This document shows, one piece after another, positions 1 to 64,000 of a DNA stretch of 64,000 nucleotides. The stretch is taken from IMG/VR virus record IMGVR_UViG_2654587772_000002, one strand, 5' to 3'. The position numbers and the translations under genes are program-made. The notes beneath the pieces were generated by a model. The model had not been told where the DNA came from, searched no databases, and saw nothing but the letters and a program-made list of their open reading frames with translations. The first letter of the stretch is position 1. Every line of letters begins with the position of its first letter. Origin of the DNA: a virus (taxonomy: Duplodnaviria; Heunggongvirae; Uroviricota; Caudoviricetes).

Positions 1-1023
1 TGCCTTACCAGGTCTACCGCATCTTTCAATGCCGCCAGCGCCTTTTTATCGAGGCTATCCGCTGTCTCAATGCCATCAACAATAGTTGTCACAGCCTGCT
101 TGTGCGCTTCTCCTGATAAAGCCTGCATCTGGACAAAATCATTGGCTGCCGCATTAAGCGCCGTCAGAACATTACGCATATCCGGATCAGGTTCTTCTGC
201 AACCATCCTTACCAGGCGCGCATCCTTATATGCCTTGGCAAAGATCGCGTTTTGTATACGGTCTACAAGTTGCCGCGTTGGTCGCCCATCTTCCGTTACA
301 AGGCCAGCAGCCTGTGTGGCACCAACTTGCGTCATGAATCCGCGAATAAACGCGTCATTACTGCGGCTAAGCAGATCTCCACTTTCTGACGGGTTAAACA
401 ACGCCATCATCGCCGGTGTTATGCTGTCGGCATCAACAAAAGCCTTTTCACTGGCTGCCATTTCCTGGAGATCAGAAATATTTGAGTCCTTGGCAAACTG
501 AACACGGTCAGCCTTCGTTAACCGGCGGCGCACCAGTACCGGAGCCGTCATTGATTCAACCTTTTCAGGCCGTATGCCGAATTCGGTCGCATGTTCAATC
601 AGGTACTCCCGATACCGATCCGCATTACCGTCCTGATAGGCTTTAATGATCCCCATGGTCCGCCCATTACCTGACTCAACGGCATTGTCCTCACCAATTA
701 TTGGCGCGCCATGGCTGGATAAACCGGAATCGGTAAGCTGGGCAGGACGCAAATCCTTGGATATCTGGTTGACCTGAAGAAGGCTGGATGCGCGGGTCCG
801 GTCGCGCGGCTGAAGTTCCTGGGGATAGTCTGGATTAATTTTCCCATCCAGAGTATTGGATACCAAAAGAACTGAGGCATCGACGATATCAAACGCTGTT
901 TTTACCTCGTCTCCCTTCGCTGTCACCACATACGAAACCCGCCCGTAATCGGGCAGGTTTTTTAGCAGCTCGATCAGCGTTTCTATGCTGGTGGCCATCA
1001 CCACCTGATCGCTTAAGCTCATC
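1..1023 (-). CDS. Hypothetical protein, N-terminal 341 codons only (gene runs off the window start); possibly a P1 DdrB-like virion protein
   Basis: My own minus-strand translation from an ATG at 1021-1023 appears open to position 1. It is not in the ORF track, which seems to list only complete ORFs. It lies directly downstream of the 121-aa gene. Product assignment is speculative. Confidence 0.4.
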
Positions 1024-1034
1024 CCTGTTACGCC

Positions 1035-1400
1035 TTATGCTGCCTCTTTAATGTTGGCGGCTATCCATGCCGCCGTGTGCTGTTTAACCTGGTCCAGATC
1101 GATGTATGTGCCAACATATTGACTCAAGTCCTGCAACGTACCGATAAATGCATCGGTGCTCTGATCGACGAATTTATCAGCCAGGAAATCAGCAACCAGT
1201 TTTGGCACACCATCATGTACCGAAGGTTGTTTTTCCTCGCCACTACCGCCGCCGGACGCGCCGTACCCCATCTGTTGCATGATCTGGTCAATTTCATCGC
1301 TGATATCCAGCAACTCCATGCCACTCGCGGTAGCCGCTTTGGACATCAGAGCATCCAACTTATCGCTGAGATCCATTAACTCAATAGCTGATAGTGTCAT
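1035..1400 (-). CDS. Small acidic hypothetical protein (121 aa); possibly DdrA-like
   Basis: ORF track. Overlaps the upstream 639-aa gene by 4 nt, suggesting operon coupling. No recognisable motif. Confidence 0.55.
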   Translation of the reverse strand: MTLSAIELMDLSDKLDALMSKAATASGMELLDISDEIDQIMQQMGYGASGGGSGEEKQPSVHDGVPKLVADFLADKFVDQSTDAFIGTLQDLSQYVGTYIDLDQVKQHTAAWIAANIKEAA

Positions 1401-3316
1401 GCCGCTACCCCCGCTTTCTGGATTGCTACCAGCAGATCAGCCAGGTGGCGAGCTGCGCCGTTAACCAGCTCTTCGTTTTCCTCAAAACGTCCGGCAGCCT
1501 GAAGGGCTGCAATCGCTTCCCGGACATTGCCCCGGGCGTTACGGATCTCCGCCATGTCAGTGCTTTGTATATCCATCACGTTATTGAGATATTCAATGGC
1601 TTTATTAGCCTCTGCATCTGCTTCGCTAACCGTTTCATCAGGCTGTGCCGGGGCCGGTTCTGGCTGAGTAATCTCACCGACTTCGGCCTGCAATGCATTG
1701 ATCATGCTCTGCACCATTTTCTCGGTGCCAGCGCCCCCAGGAAACGCAATATTGGGGAAAGTTTTTTGAAACTGAGTTTTCAGCATTACGCGGAACTCGT
1801 CTGGTGAGCTGGTGGCCAGCTCCAGAGCTTTTTGTGCATATTTGCCAAACGGACCATTAGTAAGTGTCTTCGCCAGGAAGTCGAAAGAATCCTCGCGAGG
1901 CAATAACTTCAGGTCGTACTCACTCATTTGCTGATCAGAAAGCGGGGTATCGTAAGTAGCAATGCCGTAGCGTGCATATTCATAATACGGGTCACCTTCA
2001 TCAGGGCGCGGCAGAATTGCTTTGTTACCTTCAGGTATTGCGCCAGGGGCCGCCGGACGCATTTGCAGGGCATATCGATATGCACCTACAGAGACTTCTG
2101 GTTCAGGCGAAGAGCTACCGGTATCCTCCGCTGGTTCAGGCTCGACGTTTTCCGGTTTATGTTCTTCTGGTTGGACCAGGTATTCCGATACATTACCCGC
2201 TTTATAGGCTTTAAACAGCTTGCCGATCGCATCTGCCATGTCCACACCCTGTATGGATTTAGCCTTGATCATGTATACGCTGCCATCCGGATCGGTTAAC
2301 TGGATATACCCTTCGCCGCCCCCAATGAATTGCTTCATTGATGCACCATTACTGAGCGTCACTTCCCCGTCCATATGCATACGATTTTTGATACTGGCAA
2401 GGCGATCCGTCAGCGCGCGAGAGTGCCCACCAGTCATCCCCGCTGGAGCAATGGTATCGCGCCCACCAGTGCGATTGAGCTGATCAATCTCCGTCTGCAA
2501 ACGCTCATTCTCTTCATAAAGAGAATCCGCTTCCGATGCAACAGCGTTAATTTTCTGCTCCAGATCTGCCTTCTGCCCTTCTACCGCTGCCACCTGATCC
2601 GCGAGGTCGCTCATGGCATCCTCTTTCTGGTCACTGTCAGCCTGTAGTTGGGTTATTTCATCAACAAGGGCTTTTTTCTTCTTCTGCGCACGCTGGAATT
2701 TTGCCGAGTTTTTCTCTGCAAGGTTGGCAAGTTTCATGGTGACCTGCGCCAGCGTCATATCACGTCCACTCATCGGAGCAACGGTGTGAGTAACGTCTTT
2801 TTTATTCAGTAAGAACTGGAAAGCAACCAGCGTATCGCTATTGGTGATCCGGTTTTCCGCTGTCGGGCTATGAAACAGAATGCTGATAGTCTGACCATCA
2901 CTGAGCGGAATAATGGCTGGCAGGACTGGCAGCCCGTTAACGTTACGTGCCCGGCCAATTTCAGCGCCGCCGATCGCGCGCGCGCCGCTCTGGGCCACAT
3001 CCCCCGTTTTATCACTCCCCGCAGAGATTCCGGTACCATTCAGCTTCTGGTTCAATGCCCGGACAAATGCCTGCATGGTCCGGTGTAACTGCAAACGAGT
3101 AGAACTAATCGCCTCCAATAAATCCGTAGCACACCAGTGGATCGGCGTGTCATAGAAGAACGTTGCCTCGATTTCCTCCAGGGTGTTGGATTCCGTCATC
3201 AGATAGCGGTCCTGACCAGCCATTAATGCGCGATATTCATCATCAGTCACCGGCGGGGGAAGCACGTCAAGCCCCGGCTTAATCGTCACCCCTTTATTGA
3301 TATTGAACTGTTCCAT
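1397..3316 (-). CDS. Large acidic coiled-coil protein (639 aa); possibly DarA-like virion antirestriction protein
   Basis: ORF track. Central coiled-coil with Q/E/K-rich heptads and acidic low-complexity segments. Shares a conserved block (TL..V......KNSAKFQ) with the adjacent 203-aa protein. Size and operon position match what I recall of P1 DarA; unverified. Confidence 0.6.
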   Translation of the reverse strand: MEQFNINKGVTIKPGLDVLPPPVTDDEYRALMAGQDRYLMTESNTLEEIEATFFYDTPIHWCATDLLEAISSTRLQLHRTMQAFVRALNQKLNGTGISAGSDKTGDVAQSGARAIGGAEIGRARNVNGLPVLPAIIPLSDGQTISILFHSPTAENRITNSDTLVAFQFLLNKKDVTHTVAPMSGRDMTLAQVTMKLANLAEKNSAKFQRAQKKKKALVDEITQLQADSDQKEDAMSDLADQVAAVEGQKADLEQKINAVASEADSLYEENERLQTEIDQLNRTGGRDTIAPAGMTGGHSRALTDRLASIKNRMHMDGEVTLSNGASMKQFIGGGEGYIQLTDPDGSVYMIKAKSIQGVDMADAIGKLFKAYKAGNVSEYLVQPEEHKPENVEPEPAEDTGSSSPEPEVSVGAYRYALQMRPAAPGAIPEGNKAILPRPDEGDPYYEYARYGIATYDTPLSDQQMSEYDLKLLPREDSFDFLAKTLTNGPFGKYAQKALELATSSPDEFRVMLKTQFQKTFPNIAFPGGAGTEKMVQSMINALQAEVGEITQPEPAPAQPDETVSEADAEANKAIEYLNNVMDIQSTDMAEIRNARGNVREAIAALQAAGRFEENEELVNGAARHLADLLVAIQKAGVAA

Positions 3317-3317
3317 G

Positions 3318-3929
3318 TTAATTTCCTGCTTTCAGTTGCTTAAGACGGCGTTTGAGTTCGCCATTCCGTGCCTTTTCGTTATTGAGTCGGCCCGTCTCCT
3401 TATCCAACTTCGCCCGCAAATCTGTGATCTGCTGTTGATTGAAAGACACCGAATTCTGCGCGGACTTATAAGCGGCAACCACCTGAGCATTCCGCTGTTT
3501 TGCTTCTTGCAGGCGCTGAAAGTTGGATTTAACTGCCGGTTTCTTGTCTACCGGATTGGCAACACGCTTCGCTTTGGCGATCAGTGATTTCTGGAATTTC
3601 GCAGAGTTTTTGCGGGCCGCTTGCCCCATGACGGTACCAAGCGTCTTGATATCTGGCGACTGTGCGTTAGGAATAGATTTTCCATTCAGTTTCACAGCCG
3701 ATATATCACCAGTATCGTTTACCTGTATGGCAAGAATTTGTCCGTCGTTAAGAACCAGTTTTGCGGTTTTAACTTTAACGCCATCTTTCGTTGTTGCGCG
3801 GTTGCTGGAGTCAACCTCAATTACCGTAACACCGGTTTTATTGATCGCCGCGATAAGGGATTTCAGCCCCTTTTCATTAACCTGGTCAAAATCGACCGTT
3901 GCATACTTATTTTTCGTCATCTGACACAT
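3318..3929 (-). CDS. Hdf-like protein (203 aa), homologous over about 60 aa to part of the downstream 639-aa protein
   Basis: ORF track. Shared motif ..DGQ.L.I.....NSAKFQ followed by a basic coiled-coil tail in both proteins. Confidence 0.6.
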   Translation of the reverse strand: MCQMTKNKYATVDFDQVNEKGLKSLIAAINKTGVTVIEVDSSNRATTKDGVKVKTAKLVLNDGQILAIQVNDTGDISAVKLNGKSIPNAQSPDIKTLGTVMGQAARKNSAKFQKSLIAKAKRVANPVDKKPAVKSNFQRLQEAKQRNAQVVAAYKSAQNSVSFNQQQITDLRAKLDKETGRLNNEKARNGELKRRLKQLKAGN

Positions 3930-4350
3930 CCTGTGCGAGATTTATTACGTAACTTCTGCGGATTTGCTGAGTAACAGGGAAAATCCGATACAACGGGTTA
4001 ATGAACGAGTCGCCATGCGTAACCATGACGTTGAAATGCCACAGTCGCTCTCCTTTACCCATATATTCAGTGGGTATGTACAACCATTCACTGTTTTCGC
4101 CCTGTTCAGCCGACGTCAGACAACGTTGTTCGCCTTCAATCACTGTCGTCGGCTTCTGAACATCGCGGATCCAATATCTGACCGTTGCGCCGCGCAAAAA
4201 CGGGAATTTAGACCGGTATTTGAACGGCACCCGAATGAAACCCGGTTTAATTTCCACATCACCAAGTTCTAAATGCGTGATGTCCTTGCGTTTTAGCAAA
4301 TAGCGATCGGCTAAGGCTAACGCAAGAACGCATACACCCCAGCCAATCAT
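3907..4350 (-). CDS. Membrane-anchored protein (147 aa), putative LydB-like antiholin
   Basis: ORF track. Single N-terminal hydrophobic helix (IGWGVCVLALALA). Overlaps the upstream holin-like gene by 4 nt. Size matches recalled P1 LydB. Confidence 0.5.
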   Translation of the reverse strand: MIGWGVCVLALALADRYLLKRKDITHLELGDVEIKPGFIRVPFKYRSKFPFLRGATVRYWIRDVQKPTTVIEGEQRCLTSAEQGENSEWLYIPTEYMGKGERLWHFNVMVTHGDSFINPLYRIFPVTQQIRRSYVINLAQDVSDDEK

Positions 4351-4676
4351 TTCCCACCTCCCTTTTTCACCAAACTTGTAAGAACATTCAGAATGCTATC
4401 GATATTCACTCGTTTCATCCCTGAAATCACCTCATGACCGTTATTGCTGGCTATCGTTACCATTAAGTACGTAATTGATAACTCCCAGCCTTCGTGTTGC
4501 CCCAATAGGTACGCCACCGCGCCAGCTGTCACTGCAACAAAGATCTCCGTAACCAATCCCAACAAGTTGCCAGACTGGCGACCATCTCGGACATCCATCA
4601 GGAACGTGCCTATCCCACCAATTACTGAAAGCAGGAGCGCAATAGCAACTGGAGCTAATTCCTGTGTGTCAAGCAC
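4347..4676 (-). CDS. Small membrane protein with 2-3 TM helices (109 aa), holin-like (LydA-like)
   Basis: ORF track. Hydrophobic segments APVAIALLLSVIGGIGTFL, EIFVAVTAGAVAYLLG and ITYLMVTIA, with a charged C-terminal tail. Confidence 0.55.
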   Translation of the reverse strand: MLDTQELAPVAIALLLSVIGGIGTFLMDVRDGRQSGNLLGLVTEIFVAVTAGAVAYLLGQHEGWELSITYLMVTIASNNGHEVISGMKRVNIDSILNVLTSLVKKGGGK

Positions 4677-4778
4677 AAGTTCCCTCCTACGTTGTCAGGA
4701 GGTAATGGTATGCAAAGTAACTTCTCAACCGGTCATGTTACTTGACATCCTCCACGTCCTTTAGAGCGTGGAGGATGT

Positions 4779-5650
4779 GTGCGCCCAGCATGGGCGCGAT
4801 CTTGGAGGTGAAAGCCCTCCCGCGAGCTGACCACAGCGAGCGAAAGGAAGTGCAACTGCGTGAGGGCGGCTAGGCGTGGGGAGGAAGCACGGAATGAACC
4901 CGTGAGCCGATGAACAAGAATCGGATATGAGGCGCGATGGAGCAAGGCGAGCAGGCACATCACTGCGAAGCTTTCGTGACAAAGTCGCGTAGATCCGACG
5001 GTTGTGCGGGGAAGGATCGCGTTCTTACCTGGGGAGTTCTCGCCTCATGCCTGAAAGGGCAACGTCGTAAGACGGAGCGAGAAGTCAGCAGAGGCCGTAG
5101 TAGTCAGGACTCCGACGAAGGGCCGAACGAGAAGGAAAGCCAAAAGATATGACTCTTGACAGGACATTGCGTCAGAAGCCGGGGAAGCCCGGTACGGACC
5201 CGCATGCCGGGTGGTGTGGCAGGGGCGCAGCCTTGTGCTCCCCCCTATGCCGATCAAGCAGAACATTGTGCTGGGCCTCTGACGCATCTCCTTGATGGTC
5301 TTGGCATCGTGCTTAAGTGGATTGGTGTCGTCTCTGATAGGCTCATGGAGGCAGAATGAAACTCAAAAATCCGGGACAGCACGCAAAACAGGCTGCACAA
5401 AAAGCGCAGGTTGCGTAGGAGTGGAATCCCGCTCCCAAAAAATGGTGCAGAAGTTGCGGCAGTGGTCATCCGACGCACTGGAAAATAACAAACCCGCCGT
5501 GACCAGAATCGGAGGCCTGAGGGAGTGACCGTAAAACCGGATAACCCAGGCAGCAAATACCCGCTGGATGAGGCATGGTTCCGGCAGATAATACCGAAAA
5601 CCGCCAGACACACTGGATAATCAGTAGAAATAACCCATTAAAATCATTAT
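4779..5650 (+). mobile_element. GC-rich non-coding region with a group II intron-like 5' end (GUGCG plus first stem); possibly an ORF-less or degenerate intron; 3' boundary unknown
   Basis: GTGCGCCCAGCATGGGCGCG at about 4779 resembles the canonical group II 5' end and first domain I hairpin. An 8-bp hairpin (CCTCCACG...CGTGGAGG) lies just upstream. No long ORF on either strand and no reverse transcriptase. I could not identify a canonical domain V by eye. Confidence 0.3.
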
Positions 5651-5674
5651 AATAATTGGGCACATTATTATATT

Positions 5675-6238
5675 ATGCTGAATAATAGAGACATGAATAT
5701 TAATGAACTTAAAGACTGTATTCACTATGAAGTAATCGGTAGCGAGCGTCCTTTCTCCTGGCGAAAGGCAATTGTTCGCGCAATAAAACATAGAAGAGTT
5801 CGTTATTTATTTTGGTGGCGCATAGCCAAATACCTTTTTGATAAAGGCGGATACTGTCGGAAGATTGCGGGGAAAATGGAACGTTTCATTCTTGATAAAT
5901 ATAGTGTAACAGTCCCTTTAACTGTAAATATAGGGAAAGGCTTTGATATTTCTTATCTCAACGGTGTTGTTATCGGTCACAAAGTAACCATTGGTGAAAA
6001 TTGTTCAATAAAACCAGGGGTAACTATTGGGCTACGTGGTGATTTTAATGATATGGATATTGTTATAGGACATAATGTGACCATTGGTTGTAATGCCACC
6101 ATTCTTGGTGGCAAAGTGCGTATAGGAAACAATGTCACAATAGGTGCTCATGCATTGGTATTGCATGATATTCCTGATGATTCAACATTCATCACTAAAT
6201 TTCAGTCTGAAGTTATCTGCTCGTCCTCTTGCACATAA
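5675..6238 (+). CDS. Hexapeptide-repeat acetyltransferase, serine O-acetyltransferase (CysE)-like
   Basis: Tandem [LIV]-G-x-x-x-x hexapeptide repeats ([21 protein letters not shown]...[32 protein letters not shown]) after a CysE-like N-terminal helical segment. AT-rich, and on the opposite strand to the flanking phage genes. Confidence 0.8.
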
Positions 6239-6819
6239 CCCTGATTCATCAGCTCTGGCCATACGATATCCGGAGCTGTACTGGTGTCAATTCGACTCAC
6301 TAATACTCTGTATTTTCTCCAGGAATCCAGTTGTGAATTTTCCTCGGTTGTTGCTATTTCAAGATTAACTGCATCCTGCAGAATTGCGATGTTATCTGTT
6401 GCCTCCTGAATCAACCTTGCCTTTTTCTCTTCCGCTTCCCGTATCCGAAACAGTTTTTCTGCTTCCTCATCCTTCACCCAGGATACGCCGTCCCACTTCT
6501 GATACTCCCCTGCTGGCGACAACCAGGTGACATTCTCTGGTAACGGTCCGAGTTCAGAAATAAACAACGCGTCCCCCGATGCCACGTCATAGACCGTTTT
6601 ACCACGATGGTCTTCAACAATAATCCATGATTCATTTTCACTGTTAAAAACTGCCACAAAGCCAGCAGGAATTTCCGGTGGGGCGATATCTGTAGAATTA
6701 GCTGGTAGCCCTGTATGAGGTGGAATATATGCGTCACCTTCACCAATAAACTCATTAGTTCCGGCGAGCAGGTTATAAATTTTTACAGTACGTGATTGTT
6801 CACTCATTCTGAATGCCAT
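6202..6819 (-). CDS. tfa: Tail fibre assembly protein (Tfa/gpU family)
   Basis: N-terminus [54 protein letters not shown] is typical of the enterobacterial Tfa family. Sits immediately downstream of the tail fibre gene. Confidence 0.85.
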
Positions 6820-7709
6820 TATGCAAGCCTCACAATATAATTAAATGCGATGTTTTTAACGGTGTTTTCCGAGTTACCAGCAGCGTTAACGGTGATGGTG
6901 TGTCCATGTGAACCAATCGCAACAGAGTGCGTATGAGCGCCAATATCAACTGTATGTGCATGCGCCCCTGCACTTGCAGCGGTGCCTGATACTGAGTGGG
7001 TGTGTGCACCAGAAGAAGGCACAGTTCCATTCCCCACCACAGTGCCGCTTGATGAGCCATCAAGCCAGTCGAAATTCATACCGCCACCATCTGGTCTCCT
7101 TAATGGAACGGTATGAGTATGTGCGCCAGCACTATTTGCAGTACCAGATACATTGTGGGTATGTGCACCTGTGTTATTCGTTGATTTAGTACCGTAATCA
7201 AACGAAGATGTGGTTTTCGTACCCAAATCCGTATTGGATGCGCTGGCGCTGTGGGTGTGCGATTTAATGCCATCCTGTTCCAGAGACAATACGTCCCGAC
7301 CACTGGCGGGTTTGCCCTTGATTGTCCAGCCACGCATATCCGGGATCACGCCTGACGGATAAGCGGCTGCAAGTTTCGGGTATGCAGATTTGTCAAAAGT
7401 CTGTCCCTGCATCAGGGCGTAACCAGACGGCACAGTATCTGATGGCCACGGATGCGGAACACCAACAGGAAGGACCTCAATATCCCCGGAACCATCAAAC
7501 GAAACGTTATTAATTTTACGGGCTGTTTTCAGCTTTGTAGCCGTTGAGGCATTGCCGGACAGCTCACCAGAAATGCCACCAACAACTGTTAGATCACCAG
7601 TTATTGTGCCGCCTGAACTTTCCAGTTTTTTAGCAACATCACTCTTAATAGAGTCGATTTCTTTTTTCAGATTAGTTATATCTGCTGGTATCGTTGTCAC
7701 TGTTGCCAT
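6819..7709 (-). CDS. Tail fibre distal (receptor-binding) module with HxH/GAHTH repeats
   Basis: Carries the junction motif [26 protein letters not shown], then [32 protein letters not shown], repeated GAHTH(S/T)V motifs and the C-terminal [11 protein letters not shown] typical of side tail fibre tips. Confidence 0.8.
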
Positions 7710-7718
7710 ATTAATTCC

Positions 7719-7997
7719 TTACGCCCATTCCCGCAGCGGTTGTTCTAATTGAACTTCAAAACCATCAAACATTTGTTGTTTCAAACTGTTGTTTAAAATA
7801 CGAACATTAACGAAGAAGCCATCATTTTTAATCACTGTTGGTTCTTCGTTCTCGCCGTTTGGTATTTCGGTATATGTAACACCTACAACATCAAGAAGAA
7901 TGTTGTTTTGCAGCTCTTCATTATCGTGCCAGGATATACTCTCTAAAAAAGAGTCGTATTCTGCCCTGTCTCTGAATTTCAACGTGATATCTTTCAT
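7719..7997 (-). CDS. Hypothetical protein (92 aa) between the tail fibre genes
   Basis: ORF track only. Acidic, no motif recognised. Abuts the stop of the long fibre gene. Confidence 0.4.
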   Translation of the reverse strand: MKDITLKFRDRAEYDSFLESISWHDNEELQNNILLDVVGVTYTEIPNGENEEPTVIKNDGFFVNVRILNNSLKQQMFDGFEVQLEQPLREWA

Positions 7998-10897
7998 TAA
8001 ATAACCTCAGCCATTTGTTGGTCTGTTAATGCTTTATGCCATATTCTGAAATTTCTGATATGACCAAATAAATGACGTAACCCTGCTGTAGTCTGGCCTC
8101 CAATACGGATGGTTGCAGAGTTCTGAATATAGGACCATGTCGTCTTTGTTTCGCTGGATATGCGCCCGTTACTTACTGAGCACGTAGACTGATCTGATTT
8201 TACACGCATCCCCATAACCATTTTTTCAAGCAATGCGTTTTCGTTTACCCGTCTGTTAGCTCCTCCAATATCGCAATAAGGAAATCCGTCGTAATCTGCT
8301 GAAGAACCGAAGCCAAGAATAATAGCCGCTCCGGTTTGATGACCGCCGGTATCAAAAACACGTGGCGCTGCATTTGGCGTTTTATACCAGTTCTTATGTA
8401 CCTCACAAAGAACCGTAAAAGGAAGATTATAAAGATTATTATTAATTGGAACTGTAACTATATCGCTTGCGCGGGTAGCCGCCGTCGTTCCCGAGATAAT
8501 AAAAGATGATGCACACGAACCATCCTCAACCTGAGGGGTGGACAGATAAATATAGTCTCCAGATATGGTTGCTCCGCCCTGCTTAGGAGAATACTGTATC
8601 TGAGATCCTATTTTTAACTCATCATCAATTGCCTGGATTGTTGCCTCTGCAAAAATCCATCCGGTAGCTTCGTCCTTTCTGACTCTCGCTGTAATCCTTG
8701 AGGCCGCGCCACCTGTCATATTAATTTCAAGCGTTTGTGTATCAATATATGCATCACCAAGAAAAGTTGTTGCACTACCGTCATATTTATCAAAGCGGAT
8801 ACGTAACCTTACCTGTCGTTCTGTTTTAAAACGACATGAGGTTGTCACGTACTTGTTATCGCCTGAAACATCAACTGACTTTGTAGCAGCAATTGATGCC
8901 ATATTAATGGCTGACGTTTGCCCAATCAGAGAATCGTTACAGACAAACTTTCCATAGGTAAAACCAAAACTATCCGTCCCGGTTTCGGGAACATCCATAT
9001 TTGACGAGCGCCCCCAACTGGCAGGGTTTTCCGAATTGAGCATGTAGTTTGTTCGTTGTCCCTCAATAAGCAGACCATCACGTTCAAATCGTGGCTCGTC
9101 AATGGCAGCCTCTGTCAGCACACCAGATTTATTTATATAGGTTGCTTTCGATGCGCGTTTAAACTTAACAACCTTGTCGCCAGGCATTGTTATTTCGTCG
9201 TCGCCAATAACAATCTTTTTATATGATGGAGAAAAGCCCGCAATCATATCCAGCGAATCGTTAAACGGTATCCACACATCTGGCAGCGGTTGAATAATCT
9301 TCCTGGCATCCTCCAGTGACAATGCTTCGACATCCGAAGCTGTTAAAGAAATATCTGCCGAACCGTCAAATGAAACGTTGTTAATCATCCGTGCTGTTTT
9401 TAATTTCGTTGCGGTGTCGGCGTTCCCCATCAGTGCGCCGGTGATCCCGCCGTTGAAAGTCTGGCGTGCACTCCATGTGTTAGCCGTGCTCAACAGGGGG
9501 ATCTTTTCACCGCTTGTGCCGAGTTCTCTTAAACCAAGGTATTGGATAACAGCAAGGACGCTTGTTTTGGACAGAATATCGCGACCGACTGACGTTAAGT
9601 CAGTCTGAGAAACAGTGTCTGTACCGGTAAAGTACGGCAGTTTATTTGCGCCTGTAGCAAGACCAGCAAGCGCGGTTAAAGTTGCATCCAGAGGCTGTTT
9701 GCCTGCCAGCGCATTTGTCATTGTTGTCGCAAAGTTCGGGTCATTACCAAGTGCTGCGGCAAGCTCATTCAGGGTATCAAGAGCTTCTGGTGATGAACCA
9801 ACCAATGCGGATATGGCAGCTCTTACATAAGCAGTCGTAGCAATCTGCGTATTATTTGTGCCCTGCGCAGCCGTAGGCGCAGTAGGGACTCCCGTTAATG
9901 CAGGGCTTGCCAAAGGCGCTTTGAGGGCTAGGGCATTGTTGATAGTTGTGCTGAAATTCGGGTCGTTATTGATCGCAGCAGCTATTTCTTTAAGCGTATC
10001 CAGTGTGCCAGGTGCACCGTTGATAAGTGCCGTTATAGCTGACTTAACAAAGGCTGTATTTGCGATCTGCGTGCTATTTGTACCTTGCGCTGCCGTCGGC
10101 GCGGTTGGCGTTCCTGTCAGACTCGGGCTTTCTATTGGCGCTTTGGTATCAGCAAGACCTTTTACAGACTTAACGGCTTTAGGGGTAGCCGCCATTGTTT
10201 CGCTGTCGCTGTTAGTTTCGCTACTGAGCTGAACTAATCCCTTTTGCGTTGTGCTTGCATCCTGTGCCGTATACTTGCTTTTCGCCAGATCGTAGGCTTT
10301 TTTAGCTGCCAGCGAACTTGCAGCAACATCACTTCTGCTACTGGTTACAGAGTCTGAAATATCAATGCCGATCGTGCGGTTAATACGCTCGGATGTATCA
10401 ATCATCTCCTGGGTAATGGCTGATACGCCAGCAGGGATATTCACCGTACAAACAAGCAGCTCTCCATCTCCTAACTGATATGAATCGGTATAGGTTCTGG
10501 CAACAAATTCAGCCGCATGAATATGTGACGCGGTATTAACCTGATAGGTATCCTCTCCAAGGAGGTATCTTCCCTTCAGCACAATTGCATATTTCTTGCC
10601 TTCACTAAGTGCAAGAGAAATATCCTTACGGTGCCGAATAGTTACCTGGTAGAATTCACCAATATCCACTGACGCAGCGCCAGCAGTTTTATCACCATCC
10701 ACTGAGGTGATTAACAGGTTCATACCACCGCCAGGCTTCGGCAGGAAACCGGCATAAAACCCAGGATCAACAATTCCCCTGAATTTTCGGTTTAGCGCGG
10801 CTGACAGATATGGTTCGTGGTATTGCACATCAGCCACCAGAGCCAGTGACTCGGGCGATGGGTAAGTAACTGATGTAACAACTGTAACGTCATTCAT
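7997..10897 (-). CDS. Long tail fibre protein (Stf / gpS-like), about 966 aa from the internal Met
   Basis: Start set by codon arithmetic at Met30 (MNDVTVV...). Contains the TQKGLVQLSSETNSDSETMAATPKAVKSV fibre motif, collagen-like Ala/Thr/Pro repeats, and the junction motif [26 protein letters not shown] followed by its own C-terminal domain. Confidence 0.85.
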   Translation of the reverse strand: MNDVTVVTSVTYPSPESLALVADVQYHEPYLSAALNRKFRGIVDPGFYAGFLPKPGGGMNLLITSVDGDKTAGAASVDIGEFYQVTIRHRKDISLALSEGKKYAIVLKGRYLLGEDTYQVNTASHIHAAEFVARTYTDSYQLGDGELLVCTVNIPAGVSAITQEMIDTSERINRTIGIDISDSVTSSRSDVAASSLAAKKAYDLAKSKYTAQDASTTQKGLVQLSSETNSDSETMAATPKAVKSVKGLADTKAPIESPSLTGTPTAPTAAQGTNSTQIANTAFVKSAITALINGAPGTLDTLKEIAAAINNDPNFSTTINNALALKAPLASPALTGVPTAPTAAQGTNNTQIATTAYVRAAISALVGSSPEALDTLNELAAALGNDPNFATTMTNALAGKQPLDATLTALAGLATGANKLPYFTGTDTVSQTDLTSVGRDILSKTSVLAVIQYLGLRELGTSGEKIPLLSTANTWSARQTFNGGITGALMGNADTATKLKTARMINNVSFDGSADISLTASDVEALSLEDARKIIQPLPDVWIPFNDSLDMIAGFSPSYKKIVIGDDEITMPGDKVVKFKRASKATYINKSGVLTEAAIDEPRFERDGLLIEGQRTNYMLNSENPASWGRSSNMDVPETGTDSFGFTYGKFVCNDSLIGQTSAINMASIAATKSVDVSGDNKYVTTSCRFKTERQVRLRIRFDKYDGSATTFLGDAYIDTQTLEINMTGGAASRITARVRKDEATGWIFAEATIQAIDDELKIGSQIQYSPKQGGATISGDYIYLSTPQVEDGSCASSFIISGTTAATRASDIVTVPINNNLYNLPFTVLCEVHKNWYKTPNAAPRVFDTGGHQTGAAIILGFGSSADYDGFPYCDIGGANRRVNENALLEKMVMGMRVKSDQSTCSVSNGRISSETKTTWSYIQNSATIRIGGQTTAGLRHLFGHIRNFRIWHKALTDQQMAEVI

Positions 10898-10908
10898 CAA
10901 GCATATCC

Positions 10909-11343
10909 TTATGCTATAGTCGTGTTGATGGCCATAACTGCGGTATATGTTTTTCCCACATACAGCGAGTCTTCCTGAACACAAATAATTGCGATGGGCT
11001 TATTCTCGTTATCCAGAACAACCAGAGTGTTGAATGGATAGTTTTTCCCTTCCTGCAACTGGCTTTGATCAAGGTCCATTCGGACAGTAATTATCCCGCC
11101 AGAGTAGGTTGGGACGAGGTTGATGGTGCAAAATTGACTGGTCAGTTCTGCCAACTCGAAAGTCTTTGGCAGTTCTCCAATGTCATAAGTACCATCTTCA
11201 TTTTTGGTAACCAGCGAACTGGTGCCGAAAACGGCCTTGCTGATTAAAAATCGAGAGCCTTTGTTAATGGACGATTCAGCGCGTCGCTGATAGTAATAAT
11301 CCAACAACTGACTCTTATAGAGATTTGTTGAGACGTCAGACAT
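10909..11343 (-). CDS. Tail fibre/baseplate-associated protein (144 aa), gpR-like by position
   Basis: ORF track. Immediately upstream of the long fibre gene. Confidence 0.55.
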   Translation of the reverse strand: MSDVSTNLYKSQLLDYYYQRRAESSINKGSRFLISKAVFGTSSLVTKNEDGTYDIGELPKTFELAELTSQFCTINLVPTYSGGIITVRMDLDQSQLQEGKNYPFNTLVVLDNENKPIAIICVQEDSLYVGKTYTAVMAINTTIA

Positions 11344-11421
11344 GATTTTCCCTAATCAATGTTGTGAAGCCTCATTGTAAGAGAAGTAACTTGTCACCCC
11401 GCCCTGCGGACGGGGTAATTG

Positions 11422-12261
11422 TCAGGCATCGCTATCCAGCAGCAAATCATCTGCGCGGGAGCGATCAAACGTAGGCGTTGCTTTCACAATAGTGCCGCCC
11501 GGCGTTGCAGTGATCGGGGCACTAATCGACGTAACTCCGGCAAGCGAAGTTGTATCCGAAGTTTCAAACCAGCAGTACGCTTTTTCGGTATCAGAAATCT
11601 CGTTCAAAGTGATCATGTCGGCCTGTTCATTTACAACAACCGACAAATAGAGCGTAAGCCCATCAAACACTATATGCAGTGGCAGTAGAGGCTTTACGAA
11701 CTGATTAAACTTTCTGAGAATTTCTTCTGTAATTGCGGACTGATCTATCGTGCCAGTAATACCCATTGTCCTGGCCAGGTCGTTTATGGGAATACTGATC
11801 ATCCCTCTGGAAGTCAGAAACATCTCGCCGAATGTGCCGCCAGTAGTCTCCAGTGTGCTTTCTGGTATTAGAACTGTGCCATAGGGATGACGCTCAAGGT
11901 CCACCGGTGCATATATCGGATCCCATAAAACAGAAATACCGTTAAATTCGCGGTAAATTGTCTGGTTTATAGGACGTTCAGTTCCCTTAAAGTGGATCTC
12001 ATCAAGCCGCTGTTGTAACAACATCGGAACGGAAGATGAGTTCGAGGTTCTGATAGTAAAGAACTGGCCAAGTTCATTTGTCCTGGTCTCCAGATCCTCC
12101 TTGCTCATGGAGAAAATAGACTTCCGGTTGGTAATTCGCTCCAACCATGGGTCAACAAAGGTGTCCATCATTGACTGAACCAAATCAGCCAATGATTTAT
12201 AGAGCAATGACTTTTGCTTAGCTGATGTAAGCCGGTTATTAAACCAGGAACGCTGCATCAC
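11422..12261 (-). CDS. Baseplate/tail protein (279 aa)
   Basis: ORF track. Overlaps the upstream gene by 4 nt. Position between the baseplate-like 477-aa gene and the fibre genes. Confidence 0.55.
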   Translation of the reverse strand: MMQRSWFNNRLTSAKQKSLLYKSLADLVQSMMDTFVDPWLERITNRKSIFSMSKEDLETRTNELGQFFTIRTSNSSSVPMLLQQRLDEIHFKGTERPINQTIYREFNGISVLWDPIYAPVDLERHPYGTVLIPESTLETTGGTFGEMFLTSRGMISIPINDLARTMGITGTIDQSAITEEILRKFNQFVKPLLPLHIVFDGLTLYLSVVVNEQADMITLNEISDTEKAYCWFETSDTTSLAGVTSISAPITATPGGTIVKATPTFDRSRADDLLLDSDA

Positions 12262-13691
12262 TCCTCCTCATACGAAATATTAAAGGTGGAGCTTTCTGTA
12301 TCCAGATAAACGAAATCGTAAAAGCCGTTGGACTCATTCCACTCGACAAATTCCAGATAAAAGTCGCGGAAATAACCCAGCGTTTCGATAAACGCCCAAA
12401 CGTCTTTTTTCTTAATCAGGATGTACTTTCCGACGCGGTTCGGATCAAAGAAAGTTGAGTCGCGCCCAAATTTTGTTTCCAGTGCCGACTTCAGCTCATC
12501 GGTCACATTCTCAATGGTCAGGCTTGCCGATATCCGTCCGGTGATGGTTATCTTAAATGGTAGTTTTCTGACCTCTTTATAAGAGAATTTCTTGTTCAGT
12601 TCATTCGGTACCTTCTTAAAGGCAGTCAGGATCATTTCTTCAAGCTCTGACTGGCTTTTATTTGGATGCCATCCTGAAATAAATATCTTATTGATATTCT
12701 GAACATTATAAGCACCATCTAATTTCTCTTGCTGGCCTTCGCCCCATGCCTTTACCCAGGACAGCCCCGGGATGTTACGAACCAGAAAATACGTATAGTC
12801 CCCGCCCCATACGACCTGATCATCATAGGCAAGGTAATATTGTGCACGGTTACGTGTGATCTCCGTTGTTTCAGCATCGGTACCTGCGGTTATAGGTGTC
12901 GTTGTCTTAACTGAAATCAAATTAGCTAAATCAGCCGCAGAATCGACAGGCGTCAGGTTTTGGCCAGCAACCAGGGTTATATCGCCGTTGGTGCACCATA
13001 CCTTAAGCGTAATTGTCGAACCTTCTGGCGGTATTTGCCCAATTAGCCCATCGCCGAATCGAACCCCCAACTGCTCGGATGGTTTATAAAACTCAACGTA
13101 GACCTGGCTTTTACTACCGGCTAACCGGAACATAGTGCTGGAAGACCACTGCGTGGTCTTCCCATCGGTTGTCACGAATACTTCCAGCTTATAGCAGACA
13201 GCAGTAAGAGCCTTTGATAACACGACTTCCAGAAATTCTTTGGCTGCCGTAACGGTATATGTCACCTCCTGGATTTCCAACTGTGCCACTTCTACCGTAC
13301 CGGTGCCGTCAACCAACCTGCATACATCCATAGTCATGTAAGGGTACTGGTCGTCAGATATTAAAGGCATGTTTTTGGGGATTACCGCTGGGGCATCTTC
13401 ACTTGTGGCGGTGATCTCAATCATCCCCGATGACGGTGTTGGCTTGGTACCAACATAACTGTTCGTTTCTGCCGCAGCCAGGATAGAGGAACGCCGCGTC
13501 GCGGTCGATATAAAGCCTTCAGCCAGCGCCGCATCGGCATACTGAAAGCACCTGTAGACAATCTGGGTAATAAACAATGTCAGCATCGAGACAAATTGAG
13601 AGCCGACAAACTTCGACCAGAATGAATCTTTCTCGACAAGCTCTTCAAACTCTGCACGAATACTGTCTTTAGTCGGTGTTGTTTTACTCAT
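12258..13691 (-). CDS. Putative baseplate J-like structural protein (477 aa)
   Basis: ORF track. Size and position in the tail module. Assignment by context, not motif. Confidence 0.55.
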   Translation of the reverse strand: MSKTTPTKDSIRAEFEELVEKDSFWSKFVGSQFVSMLTLFITQIVYRCFQYADAALAEGFISTATRRSSILAAAETNSYVGTKPTPSSGMIEITATSEDAPAVIPKNMPLISDDQYPYMTMDVCRLVDGTGTVEVAQLEIQEVTYTVTAAKEFLEVVLSKALTAVCYKLEVFVTTDGKTTQWSSSTMFRLAGSKSQVYVEFYKPSEQLGVRFGDGLIGQIPPEGSTITLKVWCTNGDITLVAGQNLTPVDSAADLANLISVKTTTPITAGTDAETTEITRNRAQYYLAYDDQVVWGGDYTYFLVRNIPGLSWVKAWGEGQQEKLDGAYNVQNINKIFISGWHPNKSQSELEEMILTAFKKVPNELNKKFSYKEVRKLPFKITITGRISASLTIENVTDELKSALETKFGRDSTFFDPNRVGKYILIKKKDVWAFIETLGYFRDFYLEFVEWNESNGFYDFVYLDTESSTFNISYEEE

Positions 13692-14047
13692 AGCACCACG
13701 TCCTGTGTGATAGTTATATCCCTGATACGAATGGATATTTTCAACTTATCAAAAGCATCTCCCTCGGCTACTGACAAGCCAGAAATCGGTATGTCAGGTA
13801 AATCTACCGTCAGTTTTTGCAACAGCATTGCCTCAACCGCAATTTGAACATGCGACAAGTTGGTCGGTTCGTGTTTAAACTGCGGTAAAACATTGCCCCA
13901 TGACGGATCTCCGTATACCTCACCCTGATAAGTGTTTAGCCACTCATATAAACGAGCGCCCCAGGCCTCCTCCTGGGACTCATACGTTTTTACGCCGGAT
14001 AACTCCAGCGTCAGCAAAGGATCAATTTCGTTATTGTTGGCCATCAA
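13688..14047 (-). CDS. Small tail/baseplate protein (119 aa)
   Basis: ORF track. 4-nt overlaps on both sides indicate operon coupling. Confidence 0.55.
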   Translation of the reverse strand: MMANNNEIDPLLTLELSGVKTYESQEEAWGARLYEWLNTYQGEVYGDPSWGNVLPQFKHEPTNLSHVQIAVEAMLLQKLTVDLPDIPISGLSVAEGDAFDKLKISIRIRDITITQDVVL

Positions 14048-17000
14048 TCAACTCTCGCGTAGTCATTCATCAACGGATCATCAATTGACAGTGGCACCGT
14101 GCGCATAACGCCCGGTTGAGGCGTGCTGACCTTTACGACAGTTCCCTGGCCTTTCGCCGAGTCTTTAGTGTGCTCTTCAATCCTGGCAAGCAATGAGGTC
14201 ATCTGCGCAAACAGCCGCTTCGTTTCACCATCAAGTGAAACGGTATTATCAGCCAACTGCATTGTCGGCTTGGCACCAGAGCCGCCAAGGTCACTAATAA
14301 CCTGTCCGTCTATCTGCATACGACCGGTTGGTTGCTGCAAATCGTTGGCGGCAGTCGTCACCTGGGACGTGGAGGCTGGTTGAGGAGAGTTATTTGAGCG
14401 CATTCCCCGGGCATTAATGAGTTTGTCATACAGCCCATCAATCCCCATTTGTGCACCGAGTTGGTCAAAGTAACTTGAGTTGTTTGCTACCGGACGTGCC
14501 TCTTCAACTGGCATAGGTGTATCAACATACACATTGCCAGCAGCCGTTGCGGTTCCCCTTCCTCGTGCACGTTCTTCGAGGGTTCCCTGAACGACTTCCC
14601 GACGCATCCCCCGACCATTCATGAATTTGTTGACCAGATCGTTAACGCCAACAGCATTACCGATTTTGTCTACCAAACCGCCTTTCTCAAACGGGCTATC
14701 ACCAGGGGTAAACGCCAGACCAGTAGACTGATCGATAACGGCGTTATCAGGCAGTGGTCCCCTCACTCCATATTGCGCCCCACCCTGTGCTCCTGCTCCA
14801 GGTGTATAGATTTCACCACCTAAATAGCGAGCACGATGAGTATTGACCTTGATCGCGTACTCACGGTTTTCTTTCGATAAGTCACCTGTGCCTTTTTTCC
14901 ACTTATTGATAGTGCCAAACCCAGCATTATATGCAGTGATGGCCTCGTTTAAGTCTCCATTGGCTTGCTTCAGATACTTGCTCATGAGAAGAGCCGCAGC
15001 TTCTGCCGATTTCACAGGATCAAATGCATCCTGTTCCGATATCCCTGTCTCTTTACGAGCAATACTCGTGAACTGGAACATCCCGAGTGCGCCACCACTT
15101 AACTTTCCATCTGGTGATCTTGTAAGCGGAGACTTTGCGTTAGGATCCCCTCCTGATTCAGTTGCCGCAATCGAGTAAAGAGTGCCTTCAGGAAGGCCAT
15201 ATTTATTCTCTAGTTCAGCAAAATACGGAGCCAGCTTATCCAGATTTGCCTTACCTTCAGCGCCAAGGCTTCCGACTTTTACATCTAAGTTGCCATTGTT
15301 GTAGGTATCCGCAGCTTTCTGAATGTCATTCCTAGTGCCAGTAGTATTAAGCGACGATGATGATGAGCTATTTTGACCAATAGCATTATCAATTTTCTGC
15401 AACGCTCGATTGCCCGTTTCTACGGCATTTGCATTGATAATCTGATTGGCAGTTTCTTTAACTGTTTTATTGCTATCTTTCGCCGTCTCTAGGGATGCAT
15501 TTACAACACGAGTGACAATATTAGCCTTTTTAGGGGTATATTCAGTCTTAGGAGCATTGTCCTCCTGACTTTCTTTAGCTGGTGTTTTTAATTCAGGTGT
15601 AACCTCTTTCGCATCCGCTTTGTTGACTAGCTTTGATGCAACCCAGGCCACAGGGGTGCTCTGAACAGCGGCATCGGCAACCTTACCAGGAAGCTCTTTT
15701 GCGGCATTCCATAGATTACTACCAGCCTCTTTAATGTATTTTCCCGGGTTCTTAATGAAATCAATTGCACTATCAATTGCATCACTGAAAACCTTTTTCA
15801 GGTTATCGACAGTAAAGAAGTCTTTGATGGCGTCTAATTTTTCGTTCAGACTCTTGGTTGTGTCACTGAACCAGGCTGAAATAGCATCGCCAATCTTGGC
15901 TGTGTAATCGTTGAATGTTGTGGATATGGTGTCACCAAGGTTAGAAATATATGTTTCTAAATTGGTAATCCCACTATCAATGGCCTGGGCAATACTTTCC
16001 GTCGAAAATGATTGCAACATATTGCCGATATCCTCAAATCCAAGTGATTTGAGAACGCCACCAATGGCATTGCTAATACCAGATACCAGTCCTCCCATAT
16101 CGAGAACGTTAGCCAGTGTATAAGCCGCTTTTTGCTGAAAAGATGGATCTTCCCCATCCTTAAGCCCAAAGGTCCGACGTTGTGCTTCTGTATCATTCCA
16201 ACCGGTTACCGCATCATAGATACCTCCAGCCACCGTGCCGACTAGCGGAATTGCGCGTAAAGCCCCCTTTGCAAAAGCCTTAACACCTAGTTTCTCCAAT
16301 CCCTTAGTTGCAAGTTTTCCGGCACCGCGAGTAGCCAATTCGCCAGCTTCTTTGGCAGCAGCTTTTTTCCCACCAAAGCCCAATAAGCTTGCAACTTTTT
16401 TTATACCTAAAGCGCCTAGTGCCATCGAGCCAACTTTCTTTAGTGCCCCACGGCAAAAAATAAGGGAAGCAATACCACCGGCCCCCTTCCCTAACAGGCT
16501 AAATAATTTGGACAGCAAGCCGCCCTTCTTTTTCCCGGTGTTTTTGGCTATCTGATCAAGGGCGCTGAGAATCTTGTCATTGCCCTCTTTAATTTCGCTG
16601 GTCTGATCCTGAAGTTCCTGAACCGTCCGTTTTTGGGTGTTAACCTGAACGACATCGGCACTACTTTGCGATTTACGCCTAAAAAAACCTTTTCTACGGC
16701 TGTTATCGTCATTGCCACGAATCACATCGGCAATTGACTTTCTGGCACCATTAAGCGAACCGCCAACTTCTTTTGATATTCCGCCAAGCTCCTTTCCTGC
16801 TGCCCACAATGGACCAGCAACGGCATAACCTAAAGCATCGACGGCACGAGTCTCTGAAGGGTTACCTATGCCTTCAGCTACTTTTGACAGTTTTTTTAAT
16901 AAACCCGATTCAGCATTTAGACGCTCATCATCCTCTTTGCGCCTAGCTTTTTCAGCACGTTCAGCACGGGCATCTTCCGCTGCGGCCTTACTCCCTGACT

Positions 17001-17472
17001 TCCCAATAAAACGACCACGCGCATCGCGTTGGTTTTGGCTTTTTTGCGCACCGCCTTTTTGACCGAACATTTCGCGAGCGTGTTCGGCTGCTTCGGTCCG
17101 TTGTGCCTTTACATCCTCTGGTATAGCCTTCCTGCGTCGTTTTTTACCCTTTGGTGTGGTTGATTTGGCCCGCTGTTCCTGTTGAGCAACATCTTCCTGA
17201 ACTACACGAGAAACGTCCCCTAAGTTAAGCCGTTTCATTGCCTCAACAATAGGGTCCACTGATGGCGCATTGGCCACAAAGTCTGGCCGTGAATTTTCGA
17301 TTGTGCGATTTAATGCCGACACACTGCGAGAGACAGGATCAACAGTTGCAACGCGCCCCCCTTTCAAATCTTCAACAGCTTCCCGGATACCTGCAAGCTC
17401 TTCCAGCTCTTTTGCGCTGGCGGTTTCAACTGTCCTTATAACATCGTCAATGTTGGCGTTTTTTCGTTCCAT
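14044..17472 (-). CDS. Tape measure-like protein with a lytic transglycosylase (SLT) domain (1142 aa)
   Basis: N-terminal half has Gly/Ala/Lys-rich repeats and hydrophobic segments typical of tape measure proteins. C-terminal half has an SLT-like block (ESGGDPNAKS...GALGMFQFT...AYNAG). Confidence 0.85.
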   Translation of the reverse strand: MERKNANIDDVIRTVETASAKELEELAGIREAVEDLKGGRVATVDPVSRSVSALNRTIENSRPDFVANAPSVDPIVEAMKRLNLGDVSRVVQEDVAQQEQRAKSTTPKGKKRRRKAIPEDVKAQRTEAAEHAREMFGQKGGAQKSQNQRDARGRFIGKSGSKAAAEDARAERAEKARRKEDDERLNAESGLLKKLSKVAEGIGNPSETRAVDALGYAVAGPLWAAGKELGGISKEVGGSLNGARKSIADVIRGNDDNSRRKGFFRRKSQSSADVVQVNTQKRTVQELQDQTSEIKEGNDKILSALDQIAKNTGKKKGGLLSKLFSLLGKGAGGIASLIFCRGALKKVGSMALGALGIKKVASLLGFGGKKAAAKEAGELATRGAGKLATKGLEKLGVKAFAKGALRAIPLVGTVAGGIYDAVTGWNDTEAQRRTFGLKDGEDPSFQQKAAYTLANVLDMGGLVSGISNAIGGVLKSLGFEDIGNMLQSFSTESIAQAIDSGITNLETYISNLGDTISTTFNDYTAKIGDAISAWFSDTTKSLNEKLDAIKDFFTVDNLKKVFSDAIDSAIDFIKNPGKYIKEAGSNLWNAAKELPGKVADAAVQSTPVAWVASKLVNKADAKEVTPELKTPAKESQEDNAPKTEYTPKKANIVTRVVNASLETAKDSNKTVKETANQIINANAVETGNRALQKIDNAIGQNSSSSSSLNTTGTRNDIQKAADTYNNGNLDVKVGSLGAEGKANLDKLAPYFAELENKYGLPEGTLYSIAATESGGDPNAKSPLTRSPDGKLSGGALGMFQFTSIARKETGISEQDAFDPVKSAEAAALLMSKYLKQANGDLNEAITAYNAGFGTINKWKKGTGDLSKENREYAIKVNTHRARYLGGEIYTPGAGAQGGAQYGVRGPLPDNAVIDQSTGLAFTPGDSPFEKGGLVDKIGNAVGVNDLVNKFMNGRGMRREVVQGTLEERARGRGTATAAGNVYVDTPMPVEEARPVANNSSYFDQLGAQMGIDGLYDKLINARGMRSNNSPQPASTSQVTTAANDLQQPTGRMQIDGQVISDLGGSGAKPTMQLADNTVSLDGETKRLFAQMTSLLARIEEHTKDSAKGQGTVVKVSTPQPGVMRTVPLSIDDPLMNDYARVD

Positions 17473-17553
17473 GATCTTATCGCCTACCGTTTCGGTTTAA
17501 GTTTTTCTTCCAGTTTCTCCAACAGGAAAAACGCATAGGATTCAGTAAGCCTT

Positions 17554-18435
17554 TCAGCGTCCTGAATCGGTATACCCCCATACAAAACCAGGTTGGACAC
17601 TAAGGTCTGATAGCTTTTCAATCCCCACCTGTGGAATGAAGTCGGTAGCCCGAAAGGGCACCCACAGACGGGTATATGCACCCTCTGTGGACTCCTTTTT
17701 ATCCTGATTTGGGCATTTATGCGGCGGGAGACGAAGACGCATTTCACCTTTATCGATGTAGCACGGCAAACCATGTTCGAGCTTTTCATGAGCCAGTCGG
17801 ATGTGTGCCGCCAGCTTCATAAATTCAGTATCAATGGCCATCCGTTTAATCGTTTCATAACGACGCTCAGCCTGATCTTCACGAGTACCGCTAACATCGT
17901 TATAAAGCTCACACTGATAAGCGAATTCCCAAAAACGCAAATCAACGATCGCTTCTTTGAATTCCGCGTCGTCTTCAGGTGGCAATGCTGCACGGCGCAT
18001 CTCCAGCATTTCCATTGCCCAACCATCAAGCGGCACGATACGCCATTGATAAGGCACTCCCTCTACAGACACCTCAATATCGTCAATGAACGGTTCCGCT
18101 TCCAGGACCTGGATATCTTCAGCCAGGGCATTCATATCGCAATCGTAATAATGCTCTTTACCGCAATGTTTACAGGTGTAGGTGAATGTCTCGACCGGTG
18201 TTTCACGGGAGCCGGTAAATATCCACCATAACGCGGTAATCCGGTCCTGCGCCGTCCATGTCAGGGGATCATGTTTCGCGGGTTCAGCCAGCAAGGCTTT
18301 TAAATACGCCGTTGTCTGTTGTTCTTGTTCCTCCGGTGTTATCGAGTTGAAACGCATCGCATCAGCAATATTTGGCTGACGGAACTGGATCAATTCAGTT
18401 GGCCGCGATGGTAGCGGGAAAAGAGGTAAAAGCAT
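17554..18435 (-). CDS. Tail-associated protein (293 aa) with a Cys4 zinc-ribbon; possible tail assembly chaperone
   Basis: CKHCGK...C.....C motif. Position immediately upstream of the tape measure gene. Confidence 0.5.
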   Translation of the reverse strand: MLLPLFPLPSRPTELIQFRQPNIADAMRFNSITPEEQEQQTTAYLKALLAEPAKHDPLTWTAQDRITALWWIFTGSRETPVETFTYTCKHCGKEHYYDCDMNALAEDIQVLEAEPFIDDIEVSVEGVPYQWRIVPLDGWAMEMLEMRRAALPPEDDAEFKEAIVDLRFWEFAYQCELYNDVSGTREDQAERRYETIKRMAIDTEFMKLAAHIRLAHEKLEHGLPCYIDKGEMRLRLPPHKCPNQDKKESTEGAYTRLWVPFRATDFIPQVGIEKLSDLSVQPGFVWGYTDSGR

Positions 18436-18449
18436 CCTTGCTCCTTAAT

Positions 18450-19061
18450 TCAAAGAGAAAAGCTAAAGCCCAGAAGGGAAGCCAAAGAACTTGAGGATTG
18501 GTTAAACGTGCTGTGCAATGCGAAGGTCATTGGGAATGACTTAAATTCCGTAACCTGATCCCGCGCATAGGTGACATCTCCGGTAGTGACCGGGAATACC
18601 GTCATCTCATTTTCCAGTTTGGTTAAACCGGAGGACAGCAACCGATAAATACGCACATTGAGCAAATATTTAGATGGTATGTTCCCGGTGCCGTCAGGAT
18701 TGATCACCCGACTTTTTGCCGTCTTAAACCAGTCCAAAACGAGGCCATCAACGGTATCCCTGACCATCATTGTTATCTGCCCTGGCGAACGCTCCGTTGG
18801 CTGAAGGATATTCCCTCCGCCGATTTTAATCGTTTCATATTCGATGCTGTAATCGTGGTAGGTAATGTCTTTAGCAAAGAAGTCTGCCCCCTCCAGACCA
18901 TCAACTTCGACAGAGAACTGCCATCCTTGCGCGAACAGCATTTTGTTCATGATGATTGACGTCAGCTTACCAACTTCCCGTTCACCAACGCCGGAGCCAA
19001 ATAATGTCGTCGTTAATGCCGAAGATACATAAGACTTTACTGAAGCAACATTAAGCCCCAT
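18450..19061 (-). CDS. Putative tail tube protein (203 aa)
   Basis: ORF track. Position upstream of the chaperone/tape measure pair. Assignment by context. Confidence 0.5.
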   Translation of the reverse strand: MGLNVASVKSYVSSALTTTLFGSGVGEREVGKLTSIIMNKMLFAQGWQFSVEVDGLEGADFFAKDITYHDYSIEYETIKIGGGNILQPTERSPGQITMMVRDTVDGLVLDWFKTAKSRVINPDGTGNIPSKYLLNVRIYRLLSSGLTKLENEMTVFPVTTGDVTYARDQVTEFKSFPMTFALHSTFNQSSSSLASLLGFSFSL

Positions 19062-19071
19062 ATCAGCCCCC

Positions 19072-19662
<591 letters not shown>

Positions 19663-19996
19663 TTAACCGATTCTACGAGTAGTCATTTGTTCATCGTGTA
19701 ACAATATTGCCATTGGATAAAATAACTACAGCGCCCACAAACGGGCGCATTCTGTACATGACTTGAGATATATTATGTTGCATTAAAGCTTTTCAAATGA
19801 TAATCAGCCAAGCCTTTCGCAATTATCGGCATAGTATTTTGTTGCATTTACTATTATTGACTCATAATACGATTTGCATTCTTTCTTCCATGGAGTGCAC
19901 GAATTTATTTTTTCCATATCGTTTTTATTTTTAGAAATACCAACAAGCATAATGTACCCGATAAATCTTGTTGTCAACGCGCCAATCGGTAGCGTT

Positions 19997-20284
19997 CTAT
20001 TCTCGGCTACTGTCTTTTATTAAATTATCTTTATATTGAGGAATGAAATAGTTACCAACATATTCCAGATTTGCTTCAATAGGATTAAGATAGAATGAGC
20101 AATACTGAAAAGTGGGAATTTGTCTAAATTTAACACCAGAACATAATGAATAAATTTCTTGTTCTTTTGTTAGTTCTTTTACTATGTGACTGTTGTCAGT
20201 CGTATCTTCTAATCTTATATAGTTCAAAGACGATTTTGCTTGTCCTGGGCTTACAAGCTCAATAACAGGATGCCCATTAGACAA
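19997..20284 (-). CDS. Hypothetical protein (95 aa) in an AT-rich insert
   Basis: ORF track. Very AT-rich compared with flanking phage genes. Confidence 0.4.
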   Translation of the reverse strand: MSNGHPVIELVSPGQAKSSLNYIRLEDTTDNSHIVKELTKEQEIYSLCSGVKFRQIPTFQYCSFYLNPIEANLEYVGNYFIPQYKDNLIKDSSRE

Positions 20285-20334
20285 TGTTATTCTTTCGATC
20301 TTACCCCGAATTCTAGAAGTTTGACTCCATTCAT

Positions 20335-20568
20335 CTAGGCTGCTATTTCATTTTTCTTGAATGAATCAACAATATCTGATGGCAAGCTAAAAACAGTAGC
20401 TTTCGTATTCATAGTATATGCAAGCGAAGCAGATACCATATAGTTTCTGACTAAATTATAGTCCTTCTCGGAAACAGAATACTCATTAGGAATAGCTATT
20501 GAATTTGCAAATGAATAGCTGCTAACAAAAGCAAACGGCAACAATAGTTTAAACATTAATTTTTTCAC
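20335..20568 (-). CDS. Small secreted protein (77 aa) in an AT-rich insert
   Basis: N-terminal signal peptide MKKLMFKLLLPFAFVSSYSFA. AT-rich. Confidence 0.45.
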   Translation of the reverse strand: MKKLMFKLLLPFAFVSSYSFANSIAIPNEYSVSEKDYNLVRNYMVSASLAYTMNTKATVFSLPSDIVDSFKKNEIAA

Positions 20569-20597
20569 TTATCACTATCCTTCGAATATCTTTACAT

Positions 20598-20783
20598 TTA
20601 AAGCCCGTCTTTGCAGAGACTAGTTGCTGTAGCGGTAAGTTGTGAAACAGGAATGTTAGGGCTGTCCCGTTTCTGAAGATACCCGGCGCTTAGTGTGGAC
20701 TGATGCTCTGCTGCGCTCGCTGGCGTACCAGCGGCAACCAGCCAGACTACTGCGGACAGAATAACAGCACATAATTTACGCAT
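20598..20783 (-). pseudogene. lom: lom remnant: only the signal peptide and first beta-strand (about 35 codons) of the Lom outer-membrane protein, then unrelated sequence
   Basis: MRKLCAVILSAVVWLVAAGTPASAAEHQSTLSAGYL matches the Lom N-terminus as I recall it. The ORF stops at 61 codons, whereas intact Lom is about 200 aa. Directly downstream of J, as in lambda. Confidence 0.6.
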
Positions 20784-20850
20784 AATTACCTCTCGCTTTT
20801 CTGCAATAAAAAAGGCGTCATTTCTGACGCCCGTATTGGGGTTATAAAAT

Positions 20851-23800
20851 TCAGCTGATACTGATGCCTGCGGTGGCTTTCTTCATCACCACAACCAGCA
20901 AATCGCTGATACTTGCTGTGGGATACCAGCCATTTACCCACCATGCTGATACCGAAAACTCCAGTGTCATTACGCCACTGCCTGCAGGCATATCAATAAC
21001 ACCCGTGTAAATCAGAGTATTATCCAGAGCCGTTCGGTTATAAATTTCAGCCCCGTTTTTCTTCACTATCAGGCGGCATGACGAATAAGTATCGCTATTC
21101 TCCCGTTCATGTCTGGCACCGCTGAAAGCCACCGCCGGGATAACAATTTGCCGGTCAAACGGCTGATCGTCATAAACCCTGACGGTAATGGTCCCTGATG
21201 GCCACCGTTCCGGTGCACGGGAGTCACGGGGGAAAGCTTTGCCCACTGTTTTAACGAGATCGCCTTCAATCTGGTTCGCGGACAGTTTTCCCAGAACCCG
21301 GCAGTTCTCGTTAATCGTGACGTTGTTGAGCGTCCCGGAGTTCGCATTCACGTTACCGCTGATATCGGCATTTTTTGCCGTCAGCCGCCCGTCCGGTGTC
21401 AGGGAAAATGCCGGAGGATTACCGCCGCTGGTAATGGTGGGAGCCGTCAGATATTTCAGGAACACTTCATTCATAAATATCTGATCGCCCTGACCAACAA
21501 ACATCGGCTTTGTGTTGCCATTCGCAGGATTAATCATCGCAATCCTGTCCGCCGCCAGCAGCACCTGACTCTGCATACCGTCAGGGGTATTCTCAATACC
21601 GGCACCAATACCCGCGATATAAAGGCGTCCGTCCTGCATCTGCTGCAGCTTCACAGCCCACATGCTGTTCAGGTTATTATTTGTATCAACCTGAACCTTC
21701 TGTATCTGCTGAATTGCCGCACTCTGGTCTTCCAGTTTCTTATTGACGGTCTGCGTGATTTCATTGCTGACATCCGTAATGGACGTCCTGATTTCAGCCA
21801 GGTCAGGCGCAAGCTGACCGTTATCAATCTGCGTCCACAGCTCCTGAGCCAGATGGCTTTTCCCTATCTCTCCTTTGAAAAAATCCAGATAGCCGGATGC
21901 ATCATCACTCGGCTGGCCAACAGCCTCCACAAATGCCGATTTGCCAACGGTGTTCACACTGCGGATGTAAAAATAATAATCATGGCCCGGTTTGATATTG
22001 ATACTGGCGGCTATCCAGTACAGCGCCGTGCCAAGATAGCGGGCTGTGGTTTCAACCTGCCTGATATCGGTAATCCGCTTTTCCGAGAACCAGAACTCAA
22101 ACTGTACCGTCGGGTCATAAATGGCAAGATGCGGCGTGGCGGTTATCTGAAAATAGCCCGGCGTCAGCTCAATCCTCGACGGTGCTGCCGGTGCGGCAAT
22201 CCGGAACGATACCGACGCCGCATCGCCCTGCTGCCCCACGCATTTACCGCCCGGACTGTCAGCCTGTAGTTCCCCAGCGCCAGTTGCGTGAAGCGGTATG
22301 TGGTTTCCGTCGTCCGGGCCGTGCTGACCAGCCGCTCACTGCCGTCGTCCGCTGTTACGGTCAGACGGAGCAGGAAGCTCACGCCCTTCACCACCTTCGG
22401 TGTGTCCCATCGCGCCAGCACCTGATATTCCCCGCTGTCTGCAGTGACTTCTGCGGTCAGGTGCTGCACCGCTGGCGGCGTGACACCATTCACCGTGCCA
22501 CTCTGTTCGCCGTCAAAGTGCGCCCCGTTATCCACGATGGCCTCTTTTTCCGGCACATGCTGCACGGCGGTGATGGCATACGTGCCGTCGTCGTTCTCAC
22601 GGATACTCACGCAGCGGAACAGGCGCTGGCGCAGCGTCGGCAGCTTCAGCCCCCATACGCTGTATTCAGCAACACCCTCAGGAACACGGCTCACTTTTAC
22701 CTTCACGCCGTCGTTGACGGACTGAACCTCCACGCTGACCGGATTGCCACTTCCGTCAACCAGGCTTATCAGCGTGGTACCGGAGGATGGCAGCGTGATT
22801 TCACGGTCGAGCGTCAGCGTCCGGGTCTGGCTGTTCACCGCCAGCACACGACCACCGGTGCTGATACCGGCATAGTCATCATCGCAGATTTCAATAACAT
22901 CGCCCGGTACATGGCGAAGCCCTTCTGCGCCGACGCTGAAATCCACGGTCTGCGTCTCCAGCAGCTCCGTTTTAATCAGCCACAGCCCGGCGCGGTGTGC
23001 CTGCCCCCGGCTGGTACAGCCAAAGGCATCCATCTTCGTAACATTACGACCGTAACGGGCAATGGCCTGCGTATCTTCAACAAGCTCTGTCGCCGTCTCC
23101 CAGCCGTTGTCCGGGTCAATCCAGTTCACCTCAACGGCATTATGGCGGTCTTTCAGGGCGCTGAAGCTGTAGCGGAACGGCGCGCCATCATCCGGCATCA
23201 CCACATTACTGCGGTTATAGGTCCACGCCTTATCCGACGGTCGGTCCTGCACGAACGTCAGCGTCTGCCCGTTCCATACCGGCATACAGCGCATCGCCGA
23301 GCAGAAATCACTGAGAACGTCCCACGCCTTGCGCTGTGTGGTCAGGTACGCATTACAGGTGATGCGCGGCTCCGTGCCGCCAAAGCCGTCCGGCACTGAC
23401 TGGTCGCAGTACTGGCCGATGACATACAGCGCCCATTTGTCCACATCCGCCGCACCAAGACGTTTCCCCATGCCGTAGCGCGGATGGGTCAGCATATCCC
23501 ACAGACACCAGGCCATGTTGTTGCTGTATGCTGGCTTAAACGTTCCGTCCCAGATACCGCTGTATTGTCGCGTCTGCGGGTTATAGTTCGACGGCACCTG
23601 CAGAATGCGCCCGCGAAGATGATAATTACGACTCACCTGCTGGCTGCCGAACTGCTCCGAGTCCACCTGTACGCCGACCAGTGCCGTGTTCGGGTAGCAC
23701 TGTTTCACATCGATGATTTCGGTGTATGACGACCAGAGCGTTTTGTTCTGCAGCTGGTCTGTGGTGCTGTCCGGCGTCATCCTGCGCATCCGGATATTAA

Positions 23801-24329
23801 ACGGGCGCGGCGGCAGGTTATCCACCACCACCGAGGCCAGATACTGCGAGGTGGTTTTGCCTTTAATGGTGATGTCTTTTTCCGTCACCCAGCCACCGTT
23901 ACGCTGTATCTGAACCAGCAGGCGGACTTCCGACGGATTCCGGTCCCCCTTTGAGGTGGTTTCCACCAGTGCCTGCACACCGAAGGTAAAGCGCAGACGG
24001 TCGATGTTTGCAGACGTGATGGTCCGGGTAATCGGCGTGTCGTACTTCACTTCCGTACCCAGCACCGTCTCGGAGCCGGAGGATTCAAACCCCTCCGGCG
24101 GTGTCTGCTCCTGCTCACCGGCACGGAACACCACCGTGACACCGGAGATGTTGGTATTCCCCTCAGTGTCCAGCACCGGCGTACTGTTCAGCAGCACGCT
24201 TTTTAATCCATCCACCGGACCTTCAACCGGCCCTTCGCTGATGGCATCGATCACACTCAGCAACTGCGTGGACTTCAGGTTGTCCTTCGCTTCGCGCGGG
24301 GTATGCCCCTTACTGCTTCCTTTACTCAT
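20851..24329 (-). pseudogene. J: Tail tip / host specificity protein J, split by a 1-nt frameshift at about 22234-22237
   Basis: The 721-aa ORF (22164-24329) matches lambda J (MSKGSSKGHTPREAKDNLKSTQLLSVIDAISEGP...) up to ...RAVNAWG, then goes out of frame. The 462-aa ORF (20851-22239) resumes the J sequence ([30 protein letters not shown]...) in another frame. The break is at a GGGG run on the coding strand. Confidence 0.85.
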
Positions 24330-24389
24330 TCCTCACGCTCCATAAATGACAAAACCGCCCGCAGGCGGTTTCACATAAAACATTTTGCA

Positions 24390-25061
24390 TCAGCGACCAA
24401 TCACCACAACCTGACCACCGTCCCCTTCGTCTGCCGTGCTGATCTCCTGAGAAACCACGCGTGACCCCACGCGCATTTCCCCGTACAGAACAGGCAGAAC
24501 ATTGCCCTGGGCAACCATGTTATCCAGTGAGGAGAAATAGGTGTTCTGCTTACCGTTATCCGTTGTCTGTGTACGGGGAGTTCTGGCTTTCGGTGCCAGC
24601 ATCTGCGCCACACCACCGAGGACCATACTGGCACCGAGAGAAAACAGGATGCCGGTCATACCACCGGCCCCAATGGCTGCCCCCCATGCTGCAAGGGTGG
24701 CTCCGGCGGTAAAGAATGATCCGGCAATGGCGGCAGCCCCCAGGACAATCTGGAATACGCCACCTGACTTGGCCCCGGCGACTCTGGGAACAATATGAAT
24801 CACAGCGCCATCAGGCAGAGTCTCATGTAACTGCGCCGTTAACCCGGACGTGCTGACGTCCCGCCCGGCAATCCGTACCTGATACCAGCCGTCGCTCAGT
24901 TTCTGACGAAACGCCGGGAGCTGTGTGGCCAGTGCCCGGATGGCTTCAGCCCCCGTTTTCACACGAAGGTCGATGCGGCGACCAAATCGTTGTAAATCCC
25001 CGTAAAGGCAGATGCGCGCCATGCCCGGTGACGCCAGAGGGAGTGTGTGCGTCGCTGCCAT
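24390..25061 (-). CDS. I: Tail assembly protein I
   Basis: Near-identical to lambda gpI as recalled, including the Gly/Ala-rich hydrophobic middle and C-terminal ...GGQVVVIGR. Confidence 0.9.
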   Translation of the reverse strand: MAATHTLPLASPGMARICLYGDLQRFGRRIDLRVKTGAEAIRALATQLPAFRQKLSDGWYQVRIAGRDVSTSGLTAQLHETLPDGAVIHIVPRVAGAKSGGVFQIVLGAAAIAGSFFTAGATLAAWGAAIGAGGMTGILFSLGASMVLGGVAQMLAPKARTPRTQTTDNGKQNTYFSSLDNMVAQGNVLPVLYGEMRVGSRVVSQEISTADEGDGGQVVVIGR

Positions 25062-25702
25062 TTGTCGGTGTACCTCTCTCGTTTGCTCAGTTGTTCAGGA
25101 ATATGGTGCAGCAGCTCACCGTCACCACAGTAAATGGCGGCATGATTCGGCACCGATGAACCAAAACAGCACAGCAGCACATCGCCCGGCTGCGCCGCTG
25201 ACAACGGCACCTGATACAGCCCTGTGGCCTCCAGATTATCCAGATAGAGATTCTGACCGTGACGCCACCAGTCATCCCCGCGATGAAAATCCGGCATCTC
25301 AATCCCCGCCAGATGATAAGCATCCCGGAACAGCGTGTAACAGTCCGTCACCCCGTGCTCAAAGCGCCGCCCGGTGAGATGCGGCACACAGCGGAACTTA
25401 TGAATCGCCCCCCGGCAGACCAGCCACCACGGCAAATCACTCTGCACCTGCAGCCGCCGGTCAGCCTCACTCAGCCAGGGCAGACCACCGGGGTGGCTGT
25501 GGACCAGCGCCACAATCTCACCCTGCATTTCTGCCTGCAGCCAGTCCTCCGGAGCCATCCGGAAATAATCCTCCGGCTCACCGGAAATATTCACGCCGGG
25601 AAAATATCTTTCCCCCTCCGGCGTGCTTACCACGAAGCCGCACGACTCCGCTGGCGCACATCGCCGGGCGTGCGCCAGAATCGCTGATTCTGTCTGTGTC
25701 AT
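24959..25702 (-). CDS. K: Tail assembly protein K (JAB/MPN plus NlpC/P60-like)
   Basis: Matches lambda gpK (HSHPGG JAMM-like motif; Cys/His NlpC/P60-like C-terminal part). Overlaps I as in lambda. Confidence 0.9.
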   Translation of the reverse strand: MTQTESAILAHARRCAPAESCGFVVSTPEGERYFPGVNISGEPEDYFRMAPEDWLQAEMQGEIVALVHSHPGGLPWLSEADRRLQVQSDLPWWLVCRGAIHKFRCVPHLTGRRFEHGVTDCYTLFRDAYHLAGIEMPDFHRGDDWWRHGQNLYLDNLEATGLYQVPLSAAQPGDVLLCCFGSSVPNHAAIYCGDGELLHHIPEQLSKRERYTDKWQRRTHSLWRHRAWRASAFTGIYNDLVAASTFV

Positions 25703-25707
25703 GGGAT

Positions 25708-26406
25708 TTACTGCGAAAGTTTGTTAATGGAAAGGAAGCCGCCAAAGTTGCCGACGTTATTGCGAAACTTACAGCCACTCAGGCATTTGCTGCATTTATC
25801 CTTCGTGATATCGGACGTCGGCTGGTCATATTCATCCGCGACCGCCGGACCGCTATAACCGCACTCATCGCCGCGATAGGTCCAGGTGCAGGTGTTGGCC
25901 AGCATGATACGTCCCGGAAAAACAGCGCCATCCGTTTCAGTCGGCGTGGACAGTACAAAAGAGGCACTGACCGCGCTCAGTTCGCTGCACTGCTCGATGC
26001 GCCAGCGGCTGATCACCTCCTGCTCCGGATCGGCTTCGCTGTTTCCGTTGACGAAGTTCACCGCATCCAGAAAGCGGGCGTAAACCTTACGCCGGACCAC
26101 CGTTCCGCCGACCAGACTCTGCAGATCTTCCGCCATCCCGGTGATCATGCCGTGCAGGTTAGAGACCGTCAGTGTCGGACGGGCAGCACTGCCCTTGCCG
26201 TTCATCTCAAATCCACTCCCCTGAATGGGATAGGCCTGATACTGCCGACTCTGCCAGGTGACAGACTCACCTTTTTCGTTCTGCTCATTACAGAAAAAGT
26301 AGCGATCCCCGTCTACCTCTGTCAGGTCGATTTCCCAGAGCACCACGCTGGCAGACTGCTCCGCACGAATGCATTCATTCAGCGTTTCCTGTTGTATGTC
26401 CTGCAT
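25708..26406 (-). CDS. L: Minor tail protein L
   Basis: Near-identical to lambda gpL ([31 protein letters not shown]...; C-terminal Cys cluster CSKCLSGCKF). Confidence 0.95.
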   Translation of the reverse strand: MQDIQQETLNECIRAEQSASVVLWEIDLTEVDGDRYFFCNEQNEKGESVTWQSRQYQAYPIQGSGFEMNGKGSAARPTLTVSNLHGMITGMAEDLQSLVGGTVVRRKVYARFLDAVNFVNGNSEADPEQEVISRWRIEQCSELSAVSASFVLSTPTETDGAVFPGRIMLANTCTWTYRGDECGYSGPAVADEYDQPTSDITKDKCSKCLSGCKFRNNVGNFGGFLSINKLSQ

Positions 26407-26744
26407 CAGATCACCACTTCGTCAAACTGACACGAAAAATCGGTATAGGTGATATGTTCTGTCGCTGACCACGTTCGACACACCACTCTGATTTTTCTGT
26501 TAATACCCGGCGGGCGCCAAAAAAAAGATTTATAGCCTTCATGCCGGGCTAAAAATTTTTCAAATGAATCACGTTCATTCGCCTCAACTTTGAAATCACA
26601 GGTGAAAACGCGCAGAGAATGATTAAGTCCATTTGGACTTCGTTGCTCATAACCATCGCCAAATCTTACAGTTTTTATCGATGGTTTATTTTCTGTTTTC
26701 ATTCCATCCTCTGGTAACCAGTGAAATTCTTCCGTATTAGCCAC
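26406..26744 (-). CDS. M: Minor tail protein M
   Basis: VRFGDGY.QR.P.GLN... and C-terminal F.EVV match lambda gpM. Confidence 0.9.
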
Positions 26745-29700
26745 TTAACATTCCCCCATCACGTCGCATATTTAACAGATTGCCCTGCACCCGCTGATCA
26801 ACCATCCCCATAAGTGCTTTTATTGCCTGAGGGCCAATCTCTCCATTCTGGCCGTCATTTTGAATAGTGATTTGGTATACAGGGGCATAGGTAATATCTC
26901 CGCCTCCATTACCACTTTTACTATTAATAGCTCTGACACCAAGAGAACCATCGGAAGTTCGTGTTAATGGCATAATGGCTTCCGGACCAGCCTCACCAAA
27001 AACACCAGCCCCTCTTGCAAAAGCAAAAAATTGCGGGGAATCATAAATACCGTTCGAATACGTGTTCAATGACGGAGACTCATAAACACCGCCCTTTGCA
27101 TTCGGAATAAATTTACTAATAGCACTCCCGATAGTTCCTAAAATCCCCCCAGAAGAACTGTTACTAATGCTGTCGAAAATCCCAGTAATTGAAGCCTTTA
27201 ATGCTATTCGACTAAGATCCGAAATCACGGAAGTAGCGAAAGAACGAAAATTTGCCTTGCCTGTCGTGACAAAATCACCCAGCGCATCGGTCATTCCATC
27301 AAACATCTGAGTCGTGGTTGATTTTATCTGCTCACTGATATCCTTAGTGTCATCCAGCCAGTTATTGAATCCCTGGGAGGCACCACTAACCCAGTCTCCT
27401 GCCTGAATATCGAGCTGCTCGTTTTTCTGTCTGACAATTTCTTTTTCTCGTTCCAGAGCATCATTCAGAGCCTGCATTTTCTCCTGAAAAACATGATTTG
27501 ACATCCCACGGGATTTATCTGCATAGTCACGTTCAAGTTGCAGACGCTGATTGTTATATTCACGTTCAATCCGCAGTAATTCCTGCTGGCGTTGCTGATT
27601 TTTATCGCCAACCCCATAACCAGCAATCTGAATATCATACCCCTGTTGACGATTATCAATCGAAGCCTGCAATGAATCACGCCATGCAGCTATTTCGGCG
27701 GATTCCTTGATTAGCCTGTTATTTTTTTCAATCGCAACATTTTTCTCCATCAACGCGGTTATTTCTTCCAGGTGTAAGAGAAGCGATTTCTGATCCTGGG
27801 TTAATTTCGATGACGGTCGTGACTCCAGGTCGGCAATCTGCTGACGCCACTTAACCAGTTCCTGTTCAGAGGAACTTAATTTAACGGTTAATTCAGTTTG
27901 TGAACTTAGTAACGCATTCTGTTGATTCAGATGATCAATCATTCGTTGGGCAGCATCATCCGAATAACCTTTCGCCTTTGGTTGCTTTGGATCTTTATAA
28001 CGCTCATTTATTTGAGCGATAAAATTATTATATTCTTCCTTTGAATACTGACTCTTTAGCTTTTCCAGTTTTGCAAGTTCACTAGCTCTCTGCTGCTCCC
28101 GGGTCTGATATTGTTTTGAAAAGGCATCTGCTCTCTGTCTGAGTTCAATTCCTTCCTGTTGTCGCTTGTTGTAATCGTTTATTGATGAATTTAGGACGTC
28201 CTGAGCAATTTTTTCTGCTTGAAGTACGCCCAATTGCTGCTTTAATCGTGCCAGCCTTTTATTTTGAGCTCCGCCATCTCCAATGCCACCTAACCCGAAA
28301 ACTCCGGGTCGGGTATTTTTTTCTATTTCATCAATTTGACGGAGAACATCTGAGATTTTTTGATCAAGGGAGGCCTCACGGCCAATGTCCAGCATGGAAT
28401 CCCATGCCCATTTTGCGGAGTCTGCGACAGCTTTCCATGCAGTCTCAAGATAACCAAGATTTTCTTTAATCTGGTTGGTGCGCTGGATCATTGAGGATGA
28501 GTATTCTTCTGTCGCAATGCGGGCGGCCTCCTGCTGGTTCCCTTCATCCTGTAGCGCCTTAATCTGGTTATAAGTCGCAAGTGTCAGAAAATGGTACTGA
28601 TCATTAAGTTTTGATATGGCACTGACAGGATCCTTTGCAATTTCATTGAAGTCATTAACCAGTTGTTCGGTTGATATTCCTGTTACTTCGCTCGTTTTTA
28701 CTATCGCTGTCGTCACTTGCTCCAGCGAACTGCTCGCTACCTTTCCCGAACGCACAAGCTGATTTAATACTGCCGCCGCAGCACCAGTTGTCGAATCAGC
28801 CGCATTCCCGGCACGTTGAGCTATATCGCCCAATTGCCCGCTGGTTGTCCCCAACTGATTTCCGGTAAGAATAAGAGATTTATTAAATTCGTCCTGCTCC
28901 TGAGAGCCTTTATAGTAAGCCAGTCCTAAGACCCCAACGGCTGCTGCGGCCAGGGTAAAAGGATTAATTAATCCCAGCACATAAGAACCTACACCTTTGA
29001 TCGCCGGGCCAATCCCACCGAACATATCTTTTAGCTGGCCGCCCTGCTGCATTAACACCATAAATGGCGACTGACCAGTGGACAACCCAACAACAATATC
29101 CGTCATTTGTGCAGGCAACATGCGCATAGCAAAAGCCGTTTGTTTTGCCGACATTCCGGTTTTGCTTAATTGTGATTGAGTAACCTCAAGCTCACTCCGC
29201 ATAGCACGAAGTTTTCCAGAAAGCTCCTCATACATTTCAGGAGAAAGCATCCCCTTAGCTTTTGCTTCATTGAGCTGTTTCTGTTGTTCTACCAGACGAT
29301 TAAAAGCAGTTCCGACAGGATCAAGTTGAGCAATCAGACGTTGCAAAGCAACAACCTGTTCATCATGCGCTTTTGCTGCTTCTCGCTCTGCCTGAGCCTC
29401 TCCGGTAAGCTCTCGCCGTGTTTCCTGTATTTTTCGGCTATAATTCTCAAACTGAGAACCATTTATTTTCCCGGATGCAAACGCAGCATTAAGTTCATCA
29501 TGCTGTTGTTCAAGATTTCTTAGCGCCGCAGCCAGAGGGTCGATCTTGTCCAGCATTCTTTGAAAGGCCTGAGCCTGCGCTTCCTGCTGGGCGGCAGCAA
29601 GTTTTCCGGCCTTCTCGGCTTCTCTCTGCGCTTGCGCAACCCCGCTCAATTCCTCTGTGGTTTCATTAAGTTTACGGACAAGAAATTCATATTCTTCTTT

Positions 29701-29970
29701 ATCAATAAGCCCTTTATCGAAAAATTTCTTTAATTCAGAATAGCGTCGACCGACAGTATCAATTGCGGCACCAACTGGATCAATAGCTGCTTTTAATTTT
29801 GCGAGCGCGTTCTTCTCATCTTCTGTTGCCTTAGTCACTTTCCCTGCGCTATTTGCAGCAGTTTCCCCAGCCTGCGTCATTTTGACTAATGAGGAGGTCA
29901 GATTGTCAGCATTATTTTTCGCTCCAGTGCTATCAATAATTATTGCGAGACGCGAGGTTTGCTCTGCCAT
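26737..29970 (-). CDS. H: Tail tape measure protein (gpH-like, 1077 aa)
   Basis: Long coiled-coil N-terminal region and hydrophobic segments. Sits between GT and M as in lambda. Confidence 0.9.
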
Positions 29971-30135
29971 TTATTAAAACTCCTGACAACAAAAAACCCA
30001 CCGCGAAGTGGGTTTCAGGCGACATAATAGTAGATATAGCGATTACGAGGCCACGCAATGCTTTTCTCCAGGAGCATCATCGATTTAATTAAAGACACCA
30101 TCACATCTCTGTAACAGAGTGTACGTAATTAACAA

Positions 30136-30905
30136 CTACACACACTGCTCCTGAAAATACTGGTCATCCAGTGCAAAGATCACTGCTTCAAATTCATCGC
30201 GCTCAATCAATACCGGATGAGTGGCTAAATATTCATTTATCTCTGTCAGAGATAAAGGCAAAGGCACCCCAGCCATTCCAGCATAACGTCGGGCACGGGA
30301 TATTACCGAATAGGCGTACAACAACTCCTTAAGCACCGGGTCTATTTCTGGTTCCGGTATCGGTGGCAACCTGAGTTTTTCTCGCTTCCATCTTGCCTTT
30401 TCCCCCCTTTCTCCCCCGAACTCCGATAACCACCGCTGGGCAGCTATGGCTTTTTTATCGTATCCTGCTTCTGCTGCTCTTTACCCTGGGCGATGCTGGC
30501 TGCTTCTGCAAGGATCTGCCAGTACAACTCTGGATTCTGCTTAAGCAGCGCGATCCCTCGTTCTGCCGTATATTCCAGTGCAACCTCAACACCATTAACC
30601 AGTTCACCAACCCCTTTCCAGTCTTTCAGCAGATAACGAGCGGCATTATCAATGAGTAAATCATCAACAGAATCCACCTCGGAAACCTTTGAAATATCAA
30701 ACTCCTTCGTTCCGACGTGCAAACTGGCATCCATTTTCTCAATGTGGCGACGGATTAATGCATTACGGGAGCGATACTGATCGTTATCGCTGCTTGCCAC
30801 CAACAGTTTTAACCCGTCTACAGGTTTTAAGTCCTTCATTGGCGTAAACCAGCGTTCTCCACCAATGATAATTTTCTGATTAAGAATAAACATCCATAAC
30901 CTCAT
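30136..30905 (-). CDS. Tail assembly chaperone GT, the product of a programmed -1 frameshift from G into the downstream frame
   Basis: The 77-aa ORF (30136-30369) is in the -1 frame relative to G. That frame is open upstream through the G stop. The heptamer A AAA AAG (coding strand, about 30450-30456) sits 2 codons before the G stop. Confidence 0.7.
30444..30905 (-). CDS. G: Tail assembly chaperone G
   Basis: Position between the major tail gene and the tape measure gene. Ends ...QQKQDTIKKP, with a slippery A-AAA-AAG at its 3' end. Confidence 0.8.
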   Translation of the reverse strand: MRLWMFILNQKIIIGGERWFTPMKDLKPVDGLKLLVASSDNDQYRSRNALIRRHIEKMDASLHVGTKEFDISKVSEVDSVDDLLIDNAARYLLKDWKGVGELVNGVEVALEYTAERGIALLKQNPELYWQILAEAASIAQGKEQQKQDTIKKP

Positions 30906-30953
30906 TCAATGCGTCCCCCTGTAGGGCAGTACCACAGGAGGAATAACGGAAAA

Positions 30954-31916
30954 TCAACTAATCGCCTCAGCACTGGCTTTTGCGATCACGGCAGCCGGGG
31001 AATTTTTTTTTCTGGTTATCGTAGGTGCTTCATCTGCTGCGGTAATGCTCAATTGAACCTGGATAATGTCGCTATTACCCCCATCAGGCCATTCACCTGA
31101 CACCTGAACCTTCGGGAAACTGAAAGTGTATGCCCCCTCTCCATTCGAAAGCGTGAAGCTGAACGGAACTGTTTCTCCAGTCAGTGTTTTACTCCAGATT
31201 TCCCACGCGGCTTTAGACCATGAAAGCGTCACCGTACCGGACGGTGTAAAAGTAGTCGGAATATTTGCTCCTGCATAAGGCGAGCCAGTCCCGATACAAC
31301 GCTGTGTCTGGAGTTTGTTATCGAACTGAATATCAAAACTGTCGATACAAAAACCGTTACCTCCGGCAACACCATTCAGGCTTACTGCTGAAACCTCCTT
31401 AAACGAATAACGTAGCTTTCCTGCACTATCCACAGGTTCGCCTTTGATAAAATTCGTATCATCGGCCTTTGATTCCCAGTCCAGTCCGGCAAAGGTTACG
31501 GTCGCTGTAATATCGCCGTCGTTAGGGATCTGCATTTTCCATGAGCCAACCTGCGCTCCTCTGACGACAGAGGCAATTCCGACATCGGACGCATAGGTCG
31601 CCAGAGAAAATGTTATTCGCTCATTCCCCATTGTCAGAGAATCGCCTGACCATTCCGCGCCGAAACAGGATGCAAGAAAATCATCATGTTGACCCCAGCG
31701 AAATTTGGTACCAACATCACCGCCGACATCCACAGTGCCAGGCGTCGCCCCCTGAGCCATCCGGGAGCCACCAATCTCATTATTTTCGCCTTTATTATGG
31801 GTGGGTTTTACTCCCCAGCTTGTGCGTTTTAATAAACTCCAGTCACCACTTGCTGGCGTAGTGCCTGCAACCGTCTCCCGGATAAATGCCGAGATAACCT
31901 TTGCACCTGAACTCAC
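30954..31916 (-). CDS. Major tail protein (gpV-like)
   Basis: Position immediately upstream of G/GT. 320 aa, Gly/Thr/Ser-rich beta-type composition. Confidence 0.75.
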   Translation of the reverse strand: MSSGAKVISAFIRETVAGTTPASGDWSLLKRTSWGVKPTHNKGENNEIGGSRMAQGATPGTVDVGGDVGTKFRWGQHDDFLASCFGAEWSGDSLTMGNERITFSLATYASDVGIASVVRGAQVGSWKMQIPNDGDITATVTFAGLDWESKADDTNFIKGEPVDSAGKLRYSFKEVSAVSLNGVAGGNGFCIDSFDIQFDNKLQTQRCIGTGSPYAGANIPTTFTPSGTVTLSWSKAAWEIWSKTLTGETVPFSFTLSNGEGAYTFSFPKVQVSGEWPDGGNSDIIQVQLSITAADEAPTITRKKNSPAAVIAKASAEAIS

Positions 31917-31942
31917 AGGAGCCTCCTATGTCATTAATTGCG

Positions 31943-32335
31943 CTAGAGCGCGCGATATGGAATTTGAAGATTAAGCTGGAACCAGCCATTCTTTTCGCCA
32001 ACGGCTATTGAGGAAACAGCCTGGTAACTGAGACGATCGTCATCCTGAAACTCAAACAGTTCCCGCAATTTATCGGCTGTCTCAGTAATGAGTTTTGAAC
32101 CAGAACCTGCGGGGACAAATAACTGAATAATGATTATCCCCGTGCGATAAACAATCGGCCCCGCGCCAATTTCATTAACTCCAGCCTGCCCGGGAATATT
32201 ACTTAACCGCGCCCAGATTAACTTACCGGAAGGATCGAACGTTGGCGCGTTCGGATACAATACGTCTTTTCCATCAATAATCGTCTGTGCCGTCATTCTG
32301 GAAATAACCGTATTTCTGATTTCAGTAAACGTCAT
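31943..32335 (-). CDS. Tail terminator protein (gpU-like, 130 aa)
   Basis: Size and position immediately upstream of the major tail gene. Confidence 0.6.
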   Translation of the reverse strand: MTFTEIRNTVISRMTAQTIIDGKDVLYPNAPTFDPSGKLIWARLSNIPGQAGVNEIGAGPIVYRTGIIIIQLFVPAGSGSKLITETADKLRELFEFQDDDRLSYQAVSSIAVGEKNGWFQLNLQIPYRAL

Positions 32336-32712
32336 TTGTAAGCCTGTAAAACACCATGAAAAGCGTTGGCATACACGCCAGTTGGCGCTTGTTGTGAATG
32401 ACCGTTTTCAAGAGCCTCTGCATAAGGAAGGTTATTCTGGATATAAATAACTCCGTAATTTGCAGCTTTCGAAATAACCCCGATCCCACGCTGAACAGCA
32501 ATCGTACCGTTCGGATCCACGTTATCAGATATACCAAAATCGGGATGCTGTAACGACACCAGGTTGTTATTTCTGAAACGTCCGGTATCAACCGGAGCAG
32601 CAATATCAATAGCAGTAAGAATCTGAATAGCGATGTAGCGAATCTTCAGCCCTACATCTTCCTCAATCATCCCGGCAAATATTGACGGTTCTATATCCCA
32701 TGCCTTTGCCAT
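32332..32712 (-). CDS. Tail completion protein (HK97 gp10-like)
   Basis: ORF track. Position in the head-tail joining cluster. Family assignment from memory. Confidence 0.6.
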   Translation of the reverse strand: MAKAWDIEPSIFAGMIEEDVGLKIRYIAIQILTAIDIAAPVDTGRFRNNNLVSLQHPDFGISDNVDPNGTIAVQRGIGVISKAANYGVIYIQNNLPYAEALENGHSQQAPTGVYANAFHGVLQAYK

Positions 32713-33096
32713 TTACGCTCTCCTTAACTGGATAGAGTAAACTGATGCGGAAGGATCTACACTTGCTGTAATTACCTCGTATCGTTGTAACTGCCTTGAT
32801 ACAGGATCATAAATCTCAATAATATGGTCGACAGCTGGTTTATCCGTAACCTCGCATACCAGAGCGGTTAATTTAAGGTCACCATGCAAAATATTAATCC
32901 CATCAATTCTGCCCAGCTTATAACGTGTCAACACGCCTCGCCCGGTATAGATTGCGGTGGATTCGCCGCCAGTTTCCGTCACAGGATCCCAGTGCCGGTG
33001 CGTAACGTAAGAACCAGAAAAATCACTCACGGCGTCCGCTAAATCCTCATCAAAAGCAGCGGCAACCTCTGACTGAATCTCTTCACGAAGCCCCAT
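32713..33096 (-). CDS. Head-tail joining / head closure protein (127 aa)
   Basis: ORF track. Position between connector and tail completion genes. Confidence 0.55.
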   Translation of the reverse strand: MGLREEIQSEVAAAFDEDLADAVSDFSGSYVTHRHWDPVTETGGESTAIYTGRGVLTRYKLGRIDGINILHGDLKLTALVCEVTDKPAVDHIIEIYDPVSRQLQRYEVITASVDPSASVYSIQLRRA

Positions 33097-33491
33097 TATC
33101 CCCCCCTCACAACCCTGACTTGTGAGCGACTAAGTCCGTACGGTTTCAGCAGTGCTATCGCAAGCTGTAAATCGGGTTCAAGCAATGCAGTGCTGTTTGC
33201 TGGCAACTCAGAAAATGATTTCGATACACTGACCCCGTCAGCCGACACGGCTTTACTGATAACAACGCCAGAATCATTTTTCTGCTGAAACAACTTACCG
33301 AATGAGGCAATTCTGGCTGCATATGCTCCCGCAAGTTTTACCTCTTCCGGAATACGGGATGGGTTAATTTTCAGGTTGAAGCCATTAAGCCAGGCATTAG
33401 CCATTAAAACAGCTTTATTTTTAGCGTTCTCACTCGTCCAGGCGTTCCCAAACGCATTATCAACGTCATCACAGGTCACGTAAGTGATCAT
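33096..33491 (-). CDS. Head-tail connector / DNA packaging protein (131 aa)
   Basis: ORF track. First gene after the major capsid gene. Confidence 0.55.
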   Translation of the reverse strand: MITYVTCDDVDNAFGNAWTSENAKNKAVLMANAWLNGFNLKINPSRIPEEVKLAGAYAARIASFGKLFQQKNDSGVVISKAVSADGVSVSKSFSELPANSTALLEPDLQLAIALLKPYGLSRSQVRVVRGG

Positions 33492-33713
33492 GTGTTACTC
33501 CTGAGTTTTCCAGCCCATAGCCTTCCAGTTGTCAACTTCATCAGGATGAACATTAGCGATAGTTGGTGCGCCGGGAAACATCTGATAATCGGTCACCATA
33601 ACCACTAACTCAATTTGCGTTTTTTGTGCGGCTTCACGCTGTGCTCTTTGCTCTTTAGTTAATCCGGCCATATGCCCCCCATTAAAAATGGGGCCGAAGC
33701 CCCGTTTGAATGT

Positions 33714-34853
33714 TTAACCAAGAATCAGACAACCATGTGCCGGCTTCACTGATGAAACACCCCATGCCAGTCCAACTTCATAGCGCACCTGGCGATACTG
33801 ACGATACAGTGCAATCTGGAACGTAATCCCTGAAATCGGGTCCGTAACATTCATTACATCATCAGCATTATCGCCACCTTCCGGCATTGCCGGAGTACGG
33901 GATGCCAGCAGAAACGCGTTGCGATCAAACGCCATATTTGCCGTAAAGGCCCCAACAACTGTGATGGCAGTATCATCGGCCAGATCCTGACGCAGTCCGG
34001 GCGCTGCAAGAGTAATCAGATTGCTGGTCGCTGCTGCCACAACATACTGATTCGGATCACCAGCGAACGTAACAATCTGACCTGCAGAAATACTCCCCGA
34101 ACCAGTATCAATGGAAATAAGAACATCGCCTTCTTTTTTCTCTCCATTCACGAGATAACCAGTTGCAGCAACCTTTGGCGCTCGTTTCACACCTGCCGAA
34201 CTGTGAATATTGAATCCCTCCAGACGCCCCAACACGCCCTCACGCAGTAGCTGTTCAGTGCCGGATTCATTCACTTTAAACAATACAGACTGTTTTCCGC
34301 GCAAATTAGCAATGGCAGTGGAGCCAAGCACCATCTGCAGATCGGTTGTCGGTGCGCCGTTATCCTCCAGAACCTGACGAGCCAGAGCAGCATCAGAAAG
34401 ATCATCTTTAACACCAAACGGCGTTGTCCCTGCGGTTCCCACGGCGCGGGAAGCACCGAAATACAACGCACCAAGATCAGCCTCAACCTCGTTTGCAAGG
34501 GCGCGAAAAGCCTGCTTGAACTGATCAGCCAGAATGGTGTTGTAAGTCCCTGAAGGGCCAAGAGCCAGTTGTTCTTCACCATTCCATTTAACCGGTGCCA
34601 TTTTGGATTTAGTAATTTTTACATCAACAGTGCCAATATTTTGATCACCGGTATTCGGAGCTGACGGCCCCGGTACGATATCTTCGGTTTTCGCCTCAGG
34701 CGCAACTGGCGCGGTTACCGTCTGATCTTTTGCTGCGGCGTCAGCTTTTGCGTTTTTTGCTACCGCAGGGATAAAACCTACCTGCTCACGGGATACAACA
34801 TCCAGGGCGGTATAAATAGTCGGGATCAACCCGGTCAGGGTATTTCCAGCCAT
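33714..34853 (-). CDS. Major capsid protein
   Basis: Start set by codon arithmetic at Met32 (MAGNTLTG...). About 379 aa. Sits between the scaffold gene and the connector genes. Confidence 0.8.
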   Translation of the reverse strand: MAGNTLTGLIPTIYTALDVVSREQVGFIPAVAKNAKADAAAKDQTVTAPVAPEAKTEDIVPGPSAPNTGDQNIGTVDVKITKSKMAPVKWNGEEQLALGPSGTYNTILADQFKQAFRALANEVEADLGALYFGASRAVGTAGTTPFGVKDDLSDAALARQVLEDNGAPTTDLQMVLGSTAIANLRGKQSVLFKVNESGTEQLLREGVLGRLEGFNIHSSAGVKRAPKVAATGYLVNGEKKEGDVLISIDTGSGSISAGQIVTFAGDPNQYVVAAATSNLITLAAPGLRQDLADDTAITVVGAFTANMAFDRNAFLLASRTPAMPEGGDNADDVMNVTDPISGITFQIALYRQYRQVRYEVGLAWGVSSVKPAHGCLILG

Positions 34854-34951
34854 AATTAAATATTCCTTAAAAATTTGCGTAATTGTGAATAGATGGAGTA
34901 ATGAGCTATCCAGCCCTGACACCAGCTCCCATCCGGAAGCTGACAAATGTG

Positions 34952-35716
34952 TTAATCAACGATTGTGATACCGTCTTTCAATGCGTTTTGCTTACCTGCA
35001 ACATCCAGTGCATCAAAAGCAGAGCGTTTCATCGTTTTCTGACCAATATCATGCTGTGTCGGACGGGAGCCGCCGCCATTGTTGCCACTGGCTTTCAGGA
35101 TGTAGTCTTTCTGAGGGTAATTTTCGACAAGGAACTCCAGCGCCTCATCAAACTGCGCCAGTTCGCCAGGCTTCGCGCGGGAATAAATTTTGTTGCCGGA
35201 AGCGTCATAAGCAACGATCCTCCCTTCTTCCACTTTGAATGCCTGCCCGAAGCGGGCTTGTAATAAATCTGCCGGGATCGCAATTTTATCGGCAATATAT
35301 TTTGAACCCGCAAAACTACCGCCAATCATAGAATCGTAAAGCTGCTTCTCCAGCATCTGAGAGCGTTGCTTTTCTTCATCTAATTGCTGCTGAAAATTTT
35401 TCGTAATTTCTGCCTTAACCTGGTCAACCTGTCCCGCATCGAGCAGCTTTTTCTGGTCGATTTTTGACAGCATTTCCAGTGCCTCGATCGCCTTCTTCGG
35501 GTCTTCGATAGCGGCAAACTTAGCCAGTTTTTCCTCTGCAGCTTCTTTAGCCAGGCGATGATTTTTTGCCTCGCCATTAAGCTCTGTAATTTTTTTTGTC
35601 GCCAGCGGTGCATCGAAGCCAATTTCTTTACCATCGTCGTGCACATAAACTGGCAGGCCAGCAGTATCAATTTCTGCGTATTGTTTTCCGTTAATCTCGA
35701 CCGTTTTCAGTTTCAT
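34952..35716 (-). CDS. Capsid scaffolding protein
   Basis: Start set at Met25 (MKLKTVEING...). Highly charged, helical, coiled-coil-like. Immediately upstream of the capsid gene. Confidence 0.7.
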   Translation of the reverse strand: MKLKTVEINGKQYAEIDTAGLPVYVHDDGKEIGFDAPLATKKITELNGEAKNHRLAKEAAEEKLAKFAAIEDPKKAIEALEMLSKIDQKKLLDAGQVDQVKAEITKNFQQQLDEEKQRSQMLEKQLYDSMIGGSFAGSKYIADKIAIPADLLQARFGQAFKVEEGRIVAYDASGNKIYSRAKPGELAQFDEALEFLVENYPQKDYILKASGNNGGGSRPTQHDIGQKTMKRSAFDALDVAGKQNALKDGITIVD

Positions 35717-35820
35717 ATTAGTACCTGGTTTAAGTCTTCCGACAGTTACGCTGCTCACCATCCGGATCGCAGCAATAAAAAAGGCCACCCGAAGGTAGCC
35801 TGTTGTAATAAATGATTTAT

Positions 35821-36936
35821 TTAAATCCCTGCTTTTCTGAATACCTGTGCATCACGCTCACGGAGCTGCTTCAGCGTCAGCCATTCGCCTTTATCGGTGT
35901 AAAATTCATCTGGCGACATACCACCATCCCGAATCAGCTTTGCTCGGGTTTCCCCCACAATCTGTTTTTGTCTGGTGTAAGGCTGACGCAAAAACCATTC
36001 CCTGTAGGTTGTATCTCCGGCCACCACGCCATCCATGCTGGCCCGCTCAGCCGGGGAAATATCGCGAACATCAATACCCAGTTCCTTCGCTGATTTCAGA
36101 ATGAACGTTTCCGTTGAGCGGCAGCAGAAATGAATTTTTCCCGGCCCCTGCAAATAAGGCACGCTGTGACCTACAGGTTTATTATTCAGCGTATATTTGA
36201 GGCGATCCCTGATTCGACATTGTGGCGTAGTACGATTATCAAGCGTTGATAACCATTGCTTACCCTTAATCAAATCATTATTCGCGCTGGCAAAACTCTC
36301 ACGGGCAGTAGCAGCAAGATGTCCAACCGCTGTTTTTGCAATGCTGGCCGCATTAGCCCGGCTCATCTGCAATGCACCATCCTGAAATCCCTTACTGACA
36401 TGTCCCCGAATTTTTCTTGCGATCTGCTCATTGGTATCCCCCAGCAAAAAACCCTGACGCACTGTATTTGTTATGCGTCTGAGCCGATCCGCCTCAAGAT
36501 CTGAGGCCCACTCACTGAGCAGTCGTCCCTGGAATGGTCGCGCCATTGCAGCGGCATAAAGTGCATCAGGAGAGATACCAACCAGAGGGTGAACATCAGC
36601 AACAAAATCAGGTAGCATAGAATCAAACAGACTTAACTGATAACCAGCCTCATAAATTGCCAGCTCGTTCAGCTCTCCGGAGAGACTGGTAAACATGCTG
36701 TTAATAGCAGTGCGGTTAACCTTTCTGACGCTCGCCAGAAGTGACTCCAGGCGCTTAACGGTAAAATTACCTGGATCGAGGCTGTCCAGTGCTATCAGCA
36801 GGCGAGCAGTAAGTTCCGCATCGCTGTCATTCAGTATTTTCACCATTCTGGCAGCCACGCCAGTGCTATAGCGGGATATCCAGACTGCATGAGCAATTGA
36901 TTCATCACGCAGCCGTTCATTCACGGTTTGCATCAT
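35821..36936 (-). CDS. Head morphogenesis / minor capsid protein (SPP1 gp7 / Mu F-like)
   Basis: Position immediately downstream of portal. 371 aa with a typical Arg-rich C-terminal half. Confidence 0.75.
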   Translation of the reverse strand: MMQTVNERLRDESIAHAVWISRYSTGVAARMVKILNDSDAELTARLLIALDSLDPGNFTVKRLESLLASVRKVNRTAINSMFTSLSGELNELAIYEAGYQLSLFDSMLPDFVADVHPLVGISPDALYAAAMARPFQGRLLSEWASDLEADRLRRITNTVRQGFLLGDTNEQIARKIRGHVSKGFQDGALQMSRANAASIAKTAVGHLAATARESFASANNDLIKGKQWLSTLDNRTTPQCRIRDRLKYTLNNKPVGHSVPYLQGPGKIHFCCRSTETFILKSAKELGIDVRDISPAERASMDGVVAGDTTYREWFLRQPYTRQKQIVGETRAKLIRDGGMSPDEFYTDKGEWLTLKQLRERDAQVFRKAGI

Positions 36937-38323
36937 TGATTTCCATCAGCATTACACTCTGATTTTTTAATTCATCGATCACTTCCTCTGGACGGGAATC
37001 CTGATCGATAAATTTCAACGCCTGCAACACCCGAACCGCATCAATCTGACGTATATCACCGCCCTGACGCAATGACTGAACAGCCAGCGCGGAGGATGAG
37101 TCAAACACCTGGGCAGATACATCCAGTTCAGTGCGCACATCCACATTGCCACCGCAACTCTCTCCGATCCATTCCGCCATTATCTGGAGAATATTATCGA
37201 GGGCATCTTCGAGGGAGTTCGCCATTGTATAAAGCGGCGAGTTTTCCTGCATTCGCTCTTCATTAGTCTGATCAACAGATTTGGTGGATGTATTTTCAGC
37301 ACGCAGAAGTTTAGCGCCGGCATGACGCATCTGATTTTCCAGCTTCTCAAGTGATGTTTCGCCAGATTCTATCGCTGCGCCACTATGTTCAACATATTCG
37401 AGGCCATTTTTTGTTCTGTCCTCAAAAATCGTAGCGGTGGATGCACCAACCGTCAGTTCTTCATTCCTGTCCAGCCCGTAGGCCACCAGCAATGGAACGC
37501 GGGTAACATGAAGAATATTGTCCTGCTCGCTCTGGCTTTGCCAGTGCTTGATATTCAGCAAGCCAAGATTAAGCAATGGCGGTGTACCACGCATAAATCC
37601 TGTTTTCTTCGTGTACAGTGTTACCAGAGGAATATCATCACGGCTGGTATTCCATGACTCATGAAGCGTCCAGACAGATTCGCCATTAGTGCCTTCGCTA
37701 CGTCGATAAATTTCAACTCGACGGGGCATAATATGGCGGATCTGCTCCACCTTCTTCTGCCCGAAATCATCACCATCAATAATGATGACCTCTTTTATAC
37801 GCAAATCAGTGAGAACAACTTTCCCTTTTTCAACTTTCGATTTCCATCCAATAACCTGGCGTGGATTCAGCATCGTAACGTACGGACGACCACCGGTCGC
37901 GTTTTCATCGGCTTTTGTACGAATCTCTTTCATATCCGTTCGTGGATAGTCCACCAGCGCATGTGCCACACCATACTGAAATGCGAGGCTGAAAAATTGC
38001 TGGGCCCACACATCCAGTCGGCTCCCCTCCATGTCGATATTTTCTGCATATTCCCTGATTTTTGCCGGCGTTTCCTCACTCAATACTGTCGGCTCTGCAA
38101 ATATGCGCCCAATATTTTGCTTGATGCTTTCTTCATACACAGGAAGTAGCGTAGCCACAGACAGGCGTTTTTTATAAGCGTCTTCATCTTCGTTAGGCCA
38201 TTTTGGGAGATAATTTTCCCCCTGCCTGCGCATTTCAAGCGTACCGCCCATCAGTGCGTCGTTAATATCCCACGCCTCCAGCATATCGTTATAGTCGAGG
38301 TTGGGTGTTGATATATCAGCCAT
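36917..38323 (-). CDS. Portal protein
   Basis: 468 aa, immediately downstream of the terminase large subunit. Acidic C-terminal tail. Confidence 0.85.
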   Translation of the reverse strand: MADISTPNLDYNDMLEAWDINDALMGGTLEMRRQGENYLPKWPNEDEDAYKKRLSVATLLPVYEESIKQNIGRIFAEPTVLSEETPAKIREYAENIDMEGSRLDVWAQQFFSLAFQYGVAHALVDYPRTDMKEIRTKADENATGGRPYVTMLNPRQVIGWKSKVEKGKVVLTDLRIKEVIIIDGDDFGQKKVEQIRHIMPRRVEIYRRSEGTNGESVWTLHESWNTSRDDIPLVTLYTKKTGFMRGTPPLLNLGLLNIKHWQSQSEQDNILHVTRVPLLVAYGLDRNEELTVGASTATIFEDRTKNGLEYVEHSGAAIESGETSLEKLENQMRHAGAKLLRAENTSTKSVDQTNEERMQENSPLYTMANSLEDALDNILQIMAEWIGESCGGNVDVRTELDVSAQVFDSSSALAVQSLRQGGDIRQIDAVRVLQALKFIDQDSRPEEVIDELKNQSVMLMEINDANRE

Positions 38324-38325
38324 AA

Positions 38326-39636
38326 TTAAATCCGAAGTGATGTGACTCTTCCGGTCGGTTTGACAATAGGGAATTGCTTAACGATGAAATAACCTCCTGC
38401 ATCATTCGGGTGATCATTGCCAGATTTTTTATCAGGCTCCCCCTTCTCATCCCAGACCTGTTGCTCCAGAGATTCGGCATATAACGGGCAACGCTTCACA
38501 TTAACTTTATAGCGACGCTCACCATTGGCATTGCAGAACATTGCATTCATTGAGTTAACGCGATCTTTTACTGGCGGGTTCGAGCTGTTCACCACAACGT
38601 TAAAACCAGCCTGCTTAAGCTGGGCTATATCCGTCGTACTTGCGTTACTTGATTTTCTGGAATCCCCGGAAGCATCTGGATAAATATAAATTTCCCTCAC
38701 TTTCCGGTAATCATTCCCATCATACAGCCAGAAGCGTTCTTTAATGATGCGGATCATATCCGGCGTATCGTAGGCATTGATGATTTCAGTTACCGCACAT
38801 GGAAGCCCCAAACGCAGCACATGGACGATTCCCGCCATCTTTCCAACGTTAAAATCCATCCCAATATAAATCGGCTCCCCTGGCTGCTCCACTTCTTCGC
38901 AATTATTCAGTTTCCGGTCAAACTGATGGTAAACAGTACCACTTGTCAGGTTAGTAAACTGTCCTCGAAGATAGGCTTTAATCAGCTCTGGAGGGTATGA
39001 TTCAAGAAGCGAAGGAATGTAATCTGCTGGCAGGTTCTTTTCATTATCGAAAGTAGATGCCTGCACCAGACCATACAGTGAGGCCAGCTCTGTTTTTTCA
39101 CGCACGGCTTTAACAAACTGCTCGTAGACAAATTTGAATCCTTCCGGCGTGGTTGTAACGTCAATACCGTTGCGAAGTCCATCAATCTTATAACGCATAC
39201 GTGCAATTATCTTGCGCCACGCCGTTCTGGCTTTTTCCTTCGGCAAAATGTCCAGTTCATCCACCAACGCATTACCAATTTTGAAACCGACGATCGTTTG
39301 TGGCTTCTCCATCGATCTGCAGATAGTGGTTCCCCGATACTGGCGTCCGTAATAAAAGTGAACCTCTTTATTTCCCTCATTAATTTTTACGTTCAATCCC
39401 CAGTCAGCAGCAACTTCTTCCACTGTAGGGTAAAAAATATCGCGAATTTGGGGATACGTTGGCGCAAAATATCCCTGATTTATACCTGGATGCTCCCAAA
39501 TCCCCTTGCATATGCCGCCACACCCAACCCATGTTTTGCCCGAGCCAAAACCAGCAATATAGGCTTTAAATTTATGGGGCATTGAAAGAAATCGCGCCTG
39601 AGGCACATTAAGCGTCGGAGAGATCATCTTCATCAC
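38326..39636 (-). CDS. Terminase large subunit
   Basis: Walker A-like AGFGSGKT near the N-terminus. Acidic nuclease-type residues in the C-terminal half. Position upstream of portal. Confidence 0.9.
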   Translation of the reverse strand: MMKMISPTLNVPQARFLSMPHKFKAYIAGFGSGKTWVGCGGICKGIWEHPGINQGYFAPTYPQIRDIFYPTVEEVAADWGLNVKINEGNKEVHFYYGRQYRGTTICRSMEKPQTIVGFKIGNALVDELDILPKEKARTAWRKIIARMRYKIDGLRNGIDVTTTPEGFKFVYEQFVKAVREKTELASLYGLVQASTFDNEKNLPADYIPSLLESYPPELIKAYLRGQFTNLTSGTVYHQFDRKLNNCEEVEQPGEPIYIGMDFNVGKMAGIVHVLRLGLPCAVTEIINAYDTPDMIRIIKERFWLYDGNDYRKVREIYIYPDASGDSRKSSNASTTDIAQLKQAGFNVVVNSSNPPVKDRVNSMNAMFCNANGERRYKVNVKRCPLYAESLEQQVWDEKGEPDKKSGNDHPNDAGGYFIVKQFPIVKPTGRVTSLRI

Positions 39637-40702
39637 TCCTTACTCTGGCATCAACCACATTAATATTGATCGCCACAGGCTGGGGATGTTCATTATCTTC
39701 CACCGTTTCGATCTCTTTGCGCAGCTTCTGGTTTTCCATTCTGCGCCGTTCAATTTCCAGTTCCTGTAGCCGTTTATCTGCACATAAAGCCCCGCCAGCA
39801 GAAAACAAACGCAACAATTCACGCCGGGCGGCAGCCTTATCCTCCAGCAGGATCTCAACGCCGAATTTTCCGAATTTTGCCCCTGCATATAATTGCCGCG
39901 CATCCCCATCAAGCAGAGTGGTATCAGCCATATAAAGCTGTCCCGTTCCCTCACCGCAGCACTTCGGGCAGTCCGGATTGGGTATGGCGTTATCAACAAA
40001 GCCGAGGCCTCCATATTCCGGTTCGGGTTTGCCATCTCTGGAAGCCTGCGCCGCTGCCTTGTCGAATTCTGCTATATCGCGCCACTGGTAGAGATGATTC
40101 TCGCCCCAGCAATAACGGCAGTTAACACGGCGAAATTGTGCAAGCTGATTGGGGTCGGCCAGGACAATAGCCATCAACTGACTCACTAGTAAATCCAGGT
40201 CTGCGGTATAGCGTTTCTGGTACTGATTGCGGAAGTAGCTGATAGCGCGAAAAACCCTGGCATTTCTAAGCATACGACTGGCGTTGCTGTTAGCTGTCGC
40301 ACCTTGCCCCTCATAACCGGCTAGTCGGTACGCCTCTGTCGGCTTTTTACCCTGAGCAACAAGCATCGCAAACTTAGCCTGCTGGTCAGAAATGCCGAAT
40401 TCATCGGGACAGAACGAAAATTCCTCCGCGTCGCCCTCATTCAGGCCCGCATCGAATACTGGCTTTTTTTCCTGAGATTTTTCGTTCCGCTTTTGTGCAG
40501 TCTGCGCAGATTTTTTCTGCGCACTTTTTTGCGCAGTTTTGCACATTTCTGTCTGCGCATTTTTCGGAGTTTTTTTGATGTAACGACGGGCTGTTGCGTA
40601 ATTCAGTCCCCTTGCTTCACACCATGCCACCGGAGATATACCGGAGCGGGTGTATTCAGCAATATACTCCTGCTGCAACGCCCCCCAGTCCGGTCTGCTC
40701 AT
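39608..40702 (-). CDS. Terminase small subunit (364 aa)
   Basis: N-terminal HTH-like segment (ISPVAWCEARGLNYATARRYIKK). Position upstream of, and overlapping, the large subunit. Confidence 0.65.
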   Translation of the reverse strand: MSRPDWGALQQEYIAEYTRSGISPVAWCEARGLNYATARRYIKKTPKNAQTEMCKTAQKSAQKKSAQTAQKRNEKSQEKKPVFDAGLNEGDAEEFSFCPDEFGISDQQAKFAMLVAQGKKPTEAYRLAGYEGQGATANSNASRMLRNARVFRAISYFRNQYQKRYTADLDLLVSQLMAIVLADPNQLAQFRRVNCRYCWGENHLYQWRDIAEFDKAAAQASRDGKPEPEYGGLGFVDNAIPNPDCPKCCGEGTGQLYMADTTLLDGDARQLYAGAKFGKFGVEILLEDKAAARRELLRLFSAGGALCADKRLQELEIERRRMENQKLRKEIETVEDNEHPQPVAININVVDARVRSDEDDLSDA

Positions 40703-40705
40703 CAG

Positions 40706-40957
40706 TTAGTCCTGATTTTTATCCACCCTGAGTAGTTCGCGCAGAGCAAAGGCATCCCCTTTTCTGGCAAGCTTAAACAATGCCGCTCGTAACTCGGCTT
40801 CACCTTTCGCTCTGCCCTTACGGATGGCCGCATAAAAATCTGTCATTGCTTCCCGATTTTCTTTCAGTCGGTTCAGATCAACATCCAGAACGTCAGCGAT
40901 TTGTTGTGCAGTCATCCGGCACGCTGCCAGAGACTCGACTTTCGAATACGGAATCAT
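40706..40957 (-). CDS. Small HTH-like protein (83 aa)
   Basis: ORF track. MTAQQIADVLDVDLNRL resembles an HTH. Abuts the small terminase gene. Confidence 0.45.
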   Translation of the reverse strand: MIPYSKVESLAACRMTAQQIADVLDVDLNRLKENREAMTDFYAAIRKGRAKGEAELRAALFKLARKGDAFALRELLRVDKNQD

Positions 40958-41825
40958 TTGTCACCCCCATTGATATGCAGGGTGTCTTCTTCCTGTATTT
41001 TTCGTGAAGGATTTTTACTGCAGCGTTGTTCCAGGTGACCTGATGGTGAATGCGTTTATGGCTGGCACCCATCAGTGAGATTTTTACGCACGACGGCGCA
41101 TACATGACGGAGTAAAAACTTTTAACGTAGGTTCCGGAATCCAGATACAGCTCGGTCATTCCGCCGCTGTTTTTCTGCGTCTGTTTCTGCCCTAACTGGA
41201 CAGCACCGATCGTCATAAACAATTCACCACAGCGACCGAGATTCGTGTACGTATTCACATCCTCGTTAATGCGCCCCATGAATGAGAACGGTCGATCAAC
41301 CGAACAGATAAAGCTGTTCATTGCCTTGCGTTTCACCCACGAAGCATGGCCGCCATTGTCACCAAGAAAATCCCCGCCCTGCGACATAGCGATGGAAAGA
41401 GCAGGTATTGATTCGTAGTACGCCAGCATTTCAGAAAGGATCGCATCCAGTTTCCTTATCGGAAAATAGGCCTGGTCATAGTTGCGATCCACCCGAAACT
41501 GGAACTCGTGATAATCATCATCGAGCTGAATGAAGTATTTACACCCGACCAGTTTTGCCAGGTCGAAACAGGCATTACGGGCGTAAAAAATTGAGCGGCG
41601 GTCACAGAAATTATCGGCTTCGTCAAAACGACTGGCGATATCGGCTTTGGAAAACACCAGCACCTGTTCACCAAATTCAGCCATGTACTGATTCCGTGTC
41701 TTATCTTCATCATCAACAACGATAAAAATTTTCCCGGTATAGCCAGCACGACGCAACGTCCGGTAAGTCAGAACTTTGTCCGGTCGCCCGTGAGTCAGAA
41801 TAAAGGCGCAAAAATCATCACGCAT
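40893..41825 (-). CDS. Hypothetical protein with a DxD-type motif (about 310 aa); possible nucleotide-sugar transferase fold
   Basis: Start set at Met8. FILTHGRPDK...IFIVVDDED and FIQLDDDYHEF motifs are suggestive of a GT-A-like fold. Weak assignment. Confidence 0.55.
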   Translation of the reverse strand: MRDDFCAFILTHGRPDKVLTYRTLRRAGYTGKIFIVVDDEDKTRNQYMAEFGEQVLVFSKADIASRFDEADNFCDRRSIFYARNACFDLAKLVGCKYFIQLDDDYHEFQFRVDRNYDQAYFPIRKLDAILSEMLAYYESIPALSIAMSQGGDFLGDNGGHASWVKRKAMNSFICSVDRPFSFMGRINEDVNTYTNLGRCGELFMTIGAVQLGQKQTQKNSGGMTELYLDSGTYVKSFYSVMYAPSCVKISLMGASHKRIHHQVTWNNAAVKILHEKYRKKTPCISMGVTNDSVFESRVSGSVPDDCTTNR

Positions 41826-42609
41826 ATTCCTCCTCCTCACCACCATGCATGATCTCCACCATGCGCTGCGTCATCCGGACAAATCCATTTTCAATAGCCT
41901 GCTGATAATCAATGATCACCAGCGCCGACTCCTCGAAAAAACACTGAATTTCAGAGGGGGCGTGAGCGTAATAGTCCGCAATTCTGCTGAAATTAAACAC
42001 CGTGTGACGTTCTGCCGCACACAGGAGGAATTTCTCAATATCAGGCTCAAGGGACGCCGAACGTATCCGGCTGATCAGCTCCTGAGTTTTCGTATCGTCG
42101 TACAGTTCACTGATATCCGGTTTACCGCCCGACGGCTCATAAACAGGCGTATCAATTTTCGTCGCATACGGCTCCTCCTCATTTCCTGTACCGGGCAAAA
42201 CATCCGTCAACAGTTCATCAATTTCTGTCGGGATGAAGCCTGTCAGGGAGACATCAAAATCAGCATTGATTAGGTCCGACAGCTCCATCCGCAACAGATC
42301 TTCATCCCAGCCAGCATTCATCGGCAGGCGATTATCTGCCAGGCGGTACGCCTTTTTCTGCTCATCCGTCAGGCCAGACAGAACAATGACCGGAACAGAA
42401 TCCATTTTGAGCATTTCAGCCGCCATAACACGACCGTGACCCGCAATAATTTCGCCCTTTTCGTCAATCAGCACCGGATTAGTCCAGCCGAATTGCTTAA
42501 TACTTTCTACCAGTTGTGCCACCTGCTCAGGGCTGTGCGTCCTGGCGTTGTGCGCATACGGTGACAATTCTTGTAATGGGCGATAGACTATCTTTAATTT
42601 CTCGCTCAT
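41818..42609 (-). CDS. ynaK: ParB-like nuclease domain protein (YnaK-like)
   Basis: ParB N-terminal-domain motif ...NPVLIDEKGEIIAGHGRVMAA... Sits next to the trkG-like gene, as ynaK does in Rac. Confidence 0.75.
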   Translation of the reverse strand: MSEKLKIVYRPLQELSPYAHNARTHSPEQVAQLVESIKQFGWTNPVLIDEKGEIIAGHGRVMAAEMLKMDSVPVIVLSGLTDEQKKAYRLADNRLPMNAGWDEDLLRMELSDLINADFDVSLTGFIPTEIDELLTDVLPGTGNEEEPYATKIDTPVYEPSGGKPDISELYDDTKTQELISRIRSASLEPDIEKFLLCAAERHTVFNFSRIADYYAHAPSEIQCFFEESALVIIDYQQAIENGFVRMTQRMVEIMHGGEEEEYA

Positions 42610-42746
42610 ACAGCCTTGCTTTATGAATAAAACGCACCCCAGCAGCCAGTGCTACTGGGGACGGAGGGGTTGCTGGTAAAGTTAGGTATTGGATCAATGA
42701 GTGAGTCAACATAATATTAAACTCACAATTATAAATCAGCCATATA

Positions 42747-44222
42747 TTAGGAGCGCCAAAAAAAACCTGAAAACAATATAATAACAGGATAAATTTCAAG
42801 GCGACCAAGAATCATAGCTATGCACATTAAACATTTTGCAATGTCATTAAGCACTCCGAATGACGATGCAGTAGCCCCAAAACCTAATCCCATATTATTA
42901 ATACATGCAGCCACTGTTGCAAATGATGTAAGAAAATCATATCCCATACCATTTAACACCAGTATAAAAAACACCGTGAAGAGAGTATAAAGAAAAAAGA
43001 AACTCCATACAGACCTCATTACACGATCTGTAACTATCTTCCCTCCTACATTTACACTCAACAACGCTCTGGGATGAGAAAGCTGATTTATCTCGTGTTT
43101 GCTTTGTTTGAAAAGTATAAGAAATCGAAGTGACTTAATTCCACCACAAGTTGAACCTATACATCCCCCAAAGAAACTTGACAACAGCAAAAACACTATC
43201 GTGTGCGTGGGCCAACTTGCATAATCCTGCGTAGCTAAACCATTATCAGTGAGCATGGAGCTGGCAAGAAAAAACGAATGAATAAAACTTCCATGCAAGT
43301 CATACATACCTATATGCCAGACCTGGAAAGAGGTAACAATGATCACCCCTAAGGCTATTAACAGAAAGAAACGAAGTTCAATATCTCTGATTAAAGGTTT
43401 TATCGTTTTCCTGCTAATAACAATATACCAAAGAGTGAAGTTGAAAGCCGATAGCAGGGAAAAAGAACCAGCCACCAGCTCAACCAAATAGTTATTAAAA
43501 TATCCGATACTCTCGCTATGAGTTGAGAAACCACCAAGCGAAACTGTGGAAATCCCGTGACAAATAGCATCAAACAAAGGCATTCCTGCAAGTCTATAAC
43601 AGACAATACAAGCAATACCTAATAAAGAATAAGTTATCCACAGTGTCCGTGACGTATCGGCCAGGCGGGGAGTGAGTTTGTCATCCTTAAATGGCCCCGG
43701 CATTTCTGACTGATAAAGCTTTGCACCACCAATACCCAATAATGGCAATACAGCAACCGCCAGAACAATAACTCCTAAACCACCTATAAAATTTAACTGT
43801 GACCGATAGTACAAATATGCCCGAGGTAATGAACTAACATCATCAATTACAGTTGCTCCTGTTGTTGTTATTCCAGAAACCCCTTCAAACAGAGCATCAA
43901 TGAACGTTAAATTAAGTTCTGAGTCAATCCATAAAGGGAATGCACTAATAACAGAAAACAAAATCCAAAACATTACAATTATAATAAACCCATCACGGGT
44001 ACGTAATTGAATGCCAGATTTCTTAGTTGTATACCACGCTCCGCCACCAATGCAAAAAAATATAACGAAAGTTATAAAGAAAACGAACAGGCTTTTTTCT
44101 TTATAAAACAATGCTACAACCATTGGTGGCAACATTGAAAGACTATAGAGCCAAACCAGGAACCCACACATATGAGTAACAACTCTTACATGAGATGTAT
44201 TCATATCTAAATATTCTTTCAA
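42747..44222 (-). CDS. trkG: TrkG/TrkH-family potassium uptake protein (491 aa)
   Basis: Multi-pass membrane protein with TrkH motifs (SGITTTGATV, EMPGP, GGFSTH, GSTCGGIK). AT-rich. Sits downstream of the lysis cassette as trkG does in Rac. Confidence 0.9.
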   Translation of the reverse strand: MKEYLDMNTSHVRVVTHMCGFLVWLYSLSMLPPMVVALFYKEKSLFVFFITFVIFFCIGGGAWYTTKKSGIQLRTRDGFIIIVMFWILFSVISAFPLWIDSELNLTFIDALFEGVSGITTTGATVIDDVSSLPRAYLYYRSQLNFIGGLGVIVLAVAVLPLLGIGGAKLYQSEMPGPFKDDKLTPRLADTSRTLWITYSLLGIACIVCYRLAGMPLFDAICHGISTVSLGGFSTHSESIGYFNNYLVELVAGSFSLLSAFNFTLWYIVISRKTIKPLIRDIELRFFLLIALGVIIVTSFQVWHIGMYDLHGSFIHSFFLASSMLTDNGLATQDYASWPTHTIVFLLLSSFFGGCIGSTCGGIKSLRFLILFKQSKHEINQLSHPRALLSVNVGGKIVTDRVMRSVWSFFFLYTLFTVFFILVLNGMGYDFLTSFATVAACINNMGLGFGATASSFGVLNDIAKCLMCIAMILGRLEIYPVIILFSGFFWRS

Positions 44223-44341
44223 TTATAACCACCTTGCTGCAATATTATGATTATACTGTATAAAATTTAACTCCTCTTAGATCTTACTTCACTGTTCCTT
44301 ATGAAACAATCATCAAAATGAATCATATTGTAGTTAAGATT

Positions 44342-44806
44342 TTACTTTAAACACTGCTCGGTTATGTATTGCTGAGCACCTTCAAGTTGGGCCTGCATCA
44401 TTACCAGTCGTTCCCGGAGGGTGAAATAATCCCGTTCAGCGGTGTCTGCCAGTCGGGGGGAGGCTGCATTATCCACGCCGGAGGCGGTGGTGGCTTCACG
44501 CACTGACTGACAGACTGCTTTGATGTGCAACCGACGACGACCAGCGGCAACATCATCACGCAGAACATCATTTTCAGCTTTCGCATCAGCTAACTCCTTC
44601 GTGTATTTTGCATCGAGCGCAGCAACATCACGCTGACGCATCTGCATGTCAGTAATTGCCGCGTTCGCCAGCTTCAGTTCTCTGGCATTTTTGTCGCGCT
44701 GTTCTTTGTAGGCGATGGCGTTATCACGGTAATGATTAACACCCCATGACAGGCAGACGACGATGCAGATAACCAGAGCGGAGATAATCGCGGTTACTCT
44801 GTTCAT
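44342..44806 (-). CDS. Rz: Rz (i-spanin)
   Basis: N-terminal TM anchor ([18 protein letters not shown]), coiled-coil periplasmic domain. Starts at the endolysin stop. Confidence 0.85.
44401..44586 (-). CDS. Rz1: Rz1 (o-spanin lipoprotein), embedded in the +1 frame of Rz
   Basis: Lipobox LVVVGC followed by a Pro-rich segment ([16 protein letters not shown]). Lies entirely within Rz on the same strand. Confidence 0.85.
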
Positions 44807-45300
44807 TGCTGACCCCACAAACAGATTTCACGCTCAATCTCACGACGAGTCATGAGACCTTTCCATTGCTTACCGCCAGCATATGTCCAGCGACGTAGCT
44901 GATCACATGCGCCTTTGATATCGCCCTGGTTTATTTTGCGAAGAAGCGTCGATGTTCTGAAATTGCCAGCACCCACGTTGTAAACGAATGAGTAAAGAGC
45001 GCCGCGCGTTGTTTCCGGTATATCGACTTTGATGTACGGGTTAATTTGTCTGGCGACCGTGGCAAGGTCTTTATTCAAGAGTGTTTTGCATTCTGCTTTG
45101 GTATACGTTTTACCGAGCATGATGTCTTTTCCTGTATGCCCGTGACATACAGTCCATACACCAACAATATCTTTGTATGGTATGTAGCTGACACCTTCCA
45201 GACCATCGTTACCACTTGGGCCAGTGATTAACACTGATGCTATAGCAATTGCTCCGCCACCAATAGCAGCAGCAACGACTTTTCGTAATGATGGAGGCAT
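44803..45300 (-). CDS. R: SAR endolysin (phage 21 R-type lysozyme)
   Basis: N-terminal signal-anchor-release segment ([20 protein letters not shown]) followed by a T4-lysozyme-family catalytic domain. Close match to R21 as recalled. Confidence 0.9.
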
Positions 45301-45515
45301 TATTCACCTCTCGCAGCCTTGCGCTTATCTTCTTTAATCTTGAAATAAAGGTTTGTCAGGTACGTCAGCAGGCCAAATACCAGACTACCCAGCACACCGA
45401 TTGCAGCCCACTGTGACGGAGTTACTCTATCGAGCAACTGTAAAAACCAGTAGCCAGCACTGCCTGCGGAGGTGCCGTAGGCAATGCCTGTTGAAATTTT
45501 GTCCATGGATTTCAT
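45300..45515 (-). CDS. S: Pinholin (phage 21 S-type), dual-start motif MKSMDK
   Basis: [26 protein letters not shown]...[11 protein letters not shown]...[18 protein letters not shown] matches S21 as recalled. Start set by codon arithmetic at Met20 of the listed ORF. Confidence 0.9.
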
Positions 45516-45766
45516 AGCCTCACCTCCGCACGGAACGGATGGCATAGTTATTATGTGTAGGCTTTCAGACACATCAATCAGAGCCTTAATTGATATATAT
45601 GCTGGAGACGATGCAATATAAAAAGCTCGCCGTAGCGAGCTAATAAAATGTATTTCTCTGATATTATGTTTATTTGTATTAGCTCAGACTTGACATCACA
45701 GGTTTCGTATATAGAACATCATCAAATCTGTCAGTTTGCTATGAATGAGATATAGTAACTGAAGAG

Positions 45767-46162
45767 CTAACCTCGCATGTCAAAGCCAGATTTCTGAAAA
45801 TCTCTGTAGACTTCCGGATTGTTGAAGGCCGGAAATTTGGCTTTATGAGCTGCGGACTTTATCGCTTCGCAATAGGCTTTATCACCGTTACTGGTAGATA
45901 TTTTTAACGCCGTACCATCCTGAGAGAATTCCATATGCAACCTGCATTTTTTCCCTTTCCAGTTATGCGGCTCATCAAGTTTGGCATTAATTGCAGCTCT
46001 GATTCCCCGCGCTTGCGCCCCCCATTCATCCTGATCATCCCAGCGTCCTGAACTGCAACTACCTGTAGCAGTAGTTTTGTGGCAATCTGAAGGGTGTAAA
46101 GGTGTGCATCCCGCAACAAAACCGACCCAAAAAGTCAACATAACGATTTTCTTTAATCCCAC
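45767..46162 (-). CDS. Lipoprotein with a TolA C-terminal-like domain (paralog 2, 131 aa)
   Basis: Signal peptide with lipobox FVAGC. Motifs WKGKKCRLHMEF and NPEVYRDFQ parallel those of the neighbouring paralog and of TolA domain III. Confidence 0.75.
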   Translation of the reverse strand: MGLKKIVMLTFWVGFVAGCTPLHPSDCHKTTATGSCSSGRWDDQDEWGAQARGIRAAINAKLDEPHNWKGKKCRLHMEFSQDGTALKISTSNGDKAYCEAIKSAAHKAKFPAFNNPEVYRDFQKSGFDMRG

Positions 46163-46312
46163 TTCTTGCTCCTCAATCCATTAAAATCTCAGCAATAGTA
46201 GTTGTTACGTCCGCCACTGGCTCAGAGCTGACTATCCGCTAAATTTAGCTCAGTGCCGTAGCTGTGTCAGAACAAACCTAAGCCGAAACCGTTTATTACA
46301 AAACAATAAATA

Positions 46313-46741
46313 TCAGGGTTTAAAATCCAGCACCCCATTTTGAAATACTTTATATACTTCCGGCGAAGGGGGGGCAGGTATATCAGCATTCTTTATCGCA
46401 TTCATCGCTTCACGACATAAATCGAGGTCTCCACTTTCTCTTTTAACCTCCAGTAGAAGGCCATTCGGGGCCATATGCATTCTCAGTGTACACTCTTTTC
46501 CTGAATACTTACTCGCATCCCCGAACTGTTTTTCGATGGCGCTCTTGATTTGATGGGCATACAGACGGATATCCTCACTAACATCAGAAGTACGTTCAGA
46601 TGAACTCACATACTGTGTCTCTATTGCTTTATCGGAGTAATATGATGTACGGTCATGATAATTTGTCGATACAGCATCAGTGCACCCGATAATAATCCCA
46701 CTAATAATCAACGTAAGAATTGATGCGCTACGAAAACCCAT
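46313..46741 (-). CDS. Lipoprotein with a TolA C-terminal domain III-like domain (paralog 1, 142 aa)
   Basis: Signal peptide with lipobox IIIGC. C-terminal 85 aa (YAHQIKSAIEKQFGDASKYSGKECTLRMHMAPNGLLLEVKRESGDLDLCREAMNAIKNADIPAPPSPEVYKVFQNGVLDFKP) aligns almost motif-for-motif with the E. coli TolA C-terminus as I recall it. Confidence 0.8.
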   Translation of the reverse strand: MGFRSASILTLIISGIIIGCTDAVSTNYHDRTSYYSDKAIETQYVSSSERTSDVSEDIRLYAHQIKSAIEKQFGDASKYSGKECTLRMHMAPNGLLLEVKRESGDLDLCREAMNAIKNADIPAPPSPEVYKVFQNGVLDFKP

Positions 46742-46769
46742 TTTTCCTCACATATGTCATATAGTAAAG

Positions 46770-46800
46770 GATTATATATACCGTTGTTTTGGACGCTCAA
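46770..46800 (-). promoter_or_regulatory. Candidate sigma70 promoter for the TolA-like lipoprotein gene (approximate position)
   Basis: On the coding strand: TTGAGC, a 16-18 bp spacer, TATAAT, then a GAGGA RBS about 35 nt before the ATG. Confidence 0.4.
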
Positions 46801-47329
46801 ACAGCGAATCAGATCAAATAAAACGCACATTTGTTAACATTTACACAAAGTCTGCGTGGGATATTCTGAAAGAATATCCATAATGTGGAGAGAATCTATT
46901 GAAGTGCATGGTGCCGGGTGCCTCCCGGTGAACAAAATGTTCGTGATACCTGTCGGCGACAGAAAAGGTTAATGGTATCACCCCACCGCACAGGGGGATT
47001 CACCATGCAGGAGTTTTCTTAGCAAACTCACTGCGCGCCCGGCAACTCCCAACCACATAAAATGCGGAGTTTGTGGTATTTATGCATATAACTCGCAGGA
47101 ATTATCTTAAAAAACTGATGTCGATCCGGATTAAAAAGAAGCAGGTCATCATCAGATGACTGGAAAAAAGGAAAACAAAAAATACTCATCATACAGTTTT
47201 GATTGCAGGGATGAGCCTGCTATGCACAATATGCAGAATATAAGCAAGATAAAAATATGCAGGCATATTATTTCGGATTTTGTTATTAACACAACCTTTT
47301 TAATAATCATTTGGCATACAATAAACCAG

Positions 47330-47358
47330 CCCAAAAAGAACCGCCTAAACAGGCGGTT
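47330..47358 (-). terminator. Hairpin followed by a T-run on the minus strand; candidate intrinsic terminator
   Basis: AACCGCCT-AAAC-AGGCGGTT stem-loop. On the minus strand it is followed by CTTTTTGGG. Confidence 0.4.
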
Positions 47359-47682
47359 GGTCAATACAAAGGATGCTTCGTCTTTATTATAGTAATCTGA
47401 GGCGTCGAGTGTCTTGTATCAGACAACATATTGTCCCGCTAAACAGCGAATTACAAACCACCCTGCAATGATCTCTCATCTCATTTTATATGAGTTGACG
47501 ACATCAGGATAACGCATCATCAGCCCCTGCCAAGAAATATCAAAACTCCCGCCAGCAATGTGTTATCACAATATTGTAAAAAAAACACAGCACCGAAACT
47601 ATAACTGGTCTCTGTTATAATTTGGAGCAGAAAGACCAGTTGCCCAACTAGCAGCATTCTCCCCTGCTTTCCTGACGTAAAA

Positions 47683-47706
47683 AAACCGCATTGAGCGGTT
47701 TTTTTA
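47683..47706 (-). terminator. Bidirectional intrinsic terminator-like hairpin about 80 nt downstream of the Q-like gene (tR'-like position)
   Basis: AAAAAACCGC-ATTGA-GCGGTTTTTTT: a GC stem flanked by an A-tract and a T-tract. Confidence 0.5.
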
Positions 47707-47785
47707 CGATGTCCATGTCTGCAATCCGCCTCGCGATACAGCTTTACGAAGCATAGCAAAATTGAAGCAGTTTATACGTAAGAAA

Positions 47786-48328
47786 TCAAGCCATTTTCTC
47801 AGCAAATGATTCACGCATGGGAATATATAGGGCATACTCAGCAACAGCTAACCAATTAGCAATCCGTTTTTCGCATGTGCTAAAACACCACTCTGGGTGT
47901 GCATCATTTAGCAATTCAGCCATTTTGCGCTTAGTCATCCCCCGCCCTTCATAGCGTTGCCGGAGAATGCAAATCAATCCTGGATGCTCTGCCAGCACCT
48001 CACTTATGACTCGATCAATACATAACGCCTCTGCATCAGTACAATGCGCCAGCCAGCTCTTTTGCTTGCCGTTGATCATCTCTCGCAAAAACGCTTCCAG
48101 CTCAGCTTTCTCTATTCCCGCTTTTTTCATTCTGCGCAGGGCTTCATTAATGGCTGTTTTCGTCAGTTTTTTGGATGCCAACAACTGATTGAACATATTC
48201 CCTGACCTGCCACCGCCAATATACGACCAGCGCCCCCACATACGTAGTTTTCCCTGAATCCAGACACTTTCCAGCGTGGTGAGGCGAAGGTGTTCTCCGC
48301 TTTTTCCTGTATTCGTTGGGTAAATCAT
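47786..48328 (-). CDS. Putative late-gene antiterminator (Q-like), 180 aa
   Basis: Position: last gene before the terminator-like hairpins and the lysis cassette. No motif verified. Confidence 0.45.
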   Translation of the reverse strand: MIYPTNTGKSGEHLRLTTLESVWIQGKLRMWGRWSYIGGGRSGNMFNQLLASKKLTKTAINEALRRMKKAGIEKAELEAFLREMINGKQKSWLAHCTDAEALCIDRVISEVLAEHPGLICILRQRYEGRGMTKRKMAELLNDAHPEWCFSTCEKRIANWLAVAEYALYIPMRESFAEKMA

Positions 48329-48615
48329 AAATGACCTTTCTTTCTCCAGATTTCTTGTGTGCGAAAAACCCCTTCAGCATGCATCAGGCGCAATTCTTCT
48401 TTGGTGTAATCGCTGGTTTTTACCCGCCCGTCGATTAGATCGTGGCATGAGCTACAGGCTATCGCCGCCTGCATATCGTGTGGTTTTGTCGCTGTTCCGC
48501 ACGTCCCCGCCAGCCTGTAATGCGCCAGCACAGAGGTTTCGGGATTGTGATTGCAGTAGCCAGGGATTCTGATCTGGCATATCTGGCCTTTAGCCGCTTT
48601 ACGTAAATTCACCAT
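48325..48615 (-). CDS. YbcO-like (DUF1364) Cys-rich protein, 96 aa
   Basis: Cys cluster C..C...C...C..C (CQIRIPGYC, SSCHDLIDG). Size and nin-region position match DLP12 YbcO as recalled. Confidence 0.6.
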   Translation of the reverse strand: MVNLRKAAKGQICQIRIPGYCNHNPETSVLAHYRLAGTCGTATKPHDMQAAIACSSCHDLIDGRVKTSDYTKEELRLMHAEGVFRTQEIWRKKGHL

Positions 48616-49214
48616 TACGCAAACTCCAGTAGTTGTGCGGCCACATTTTCAACTTCCTCCTGAGAGGAGAATTTACGGAACAGAATCCAGTTCCACAGCA
48701 CATTCAGTACAGATTTATAAACCTGCTGAAACTCGACTTCGTCCATATTCGCAAAAGCGATGGATTTTGCCCGACGCCCACGGCTACCGTCCGGATAAAT
48801 ATGCTCGGTGTAAAATCCGGCCTGAATGGTTACCCACTCGCGGAAAGCCTCAAACGACTTTAGCAACGCCGTATCCCGGGTTCTACGAGTCGCAACGGTG
48901 TTAAGGTATTGCTCTGCGGCATCACTCAGGGCTGGCGTGTGTTCCCGACCAACTGATTCGCACAGGTAATCAACGAAACCAGACAGCAGTTCTCGTTCGC
49001 GAGGCGTGATCGCCCCACCGACCGGAGTCCAGTAATCGAATCCCAGTTGCAGGAGTTTGAAAAAACGCTTGTGGAATGCGTAGTTACGCACACGCTTAAA
49101 ATCTGCGTGTATCCACTCACCTATTTTGATTTGATGCAGAAAATCGCAACTCTCCGGCGTCGCCGGGAGAAGTAAACCAGAAGAAGTTTGTTTGACCAGT
49201 TGTATATGCGCCAT
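48615..49214 (-). CDS. nin-region hypothetical protein (DUF1367-like), 199 aa
   Basis: ORF track. Abuts the YbcO-like gene. Family name from memory. Confidence 0.55.
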   Translation of the reverse strand: MAHIQLVKQTSSGLLLPATPESCDFLHQIKIGEWIHADFKRVRNYAFHKRFFKLLQLGFDYWTPVGGAITPRERELLSGFVDYLCESVGREHTPALSDAAEQYLNTVATRRTRDTALLKSFEAFREWVTIQAGFYTEHIYPDGSRGRRAKSIAFANMDEVEFQQVYKSVLNVLWNWILFRKFSSQEEVENVAAQLLEFA

Positions 49215-49632
49215 TTCTCAATCTCTCGATGGCGCAGTGCAGCAGATGCCAGTTGTTCAAGCTAGCACGCAAATTGTAAACCAGAATGCCAGGAAAAAAC
49301 AAAACCCGCCGAAGCTGGTTGTGTGCGGTTGCGTTGAAGTCTCCTAGCCAAAGAGTAGCGGTGACCACTCCCCGCCGATAATCTTAGTTGTTTAATTTCG
49401 TAAGCTAACTAGGCTAAAAGCTCTCTGTTGTCTGCCTGTTGTACAATTAACAAAATGAACAACGAACTAGATATACCAACGCCAGAATGGTGCAACAAAT
49501 CCCAAACAACACAGCAATGCAACAATAACATATGTTATTTTCCTCTCACGGGATTCAGTCCTGAATTCTCATAAAGCTAATCTTTTTTTAAAAACATACT
49601 GTTAGATCACATGCACTTTCTTTCTTAACATC

Positions 49633-49660
49633 GTTGACTTCGCATGCGAAGCGTTTAAAA
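49633..49660 (+). promoter_or_regulatory. Candidate sigma70 promoter with a 14-bp perfect palindrome in the spacer, upstream of the GHKL ATPase gene (approximate position)
   Basis: TTGACT, 16 bp, TAAAAT. The spacer contains CTTCGCATGCGAAG. Lies about 55-80 nt upstream of the ATG at 49714. Confidence 0.45.
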
Positions 49661-49713
49661 TCAACAATTTGCACTTAAGGTATTTATTTTCCCAAACACA
49701 TAGAGAGTAAATT

Positions 49714-51105
49714 ATGACTGAGAACACGACTCCAACAGCAGACTTTAGTCCTAGTAAAAGATTTTTTGTGAGTATGCTAACTCGAGATATCGACTTAAAC
49801 GATGCCATACTTGATCTGCTTGATAACTGCGTCGATGGGGCTTTACGTACAATAAAAGACACAAAAAAAACTTCAAAACCATATGAAGGATTTTATGCGA
49901 AACTTACGATTAATAAAGATGTCTTTATTATAGAAGACAATTGCGGAGGTATCCCTAAAAGCTTCCGAGAATATGCTTTTAAAATGGGACGACCCCATCA
50001 AAAAGAAGAAGAAAATGAAGGCACCGTTGGCGTCTATGGTATTGGTATGAAAAGAGCCATTTTTAAAATGGGTAGAGATTGCTCAATACAATCGAATAAT
50101 CCCGATGGCGCATTCACTGTAGATATAACACCTGATTGGATCGATGGTGATGGTTGGAAAATACCGATGCACGAGAGTGACTATGATAACAAAAATCCAA
50201 CAGGCACAACTATAGAGATAAAAAAACTCCATTCTAATGTGGCACAAAAATTTAATGAGAGCACATATCTTACTGATCTCTTTTTACAGATAAAACACTC
50301 ATTGTCATTTATTATTCAAAAAGGATTTAAAATAGAATTAAATGGAGTTGTTGTTGAACATAATCCGATTAACATCATAACTGATCATTCTAAAATAGAA
50401 CCATACATATATAAAGCTAAAATAGACGATGTTGATATCGATTTAGTTGTTGGCTTCTATAAAAATTTAGAAGATGACAATGATGATGTTTTAGAAAAAA
50501 GGAGTTCTGATGATGCTGGATGGACTGTCATTTGCAATGACCGCGTTGTTCTATATTGTGATAAGACACATCTCACAGGTTGGGGCTTTGCTAATGTACC
50601 AAGGTTTCATACCCAATTTATAGCAATTTCTGGGGTTGTTCGCTTTACCAGTAAAAACCCAGAAAAATTACCAATAACAACAACGAAACGAGGTGTCGAT
50701 CTTAGTTCTACATTGTACAATGATGTACGAAATAAAATGATTGAAGGGATGATGCATTTTATTCGATTCACCAATCAGTGGAAAGGTGAGCATCTTGAAG
50801 AAGGGAAAAAATTACTTAAGTCAGCTCAGTCACATGAAGCTCAATCTTTATTTGAAATTACCCCACAATCAACTCCAGAAGATAAAAAAAATAACTGGTC
50901 CAACCCTAATAGAAACAAAAATGAGTGGCGATATACACCTAAGCTGCCTACCCCAGTAAAAAAAAGCTCTACTGTACGAATAATCTTCACCAGAGAGAAA
51001 GAAGATGTTAAAATTTTATCTAAATATTTCTTTGGACATGAAGATGCTAGCGCTTCTGATGTGGGGATGCAATGCTTTGATACGGTGATTGAAGAGGTGA
51101 AGTGA
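49714..51105 (+). CDS. GHKL-family (histidine kinase / MutL / MORC-like) ATPase, 463 aa
   Basis: Bergerat-fold motifs in order: N-box LDLLDNCVDGA, G1-box IIEDNCGGIP, G2-box GTVGVYGIGMKRAIF. AT-rich. No histidine-kinase dimerisation domain and no receiver domain recognised. Confidence 0.9.
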   Translation: MTENTTPTADFSPSKRFFVSMLTRDIDLNDAILDLLDNCVDGALRTIKDTKKTSKPYEGFYAKLTINKDVFIIEDNCGGIPKSFREYAFKMGRPHQKEEENEGTVGVYGIGMKRAIFKMGRDCSIQSNNPDGAFTVDITPDWIDGDGWKIPMHESDYDNKNPTGTTIEIKKLHSNVAQKFNESTYLTDLFLQIKHSLSFIIQKGFKIELNGVVVEHNPINIITDHSKIEPYIYKAKIDDVDIDLVVGFYKNLEDDNDDVLEKRSSDDAGWTVICNDRVVLYCDKTHLTGWGFANVPRFHTQFIAISGVVRFTSKNPEKLPITTTKRGVDLSSTLYNDVRNKMIEGMMHFIRFTNQWKGEHLEEGKKLLKSAQSHEAQSLFEITPQSTPEDKKNNWSNPNRNKNEWRYTPKLPTPVKKSSTVRIIFTREKEDVKILSKYFFGHEDASASDVGMQCFDTVIEEVK

Positions 51106-52094
51106 TGTCTGGACAATACATTCCCTATCACTTAAGGCATAATAAGTCTATTGATAGAGAGATTTTTCTCGAAAGCCTAAACCTCTTAAGCAAAAGACTA
51201 AATATTCAAGAATATACATATATAGGTTTTGGTGGTCCGATGCTTGAAGATTTTAGAATCATGCATAATCGTATCGCTCTTTCTGATATGATTTCTCTCG
51301 AAGAACAAGAGTCTACTCACATCAGACAAAAATATAATTTGCCTTATAATTGTATTGATTGTAAGCTAATATCAGCTCATGACTTTATTCTTGATTATAG
51401 TTTTTCTAAACCATCAATAACATGGTTAGACTATGCCTCCCCGAAAAAAATACAAACGGATCTAGATGATATACACTTACTAAGTACTAAAGTAAGCTCT
51501 TTTGATATTTTGAAGGTCACCTTCCCCATAAATCCTAGTTCTTATTACCAACGTAGAGTTGGAGAAAGTTTAGATATTTTTAAAGAAGCTTTTATTAATT
51601 CATTAAAATCATTGCTTGGGAAAAAGTATCTTGATTTTAATCTTCAGATATCAAATGCAGATCTTTCAGATCGTAAGATTAAAGCTCTTTTAATACGAAT
51701 TATTACAAACGCTTTTAGATCAGCAATAGAACGTGGTCTTTCAGGACGTAAGGATAAGATTCAGTATTACCCATTATCTTTAAATCAATATAATGATGGC
51801 AGTCATACCATGTTGACAATATCAGGTTTTTTCTCCTCAGAACAAGAATATATAGAGTTATCTAAGGCATGCGACCTTTCTAACTGGCAATTTTATTCAA
51901 CAAATTGGGAAGACGTGCAAGAAATAGCAATACCAACACTAACAATTAAAGAAAAGATAAATTTAGATAGTAAACTGCCTGATAAAGAAGCATATCAGGC
52001 AGCCGCTGAAGAGTTCTCTTTAAACGAAAATGAACGGGATAACTATTATAAATACTATAGGTTATACCCTAACTTCCAAAGAATTATGGTTTAA
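51105..52094 (+). CDS. Unknown protein (329 aa), translationally coupled to the GHKL ATPase
   Basis: Start overlaps the upstream stop (TGATG). No recognisable catalytic motif. Its 3' end overlaps the 3' end of the convergent methyltransferase by about 33 nt. Confidence 0.85.
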   Translation: MSGQYIPYHLRHNKSIDREIFLESLNLLSKRLNIQEYTYIGFGGPMLEDFRIMHNRIALSDMISLEEQESTHIRQKYNLPYNCIDCKLISAHDFILDYSFSKPSITWLDYASPKKIQTDLDDIHLLSTKVSSFDILKVTFPINPSSYYQRRVGESLDIFKEAFINSLKSLLGKKYLDFNLQISNADLSDRKIKALLIRIITNAFRSAIERGLSGRKDKIQYYPLSLNQYNDGSHTMLTISGFFSSEQEYIELSKACDLSNWQFYSTNWEDVQEIAIPTLTIKEKINLDSKLPDKEAYQAAAEEFSLNENERDNYYKYYRLYPNFQRIMV

Positions 52095-53213
52095 ATATTC
52101 GGGCTGTACTCTTTTATTTAATAAATTGTACAGCCCCTTTAATATATATTCAGCAACTATTGGTGACACGCTATTTCCTATTTGTCTGAAACTATGCCAT
52201 TTAGTTACATGAAAGCGAAACCAATCAGGGAAGCCTTGTAATCTAGCAGCTTCTCTTGGTGTAATCACTCTTGGATGATAAGGGTGGATCGGCCTGACGG
52301 CTTGAAAGCTTCCTTTATCTCTAGCGGTTCCCGCCCTTAAAGTCGGGCAAAAACCATTTGGATCTAATCTTGTAGATCTTGAAATTTTATCAGTTTCCCC
52401 AAAAGATAAGGAAGCATAACGCTCTTGGACGATTTTGCTATGTAATGTTCCGGTACATCCAGATATGATATTATTTTTTAACTTAGCGATCGATTCTGTA
52501 TCACCAACATTCCGAGGGATCTGCCCCCATAATTTTTCATAAAATCCCCCTTTTCGATCTTTTTTAATTGTTCGCCAACTCTCAGAGTCTGATTGCCAAT
52601 TGGCATCGATAATATCTGGTAATCCATACAAAGCATCTTTTACAGTAACCGGATCAATCATTTTAGGCATAAATACTTCATCTGAAATATCAAGCTTCAA
52701 TGATTTTTTTACACCGATAAAAAAATATCTAGTTCGAATAGTTGGAGCACCATAATCAGATGCTTTTACCTTGATGGGATCAAGAATATCATAATCACCG
52801 CTAACCAAATTAAATGCTTTATTTCTAATGCCAGAATATTTCTCTTGCATAATACCTGGAACATTTTCTGCCAAAAAGAATAATGGCTGTAATTCTGATA
52901 CTAAACGGTAGAAATGCATGTAAAGCTGATTCCTGCTATCATCAGGATTCCCCTTGCCTATTGAACTAAATCCTTGGCACGGAGGACCGCCAATAATACC
53001 ATCTATGGGCATATCGTTTTTAAAAAAACCCTTAATTATTTCTGCATTTAGTAAAGAAACATCTTCTTGGACGTGCAAACTTCTTGGAAAATTAATTGCG
53101 TGAGTATTAATAGCATGTTGATCAATTTCAACTGCCATTTTAACATCAAATCCAGCACGTGCAGCACCAAGACTTAGACCTCCAACGCCAGAAAACAAAT
53201 CTATTACATTCAT
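52062..53213 (-). CDS. DNA (cytosine-5)-methyltransferase, 383 aa
   Basis: Motif I DLFSGVGG, motif IV GGPPCQGFS, motif VI ENV, motif VIII Q.R.R-like. AT-rich. Confidence 0.95.
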   Translation of the reverse strand: MNVIDLFSGVGGLSLGAARAGFDVKMAVEIDQHAINTHAINFPRSLHVQEDVSLLNAEIIKGFFKNDMPIDGIIGGPPCQGFSSIGKGNPDDSRNQLYMHFYRLVSELQPLFFLAENVPGIMQEKYSGIRNKAFNLVSGDYDILDPIKVKASDYGAPTIRTRYFFIGVKKSLKLDISDEVFMPKMIDPVTVKDALYGLPDIIDANWQSDSESWRTIKKDRKGGFYEKLWGQIPRNVGDTESIAKLKNNIISGCTGTLHSKIVQERYASLSFGETDKISRSTRLDPNGFCPTLRAGTARDKGSFQAVRPIHPYHPRVITPREAARLQGFPDWFRFHVTKWHSFRQIGNSVSPIVAEYILKGLYNLLNKRVQPEYLNHNSLEVRV

Positions 53214-53475
53214 ATAGTTGCAACGTCTCTTATTAGTTTCTATGTATTATAACACAACTGTTCTTGATGTTTTAACCCCATAAGATAACCTCATAAAGGC
53301 TATCCCTTGAAAATACCGGATCGCATAAATTTAATCTTTCAAAACTACTTGTCTATTAATCGAGCAATTTAAGGTTTTTTTAGTCATGTCGATACCGACA
53401 TAGTTAACTAAACCCATTTCATCGTCCAACAAATGGGGGTAATACACTTTGATTTATAGTCGGGTGGGTTTTTCT

Positions 53476-53511
53476 CTATCTGCCTTTGGTGTTCATGCCC
53501 AAGGCAGATAG
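53476..53511. repeat. Inverted repeat (11-bp stem, 14-nt loop) upstream of the methyltransferase gene (approximate position)
   Basis: CTATCTGCCTT...AAGGCAGATAG. No flanking T-run on either strand. Confidence 0.5.
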
Positions 53512-53644
53512 CCTCAAGCACCCGCAGCAATTCTACTTAACTATCCTTTTCCCGCAAATCGTTTTTATCCCCAGCGGCAAATCGAATACACAACCAGCGC
53601 CACCGCCATCGCAATTCCTACCGTTGTGAATGCTTCAGTCCAGG

Positions 53645-53902
53645 TCATCGTGAAACATCCTCCACGCTTATAAGTCCGCTTCGCTCCAGGTAGTCCATCA
53701 CTTTATCCGGCAATTTGCAGCCCGGTTTCGCTTTCTTCAGTTGACTAACCAATTGTTTAACCAGCATTGTCAATTCGCGAACTTGTTTCCCGGGCTCCCC
53801 TTTGCCCTGAAGCAGGGCAGCGCGGCAAGCGTTCCATCCCTCAGCATATGTTTCAGTTACACCATCGAGATGGCATGTAAGCAAATCCATTTCTTCCGGC
53901 AC
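53645..53902 (-). CDS. Hypothetical protein (85 aa)
   Basis: ORF track only. Confidence 0.45.
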   Translation of the reverse strand: MPEEMDLLTCHLDGVTETYAEGWNACRAALLQGKGEPGKQVRELTMLVKQLVSQLKKAKPGCKLPDKVMDYLERSGLISVEDVSR

Positions 53903-54308
53903 TACTGGCGCTGGAAAAACGGCATAGGGTGGCGTCCATTTTGGCGCTTTATCTCCAGCCGAACGCTGCTACCAGTCATCCGGTTTGTATTCATAAAAAT
54001 CACCAACTGGCTCTGCTTCCAGCGATGCCAGAGCAATTTTGAATAATTCGCCCTCTACCCGTGCCATCCCTGAATTGGGGTGGCATTTCTCAATCGCTAT
54101 TTTTAATTTAGCTTCTTCGATTAATTGCTTTTTGGTTAATTCAGTCATTTTTCATTACCGCCCTTTCGGGCCGCCTCCTAATATTTTGAGGGTGCAGCCC
54201 CCCCTCCGGTTAAGGATTAAATTTTATTTACAGTGCTAAATTTAATTATTCAGATTTGGATTATGATTTCTCTTTCAGTTCACGCAGTTCCCTGATTGTT
54301 AATTTGGC

Positions 54309-54746
54309 TCACAACAGCACATCCTGAAAATTACCCTGATAGAACGCCAGTACACGCTGCATGACTTCGCTCTTCCGGCACTCGCGACAGATTATATTCA
54401 GACGCCTGTCATAGCGGCGTATTTCTCCGTCTGGTAATGACCAGATAAGGTCCGGATCAACTACAGCAGGTTTCTTCACCTTTGCCCTCGATAGTTTTTT
54501 GCGGGCGTTTTGCCAGTCTTTACGCGCCTGTTCAGACGGGAATAACCCGTAACCAGAGTTGTATACATCGCCACTGGCAACCAGCTCACTGGCGAGAACA
54601 CTCATCAGATATCTTGTCGCACCTGTCTTGGCTTCCAGTTGCCGTAACGTCTCGCGACCGCTCAGACGTACAAGTTCAACAACCTGCCCTTTAATTTTTT
54701 CCCGCTCTTCTGGTGTAAATACTTTTGCCATAAGCGCCTCCGGCAA
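54309..54746 (-). CDS. Hypothetical phage protein (145 aa)
   Basis: ORF track. Starts at the stop of the upstream gene. C-terminal CRECRK motif. Confidence 0.55.
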   Translation of the reverse strand: MPEALMAKVFTPEEREKIKGQVVELVRLSGRETLRQLEAKTGATRYLMSVLASELVASGDVYNSGYGLFPSEQARKDWQNARKKLSRAKVKKPAVVDPDLIWSLPDGEIRRYDRRLNIICRECRKSEVMQRVLAFYQGNFQDVLL

Positions 54747-55508
54747 TCACTTTTCCGATGCAACACAGCGAGAAGAATCAGTAATCTGTCGAACAATATC
54801 CCGGTGCTTGTTCAGCTCCCGCAGCGCGGCGCAGACACGCTCCCACTTCTGGACATGATTTTTCGCCCGACGCAGTTCGCGGTTTGCCATATGCAGCGAT
54901 GGCAGAACGAGGTCATCCGCTCGCGTTTCGGTAAACGATGGCAACGACTGCACAATGTCCGCCACAGTTTCTGTTTTAATATCTTCCTGTGTTGCAGCTT
55001 CCTGTCCCGGTAACGCAACACCTGCTGGTTGAGGAAAGGCTTTACCATCAGTTTCCGTTACCGATGCAGCTTTCGGCTCTGCTGGTAAATTATCGCCCGG
55101 CATGCAGTAACGAAATTTACCGTTCTGATTAACGCGAATCAGACGACCTTTACTGATTGCCATTGCCAGCGTTGAAGCCACTTTGCGTGATGTGATGCCG
55201 AAAAACGTAGCCAGTTCATCCGCCGTTTGTGGGCCACGTTGTTCAATCGTCGCAGTTAAATCGCACTCCGAAATTTTTGCGACTGTTGCCGTGGTGGTTT
55301 CTTCCGGCAGTTCTGCCTGCTCTGGCTGTTCCTGCTGAACGTTGTTATCAGCCACGCGCCAGGTGTATACGCTTTTATCAACGAAGCCAGCCTTTTTCAG
55401 TTCCCACAGCTCGTTCAGCACTTCTTCACGACTGATATCAAGTCGCGCAGCCAGTTCTACCGACGTAGCTTTCCCCATTGCTTTCAGTGCGTCAAAAACA
55501 GTCTCCAT
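54747..55508 (-). CDS. Winged-helix protein (DUF1627/YdaW-like)
   Basis: Start set at Met18 by codon arithmetic. N-terminal winged-helix-like segment ([30 protein letters not shown]). Confidence 0.6.
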
Positions 55509-55530
55509 TAAATTTTTCTCCCGGTAAAAA

Positions 55531-56277
55531 CTACTTCGCAATTCCTGGCTGGACGACATTCGGACGCCAGCTCTCCCAGTTAAAATTCACCCATCGCCCG
55601 CCGTTCATGGTCATGCGATCCATAATCCGCTCGCCGAGCAATGTTTTCATGGCCTCATAGTTCAGGTTTGTCAGCATTCCCACGCTACGCATCGACGCTG
55701 TCCGTCGATCAATAATCTGGTGCAGTACCACCTGCTCGTTTTTCGTCTCGCGCTGAATGCCAATTTCATCAAGAACCAGCAGATCCACTTCGCACAGTTC
55801 CCGCAAAAATTTTTCGCCTGACTGCCCGTCGTCATAGCTGGCGTGGAGGGCACTCATAACATCAGCCACGGTAACCACAATCACTGTCTGACCGTCTTTC
55901 AGCAGGCGATTCCCGATAGCTGCCGCTAAGTGATTCTTCCCGGTACCAGGTTTTCCGCTGAACGCAAAATTTGTACACCCGGTCATCAGTTCATCAGCGA
56001 TGGATTTCGCCTGACTCAACGCGTATCGCTGCCCTTCGTTCTGCACCTGGTAATTCGAAAACGAGCATTTGCGGTGCAATGGCTGGATGCCAGAGCGATT
56101 CAGAATTTTTTCCACCCGCAACTGACGATTCTGACGGTTGATCTCCTCACAACGTTTCTGGCCTTCGGAAAGTTGCCACTCGCGCCACTCCGCTACCGTC
56201 TTGAATGGCGCGGTTACATGTGACGGGGCCAGTCTGCGGATACGTTCAAGAACGTCGCCTGTCGCAATATTTTTCAT
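55531..56277 (-). CDS. ydaV: DnaC-like helicase loader (AAA+ ATPase), YdaV-like
   Basis: Walker [16 protein letters not shown]; Walker B LLVLDEIG. 248 aa. Confidence 0.85.
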
Positions 56278-56283
56278 GGTCAG

Positions 56284-57072
56284 TTACCCCCTGAAGCCTG
56301 GCGGGATCGCACTATCCGGTAACGAGACGGTGTTAACCTGTCGGAGTAACGTCTCAGGTCGAACACCTTTCGGCGCGAACAAGCCCTGGTATTCGTTGGC
56401 GATGCTGTGTCGAATCACCTGCTCAGGTGAAAAACCCTGCTGGCGGAATTTTTCCAGCTCCCGTATCGCCCCGTTAGCGCCCTGCTCCGTTCGAATCGGT
56501 TTTCGCAATGCCTGCCTGAACTGAACCCACTCATGCCAGAGTGTTTCCGGCAACCAGTCAGGCAGCTCGATAGCCTCCGGTTCGAATTTTTTAGACGCTC
56601 GTTTTTGGCGAGGGGGATTTAGGGGGAGATAAGTATTTATATCTTCCTCTTTCTCTTCCTCTGGTAACGCTTTTTGATCCGTTTTTGTAACGCTGGCAGC
56701 GTTACCTTTTCGTTTCAGTTCTCGTATTTTTGTTACTCTCTCGTTTGTAACCGCCCGTTTTTTAGAGCTTTTCCCGTTATGGCGCTCAAAGTTAGGAAGC
56801 GACAACACACCATTAGTTTCGACCAGCCATCCAACCTGAATTAACGCATCAGCAAAACCAGCCATAAAAGTGATGCGATCTATTGCACTTTTTGTAACGC
56901 CGCGAGCGTTACACTCTGCGTTACCGTCTATCATTTGTTGATCCGCCCATGCCCAGAAGCGAATGACTTTCCCTAATGCGGCATCTGGATCAATATTCAG
57001 AATCTCAGCAAGCCTGAATATTTCCGGCTTATCCGGCGTAATAACTTCGAGCTTTATCCAGTTTGAAGCCAT
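56284..57072 (-). CDS. Replication initiation protein (YdaU-like; functional analogue of phage O / DnaT-type organiser)
   Basis: Position immediately upstream of the DnaC-like loader. Basic central linker. 262 aa. Confidence 0.65.
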   Translation of the reverse strand: MASNWIKLEVITPDKPEIFRLAEILNIDPDAALGKVIRFWAWADQQMIDGNAECNARGVTKSAIDRITFMAGFADALIQVGWLVETNGVLSLPNFERHNGKSSKKRAVTNERVTKIRELKRKGNAASVTKTDQKALPEEEKEEDINTYLPLNPPRQKRASKKFEPEAIELPDWLPETLWHEWVQFRQALRKPIRTEQGANGAIRELEKFRQQGFSPEQVIRHSIANEYQGLFAPKGVRPETLLRQVNTVSLPDSAIPPGFRG

Positions 57073-57149
57073 TTGTTTTCACCTTGTAACGCTCGCAGCG
57101 TTACATTTAACTGATACCGAACAAAACAGTTCGGTACGATTAATTTCAA

Positions 57150-57572
57150 TCAATGCACTACGACAGAATCGCTAGGAGAACCGCCGCCGCTGAAATGCGC
57201 TTTCCGGTAAACGGCTTGGACTGCATCATCATGCGCATCAATTGCCGTACTTAACGCTTCCTGCGCCGCCAGTAATGCACGGCGTTCCAGGGTATCGAAG
57301 ATGCAGAGTCGGTGACGCAGCTCGCGCGGAAGGATTGCCAGAATTGCTGGGATCAGCTTCTGAATTTTTTCCCTTTGCGCATTCGTTTCACCTTTCAACC
57401 AACGGTGATAGATATTCTGCTGATTGTTCCAGTCCTTGCCTGGAACCAGGGGCAATTCGCCGCCCCCCTGGCGCAGATATTCTTCAGTAATTGCATTGGC
57501 TACCCATGCCTGCCTTTTTTCGGCTGCCAGGGCAAACAACACCGATTCGATGTGCTCATGCTTGATTTTCAT
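57150..57572 (-). CDS. ydaT: YdaT-like regulatory protein (CII-position gene), 140 aa
   Basis: Position second in the rightward early operon after the Cro-like gene. Size equals Rac YdaT as recalled. Confidence 0.6.
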   Translation of the reverse strand: MKIKHEHIESVLFALAAEKRQAWVANAITEEYLRQGGGELPLVPGKDWNNQQNIYHRWLKGETNAQREKIQKLIPAILAILPRELRHRLCIFDTLERRALLAAQEALSTAIDAHDDAVQAVYRKAHFSGGGSPSDSVVVH

Positions 57573-57594
57573 GAATCATTTGCCTCTTGATGTT

Positions 57595-57891
57595 TCAGGT
57601 ATGATCAAATGAGGATTTGTTACTGTCATTTAGTTGCTTCACTGACATATTCTGCGAACAACATGCCGAACGTCGTAAATATGACCAGTCAATATCAGGA
57701 CGAAGTTCTTCGCACAGCACCTCACCTCTTGTTGCACGTTCAATTGCTGGACATCTCTCGGCAGGCAATTGACGTACCCCTTTGATCCATTGATTTACGC
57801 TTGGAGGTGATACACCTAAAAGCCTAGCCATTGCTGTTTGCCCACCGACAACAGCACAAGCTTGCTTGAATGAATAGTTCTCTTTTTTCAT
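57595..57891 (-). CDS. ydaS: Cro-like HTH regulator (YdaS-like), 98 aa
   Basis: HTH QTAMARLLGVSPPSVNQWIKG. Divergent from the repressor gene across an operator-rich 123-bp intergenic region. Confidence 0.75.
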   Translation of the reverse strand: MKKENYSFKQACAVVGGQTAMARLLGVSPPSVNQWIKGVRQLPAERCPAIERATRGEVLCEELRPDIDWSYLRRSACCSQNMSVKQLNDSNKSSFDHT

Positions 57892-57917
57892 CGAATGAAC
57901 TCCAAAAACACACAGAG

Positions 57918-57987
57918 ATATTAGGCGACGCCTAATACAAATGTCAATAGGCTATGCCTAATACAATGAGAGTAGGGATTGCCTAAT
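57918..57987. promoter_or_regulatory. OR-like operator array: three 17-bp sites of the form ATTAGGC-N3-GCCTAAT spaced about 25 bp apart, overlapping a divergent TTGACA/TAATAT promoter (approximate positions)
   Basis: ATTAGGCgacGCCTAAT (perfect), AATAGGCtatGCCTAAT, AGTAGGGattGCCTAAT. On the minus strand TTGACA-18-TAATAT faces the Cro-like gene. Confidence 0.6.
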
Positions 57988-58014
57988 GCAATGAGCATAG
58001 GAGAATATTAAGCA

Positions 58015-58491
58015 ATGCTTAGTGGTAAAGACTTAGGCCGAGCGATAGAGCAGGCCATTAACAAAAAAATCGCATCGGGATCCGTCAAATCAAAGGCGGA
58101 GGTCGCACGCCACTTCAAAGTCCAACCACCATCAATCTATGACTGGATTAAGAAAGGCTCCATAAGTAAAGATAAACTTCCAGAATTATGGCGTTTCTTT
58201 GCTGATGTTGTTGGTCCAGAGCATTGGGGGCTTAACGAATACCCCATACCAACCCCCACCAATCCAGATACAAAAAGTGAACTTTTAGATATAAACAACC
58301 TTTATCAAGCAGCCTCTGATGAAATAAGAGCGATTGTAGCTTTCCTGTTATCTGGAAATGCTACAGAACCAGATTGGGTTGACCACGATGTTCGCGCCTA
58401 CATAGCAGCGATGGAAATGAAAGTGGGTAAGTATCTGAAAGCTCTAGAATCTGAACGGAAAAGCCAGAACATCACAAAAACTGGAACTTAA
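58015..58491 (+). CDS. racR: Prophage repressor (RacR-like, cI-position), 158 aa
   Basis: N-terminal HTH (KSKAEVARHFKVQPPSIYDWIKKG). Divergent from the Cro-like gene. Size equals Rac RacR as recalled. Confidence 0.75.
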   Translation: MLSGKDLGRAIEQAINKKIASGSVKSKAEVARHFKVQPPSIYDWIKKGSISKDKLPELWRFFADVVGPEHWGLNEYPIPTPTNPDTKSELLDINNLYQAASDEIRAIVAFLLSGNATEPDWVDHDVRAYIAAMEMKVGKYLKALESERKSQNITKTGT

Positions 58492-58564
58492 ACTTATATG
58501 GTCTGACGGAAAACTCCTGGATTCCGTTATTTAACCCCCCCATCACTTTCTCCAGTCGCCATCA

Positions 58565-58631
58565 CCTATTAGGTTACGCTTAAAACATTAGGCATAGCCT
58601 ATTGACAATCAATTAGGCATTACCTATAGTT
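58565..58631 (+). promoter_or_regulatory. OL-like operator half-sites overlapping a near-consensus plus-strand promoter (TTGACA-17-TATAGT) downstream of the repressor gene (approximate positions)
   Basis: ATTAGGCatAGCCTATT and AATTAGGCATT elements share the ATTAGGC half-site seen in the OR-like array. TTGACAatcaattaggcattaccTATAGT. Confidence 0.5.
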
Positions 58632-58799
58632 CCAGCATACCACCCACCCCGCCCCACAGAACGCCAGGCAATACTTCGAGTTACCAGGTAGTGGTCAGGG
58701 GTTAAGTAGCCAGCCCGAGGCGTATGAACATGACGGCGGGATTCAAATTTTGCAGTGCAGCAGTTAGTTCCGCCACCCGGCGTTAAGGGGATAGATAAG

Positions 58800-58934
58800 A
58801 TGGTGCATTACGAAGTAGTTCAGTATTTGATGGATTGTTGCGGTATCACTTACAACCAGGCTGTGCAGGCTTTACGCAGCAACGACTGGGATCTCTGGCA
58901 GGCAGAAGTCGCTATACGTAGCAACAAGATGTGA
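58800..58934 (+). CDS. Small protein, 44 aa (YdaG-sized)
   Basis: My own translation (MVHYEVVQYLMDCCGITYNQAVQALRSNDWDLWQAEVAIRSNKM); RBS AAGGGG. Below the ORF-track size cutoff. Confidence 0.45.
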   Translation: MVHYEVVQYLMDCCGITYNQAVQALRSNDWDLWQAEVAIRSNKM

Positions 58935-58944
58935 GATTCGCAAA

Positions 58945-59100
58945 ATGCAAAAAATCGACCTCGGCAACAACGAATCCCTGGTGTGCGGCGTGTTCCCCAA
59001 CCAGGATGGAACGTTCACTGCCATGACGTATACCAAAAGCAAAACATTTAAAACCGAAACTGGTGCGCGCCGATGGTTGGAGAAGCACACAGTAAGCTAA
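58945..59100 (+). CDS. Small protein, 51 aa (YdaF-sized)
   Basis: My own translation (MQKIDLGNNESLVCGVFPNQDGTFTAMTYTKSKTFKTETGARRWLEKHTVS). Below the ORF-track size cutoff. Confidence 0.45.
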   Translation: MQKIDLGNNESLVCGVFPNQDGTFTAMTYTKSKTFKTETGARRWLEKHTVS

Positions 59101-59585
59101 CGATTAAAACGTCTACTCCTGCTGTTCCAGAATAACTTCATAAAATGGGAGTATTTTTCGGTGACGAGATAATAAGAACAGTTTGCGCTATCACTCTGAT
59201 GTTGAATGATGCCCTTCCGTTCTAATTTTTTCATAACCGGGTTACGGCAAGGAGAAGTGATAATAAGATTTCCTGTTTTAAGGAAATCTTTAAATACAGC
59301 GATTTCTTTCTCAGATAAACGAAGCAATACTCGTTGCTCTGGTAGTAATGAATAATGCTTTTGAATATGTGCTCGCAATCTTGAGAAGGAAATGGCGACC
59401 ACGAAAGAAAAGGCAAAAACGATAATCTGAAAGAGCCAAGGTATTTCAGTATAAGCATTGAATGCGACAGTAAACTCTTTCGGTATCAGCCAGAGAGTGA
59501 GACCAAAAATGATAATCGTATACATAAGTCTTTCGAGTGGCTCGTTAGCAAAAAGTTTCAACAATGGAGTAAATACATCCAACAT
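59097..59585 (-). CDS. sieB: Two-TM membrane protein, SieB-like superinfection exclusion protein (162 aa from the internal Met)
   Basis: Start set at Met42 by codon arithmetic. TM segments YTIIIFGLTLWLI and WLFQIIVFAFSFVVAISF. Opposite orientation to its neighbours, as sieB is in Rac. Size matches. Confidence 0.55.
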   Translation of the reverse strand: MLDVFTPLLKLFANEPLERLMYTIIIFGLTLWLIPKEFTVAFNAYTEIPWLFQIIVFAFSFVVAISFSRLRAHIQKHYSLLPEQRVLLRLSEKEIAVFKDFLKTGNLIITSPCRNPVMKKLERKGIIQHQSDSANCSYYLVTEKYSHFMKLFWNSRSRRFNR

Positions 59586-60026
59586 ATCAATAACTCTCAA
59601 CTGTAAGGGTATTGAAATGTTAACACAAGCTCTCGCTGTAGGGGTATAGCCGAGACCACCGAAGCCCGGAGGTGGTGAAATAAAACCGGGCACAACACGA
59701 AGGCGCATTTCCGATATCCATAAAGAGTCGGTCTTGTCTGTTAAATTTAAATGGTGGGAGTGCGCCTCCGGTTGTAAATAACGACATTGCTGTGTGTAGT
59801 CCTGGCGGCATCAGTTTTTTTCTTGAAGTTCGGCTGATGTCCGCCCTTTTTAAAGTGAATTTTGTGATGCGGTGAATGCGGCTAAGCGCACGTGGCACAG
59901 TTAAAAGTCATGTTTGTCCTTATTGGTTTGGGTGGGAAAGCCGACTGTAATTGTTAACTGGTTGCAGTCACCTGGAGGCACCAGGCACCGCATCAACAAA
60001 GTTCATTTGTAAAAATGGAGATAATT

Positions 60027-60248
60027 ATGATTGCACATCACTTCGGAACTGATGAAATACCACGTCAGTGTGTGACTCCTGGCGATTATGTTCTTCATGA
60101 AGGCCGGACATATATTGCCTCGGCAAACAATATTAAAAAGCGAAAACTATATATTCGTAACCTGACCACAAAAACATGCATTACTGACCGCATGATTAAA
60201 GTCTTCCTCGGTCGTGATGGTTTACCTGTAAAGGCGGAGTCATGGTGA
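60027..60248 (+). CDS. kilR: KilR-like protein (73 aa)
   Basis: Start set at Met5 by codon arithmetic. Size and position equal Rac KilR as recalled. Confidence 0.55.
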
Positions 60249-60418
60249 TGACTAAGAAAATAAAATGTGCTTACCACCTTTGCAAAAAAGACGTTGAAGA
60301 AAGCAAAGCTATTGAAAGAATGCTTCACTTCATGCACGGGATTTTATCAAAAGACGAACCGAGAAAATATTGCAGTGAAGCTTGTGCCGAAAAAGACCAG
60401 ATGGCACATGAACTTTAA
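60248..60418 (+). CDS. ydaE: Small Cys-rich protein, 56 aa (YdaE-like)
   Basis: My own translation; start overlaps the upstream stop (TGATGA). Cys pattern C....C and C...C. Confidence 0.5.
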   Translation: MTKKIKCAYHLCKKDVEESKAIERMLHFMHGILSKDEPRKYCSEACAEKDQMAHEL

Positions 60419-60492
60419 TTAATTGACTATTCGAAACTGAATTTATGCCAGAAATGGCAGGTATTCGCTCAACCTTAATTAAGGAGAAAAAC

Positions 60493-60768
60493 ATGATTAC
60501 CAATTATGAAGCCACTGTTGTAACTACCGATGACATTGTTCACGAGGTGAATCTGGAAGGAAAGCGCATTGGCTACGTAATTAAAACAGAAAATAAAGAA
60601 ACCCCATTCACTGTGGTTGATATCGATGGTCCATCAGGCAACGTAAAAACACTTGATGAAGGTGTCAAAAAAATGTGCCTGGTGCATATCGGAAAGAATC
60701 TGCCCACAGAAAAAAAAGCCGAATTTCTGGCAACTCTAATTGCAATGAAATTAAAAGGTGAAATCTGA
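60493..60768 (+). CDS. racC: RacC-like protein (91 aa)
   Basis: Start set at Met17, which is preceded by a strong RBS (AAGGAG). Size and position equal Rac RacC as recalled. Confidence 0.6.
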   Translation: MITNYEATVVTTDDIVHEVNLEGKRIGYVIKTENKETPFTVVDIDGPSGNVKTLDEGVKKMCLVHIGKNLPTEKKAEFLATLIAMKLKGEI

Positions 60769-60869
60769 AAGAAATAGCCTGCGTATGGCGCAGGCTATGA
60801 ACAGTGTGTATCCGGCAAGATCATTCACTGAACAAAACGAATTTTAATCTGAGTTGAGGTTAAAAAACA

Positions 60870-63800
60870 ATGAGCACAAAACCACTCTTCCTGTTACGGA
60901 AAGCGAAAAAATCATCCGGTGAACCTGACGTCGTCCTGTGGGCAAGCAACGATTTTGAATCGACCTGTGCCACTCTGGACTACCTGATCGTTAAGTCAGG
61001 TAAAAAACTGAGCAGCTATTTTAAAGCTGTTGCCACGAATTTTCCTGTCGTTAATGACCTGCCCGCTGAAGGTGAGATCGATTTTACCTGGAGTGAACGC
61101 TATCAACTCAGCAAAGACTCCATGACATGGGAACTAAAACCGGGAGCAGCACCAGACAACGCTCACTATCAAGGCAATACCAACGTCAACGGCGAAGACA
61201 TGACTGAGATTGAGGAGAATATGCTACTCCCAATTTCTGGCCAGGAACTGCCCATTCGTTGGCTTGCTCAACACGGTAGCGAAAAACCGGTAACGCACGT
61301 TTCACGCGACGGACTCCAGGCATTACACATTGCTCGGGCTGAAGAACTACCGGCTGTTACTGCCCTGGCTGTTTCCCACAAAACCAGCCTGCTCGACCCG
61401 CTGGAAATTCGCGAACTCCACAAACTGGTTCGTGACACTGACAAAGTTTTCCCTAATCCTGGTAATTCAAACCTGGGACTGATAACTGCTTTTTTCGAAG
61501 CATACCTGAACGCTGACTACACCGATCGAGGACTGCTGACAAAAGAGTGGATGAAGGGTAATCGTGTTTCACACATCACTCGCACGGCTTCCGGTGCTAA
61601 TGCTGGCGGCGGAAACCTCACCGATCGCGGCGAAGGTTTCGTACACGATCTGACGTCACTGGCGCGCGACGTAGCCACTGGCGTACTGGCCCGTTCAATG
61701 GATCTGGACATCTATAACCTTCATCCGGCACACGCTAAACGCATTGAGGAAATTATCGCTGAAAATAAACCGCCCTTTTCTGTTTTCCGCGACAAATTCA
61801 TCACCATGCCTGGCGGGCTGGATTATTCCCGCGCCATCGTGGTTGCGTCCGTAAAAGAAGCACCAATTGGGATCGAGGTCATCCCCGCGCACGTCACTGA
61901 ATATCTGAACAAAGTACTGACTGAAACCGATCATGCCAACCCTGATCCGGAAATCGTGGATATTGCCTGCGGTCGCTCCTCTGCCCCGATGCCGCAGCGA
62001 GTAACAGAAGAAGGAAAACAGGATGATGAAGAAAAACCGCAACCATCTGGAACAACGGCAGTTGAACAGGGAGAGGCTGAAACAATGGAACCGGACGCAA
62101 CTGAACATCATCAGGACACGCAGCCGCTGGATGCTCAGTCACAGGTAAATTCTGTTGATGCGAAATATCAGGAACTGCGGGCAGAACTCCATGAAGCCCG
62201 GAAAAACATTCCATCAAAAAATCCTGTCGATGCCGATAAATTGCTTGCTGCATCACGTGGTGAATTTGTTGACGGAATTAGCGACCCAGACGATCCGAAA
62301 TGGGTAAAGGGGATCCAGACTCGCGATTGTGTGTACCAGAACCAGCCAGAAACGGAAAAAACCAGCCCGGATATGAATCAACCTGAGCCAGTAGTGCAAC
62401 AGGAACCGGAAATAGCCTGCAATGCCTGCGGCCAGACTGGCGGGGATAACTGCCCTGACTGTGGTGCGGTGATGGGCGACGCAACATACCAGGAAACATT
62501 CGATGAAGAGAGTCAGGTTGAAGCTAAGGAAAATGATCCGGAGGAAATGGAAGGCGCTGAACATCCGCACAATGAGAATGCTGGCAGCGATCCGCATCGT
62601 GATTGCAGTGATGAAACTGGTGAAGCGTCAGCTCCTGTAGCAACTGAAATCATGTGGCCGTCATATTTCGAGCCTGGCCGCTATGAAAACCTCCCGAACG
62701 AGGTTTATCACTCCGCCAACGGAATAAGCAGCACGATGCTGAAGGATGCCCGTATCAGCCTGATGTATTACCATGGACGGCACATTGCCGGAACTATTCC
62801 GAACGAGGAAAGTGATGCACTGCTGCGTGGGCGGATCATTCACAGCTATGTTCTGGAAACGGATAAATTCGCTGATGAATATGCCATTCCGGTACCGGTT
62901 CCTGAATATGTGGTTACTACTTCTAACGAACTGATCGCCATCATTAAAAAACACAATGCCAGTCTGCCAGCACTGATGACACCAGAGCAGATGAAAGAGT
63001 GGATCGAAAGCTACAACAGCACTCTTATACAGCCACTGTCTGTAAGTGCCGGGGCCGAAGAAACAGGCATCCTTTACGGTTCGCTTCCGGTGGAATTTCG
63101 GCGTATTCCTGAGGGGGAAAAACACACAGCATCAGCAATGAAAGCCTGTATTAAAGAATACAACGCAAGCCTCCCTCCTCTGTTGAAAACCAGTGGAGCA
63201 CGGGAGCAGCTTCTGGATCAAATTGAAACTGTAGCCCCAGAACTAGCAAAAAAAGAACGTGCTAAATCTTTGCCTTACAACATCAGTGGCACAAAAGAGC
63301 AATTAACCGAAATCGCACGGCAAATTCGCCCGGAACTGGTGACTCTGGAGGACTGGCAAAAACGCCAGCAAGAAGAAAACGCCGGGAAAACGTTTATCAG
63401 TCCGGATATGTATGAACAGGCAAAAAATATTCACGCGGCACTACAAAACAATACCGATGCAGCAAGGTTACTCAACCACCCGGATCGCAAATCTGAAATC
63501 AGCTATTTCGGGTTTGATGAAGAAACCGGGCTGGAAATCAGGGTCCGTCCTGATATCGAAATCCGGCTGCCATACGAAAGCATTTGCGCTGACGTGAAGT
63601 CAGTCAGCCTCGGTTATGTGCGACAGGAACGACTTAAAGATCGCCTGCACCGTGAAATTATTGAACGTGATTATCATCTCAGCGCCGCAATGTATTGCGA
63701 TGTGGCAAACCTGGACAAATTTTTCTGGATCTTCGTCAACAAAGATGCTGGCTATCACTGGGTGGCAGTCGTGGAAGCCTCGCAGGAACTCCTGGAACTT

Positions 63801-63941
63801 GGTCGACAGGAATATCGCCGGACGCTACGCCAGATAAACGAAGCCCTGGAGACAAACAACTGGCCAGCACCGATTACCGAAAGTTATACCGACGAATTAA
63901 ACGACTTTGATCTTCGTCGTCTTGAAGCACTGAGCATCTGA
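60870..63941 (+). CDS. recE: RecE-like exodeoxyribonuclease VIII (1023 aa) with a C-terminal PD-(D/E)XK nuclease domain
   Basis: C-terminal domain has RPDIEIR...ADVKS (PD...D-x-K), consistent with RecE/lambda-exo-type nucleases. Long acidic low-complexity linker. Position after the RacC-like gene. Confidence 0.75.
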
Positions 63942-63952
63942 GGAAGGACACA

Positions 63953-64000
63953 ATGAACGAATTAACTCAACAAGAAAATATTAACTCTAATGTTGCGGTT
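63953..64000 (+). CDS. Start of the next gene (partial, runs off the window); RecT-like annealing protein expected by position
   Basis: ATG at 63953 preceded by a GAGGAAGG RBS; MNELTQQENINSNVAV... Only 16 codons are visible. Confidence 0.35.
   Translation, partial: MNELTQQENINSNVAV

What the first reader, a model, noticed from the sequence alone, without database searches (positions are those of the whole stretch)
49600..53260. AT-rich nin-region island: GHKL ATPase, coupled unknown partner and convergent C5-cytosine methyltransferase; candidate uncharacterised defence or RM-like system
Three genes with markedly lower GC than the flanking phage genes sit between the replication module and the YbcO/Q genes, a known moron hotspot. 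Gene 1 (463 aa) has an unambiguous Bergerat ATP-binding fold (N, G1 and G2 boxes) but no histidine-kinase dimerisation or receiver domain. Gene 2 (329 aa) starts on the stop of gene 1 (TGATG) and has no motif I recognise. The methyltransferase is convergent and its 3' end overlaps the 3' end of gene 2 by about 33 nt, which suggests co-inheritance as one unit. The promoter upstream of gene 1 carries a 14-bp perfect palindrome in its spacer, implying tight repression. GHKL/MORC-like ATPases linked to 5mC methyltransferases have been predicted to act in restriction-type systems, but I do not recognise this pair as a named system.
Basis: partly seen in the sequence, partly recalled or inferred. 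Interest (0 to 1): 0.9.

Follow-up and report, generated by a model that had tools for sequence, protein, structure and literature searches.

The report
MORC-like ATPase, methyltransferase partner, Dcm cassette
A three-gene cassette in an E. coli prophage (a cytosine DNA methylase, a MORC-like ATPase and a methyltransferase-fold partner) is a widespread, conserved but unnamed module that sits where related phages carry known anti-phage systems, so it is probably a restriction-modification-like defence that lacks a recognisable nuclease.

Summary
Three AT-rich genes (GC 0.35, flanks 0.45-0.49) lie between the replication and DUF1367/Q-like genes of a Rac-like E. coli prophage.

- **Gene 1** is a GHKL+S5 ATPase whose model is closest to MORC3, SMCHD1 and MORC2.
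- **Gene 3** is a Dcm-type methylase essentially identical to PDB 3g7u.

The three genes are one unit. In 80 species-level loci across many phyla, the partner follows the ATPase in 77 and a Dcm of one co-evolving clade is adjacent in 64. Vsr is nearby in 30. No nuclease or helicase is conserved.

The same slot in sibling prophages holds IetAS and a BstA-like gene. A Pseudomonas Pf phage carries the triad in its defence-moron region. PADLOC, NCBIfam and the searchable literature do not name it.

The most likely reading is a restriction-modification-like defence. Dcm marks self, and the ATPase-partner complex acts on unmethylated DNA, probably without cutting it.

The promoter palindrome is real but not conserved, so repression is unsupported. 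I rate this a new variant of the paraMORC-linked restriction-modification theme. Its function is untested.

The parts
49264..53400 (.). AT-rich cargo island (moron) in the nin-like region of a Rac-like prophage
   Evidence: GC is 0.347 against 0.447 and 0.494 in the flanks. Homology with sibling prophages that carry other cargo stops at query base 649, which is window base ~49263. The right edge is set only by the GC rise near 53400-53600.
49634..49661 (+). Sigma-70-like promoter of the ATPase-partner operon (TTGACT, 16 nt, TAAAAT)
   Evidence: 10 of 12 match in the consensus scan. The -35, -10 and AGAGAG RBS are conserved at the same spacing in relatives whose ATPase is 75-85 % identical, L088-L090.
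49638..49651 (.). 14-bp perfect palindrome CTTCGCATGCGAAG, covering the end of the -35 and most of the spacer
   Evidence: Read directly. It is not conserved in L088, L089 or L090. The window holds 4 such palindromes, about chance. No functional claim is supported.
49714..51105 (+). MORC-like (paraMORC-type) GHKL + S5 ATPase, 463 aa
51105..52094 (+). Class I SAM-methyltransferase-fold partner (Pfam PF20553, Methyltransf_35), 329 aa, translationally coupled to the ATPase (TGATG)
52062..53213 (-). Dcm-type DNA (cytosine-5) methyltransferase, 383 aa, the self-marking component
   Evidence: PF00145 at E 2.6e-61 and PADLOC MTase_II at E 2e-98. It is essentially identical to PDB 3g7u, E 1e-254. Motifs I, IV (PPCQGFS), VI (ENV), VIII, IX and X are conserved. 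It is adjacent to the pair in 64 of 80 loci and co-evolves with it.
52062..52094 (.). 33-nt overlap of the convergent 3' ends of the partner gene and the methylase gene
   Evidence: The convergent layout occurs in 25 of 80 loci across phyla, and in most of these the 3' ends overlap by 4-92 nt.
53246..53275 (-). Promoter-like site upstream of the methylase (TTAAAA, 18 nt, TG-TATAAT)
   Evidence: 10 of 12 match with an extended -10. Function not tested.

Best explanation
The cassette is a self-contained, mobile, restriction-modification-like immunity module of a widespread but unnamed family. It is carried here as a lysogen-expressed moron.

**Shown**
- The three genes form one conserved, co-evolving unit.
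- The methylase has every catalytic motif of a C5-cytosine DNA methyltransferase.
- The ATPase is a MORC-like GHKL+S5 protein with intact ATP-binding residues and a conserved N-terminal strap.
- The partner has a class I methyltransferase fold with conserved SAM-pocket motifs.
- No nuclease or helicase is conserved with the triad.

**Inferred**
- Dcm methylates one conserved short sequence in resident DNA and so marks it as self.
- The ATPase and its partner are made in fixed proportion from overlapping genes and form a complex.
- The fast-evolving partner supplies sequence and methylation-state reading, probably with SAM bound and possibly with methyl transfer.
- On unmethylated sites in incoming DNA, the ATPase dimerises on ATP into a MORC-type clamp.
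- The outcome is exclusion of the invader by blocking or chemically marking its DNA rather than by a canonical double-strand cut, as in BREX. Alternatively the complex recruits host nucleases.
- Vsr, present in about 40 % of relatives, offsets the mutational cost of 5-methylcytosine.
For: **Linkage**
- In 80 species-level loci the partner follows the ATPase in 77, mostly with overlapping stop and start codons.
- A Dcm is directly adjacent in 64, in three layouts, and Vsr is within 3.5 kb in 30.
- These four are the only families conserved within +-5 kb.
- Every partner-containing viral locus that was not cut off by a contig end also has a Dcm.

**Co-evolution**
- In 60 triads, Mantel r is 0.86 for ATPase-partner, 0.53 for ATPase-Dcm and 0.49 for partner-Dcm, all with p <= 5e-4.
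- The linked Dcm is one clade, with 48 % mean identity and partly conserved target-recognition residues.

**Location**
- The same slot of sibling Rac-like prophages carries IetA/IetS (E 5e-100 and 1e-65), a BstA-like gene and Hok toxins.
- Pf phage PfAC20 carries the triad at the accessory end, where other Pf phages carry IetAS, Avs or toxin-antitoxin genes.
- The flanks of the 80 loci are rich in integrases, resolvases and transposases, with some defence genes.

**Analogy**
- A sister architecture pairs a related Dcm with a 560-610 aa GHKL protein. Its C-terminus matches the validated defence protein PD-Lambda-5_A, up to E 2e-23.
- A paraMORC3-type GHKL-nuclease (VcSduA) is an experimentally shown defence that needs ATP hydrolysis.
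- GHKL paraMORCs were predicted to act in restriction-modification operons with Dcm and Vsr.

**Folds**.
Against: - No nuclease domain exists in any of the three proteins or in conserved neighbours, so classical restriction cannot be assumed.
- The effector is a methyltransferase fold, for which no defence precedent was found here.
- Twelve of 80 loci have no Dcm within 8 kb. Ten of these keep the ATPase-partner pair, 8 of them cyanobacterial, and two loci lie close to a contig end. Either a methylase acts in trans or the pair is harmless without it.
- The presumed catalytic base of the ATPase is an invariant Asp rather than the usual Glu.
- No phenotype, methylation motif or interaction has been measured. 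All functional evidence is contextual.
Confidence: 0.55

Rival explanations
1. An epigenetic maintenance and repair module with no restriction function. The Dcm is an orphan methylase. The MutL/MORC-like ATPase, with the methyltransferase-fold protein as a mismatch or hemimethylation reader, assists very-short-patch repair or helps the methylase work processively.
Confidence: 0.13
2. A two-methyltransferase DNA modification pathway that serves as anti-restriction for the phage or host. Dcm and the partner, loaded or driven by the ATPase, together write a compound or second methyl mark that protects DNA from foreign restriction enzymes. There is no attack on unmodified DNA.
For: The partner keeps SAM-pocket motifs across phyla, and its nearest folds are nucleic-acid base methyltransferases. 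Phages often carry protective methylases. The Dcm gene lies on the same strand as the phage genes.
Against: The ATPase-partner operon is antisense to phage transcription and has its own promoter, as expected for lysogen-expressed cargo. Most family members are chromosomal islands, not phages. ATP-driven clamps are not known to be needed for protective methylation. The slot is shared with defence systems.
Confidence: 0.12
3. An abortive-infection or addiction module. The ATPase senses infection or loss of methylation and unleashes the partner as a toxic methyltransferase acting on rRNA, tRNA or another host target, which stops growth. Dcm acts as the antidote or stabilising element.
For: The top structural neighbours of the partner are rRNA and tRNA methyltransferases: RsmD-like, Trm1, RlmI/RlmO and RlmJ. 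The partner evolves fastest, at 33 % mean identity. The partner gene is frameshifted in two loci, L018 and L113, while the Dcm is intact, as happens to toxic genes.
Against: The linked Dcm forms one tightly co-evolving clade, which argues that DNA methylation state is the signal being read. The structural matches reflect the minimal Rossmann core and do not identify a substrate. Ten loci keep the pair with no Dcm within 8 kb, although one is a short contig.
Confidence: 0.12
4. Chance juxtaposition: an orphan phage methylase lying next to an unrelated two-gene moron.
For: The genes are on opposite strands, each with its own promoter-like site.
Against: The adjacency recurs in 64 of 80 species-level loci across phyla. 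The convergent layout recurs in 25 of them, mostly with overlapping 3' ends, and co-evolution is significant.
Confidence: 0.02

Closest known systems
paraMORC/MORC GHKL ATPases in predicted restriction-modification operons (Iyer, Abhiman & Aravind 2008, PMC2292703)
   Same: GHKL + S5 ATPase with intact motifs, linked to Dcm-type methylases and Vsr, patchy distribution and lateral mobility. [quoted passage not shown] It also fits loci such as L004.
   Different: The paper's text describes partners that are helicases and nucleases (RE-fold, HNH, HKD, TIR). I found no methyltransferase-fold partner in it. Assignment to paraMORC1 could not be checked against reference sequences. The MORC-specific S5 motif was not tested.
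Sister architecture: Dcm + 560-610 aa GHKL protein with a PD-Lambda-5_A-like C-terminus
   Same: A related Dcm, a related GHKL+S5 N-terminal half (130-250 bits to my ATPase profile), Vsr often present, and found in viral contigs. In five loci it shares a single Dcm with the ATPase-partner pair.
   Different: The effector-like domain is fused to the ATPase and matches a validated defence protein. Here the ATPase stops after a short C-terminal extension, and a separate methyltransferase-fold protein takes that place.
VcSduA / Shedu type I-D (paraMORC3 GHKL-nuclease fusion; PMC12137116)
   Same: A GHKL ATPase module thought to act as a dimeric clamp that controls an effector. Defence requires ATP hydrolysis.
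   Different: It is a single protein with a DUF4263 PD-(D/E)xK nuclease and no methylase. This cassette has no nuclease domain.
Mza system (MzaB GHKL ATPase; NCBIfam NF041932)
Dcm + HATPase_c_3-HEF_HK + Response_reg_2 + Vsr clusters (Bellieny-Rabelo et al. 2021, PMC8011034) and Ambrosia (bioRxiv 10.1101/2025.09.30.679545)
   Same: The same operon grammar: methylase, then GHKL protein, then a small partner, then Vsr or a nuclease.
   Different: The proteins differ: a histidine-kinase-like second domain and a receiver-like partner, and Ambrosia has an HNH nuclease and an adenine methylase.
BREX (methylase-based, non-degradative exclusion)
   Same: It works like the model proposed here: self is marked by methylation, and unmethylated phage DNA is blocked without a dedicated nuclease (abstract of PMC11341690; otherwise my own knowledge).
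   Different: The proteins are unrelated (PglX N6-adenine methylase, PglZ, BrxC, BrxL). There is no homology.
Eukaryotic MORC2/MORC3 and SMCHD1
   Different: Sequence identity is about 15 %. There are no CW, coiled-coil or hinge domains. A silencing role in bacteria is speculation.

Membership tests
GHKL (Bergerat-fold) ATPase with S5 transducer (MutL/MORC/Hsp90/topo II class) | Motif I (acid-x3-Asn), G1 (DxGxG), G2 (Gly-rich lid) and motif IV (GT) | tested here: met
   D34-L-L-D-N38, D75-N-C-G-G, G106-V-Y-G-I-G-M-K113 and G164-T165 are invariant in 50 sequences and at least 95 % conserved in 60 triads. HATPase_c_3 matches at E 2.9e-9. The usual Glu of motif I is Asp here.
GHKL (Bergerat-fold) ATPase with S5 transducer (MutL/MORC/Hsp90/topo II class) | Second domain of S5 fold that supplies a conserved basic residue | tested here: met
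MORC family proper (Iyer 2008) | GhXhhpXXRhl motif in the S5 domain | not tested
   The motif is given. I did not map it onto the alignment, so the protein is filed as MORC-like or paraMORC-type, not as a MORC.
paraMORC1 (Iyer 2008) | [quoted passage not shown] | tested here: inconclusive
   A conserved extension at residues ~330-463 (W356-K357, LPxP 411-414, GxxCF 451-455) is present. Five loci place the pair beside a Dcm + large GHKL gene, and L004 also has HNH_2 upstream. No reference paraMORC1 sequences were available for comparison.
Class I SAM-dependent methyltransferase (Pfam PF20553, Methyltransf_35) | Rossmann-like seven-strand fold with a Gly-rich motif I, an acidic motif II and motif IV after strand 4 | tested here: met
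Class I SAM-dependent methyltransferase (Pfam PF20553, Methyltransf_35) | O-methyltransferase activity, as the Pfam and NCBI names state | not testable with these tools
   The name is a database label. The nearest folds are N- and C-methylating RNA enzymes. Substrate and atom are unknown.
Type II restriction-modification system | A DNA methyltransferase that protects a specific sequence | tested here: met
   The Dcm has all C5-methylase motifs. Its sequence specificity is not known.
Type II restriction-modification system | A cognate endonuclease with a recognisable nuclease catalytic domain | tested here: not met
   No nuclease family or fold appears in either protein. No conserved nuclease neighbour exists except Vsr. 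It is therefore not filed as a type II system, only as restriction-modification-like.
Mza anti-phage system | An MzaB-family ATPase above the NCBIfam cut-off, with Mza partners | tested here: not met
   12.4 bits against a cut-off of 850. No PADLOC hit. No further conserved partners.
Shedu type I-D / paraMORC3 | GHKL domain fused to a DUF4263 PD-(D/E)xK nuclease | tested here: not met
   The only Pfam domain is HATPase_c_3. The C-terminal part has no nuclease-fold match.
Dcm-Vsr very-short-patch repair pair | A Vsr endonuclease gene linked to the methylase | tested here: not met
   No Vsr homologue occurs anywhere in the window. One is present in 30 of 80 related loci.

The most novel reading that the evidence does not exclude
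The triad is an immune system whose effector is not a nuclease. It would be a MORC-type ATP-driven DNA clamp coupled to an active methyltransferase. It would recognise DNA lacking the resident 5-methylcytosine mark and inactivate it by compaction or blockage, or by writing a replication-blocking methyl lesion. That would make it a prokaryotic counterpart, and possible ancestor, of the eukaryotic link between cytosine methylation and MORC/SMCHD1 silencing.
Probability: 0.2. Interest if true: 0.9.

Novelty: new variant of a known kind. Interest (0 to 1): 0.7.

Why it matters
- **Prevalence.** If the triad is a defence system, it is a common one that current catalogues miss. ATPase relatives occur in 362 of about 100,000 species genomes. 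The partner family has about 2,100 clusters at 50 % identity. The cassette is in 173 of 5,426 complete E. coli genomes, including O157:H7 and O111. One paper has already scored it as an 'incomplete RM system'.
- **Mechanism.** It would show how self/non-self discrimination by cytosine methylation can work without a nuclease. It would also give a tractable bacterial model for how MORC-type ATPases read DNA methylation, which is an open question in eukaryotic silencing.
- **Screening.** From my own knowledge, K-12 hosts with McrBC, McrA or Mrr attack foreign 5-methylcytosine patterns. Functional screens in such hosts may therefore have missed this family systematically. PD-Lambda-5 already needed an mrr-deleted host.

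Tried and rejected
- **Defence catalogues.** PADLOC v2 and NCBIfam gave nothing for the ATPase or the partner beyond a 12-bit MzaB match.
- **Solved structures by sequence.** Nothing was found for the ATPase or the partner. Profile searches gave only marginal MORC3/4 hits and a spurious HMG-CoA synthase hit.
- **Literature.** No paper describes the triad. The CP-933R transcriptome and RpoS papers gave nothing I could tie to these genes.
- **Palindrome as operator or methylase site.** Rejected as a family feature. It is not conserved in close relatives and no shared palindrome lies upstream of the ATPase across phyla. The repeat finder missed it because its arms are only 7 bp.
- **A fifth conserved gene.** Clustering all flanking ORFs found only the four families plus antisense shadow ORFs.
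- **Domain fusions of the partner.** The top 150 of 2,128 representative hits are all standalone proteins of 256-381 aa, nearly all 300-380 aa.
- **Weak Pfam similarities of the partner.** At E <= 10 there were no other methyltransferase families, only two chance non-methyltransferase matches.
- **Sequenced phages.** Megablast found none. tblastn found only PfAC20, plus two plasmids.
- **Not attempted or not possible.**
  - I did not determine the Dcm recognition sequence.
  - I could not check whether Dcm-less cyanobacterial genomes hold the methylase elsewhere.

Full report
**What is there.** The window carries a Rac-like lambdoid prophage of E. coli. It is 100 % identical to strain ST2747 over the region, and the phage genes lie on the minus strand. 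Three ORFs lie between the replication genes (ydaV, DUF1627, DUF977) and DUF1367/DUF1364/DUF1133:
- 49714-51105 + (463 aa)
- 51105-52094 + (329 aa)
- 52062-53213 - (383 aa)

Cassette GC is 0.347, against 0.447 and 0.494 in the flanks. The first two genes share TGATG. The second and third converge and overlap by 33 nt. A good sigma-70-like promoter (TTGACT-16-TAAAAT, 49634-49661) precedes gene 1, and another (TTAAAA-18-TG-TATAAT) precedes the methylase. The palindrome CTTCGCATGCGAAG sits at 49638-49651.

**What the proteins are.**

*Gene 3 (methylase).* It is a complete C5-cytosine DNA methylase (PF00145 at E 2.6e-61; motifs I, IV, VI, VIII, IX and X). It is essentially identical to PDB entry 3g7u. 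From memory only, 3g7u is a structural-genomics entry for a CP-933R prophage protein of EDL933. I found no paper on it.

**The three genes are one unit.**

I scanned one genome per species with the ATPase alignment and found 362 relatives. The best 80 span Cyanobacteria, Nitrospirota, Chloroflexi, Firmicutes, Planctomycetes, many Proteobacteria and a Methanoregulaceae archaeon.

I then scanned those loci with my own profiles:
- The PF20553 gene lies directly downstream of the ATPase in 77 of 80, with overlapping stop and start codons in most.
- A Dcm is directly adjacent in 64. It lies upstream on the same strand in 33, convergent downstream in 25 (in most of these the 3' ends overlap by 4-92 nt, as here), and downstream on the same strand in 6. 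Another 4 have one elsewhere in the flank.
- Vsr lies within 3.5 kb in 30.

Clustering every flanking ORF found no other conserved family, and in particular no nuclease or helicase.

Across 60 complete triads the three proteins co-evolve. Mantel r is 0.86 for ATPase-partner, 0.53 for ATPase-Dcm and 0.49 for partner-Dcm, all with p <= 5e-4. Mean pairwise identity is 46 % for the ATPase, 48 % for the Dcm and 33 % for the partner. A mean of 48 % across phyla, with conserved residues inside the variable target-recognition region, suggests one methylase clade with the same or a similar target sequence. That 'frozen' pattern is what I would expect if a separate protein had to recognise the same site.

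Seventy-three IMG/VR viral contigs carry relatives. Every partner-containing locus that was not cut off by a contig end also has a Dcm. The partner family has 2,128 clusters at 50 % identity, and the top 150 are all standalone proteins.

**Context points to defence.**

The cassette is present at 99 % identity or more in 173 of 5,426 complete E. coli genomes, including O157:H7 and O111. Its proteins also occur in Salmonella and Klebsiella.

The same three-gene cassette, with an ATPase 75-85 % identical, sits at the same nin-like position of a lambda-O/P-type prophage (L088). It also sits in a non-phage spot beside a resolvase in Enterobacter (L089). A third relative (L090) lies in another prophage, but its contig ends inside the partner gene.

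Homology between this prophage and its siblings breaks about 50 bp beyond the DUF1367 start codon. The slot beyond the break holds different cargo in each sibling:
- IetA + IetS (PADLOC E 5e-100 and 1e-65)
- a BstA-like KilA-N protein plus Hok
- an Sll1717-family P-loop ATPase
- hokD

The only sequenced phage isolate with the ATPase is Pseudomonas inovirus PfAC20. Its ORF1-3 are ATPase, partner and Dcm, at the accessory end where other Pf phages carry IetAS, Avs or toxin-antitoxin genes. The authors scored it as an incomplete RM system with only a methylase.

Immediate neighbours in the 80 loci are heterogeneous. They include integrases, resolvases, transposases and a few defence genes. This is what a self-contained mobile island looks like.

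**Relation to known systems.**

Iyer et al. (2008) predicted that MORC and paraMORC GHKL ATPases work in restriction-modification operons with Dcm and Vsr. Their paraMORC1 description fits this protein, but I could not test membership.

A sister architecture turned up in my loci: a Dcm plus a 560-610 aa GHKL protein. Its C-terminal ~200 residues match the validated defence protein PD-Lambda-5_A, up to E 2e-23. It occurs alone (L157-L162). It also occurs beside the ATPase-partner pair, sharing a single Dcm, in L004, L022, L043, L065 and L079. By displacement logic, the methyltransferase-fold partner occupies the place of an effector or recognition domain.

A paraMORC3-type GHKL-nuclease fusion (VcSduA, Shedu) is an experimentally shown defence that needs ATP hydrolysis. 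Mza, Ambrosia and the HEF_HK/Response_reg_2 clusters share the grammar but not the proteins.

PADLOC v2, NCBIfam and ten literature searches do not name this triad. Database names are generic.

**Most likely mechanism (confidence 0.55).**

I read the cassette as a restriction-modification-like module:
- Dcm marks resident DNA.
- The translationally coupled ATPase-partner complex reads the same sites. The variable partner supplies sequence and methylation-state reading, with SAM bound.
- On unmethylated incoming DNA, the ATPase closes as an ATP-dependent MORC-type clamp.
- Because no nuclease is present, the outcome is probably non-degradative exclusion (BREX-like), a chemical mark, or recruitment of host nucleases.
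- Where present, Vsr limits 5-methylcytosine mutagenesis.

The gene linkage, folds, motifs and hotspot context are shown. The complex, the reading of methylation and the effect on phage are inferred.

The main difficulties are:
- There is no nuclease.
- There is no precedent for a methyltransferase effector.
- Ten loci, 8 of them cyanobacterial, keep the pair with no Dcm within 8 kb.

Rivals: a repair or epigenetic accessory of Dcm-Vsr (0.13), a two-methylase protective modification pathway (0.12), an abortive-infection or addiction module with a toxic methyltransferase (0.12), and chance juxtaposition (0.02, refuted).

**What is not supported.** The -35, -10 and RBS are conserved in L088-L090, but the palindrome is degenerate there. 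No common palindrome precedes the ATPase in other phyla. The window contains four 14-bp perfect palindromes, about the chance number. 'Tight repression' is therefore unsupported.

**Verdict.** This is a real, well-delimited, widely conserved and apparently uncharacterised system. It is a new variant of the paraMORC-linked restriction-modification theme, notable for a methyltransferase-fold partner in place of a nuclease. Interest is 0.7. Function remains to be tested.

Noticed in passing
window 49524-49539: A second, longer perfect palindrome (AATAACATATGTTATT, 16 bp) lies about 175 bp upstream of the ATPase start, in the non-coding stretch between DUF1367 and the cassette promoter.
   Followed up: partly
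window 45767-46162 and 46313-46741 (- strand): Two small ORFs with lipoprotein-like N-termini lie between the Q-like gene and the lysis genes. In the identical ST2747 record they are annotated as TolA C-terminal-domain proteins. They may be phage-borne TolA mimics, for example for exclusion of Tol-dependent phages or colicins. One is truncated in a sibling prophage.
   Followed up: no
L157-L162; L004 8672-10498; L022 11752-13443; L043 11609-13327; L065 10457-12220; L079 1460-3187: A sister system: a Dcm plus a 560-610 aa GHKL ATPase whose C-terminal ~200 residues match PD-Lambda-5_A (up to E 2e-23), often with Vsr. In five loci it lies beside the ATPase-partner pair with only one Dcm between them, which suggests two effector arms sharing one methylase.
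   Followed up: partly
L038 7977-9428, L070 3988-5469, L086 7956-9431: Three cyanobacterial ATPase relatives lack the PF20553 partner. They are instead preceded by three small ORFs conserved among the three loci. Two are followed by a longer (~430-445 aa) Dcm-like gene. This may be a different sub-architecture.
   Followed up: no
L009, L010, L017, L020, L024, L025, L040, L058: Cyanobacterial copies of the ATPase-partner pair have no Dcm within 8 kb. In Scytonema and Nostoc the pair is inserted between Proton_antipo_M-family (NADH:quinone oxidoreductase/antiporter) genes. Whether a matching methylase acts in trans is unknown.
   Followed up: no
L018 9440-10442; L113 7220-8213: The PF20553 gene is split into two ORFs (apparent frameshift) while the neighbouring ATPase and Dcm are intact. 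This is the decay pattern expected for a costly or toxic component.
   Followed up: no
L164 (Pseudomonas phage PfAC20, PP058144) 280-3711 and 5438-6082: A filamentous Pf prophage carries the triad as ORF1-3 and also a second, short 'DNA cytosine methyltransferase' (ORF9, 214 aa) in its core region.
   Followed up: partly
L166 6031-9404; L167 7540-8313; L165 6289-8358: The slot between the replication genes and DUF1367 in sibling Rac-like prophages carries IetAS, a BstA-like KilA-N gene plus Hok, or an Sll1717-family P-loop ATPase that only weakly matches PADLOC candidate PDC-M36A. The slot could be mined for further systems.
   Followed up: partly
window 53645-54148 (- strand); L001 16408-16749: Just beyond the methylase, the identical ST2747 record annotates two pseudogene fragments (internal stop, truncated). 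This suggests the cassette insertion or later decay disrupted neighbouring phage genes.
   Followed up: no
H22, NZ_CP102847.1 (Microvirga terrae plasmid) 96354-97754: A 38 % identical ATPase relative lies on a 238-kb plasmid. The feature list under the match also names a type IIL MmeI-like restriction-modification enzyme, another defence-type neighbourhood.
   Followed up: no

Follow-up and report, generated by a model that had tools for sequence, protein, structure and literature searches.

We analysed one end of a 64,000-nucleotide stretch of phage DNA, hereafter called the window. Positions 55531-64000 carried genes for immunity, replication and recombination (Table 1) and were 100% identical to the chromosome of E. 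coli ST2747. The ST2747 records with this identity were annotated from ydaV through recE. The sizes and orientations of the early ORFs listed in the initial annotation were all confirmed, both for racR, ydaS, ydaT and ydaV and for ydaG through recE. A gene-for-gene match to the Rac prophage of E. coli K-12 had also been proposed there. By blastn, K-12 MG1655 Rac and window positions 57152-62639 aligned across 5488 nt without net gaps, at 98.998% DNA identity. By tblastn, ten K-12 Rac proteins were 95.7-100% identical to the window, with order and orientation kept. These values bore out the proposal and decisively contradicted low identity to the Rac proteins, the outcome that was to count against it.

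Table 1. Features of the window, with coordinates counted from its first letter
Feature	Position	Strand	Basis
Deletion C, about 8.46 kb, missing from K-12 Rac	20674-29035 (window part)		junction sequence
Deletion B, 11.56 kb, missing from K-12 Rac	30796-42356		blastn, junction sequence
trkG, potassium-transporter moron, after lysis genes	42747-44204	-	100% aa identity to K-12 TrkG
Deletion A, 10.27 kb, missing from K-12 Rac	44786-55059		blastn, junction sequence
Full-length DUF1627 gene, 270 aa	54747-55559	-	Pfam DUF1627
ydaV, DnaC/IstB-like helicase-loader ATPase, 248 aa	55531-56277	-	99.6% to K-12 YdaV; Pfam IstB_IS21 3.9e-20, Bac_DnaA
O-like replication initiator in ydaU position, 262 aa	56284-57072	-	phrog_2509 'replication initiation protein' 4.7e-88
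Palindrome TGTAACGC-N5-GCGTTACA, three copies	56686-56706, 56893-56913, 57085-57105		motif search
ydaT, CII-equivalent regulator, 140 aa	57150-57572	-	95.7% to K-12 YdaT; Pfam YdaT_toxin
ydaS, Cro-like regulator, 98 aa	57595-57891	-	99.0% to K-12 YdaS; Pfam YdaS_toxin 2.9e-31, P22_Cro 3.6e-9
OR-like control region	57918-57987		motif search, promoter scan
racR, CI-type prophage repressor, 158 aa	58015-58491	+	98.7% to K-12 RacR
Putative OL/pL-like region	58587-58630	+	motif search, promoter scan; conserved in K-12
ydaG, 44 aa	58800-58934	+	100% to K-12 YdaG; phrog_14709
ydaF, 51 aa, DUF1391	58945-59100	+	100% to K-12 YdaF
sieB, superinfection exclusion protein B, 162 aa	59097-59585	-	100% to K-12 SieB; Pfam SieB 1.5e-31
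kilS small RNA homologous position, upstream of kilR	59754-59851	+	K-12 annotation via gap-free alignment
kilR, cell-division (FtsZ) inhibitor, 73 aa	60027-60248	+	98.6% to K-12 KilR; phrog_294 'Kil protein' 1.4e-35
ydaE, Cys-rich zinc-binding protein, 56 aa	60248-60418	+	100% to K-12 YdaE
racC, 91 aa	60493-60768	+	98.9% to K-12 RacC
recE, 1023 aa	60870-63941	+	Pfam Exonuc_VIII 7.6e-98, DUF3799 2.2e-13; PDB 3h4r E=2.3e-7

The immunity region was close to that of K-12. RacR carried just two substitutions relative to K-12, A in place of S at residue 63 and P in place of S at residue 84, and the 123-bp racR-ydaS spacer differed at 11 positions. YdaT matched the structures of the YdaT-domain proteins 3c4r and 8bt1 in PDB. 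YdaS has been assigned as Cro and YdaT as CII, with a CII-like role (PMC5917428; PMC9986795). In the OR-like region, three RacR operator inverted repeats of the form TAGGC-n3-GCCTA were found by motif search at about 57920-57936, 57948-57962 and 57971-57987, and they recurred at homologous K-12 positions. Their consensus is identical to that of RacR operators O1-O3, as mapped by footprinting (PMC9638921). The motif was expected 0.07 times and occurred 4 times, and its positions are conserved in K-12. The repeats were overlapped by a promoter-like site for ydaS, TTGACA-18-TAATAT (57947-57918, minus strand). Downstream of racR, two further sites with the operator consensus (58587-58601 and 58612-58626) flanked the two hexamers of a sequence resembling a strong promoter, TTGACA-17-TATAGT (58602-58630), directed into ydaG-ydaF-kilR-ydaE-racC-recE. 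This arrangement suggested that the region may act as pL/OL. At the kilS position, no Rfam model matched; the only substitutions in this intergenic region were at 59915 and 59985, outside the kilS segment.

Two cassettes were swapped relative to K-12. The first was located in the replication module. The gene of the O-like initiator, which lies between ydaT and ydaV, was the sole early gene with only partial likeness to Rac; the gene list of the initial annotation did not include it. Its C-terminal 124 aa were 80.6% identical to K-12 YdaU, at residues 162-285 only, and its N-terminal 138 aa were replaced; K-12 YdaU has a DUF1376 N-terminal half instead. The protein gave no Pfam match, and window positions 56658-57151 gave no DNA match to K-12 by blastn. 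The palindrome TGTAACGC-N5-GCGTTACA occurred 3 times in the window, where 0 occurrences were expected, and was absent from K-12 Rac even when 3 mismatches were allowed. The three copies are candidate initiator-binding (origin) sites of the swapped module. The second cassette was located at RecE and RecT. Residues 1-590 of RecE were 99.7% identical to K-12 RecE, while windowed identity in the remainder was about 25-30%, and DNA identity in recE stopped at 62639 (blastn). PDB 3h4r, matched by RecE here, is the RecE nuclease domain. K-12 RecE has 866 aa, and its nuclease domain was only about 29% identical to that of the window protein. Residues 590-1023 of the window protein form a distantly related PD-(D/E)XK nuclease module. 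By blastp, K-12 RecT (269 aa) and the 350-aa RecT of the element did not match. The initiator N-terminal half with the three palindromes, and the RecE nuclease domain with its partner RecT, were exchanged through ordinary lambdoid mosaicism.

The initial annotation placed this early region within a phage that still has Q, lysis, head and tail genes. Domain searches and annotation agreed with this. The element carried Q (DUF1133/antitermQ), holin, lysozyme, Rz and Rz1; TerS, TerL, portal and a P22-type coat protein; and tail tube, tape measure, M, L, K, I and J. The TrkG-like and ParB-like genes followed the lysis genes as in Rac, according to annotation and tblastn. The trkG and ydaY-ynaA blocks shared 99.7-99.9% DNA identity with K-12 Rac (blastn), and K-12 YnaK corresponded to the first 86 aa of the ParB-like protein at 97.7% identity. 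Compared with the element, K-12 Rac showed three clean internal deletions with 1-2-nt microhomology, and their junctions were resolved to the base. They removed roughly 30 kb of late genes, including Q and the lysis, head and tail genes. Deletion A contained the Rz 5' end, lysozyme, holin, two TolA-C ORFs, STnc100 and Q, followed by ybcO, DUF1367, a GHKL+MT35+Dcm cassette, DUF977 and the DUF1627 3' part. Deletion B contained the ParB-like C-terminal part, a TAGT glycosyltransferase, TerS, TerL, portal and minor head genes, then a scaffold-position gene, coat, four head-tail genes and tail tube. Deletion C contained the part of the tape measure beyond residue 312, together with M, L, K, I, J and 204 nt from the start of lom.

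The K-12 deletions gave birth to the fusion ORFs ydaW, ynaK/ydaY and ynaA/lomR. K-12 ydaW consists of the first 151 codons of the DUF1627 gene joined via deletion A to Rz-region sequence in another frame; by tblastn, YdaW residues 1-151 mapped to 55508-55056 and residues 150-186 to 44787-44677. Of 5426 complete genomes, just 338 and 348 had the K-12-type junctions, and the junction halves lay apart in over a thousand other genomes of the same set. K-12 Rac represents this element reduced by the three internal deletions and carrying an IS5 insertion. Since all three junctions map onto the element to the base, the suggestion of an undegraded relative of Rac held.

The description of the phage as apparently intact was not demonstrated. 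In the window, a C4-versus-C5 run at 22234 divided gpJ into two ORFs of 721 and 462 aa, and lom was truncated at 20673, with its first 111 nt left, at a junction with P1-like phage-plasmid DNA that filled window positions 1-20673. These two lesions weighed against an intact and functional prophage; no experiment on ST2747 was found. In the assemblies, about 92 kb of P1-like DNA separated stf and tfa, both outside the window, from the rest. The prophage may be full-length but grounded, an early-stage cryptic Rac and not a live phage, with tail assembly inactivated by a genuine P1-like insertion in J-lom, by the J frameshift, or by both. We held this reading tentatively, at slightly below even chances. 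It agreed with the joining of Rac tail genes to P1-like DNA in all three chromosome versions, and with the lom ORF of the window, which reads through the junction into a truncated P1-like gene. However, the three ST2747 assemblies disagreed at this junction, and the 3.4-kb duplication that flanks the block could stem from scaffolding a plasmid into a repeat.

Every point that favours a functional prophage also counts against a grounded one. The prophage could be inducible, particle-forming and transferable, with the J frameshift and the lom/stf interruption being sequencing or assembly artefacts; we considered this possible but rather doubtful. The differences between the window and NZ_CP007393.1 were almost all homopolymer-length indels (C4/C5, T9/T10). 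The broken genes varied by version: J in the window, K and tail tube in NZ_CP007393.1, where gpJ was unbroken, and tape measure, L and K in NZ_CP007394.1. The P1-like junction was without homology and was placed differently in the three versions. In NZ_CP007393.1, the duplicate that flanked the P1-like block was a 99.9% identical copy of J-lom, and past the block the prophage ran normally into lom, stf, tfa, pinR and att. Close relatives were uninterrupted (MB07011), and KingRac is inducible. However, the same pattern would arise if a P1-like element had truly inserted. Moreover, the MB07011 tape measure gene had an internal stop although this prophage was otherwise uninterrupted, which indicated that decay is common in the family.

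Beyond the right edge of the window, where the initial annotation expected the att sites and integrase, xisR (100% identical to K-12) and intR (98.8%) were located, and ttcA adjoined them. The same 43-bp att repeat as in K-12 was present at both prophage ends. The far end, from the tfaR 3' end through pinR, ynaE, ynaM and uspF, was 99.0% identical to K-12. Because these genes and the K-12 att repeat lie beyond the right edge, the prophage is Rac at its own attachment site. It is very unlikely that the element is absent between ttcA and uspF in ST2747, because two independent RefSeq records and near-identical copies such as MB07011 carry it. An unrelated lambdoid phage whose early genes coincide with Rac only in size and order was rejected as extremely improbable: such gene order is common to lambdoid phages, many small ORFs are similar in size, and the O-like N-terminal half, the RecE C-terminal part and RecT are truly not K-12-like, but the blastn and tblastn identities and the shared integrase, excisionase, att repeat and flanking host genes contradict it. 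None of the comparisons made gave evidence against the identification as Rac. The region is almost certainly the immunity, replication and early-left (recombination) part of a full-length lambdoid Rac prophage at the normal ttcA 5' site of ST2747. The element is a full-length allele of Rac itself, which is more exact than a relative. The finding is correct but ordinary, since full-sized, even inducible, Rac prophages have been published (Jobling 2016; KingRac 2019). The existence of full-sized Rac-like prophages is credited to Jobling 2016 in the citing text of PMC5917428.

A working model was drawn from the 96-100% identity to characterised K-12 genes. RacR would bind the three sites between racR and ydaS and the two around the strong promoter downstream of racR, silencing both divergent early operons. 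Once repression is lifted, the rightward operon would express YdaS, YdaT, the O-like initiator and the YdaV loader, and would continue via a nin-like region to Q and the lysis, head and tail genes. The leftward operon would express YdaG, YdaF, KilR, YdaE and RacC, and further RecE/RecT (exonuclease and annealase), RalR, Xis and Int. SieB, transcribed opposite to this operon, is predicted to exclude superinfecting phage.

This layout resembled lambda (cI-cro-cII-O-P). The repressor gene diverges from the genes for the Cro-like, CII-like, initiator and helicase-loader proteins, tripartite OR-like operators are accompanied by a second set at the leftward promoter (PMC5917428), and the leftward operon, like that of lambda pL, holds a Kil protein, an exonuclease/annealase pair, xis and int. 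However, at the level of sequence the Rac-region proteins are not homologous to those of lambda; RacR gave only a weak HTH_17 match and YdaT belonged to the YdaT family (Pfam). RecE/RecT replace Exo/Bet, a DnaC-type loader replaces P, and no N-like gene was identified.

K-12 MG1655 Rac (NC_000913.3 1411899-1434958) has the same ttcA site, att repeat, intR and xisR, the same racR, ydaS and ydaT with RacR operators, and the same ydaV, ydaG, ydaF, sieB, kilR, ydaE, racC and RecE residues 1-590. It also shares trkG, the ynaK N-terminus, ydaY, the tape-measure N-terminus, the tfaR 3' end, pinR and ynaE, with 99-99.9% DNA identity in the shared parts. Unlike the element, it has IS5 in lomR. Rac-SA53 (KU052037.1; Jobling 2016) is likewise a full-sized prophage at ttcA. 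One arm carries intR, xis, ralR, recT, recE, racC, ydaE and kilR, and the other ydaT, ydaU, ydaV, ydaW, irsA, ybcO and q. However, only 36% of window positions 44000-64000 matched it, at 91.7% identity; it has a dicA/dicC-type immunity region in place of racR/ydaS, other structural genes, and LT-IIa and pertussis-like toxin cargo. KingRac, a full-size 46.8 kb Rac-like lambdoid prophage at ttcA, was likened by description only. Experiments showed that it is induced by mitomycin C, forms particles, is transferable and, in the gut of mice, takes the place of K-12 Rac (Frazao et al. 2019, PMC6731689); the ST2747 copy is known here from sequence. The full-length Rac of MB07011 (NZ_CM129881.1, about 2474000-2527600) differs from the window in its K-12-type ydaU (285 aa), recE (866 aa) and recT (269 aa), in sitABCD cargo beside the tail-fibre end and in having no P1-like DNA. 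It runs uninterrupted between uspF and ttcA, and its late region matched window positions 30796-55058 as a single block at 99.9% identity, the GHKL/MT35/Dcm cassette included.

In megablast against 5,426 complete E. coli genomes, 55531-64000 showed 100% identity over the full query to two chromosome records of E. coli ST2747, in which the genes were labelled ydaV, ydaT, ydaS, racR, ydaF, sieB, kilR, ydaE, and recE. The open reading frames described in the initial annotation were all found, with the sizes and strands claimed there. The cryptic Rac prophage of E. coli K-12 MG1655 (NC_000913.3, hereafter K-12) was the reference for all comparisons. The leftward string ydaG-ydaF-(sieB)-kilR-ydaE-racC-recE had the K-12 order and strands, and its six small genes gave 98.6-100% amino acid identity. 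The trkG gene and the ParB-like ynaK were located downstream of the lysis genes, as in Rac. Low identity to Rac proteins was not seen, and the early genes gave 95.7-100% per protein. A mere size coincidence with Rac was ruled out by the DNA alignment to K-12 and by the protein identities. These results showed that the early region was homologous to that of K-12 Rac, and its recognition as Rac in the initial annotation was accurate.

The right edge of the window was located just past recE. In the source genome, the locus extending past this edge (L001) continued with a RecT-family gene, ralR (95.3% to K-12), a DUF1187 gene (96.8% to RcbA), xisR, intR, and ttcA. The integrase had been expected beyond the edge and was located there, with xisR at 100% and intR at 98.8% to K-12 and ttcA adjoining. 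A 43-bp imperfect att repeat was present at ttcA and beside uspF in ST2747, and its sequence was that of the K-12 attL/attR pair, the copies of which lie at the ttcA 5' end and in the ttcC remnant. The ST2747 prophage was thus placed at the ttcA 5' end, outside the window. Its far end (tfaR 3' end, pinR, ynaE, ynaM, uspF) was 99.0% identical to K-12. The shared att repeat, intR and xisR, ttcA, and the far end meant that the element was Rac, integrated at the site proper to it, and not a mere relative.

Features of the window and their comparison with K-12 Rac (protein identities from tblastn of the K-12 protein against the window)
Feature	Window coordinates	Comparison or content
Collinear block	29036-30795	99.9% DNA identity
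Collinear block	42356-44786	99.7% DNA identity
Collinear block	55059-56657	94.1% DNA identity
Collinear block	57152-62639	98.998% DNA identity, no net gaps
Deletion A	44786-55059	10.27 kb; K-12 junction ...GCATCGGT / ATCTCCGC...
Deletion B	30796-42356	11.56 kb; K-12 junction ...GAGCAGA / AGCAGCG...
Deletion C	29035 to nt 205 of lom	about 8.46 kb; K-12 junction ...GGCGGCCA / TTCAGCTATGC...
RacC		98.9%
YdaE		100%
KilR		98.6%
SieB		100%
YdaF		100%
YdaG		100%
RacR		98.7%
YdaS		99.0%
YdaT		95.7%
YdaV		99.6%
RzoR		98.4%
TrkG		100%
YnaK, 86 aa		97.7%; residues 1-86, the N-terminus of a 263-aa ParB-like protein
YdaY		100%
YnaA, 312 aa		99.7%
racR-ydaS spacer	57892-58014	123 bp
Spacer repeats	~57920-57936, 57948-57962, 57971-57987	TAGGC-n3-GCCTA inverted repeats
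Further RacR-type repeats	58587-58601, 58612-58626
Promoter-like site	58602-58630	TTGACA-17-TATAGT
O-like initiator gene	56284-57072 (-)	262 aa
Palindromes	56686-56706, 56893-56913, 57085-57105	TGTAACGC-N5-GCGTTACA
Swapped recE/recT cassette	62640-63941, then L001 28423-29475	second part past right edge
Cargo cassette	49714-53213
ParB/Srx and glycosyltransferase pair	40893-42609
TolA C-terminal-domain ORFs	45767-47038 (-)	131 and 142 aa
P1-like DNA	1-20673	left third of window
Group II intron match	4860-5123 (+)	RF02001 95.5 bits, RF01998 46.8 bits
Differences from NZ_CP007393.1	20973-21137, 22234, 25351, 31003	almost all homopolymer-length indels

The collinear blocks abutted in K-12 precisely where the window held large intervening segments, and three segments (deletions A, B, and C) were absent from K-12 Rac. 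Deletion A started with the Rz 5' end, followed by lysozyme, holin, two TolA-C ORFs, Q, ybcO, and DUF1367, and continued through a methyltransferase cassette and DUF977 as far as the DUF1627 3' part. Deletion B started with the C-terminal part of the ParB-like gene and removed the glycosyltransferase, TerS, TerL, portal, minor head, coat, and head-tail genes as far as the tail tube. In the case of deletion C, tape-measure codon 312 was fused to nt 205 of lom, with loss of the remaining tape measure, M, L, K, I, J, and the lom 5' end. Microhomology at each junction was only 1-2 nt. K-12 ydaW was the DUF1627 N-terminus joined out of frame to Rz-region DNA, and the three deletions accounted for the K-12 ORFs ydaW, rzpR, ynaK, ydaY, ynaA, and lomR as fusions or remnants.

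The K-12-type junctions were found in 338 (junction A) and 348 (junction B) of the 5,426 genomes, whereas the two halves lay apart, each at more than 99% identity, in well over a thousand others. This meant that the deleted state was derived and held by a minority only. Full-length late regions like that of the window were common. At least 80% of 30796-55058 was covered in one place in 15 genomes; others, including SE11, covered 79%, with a DUF262 gene annotated under the match. MB07011 carried an uninterrupted Rac copy of ~53 kb from uspF to ttcA, with a late region 99.9% identical to that of the window. Unlike the ST2747 copy, it had the K-12-type ydaU, recE, and recT. The base-level deletion map shows how K-12 Rac decayed, and its added value is modest.

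Further genes were observed in the late region. A cargo cassette, with the replication genes on one side and the nin/Q region on the other, encoded a GHKL-type ATPase (463 aa, HATPase_c_3) and a Methyltransf_35 protein (330 aa, PF20553). A gene for a 383-aa Dcm-type C5 cytosine methyltransferase was convergent with them. The ATPase and the Methyltransf_35 protein matched only PHROGs of unknown function, and nothing was found in the literature on PF20553/Methyltransf_35. The PADLOC defence-system search gave no match for the GHKL, MT35, SieB, or TAGT proteins and only generic methyltransferase matches for Dcm and the ParB_N domain. The cassette site looks like a defence-cargo hotspot with an uncharacterised system. 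Directly upstream of the terminase genes, a 263-aa ParB/Srx-N-domain protein was followed by a 317-aa TET-associated glycosyltransferase (PF20691, 8.4e-35; phrog_842 'beta-glucosyl-HMC-alpha-glucosyltransferase', 1.2e-103). This pair hints at a DNA-modification function of full-length Rac that is gone from K-12. The two TolA C-terminal-domain ORFs were located between Q and the holin gene, and a match to the sRNA family STnc100 (86.6 bits) lay in the same stretch, in a late-leader moron position.

The initial annotation had described an apparently intact phage. Genes of all late classes were present (Q, lysis, terminase, portal, coat, tail tube, tape measure, tip complex, and fibre), and open reading frames were found for Q, holin, lysozyme, Rz, Rz1, TerS, TerL, portal, coat, tube, tape measure, M, L, K, and I. 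In the window, however, J was frameshifted at a C-run, lom was truncated, and stf/tfa were displaced by P1-like DNA. The gpJ gene was split by a C4/C5 run at 22234 in the window and was whole in NZ_CP007393.1, one of the two RefSeq versions of the ST2747 chromosome. With five Cs in the run, J is 1180 aa long. The differences between versions were nearly all homopolymer indels, and the broken genes differed by version. Relative to NZ_CP007393.1, such indels opened or closed the J, K, and tail-tube frames. This suggests sequencing error in 2014-era assemblies and calls for caution on the window frameshifts. An intact prophage is plausible, and, this caveat aside, the claim of an undegraded relative of Rac was supported.

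Between 20673 and 20674, the first 111 nt of lom (codon 37) met P1-like phage-plasmid DNA, which was 97-98% identical to ~94-kb plasmids and carried genes for DarA, baseplate, tail fibre, and holin. The P1-like gene cut at 20673 was not Lom-like, and no homology was found across the junction as a cause of recombination. In this P1-like region, Rfam gave a match to group II intron D1-D4, and no long reverse-transcriptase ORF was noticed beside it. In NZ_CP007393.1, a P1-like genome of ~92 kb was located between two 99.9% identical 3.4-kb J-lom copies, and past the block Rac resumed with lom, stf, tfa, pinR, and att. The block, which was placed or sized differently in the window and in each RefSeq version, could be either a genuine insertion of one phage into a prophage or a misassembly. 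A phage-in-phage composite, in which the ~92-kb block truly lies inside J-lom of a live full-length Rac, flanked by the 3.4-kb duplication, is a tentative reading that we consider rather unlikely. The window was not the RefSeq ST2747 chromosome throughout, as only 35531-64000 exactly equalled NZ_CP007394.1. In its left part, large blocks and homopolymer indels set it apart from either RefSeq version, and the window was therefore taken from another assembly version.

Two cassettes of the ST2747 copy differed from K-12. RecE residues 1-590 had 2 differences from K-12 (99.7% identity). Past residue 590, the identity was ~25-30% with ~150 extra residues, and this C-terminal part matched DUF3799 and the RecE nuclease structure 3h4r (match chain, 265 residues). 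The adjacent RecT was a 350-aa protein of the RecT family (Pfam), and blastp against K-12 RecT gave no match. Neither the nuclease domain of RecE nor the annealase RecT was thus of the K-12 type, although the proteins belonged to the same Pfam and PDB families. DNA identity to K-12 returned just before ralR. The RecE divergence and the unmatched RecT beside it indicated that the nuclease domain and the annealase moved as one cassette. The boundary was near the point where the crystallised nuclease domain of K-12 RecE begins, which we take to be residue 606 (PDB 3h4r), 16 residues later. Such an exchange of a cassette inside the element is no ground for excluding Rac. The copy is a natural chimera, in which the enigmatic N-terminal 590 residues of RecE are coupled to a foreign nuclease/RecT pair. 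On the tentative, rather unlikely reading above, this would mean that the function of the RecE N-terminus does not depend on which nuclease and annealase are paired.

The second swap was in the O-like initiator (phrog_2509, 4.7e-88). Its residues 1-138 and the DNA 56658-57151 were without a K-12 counterpart. YdaV was conserved, and only the C-terminal 124 aa of YdaU, which adjoin ydaV, were kept at 80.6%. A palindrome was found in three copies against 0 expected, spaced ~190-207 bp, inside the replaced 5' half of the gene and immediately upstream of it. It occurred nowhere else in the window, and none was found in K-12 Rac. The three palindromes are candidate origin/initiator sites. The swap would fit an exchanged origin specificity with the loader-interaction part retained. 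The two paired exchanges, of the initiator N-terminus with the candidate sites and of the RecE nuclease domain with RecT, are of modest added value.

Three operator-like inverted repeats were found in the racR-ydaS spacer and two more beyond it, all five at positions conserved in K-12. With at most 2 mismatches, the RacR operator motif gave 4 matches in the window against 0.07 expected; the spacer repeat 57971-57987 was found only with 3 mismatches allowed. RacR operators O1-O3 were set by footprinting, and their motif is the same as that of the window repeats (PMC9638921). The immunity module of the ST2747 copy carried the published form (T/A)TAGGC-n3-GCCTA(T/A). A promoter-like ydaS site, TTGACA-18-TAATAT, overlapped the first operator. 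The top promoter-like site of the region was directed into ydaG-recE and bracketed by the two further repeats. The spacer had 11 substitutions from K-12 (9%), whereas the neighbouring DNA had ~1%. The operator cores were kept, and the substitutions fell mainly beside them. RacR had 2 changed residues and YdaS 1. Rfam and tRNA scans found no RNA family or tRNA inside 55531-64000.

By analogy with the K-12 work, from which the regulatory logic is carried over, we infer that RacR would repress OR/pR-like and OL/pL-like units in a lambda-like layout. The rightward operon would comprise YdaS, YdaT, the O-like initiator, and YdaV. The leftward operon would comprise KilR, YdaE, RacC, and RecE, then RecT, RalR, Xis, and Int. 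YdaS matched Pfam YdaS and P22_Cro, and YdaT belonged to the YdaT family with PDB relatives. YdaT is described as a CII equivalent (PMC9986795, PMC5917428), and Casjens 2003, as cited in PMC5917428, took YdaS as Cro and YdaT as CII. YdaV was DnaC/IstB-like, KilR was of the Kil family, and sieB (Pfam SieB) was on the strand opposite to the leftward operon.

Rac is among the best-studied cryptic prophages, and little is added for its biology. The 'phages' ON4706xx, which share the structural module, were rejected as virion evidence; they are prophages from genome sequences of clinical isolates. Full-length Rac is a correct finding that is already known, since full-sized and active relatives are published. 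Rac was reported at the ttcA locus in 69% of 638 strains of E. coli and Shigella, and the same review described Rac as incomplete in K-12 and intact in another strain (PMC6379469). Full-sized Rac-like prophages were described by Jobling 2016, as cited in PMC5917428. Escherichia phage Rac-SA53 (GenBank, 52 kb, at ttcA) had only parts in common with the ST2747 copy. Data on induction were found only for the relative KingRac, a 46.8-kb Rac-like prophage at ttcA, which was inducible, formed particles, and displaced K-12 Rac in the mouse gut (PMC6731689).

What the first reader, a model, noticed from the sequence alone, without database searches (positions are those of the whole stretch)
57892..58640. 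Operator arrays of ATTAGGC-N3-GCCTAAT palindromes on both sides of the repressor gene, overlapping near-consensus promoters
Between the divergent Cro-like and repressor genes there are three 17-bp sites (one perfect) spaced about 25 bp apart, overlapping a minus-strand TTGACA-18-TAATAT promoter. Just downstream of the repressor gene, half-sites of the same sequence overlap a plus-strand TTGACA-17-TATAGT promoter facing the early-left genes. This is an OR/OL-like layout in which OL follows the repressor gene directly.
Basis: seen in the sequence. Interest (0 to 1): 0.45.

Follow-up and report, generated by a model that had tools for sequence, protein, structure and literature searches.

The report
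Rac prophage repressor operators, OR and OL
The repeated palindromes on both sides of the Rac prophage repressor gene racR are its binding sites over the two early promoters: the right-hand set is already published, and the left-hand set looks like a real, ordinary, undescribed counterpart.

Summary
The window is the immunity region of a Rac-type prophage of E. coli ST2747 (ydaT-ydaS <- -> racR -> ydaG-ydaF...kilR...recE), 97.9% identical to K-12 Rac.

Seven of the eight matches to ATTAGGC-N3-GCCTAAT (3 mismatches or fewer) in 64 kb flank racR. Two full sites plus one half-site lie downstream.

Each array overlaps a strong sigma-70 promoter in the same way. One site ends inside the -35 TTGACA, and the next site supplies the -10. 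The two cassettes are inverted copies of each other.

The right array is already known from K-12 work. The ATTAGGC motif, the inverted-repeat operators and PydaS were mapped by EMSA, DNase I footprinting and primer extension (PMC5700373, PMC9638921).

I found no description of the left array (OL/PL) for Rac. It is conserved in 77 of 80 distinct RacR loci and in relatives from other genera. In relatives that carry inserted cargo genes it sits further downstream, after those genes. It ends a few bases before the predicted transcription start, where homology to phages of other immunity begins. Published RacR-depletion transcriptomes show 40-70-fold induction of the genes downstream.

Verdict: a lambda-like OR/OL layout, ordinary in kind. 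OL is a modest new annotation, and RacR binding there is untested.

The parts
57562..57579 (-). YdaT-box (ATGATTCATGAAAATCAA) over the ydaT start codon. Context only, not part of the RacR operators.
   Evidence: Sequence read. It is identical to the box footprinted in K-12 (PMC11879457).
57595..57891 (-). ydaS, the Cro-like regulator and first gene of the rightward (PR-type) operon ydaS-ydaT.
   Evidence: ORF. Pfam YdaS_toxin 2.9e-31 and P22_Cro 3.6e-9. RefSeq annotation.
57918..57947 (-). PydaS (PR equivalent): -35 TTGACA at 57947..57942, 18-bp spacer, -10 TAATAT at 57923..57918.
   Evidence: 10/12 match. The same promoter was mapped by primer extension and -10 mutagenesis in K-12 (PMC9638921).
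57920..57936 (.). OR site at -95 from the racR ATG: ATTAGGCGACGCCTAAT, a perfect palindrome. It covers the spacer and -10 of PydaS.
   Evidence: 0 mismatches. Half-sites are invariant and the N3 spacer is variable in 42 unique sequences.
57946..57962 (.). OR site at -69: AATAGGCTATGCCTAAT. Its end overlaps the -35 of PydaS by 2 bp.
   Evidence: 1 mismatch. Together with the -35 it forms a 21-bp perfect inverted repeat with 58587-58607 (I1).
57971..57987 (.). OR site at -44: AGTAGGGATTGCCTAAT. It overlaps the inferred -35 region of the leaderless racR promoter PracR3.
   Evidence: 2 mismatches. It is orthologous to the -43 site of other genera.
58001..58006 (+). GAGAAT, the -10 of the published leaderless racR promoter PracR3 (PRM equivalent).
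   Evidence: Sequence read. Promoter defined in K-12 (PMC9638921).
58007..58023 (.). OR site at -8: ATTAAGCAATGCTTAGT, over the racR start codon. This is the published O3, a likely autorepression site.
   Evidence: 3 mismatches. All 17 columns are invariant. Described in PMC9638921.
58015..58491 (+). racR, the 158-aa repressor. It has a conserved N-terminal helix-turn-helix domain (about residues 1-73), a variable linker and a helical C-terminal domain.
58568..58584 (.). OL3 candidate: ATTAGGTTACGCTTAAA. Only the left half (58568-74) is conserved, and it lies 19 bp from OL2.
   Evidence: 3 mismatches. Variation pattern. Absent from most distant relatives.
58587..58603 (.). OL2: ATTAGGCATAGCCTATT. 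Its last 2 bp are the first 2 bp of the PL -35.
   Evidence: 1 mismatch. Half-sites invariant, spacer variable. Present in relatives from other genera.
58602..58630 (+). PL-type promoter facing ydaG-ydaF...kilR...recE: TTGACA, 17-bp spacer, TATAGT.
   Evidence: 11/12 match. It is the only 11/12 match in the 64 kb. Conserved in 77 of 80 distinct loci.
58612..58628 (.). OL1: ATTAGGCATTACCTATA. It covers the spacer, and its right half-site forms the first 4 bp of the -10.
   Evidence: 3 mismatches. 0-2 mismatches in Proteus, Morganella, Mixta, Yersinia, Pectobacterium and phage KpF5, where the -10 is TAATAT.
58637..58799 (+). Leader of the leftward operon. Homology to phages of other immunity types begins at about 58639, a few bases after the -10 and within a few bases of the inferred start site.
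   Evidence: No RNA family or structure signal.

Best explanation
This is the immunity switch of a Rac-type lambdoid prophage. RacR dimers recognise the 17-bp inverted repeat ATTAGGC-N3-GCCTAAT.

Two inverted copies of one operator-promoter cassette flank racR. In each cassette the distal site ends inside the -35 (GCCTA-TTGACA). The proximal site, 25-26 bp away, supplies the -10 (GCC-TAATAT or ACC-TATAGT). Bound repressor therefore occludes both hexamers.

The right cassette is PydaS (the PR equivalent) and drives the Cro-like ydaS and the CII-like ydaT. Two further upstream sites, at -44 and over the racR ATG, overlap the racR promoters and give autoregulation.

The left cassette is a PL equivalent directly after racR. 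It drives ydaG-ydaF-kilR-ydaE-racC-recE-recT and the excision genes. Loss of RacR therefore derepresses both arms at once.

What is shown: the sequence anatomy, its conservation, and (published, for K-12) RacR binding and repression at the right cassette.

What is inferred: RacR binding at OL1/OL2, PL activity with a start near 58634-58637, cooperative binding of adjacent dimers, and possible OR-OL bridging across about 0.64-0.69 kb.
For: Clustering of sites and promoters.

The cassette regex hits once per strand in the window, at 58587 (+) and 57962 (-). It is present at PL in 77 of 80 distinct RacR loci and at PR in 77 of 80.

Relatives with only 56-62% identical RacR keep the same motif upstream at -68/-43/-8, and a pair 25 bp apart around TTGACA downstream. 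These are Mixta, Morganella, Proteus, Yersinia, Pectobacterium and Klebsiella phage KpF5. So do repressors that share only the N-terminal domain fused to Peptidase_S24.

Footprint-like substitution pattern: 8 of 96 half-site or promoter-hexamer columns vary, against 66 of 172 other intergenic columns (Fisher p = 3e-8). The central N3 spacers and the linkers vary.

Mosaic junction: phage Tritos has a different repressor, operators and PL-like promoter. It becomes homologous a few bases after the -10.

Literature. RacR EMSA, ChIP-qPCR and DNase I footprints on the racR-ydaS region, and PydaS mapping (PMC5700373, PMC9638921). ydaG, ydaF, kilR, ydaE and racC rise 40-70-fold when racR expression is lowered by C protein (PMC6765115, PMC11014345). 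ydaG, kilR, ydaE, racC, recE, recT, ralR, xisR and intR rise together with ydaS/ydaT after racR CRISPRi (bioRxiv 10.64898/2026.09.06.749655). In both cases racR transcription falls, so the induction cannot be read-through from the racR promoters.
Against: No experiment shows RacR on the downstream sites. The published probes span -186 to +85 relative to the racR start, so they exclude OL.

OL1 has 3 mismatches here, and OL3 is only a half-site.

Three relatives show no OL pair within the DNA fetched: Klebsiella L011, Salmonella L100 and Citrobacter L104.

An older study attributes kil silencing to Rho-dependent termination of the racR transcript (PMC4150792).

Most E. coli loci are closely related, so the 77/80 count is not 77 independent observations.

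The oligomeric state of RacR is unknown, so looping is speculation.
Confidence: 0.85

Rival explanations
1. The leftward genes are controlled mainly by read-through from the racR promoters, held in check by the Rho-dependent terminator trac inside racR. On this view the downstream palindromes and promoter-like sequence are vestigial.
For: Shashni et al. 2014 place a Rho-dependent terminator in racR and link its failure to kil-dependent lethality (PMC4150792). The leader starts with a C-rich, G-poor stretch.
Against: ydaG, ydaF and kilR rise 40-70-fold exactly when racR transcription is reduced or blocked by C protein or dCas9. PL is the best sigma-70 match in 64 kb. The cassette is conserved across genera, and in relatives with inserted cargo genes it lies after those genes. 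The two mechanisms can coexist.
Confidence: 0.07
2. The downstream array is a non-functional by-product of recombination or gene conversion with the upstream array, that is, an inverted duplicate of the PR cassette.
For: A 21-bp perfect inverted repeat lies between 57942-62 and 58587-607. E. coli Rac-type OR carries one more 26-bp unit than other genera.
Against: The pair is present in distant genera with different spacer and linker sequences but intact half-sites, -35 and -10. Substitutions avoid the half-sites. The cassette sits at the boundary of the immunity module.
Confidence: 0.05
3. The palindromes are bound chiefly by the Cro-like YdaS or by another factor, rather than by RacR.
For: In the related CP-933P switch, repressor and YdaS footprints overlap (PMC8630535). 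YdaS and OxyR are reported to have sites in the Rac intergenic region (PMC11879457).
Against: RacR footprints coincide with these repeats in K-12. The motif tracks the RacR N-terminal domain even when the C-terminal domain is swapped. Shared use by YdaS is likely and does not conflict with the main explanation.
Confidence: 0.03

Closest known systems
Rac prophage racR-ydaS intergenic operators of E. coli K-12 (Krishnamurthi et al. 2017, PMC5700373; NAR 2022, PMC9638921)
   Same: It is the same element: 97.9% identical DNA. It has the same ATTAGGC half-site, the same (T/A)TAGGC-N3-GCCTA(T/A) inverted repeats, the same PydaS TTGACA/TAATAT, and the same site over the racR ATG.
   Different: The published work stops at +85 of racR and does not describe the array or promoter downstream of racR. 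This strain also differs at a few spacer and linker bases. For example, the K-12 PracR2 -10 AGTAAG reads AATGAG here.
Bacteriophage lambda OR/OL with PR, PRM and PL
   Same: Divergent repressor and cro genes. Multipartite palindromic 17-bp operators spaced about 2.4 helical turns apart that overlap the -35 and -10. A leaderless repressor mRNA. A second operator set over a leftward early promoter.
   Different: RacR has no Peptidase_S24 autocleavage domain. OR has four sites and OL has two plus a half-site, rather than three and three. OL is about 0.65 kb from OR rather than 2.4 kb, with no rexAB-type genes between. YdaS reportedly does not repress racR. Lambda facts are from established knowledge.
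CP-933P paaR2 switch with PR933P, PRM933P and PL933P/OL1-3 (Jurenas et al. 2021, PMC8630535)
   Same: A Rac-like cryptic prophage with a ydaS-ydaT operon. [quoted passage not shown]
   Different: The operator sequence is different (consensus GTTTAGTAA palindromes). A toxin-antitoxin pair lies between the repressor and OL. There PL was tested with reporters; here it was not.
Qin prophage dicA-dicBp (PMC10448788)
   Same: The repressor gene is followed immediately by the repressed promoter of the early-left operon. The leader and first gene downstream are homologous to those in Tritos-type phages carrying dicF-dicB.
   Different: The repressor family and the operators are different.

Membership tests
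Lambdoid immunity region (repressor/Cro switch with OR and OL) | Divergent repressor and Cro-like genes separated by a multipartite operator that overlaps divergent promoters | tested here: met
   YdaS hits P22_Cro. Four sites lie in the 123-bp intergenic region and overlap PydaS and the racR promoter region.
Lambdoid immunity region (repressor/Cro switch with OR and OL) | A second operator set overlapping a leftward early promoter (OL/PL) | tested here: met
   Met at sequence level only; two full sites and a half-site over a TTGACA-17-TATAGT promoter facing ydaG...recE. Promoter activity is not testable with these tools.
Lambdoid immunity region (repressor/Cro switch with OR and OL) | Operators travel with the repressor's DNA-binding domain (immunity specificity) and end at the module boundary | tested here: met
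   the same motif occurs with 56-75% identical DNA-binding domains, including S24 fusions; a phage with a different repressor has different operators and shares sequence only from the start site onward.
Lambdoid immunity region (repressor/Cro switch with OR and OL) | The repressor physically binds the operators and represses both promoters | not testable with these tools
   Published for the right array in K-12. Untested for the left array. Published transcriptomes are consistent with it.
Lambdoid immunity region (repressor/Cro switch with OR and OL) | Three operator sites at each of OR and OL | tested here: not met
   OR has four sites in E. coli Rac-type loci and three in other genera. OL has two full sites plus a conserved half-site. 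This is a variation in number, not in principle.
Lambda CI / LexA-type repressor protein family | C-terminal Peptidase_S24 autocleavage domain | tested here: not met
   Pfam gives only a sub-threshold HTH_17 hit for RacR. The model shows a three-helix C-terminal domain. Homologs with the same N-terminal domain do carry S24.
Lambda CI / LexA-type repressor protein family | Lambda-repressor-like (XRE) helix-turn-helix DNA-binding fold | tested here: inconclusive
   Foldseek's best hits for the N-terminal domain are HipB, ClgR, lambda cI NTD and Cro-type proteins, but all have E of 0.24 or higher. There is no PDB sequence match.
Published RacR operator (O1-O3) | Inverted repeat (T/A)TAGGC-N3-GCCTA(T/A) | tested here: met
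   All upstream sites and OL2 fit with 0-3 mismatches to the strict 14-base consensus. OL1 deviates in its right half (ACCTATA).
Long-range OL-OR repressor looping (lambda CI octamer) | Higher-order oligomerisation of repressor bound at both operators | not testable with these tools
   The paired sites are 641-692 bp apart centre to centre. I found no data on RacR oligomeric state in the NAR 2022 paper searched for this.

The most novel reading that the evidence does not exclude
RacR bound at the two inverted cassettes bridges OR and OL into a minimal loop of about 0.65 kb that encloses only its own gene. On this reading the two cassettes are kept alike by gene conversion, which would explain the 21/21 identity of the -35 plus the adjacent operator. 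The DNA-binding domain and both cassettes would form a portable immunity module that has been joined to at least two different sensor domains: the RacR-type helical domain and an SOS-cleavable S24 domain.
Probability: 0.3. Interest if true: 0.4.

Novelty: new member of a known kind. Interest (0 to 1): 0.25.

Why it matters
Rac is carried by a large share of E. coli genomes. racR is essential in K-12 because its loss releases toxic prophage genes.

The 2023 literature states that the RacR regulon is not characterised in detail. A mapped OL/PL would give the missing cis element for RacR control of kilR, recET and the excision genes. It would also explain why both prophage arms are induced together.

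The prediction is simple to test with existing K-12 strains and purified RacR. It does not change how phage switches are understood.

Tried and rejected
- Rfam scan of 57400-59300 at E up to 1 gave only a chance tmRNA fragment.
- Folding the PL leader gave z = -0.59. An RNAalifold run on 19 variants gave no compensatory pairs. I found no evidence for a nut- or put-like RNA.
- Folding the hairpin after racR gave z = -0.87 with a short T run, so it is not a convincing intrinsic terminator.
- A PDB sequence search for RacR found nothing.
- The Foldseek search of the AlphaFold model gave only non-significant XRE-type hits and nothing for the C-terminal domain.
- Literature searches for a Rac OL/PL, for sbcA with racR, for RacR ChIP-exo, and for the motif string found no description of the downstream array. 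The supplement of the key paper is not held. Subscription-only papers from the 1980s-90s on sbcA and kil could not be searched.
- The idea that 'OL directly after the repressor gene' is distinctive was rejected. Qin has it, and RacR relatives with cargo genes do not.

Full report
**What the locus is.** The 1.2 kb around the finding is 100% identical to the chromosome of E. coli ST2747 and 97.9% identical to the Rac prophage of K-12 strains. The RefSeq annotation and the ORF list agree on the gene order:
- ydaT (57150-57572, minus strand)
- ydaS (57595-57891, minus strand)
- racR (58015-58491, plus strand)
- a ydaG-like gene, ydaF, sieB (opposite strand), kilR, ydaE, a racC-like gene (annotated hypothetical in this strain), recE and recT

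Pfam identifies YdaS as YdaS_toxin/P22_Cro and YdaT as YdaT_toxin. RacR gets only a sub-threshold HTH hit. An induced phage, vB_EcoS-683R6, carries a 99.8% identical immunity region.

**Check of the observation.** The strict pattern ATTAGGC-N3-GCCTAAT with up to 3 mismatches occurs 8 times in 64 kb, against 2.83 expected from shuffles.
- Seven of the eight hits flank racR. Upstream: 57920-36 (perfect), 57946-62, 57971-87 and 58007-23. Downstream: 58568-84, 58587-603 and 58612-28.
- All six exact ATTAGGC heptamers of the window are in these arrays.
- The consensus scan finds TTGACA-18-TAATAT on the minus strand (57947..57918) and TTGACA-17-TATAGT on the plus strand (58602-58630).
- The plus-strand promoter is the only 11/12 match in the whole window.

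**Anatomy.** Both promoters are built the same way.
- PL, plus strand: ATTAGGCATAGCCTA-TTGACA-ATCA-ATTAGGCATTACC-TATAGT.
- PydaS, minus strand: ATTAGGCATAGCCTA-TTGACA-TTTGT-ATTAGGCGTCGCC-TAATAT.

The distal operator ends two bases into the -35. The right half-site of the proximal operator supplies the first four bases of the -10. The 25/26-bp site spacing follows from the 17/18-bp promoter spacer. The -35 plus distal operator are 21/21 identical at the two promoters, in inverted orientation. A regex for this cassette hits exactly once per strand in 64 kb.

Upstream, two more sites lie at -44 and -8 from the racR ATG. They sit over the region of the published racR promoters, including the leaderless PracR3, whose -10 GAGAAT is at 58001-06.

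**What is already known.** The right-hand half of the finding has been published for K-12.
- Krishnamurthi et al. noted the GCCTAA/TTAGGC repeats. They showed three RacR-DNA complexes by EMSA, and ChIP enrichment (PMC5700373).
- The 2022 NAR paper mapped PydaS (TTGACA/TAATAT) and three racR promoters by primer extension and mutagenesis. It footprinted RacR with DNase I, derived the ATTAGGC monomer motif, and named three inverted-repeat operators (T/A)TAGGC-N3-GCCTA(T/A), with O3 over the ATG (PMC9638921).
- The 2025 paper added the YdaT-box and a PRE-like promoter. The box is present here at 57562-57579.

None of these papers treats DNA downstream of racR. The probes end at +85. A 2023 paper says the RacR regulon is not characterised in detail and calls ydaFG an operon of unknown function. 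My searches for an OL/PL of Rac found nothing. Older subscription literature could not be searched.

**Evidence that the left array is functional.**

1. *Conservation with the repressor.* Of 80 distinct RacR loci from genome and viral collections, 77 carry the PL cassette and 77 carry the PR cassette. These loci are mostly close relatives, so the distant ones matter more.
   - Mixta, Morganella, Proteus, Yersinia, Pectobacterium and Klebsiella phage KpF5 have RacR only 56-62% identical. They keep sites at -68/-43/-8 and a downstream pair 25 bp apart around TTGAC(A/T), with -10 TAATAT.
   - Repressors in Pigmentiphaga, Achromobacter, Pectobacterium and one further genome share only the N-terminal domain, fused to Peptidase_S24. 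They have the same upstream sites and a downstream pair.
   - Where cargo genes sit after the repressor gene, the pair lies 0.76-1.4 kb further on, in front of the early-left genes. OL therefore belongs to the promoter and not to the racR stop codon.
   - Three loci lack a detectable pair within the fetched DNA: Klebsiella L011, Salmonella L100 and Citrobacter L104. At least two of these look like remnants or carry cargo.

2. *Substitution pattern.* This was measured in 42-43 unique E. coli-type sequences. Only 8 of 96 half-site or promoter-hexamer columns vary, against 66 of 172 other intergenic columns (Fisher p = 3e-8). The central N3 and the -35/operator linker vary freely.

3. *Module boundary.* Phage Tritos has a different CI, different palindromes and its own TTTACA-17-CATTAT promoter at the same place. 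Homology to the window begins a few bases after the -10, near the predicted start. Matching this, the leader is found in 3450 of 5426 complete E. coli genomes, but the whole immunity region in only 1085.

4. *Published expression data.* ydaG, ydaF, kilR, ydaE and racC rise 40-70-fold when C protein lowers racR expression. ydaG, kilR, ydaE, racC, recE, recT, ralR, xisR and intR rise with ydaS/ydaT after racR CRISPRi. In both cases racR transcription is reduced or blocked. Read-through from the racR promoters therefore cannot be the source, and a RacR-repressed promoter downstream of racR can.

**Mechanism proposed.** RacR dimers occupy the two sites of each cassette and exclude RNA polymerase from the -35 and -10. 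The site over the ATG, and the -44 site, feed back on racR itself. Depletion of RacR opens PydaS and PL together.

Cooperative binding between neighbouring dimers, and bridging of the two cassettes (centres 641-692 bp apart), are inferences by analogy. I found no data on RacR oligomerisation in the 2022 NAR paper.

The AlphaFold model (mean pLDDT 82) shows a five-helix N-terminal domain, a disordered linker (about residues 74-83) and a three-helix C-terminal domain. Foldseek hits to XRE/lambda-cI-type domains are not significant. The N-terminal domain is far more conserved than the rest across 36 homologs. That fits the conserved half-site.

**Rivals.**
- Rho-dependent termination inside racR (trac) has been proposed to keep kil silent. 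It may add a layer, but it does not explain induction when racR transcription falls.
- A non-functional inverted duplicate is contradicted by cross-genus conservation and by the substitution pattern.
- Binding by YdaS is likely in addition to RacR, not instead of it.

**Comparison and novelty.** The layout works like lambda OR/OL, and like the tested PL933P/OL of CP-933P and Qin dicA-dicBp. RacR is not a member of the CI/LexA S24 family. Site numbers differ from lambda: four at OR, and two plus a half at OL.

The right array is already known. The left array is a new member of a known kind, pending a binding test. I set interest at 0.25: it is a useful annotation for a much-studied prophage and would not surprise a specialist.

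Noticed in passing
window 58637-58799: The leader downstream of PL is shared by prophages and phages with other repressors (Tritos; 3450 of 5426 E. coli genomes). It starts with a C-rich, G-poor run. There is no Rfam hit, no unusual stability and no compensatory pairs, so the reason for its conservation is unexplained.
   Followed up: partly
window 58730-58786; L097 2591-2827; L003 2600-2836: From the ATG at 58730 the leader reads MTAGF... In Tritos and O157-type loci this frame runs without a stop into the DUF1391 (YdaF-like) gene. In Rac it stops after 18 codons, and ydaG lies between the leader and ydaF. The 3' half of the 'leader' may therefore be former coding sequence or a leader peptide.
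   Followed up: partly
L013 2501-3406, L014 2501-3598, L099 3001-3708, L103 3001-3708: The RacR N-terminal DNA-binding domain occurs fused to a Peptidase_S24 (LexA/CI-type) domain, with the same operators at -68/-43/-8 and a downstream OL/PL pair. The same immunity specificity is thus joined to a different induction route.
   Followed up: partly
window 57914-57989 compared with L009-L014 and L098-L104: E. coli Rac-type OR has four sites (-95, -69, -44, -8), whereas other genera have three (-68, -43, -8). One 26-bp operator unit appears to have been added. Its -35 plus operator is 21/21 identical to the OL2 unit, which suggests exchange between the two arrays.
   Followed up: partly
window 58504-58529: A hairpin (8-bp stem, 58504-11 / 58522-29) lies just after the racR stop and is followed by only TTT. 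Some stem positions change together in three diverged loci by eye, but the fold is not significant (z = -0.87). It is a possible weak terminator between racR and OL.
   Followed up: partly
window 57562-57579 (minus strand): The published YdaT-box ATGATTCATGAAAATCAA over the ydaT start codon is present unchanged in this strain.
   Followed up: no
window 57963-57970 compared with L002: The -10 of the published K-12 promoter PracR2 (AGTAAG) reads AATGAG in this strain, so that minor racR promoter may differ between strains.
   Followed up: no
L098 (Klebsiella phage KpF5), L099, L103: Cargo genes lie between the repressor gene and OL in some relatives: an HSDR_N/DUF450 protein in one, and small unknown ORFs in the others. 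This is the position occupied by rexAB in lambda.
   Followed up: no
L008 (JARKOR010000130.1): A 5.2-kb contig labelled as a Candidatus Nanosynbacter MAG carries a 99% identical RacR locus. This is almost certainly an E. coli contig mis-binned into the MAG.
   Followed up: no
window 58033-58039: A single CTTAGGC half-site lies inside racR about 20 bp after the start codon, as noted in the 2022 paper. It is invariant in the aligned sequences, but it is also coding sequence.
   Followed up: no
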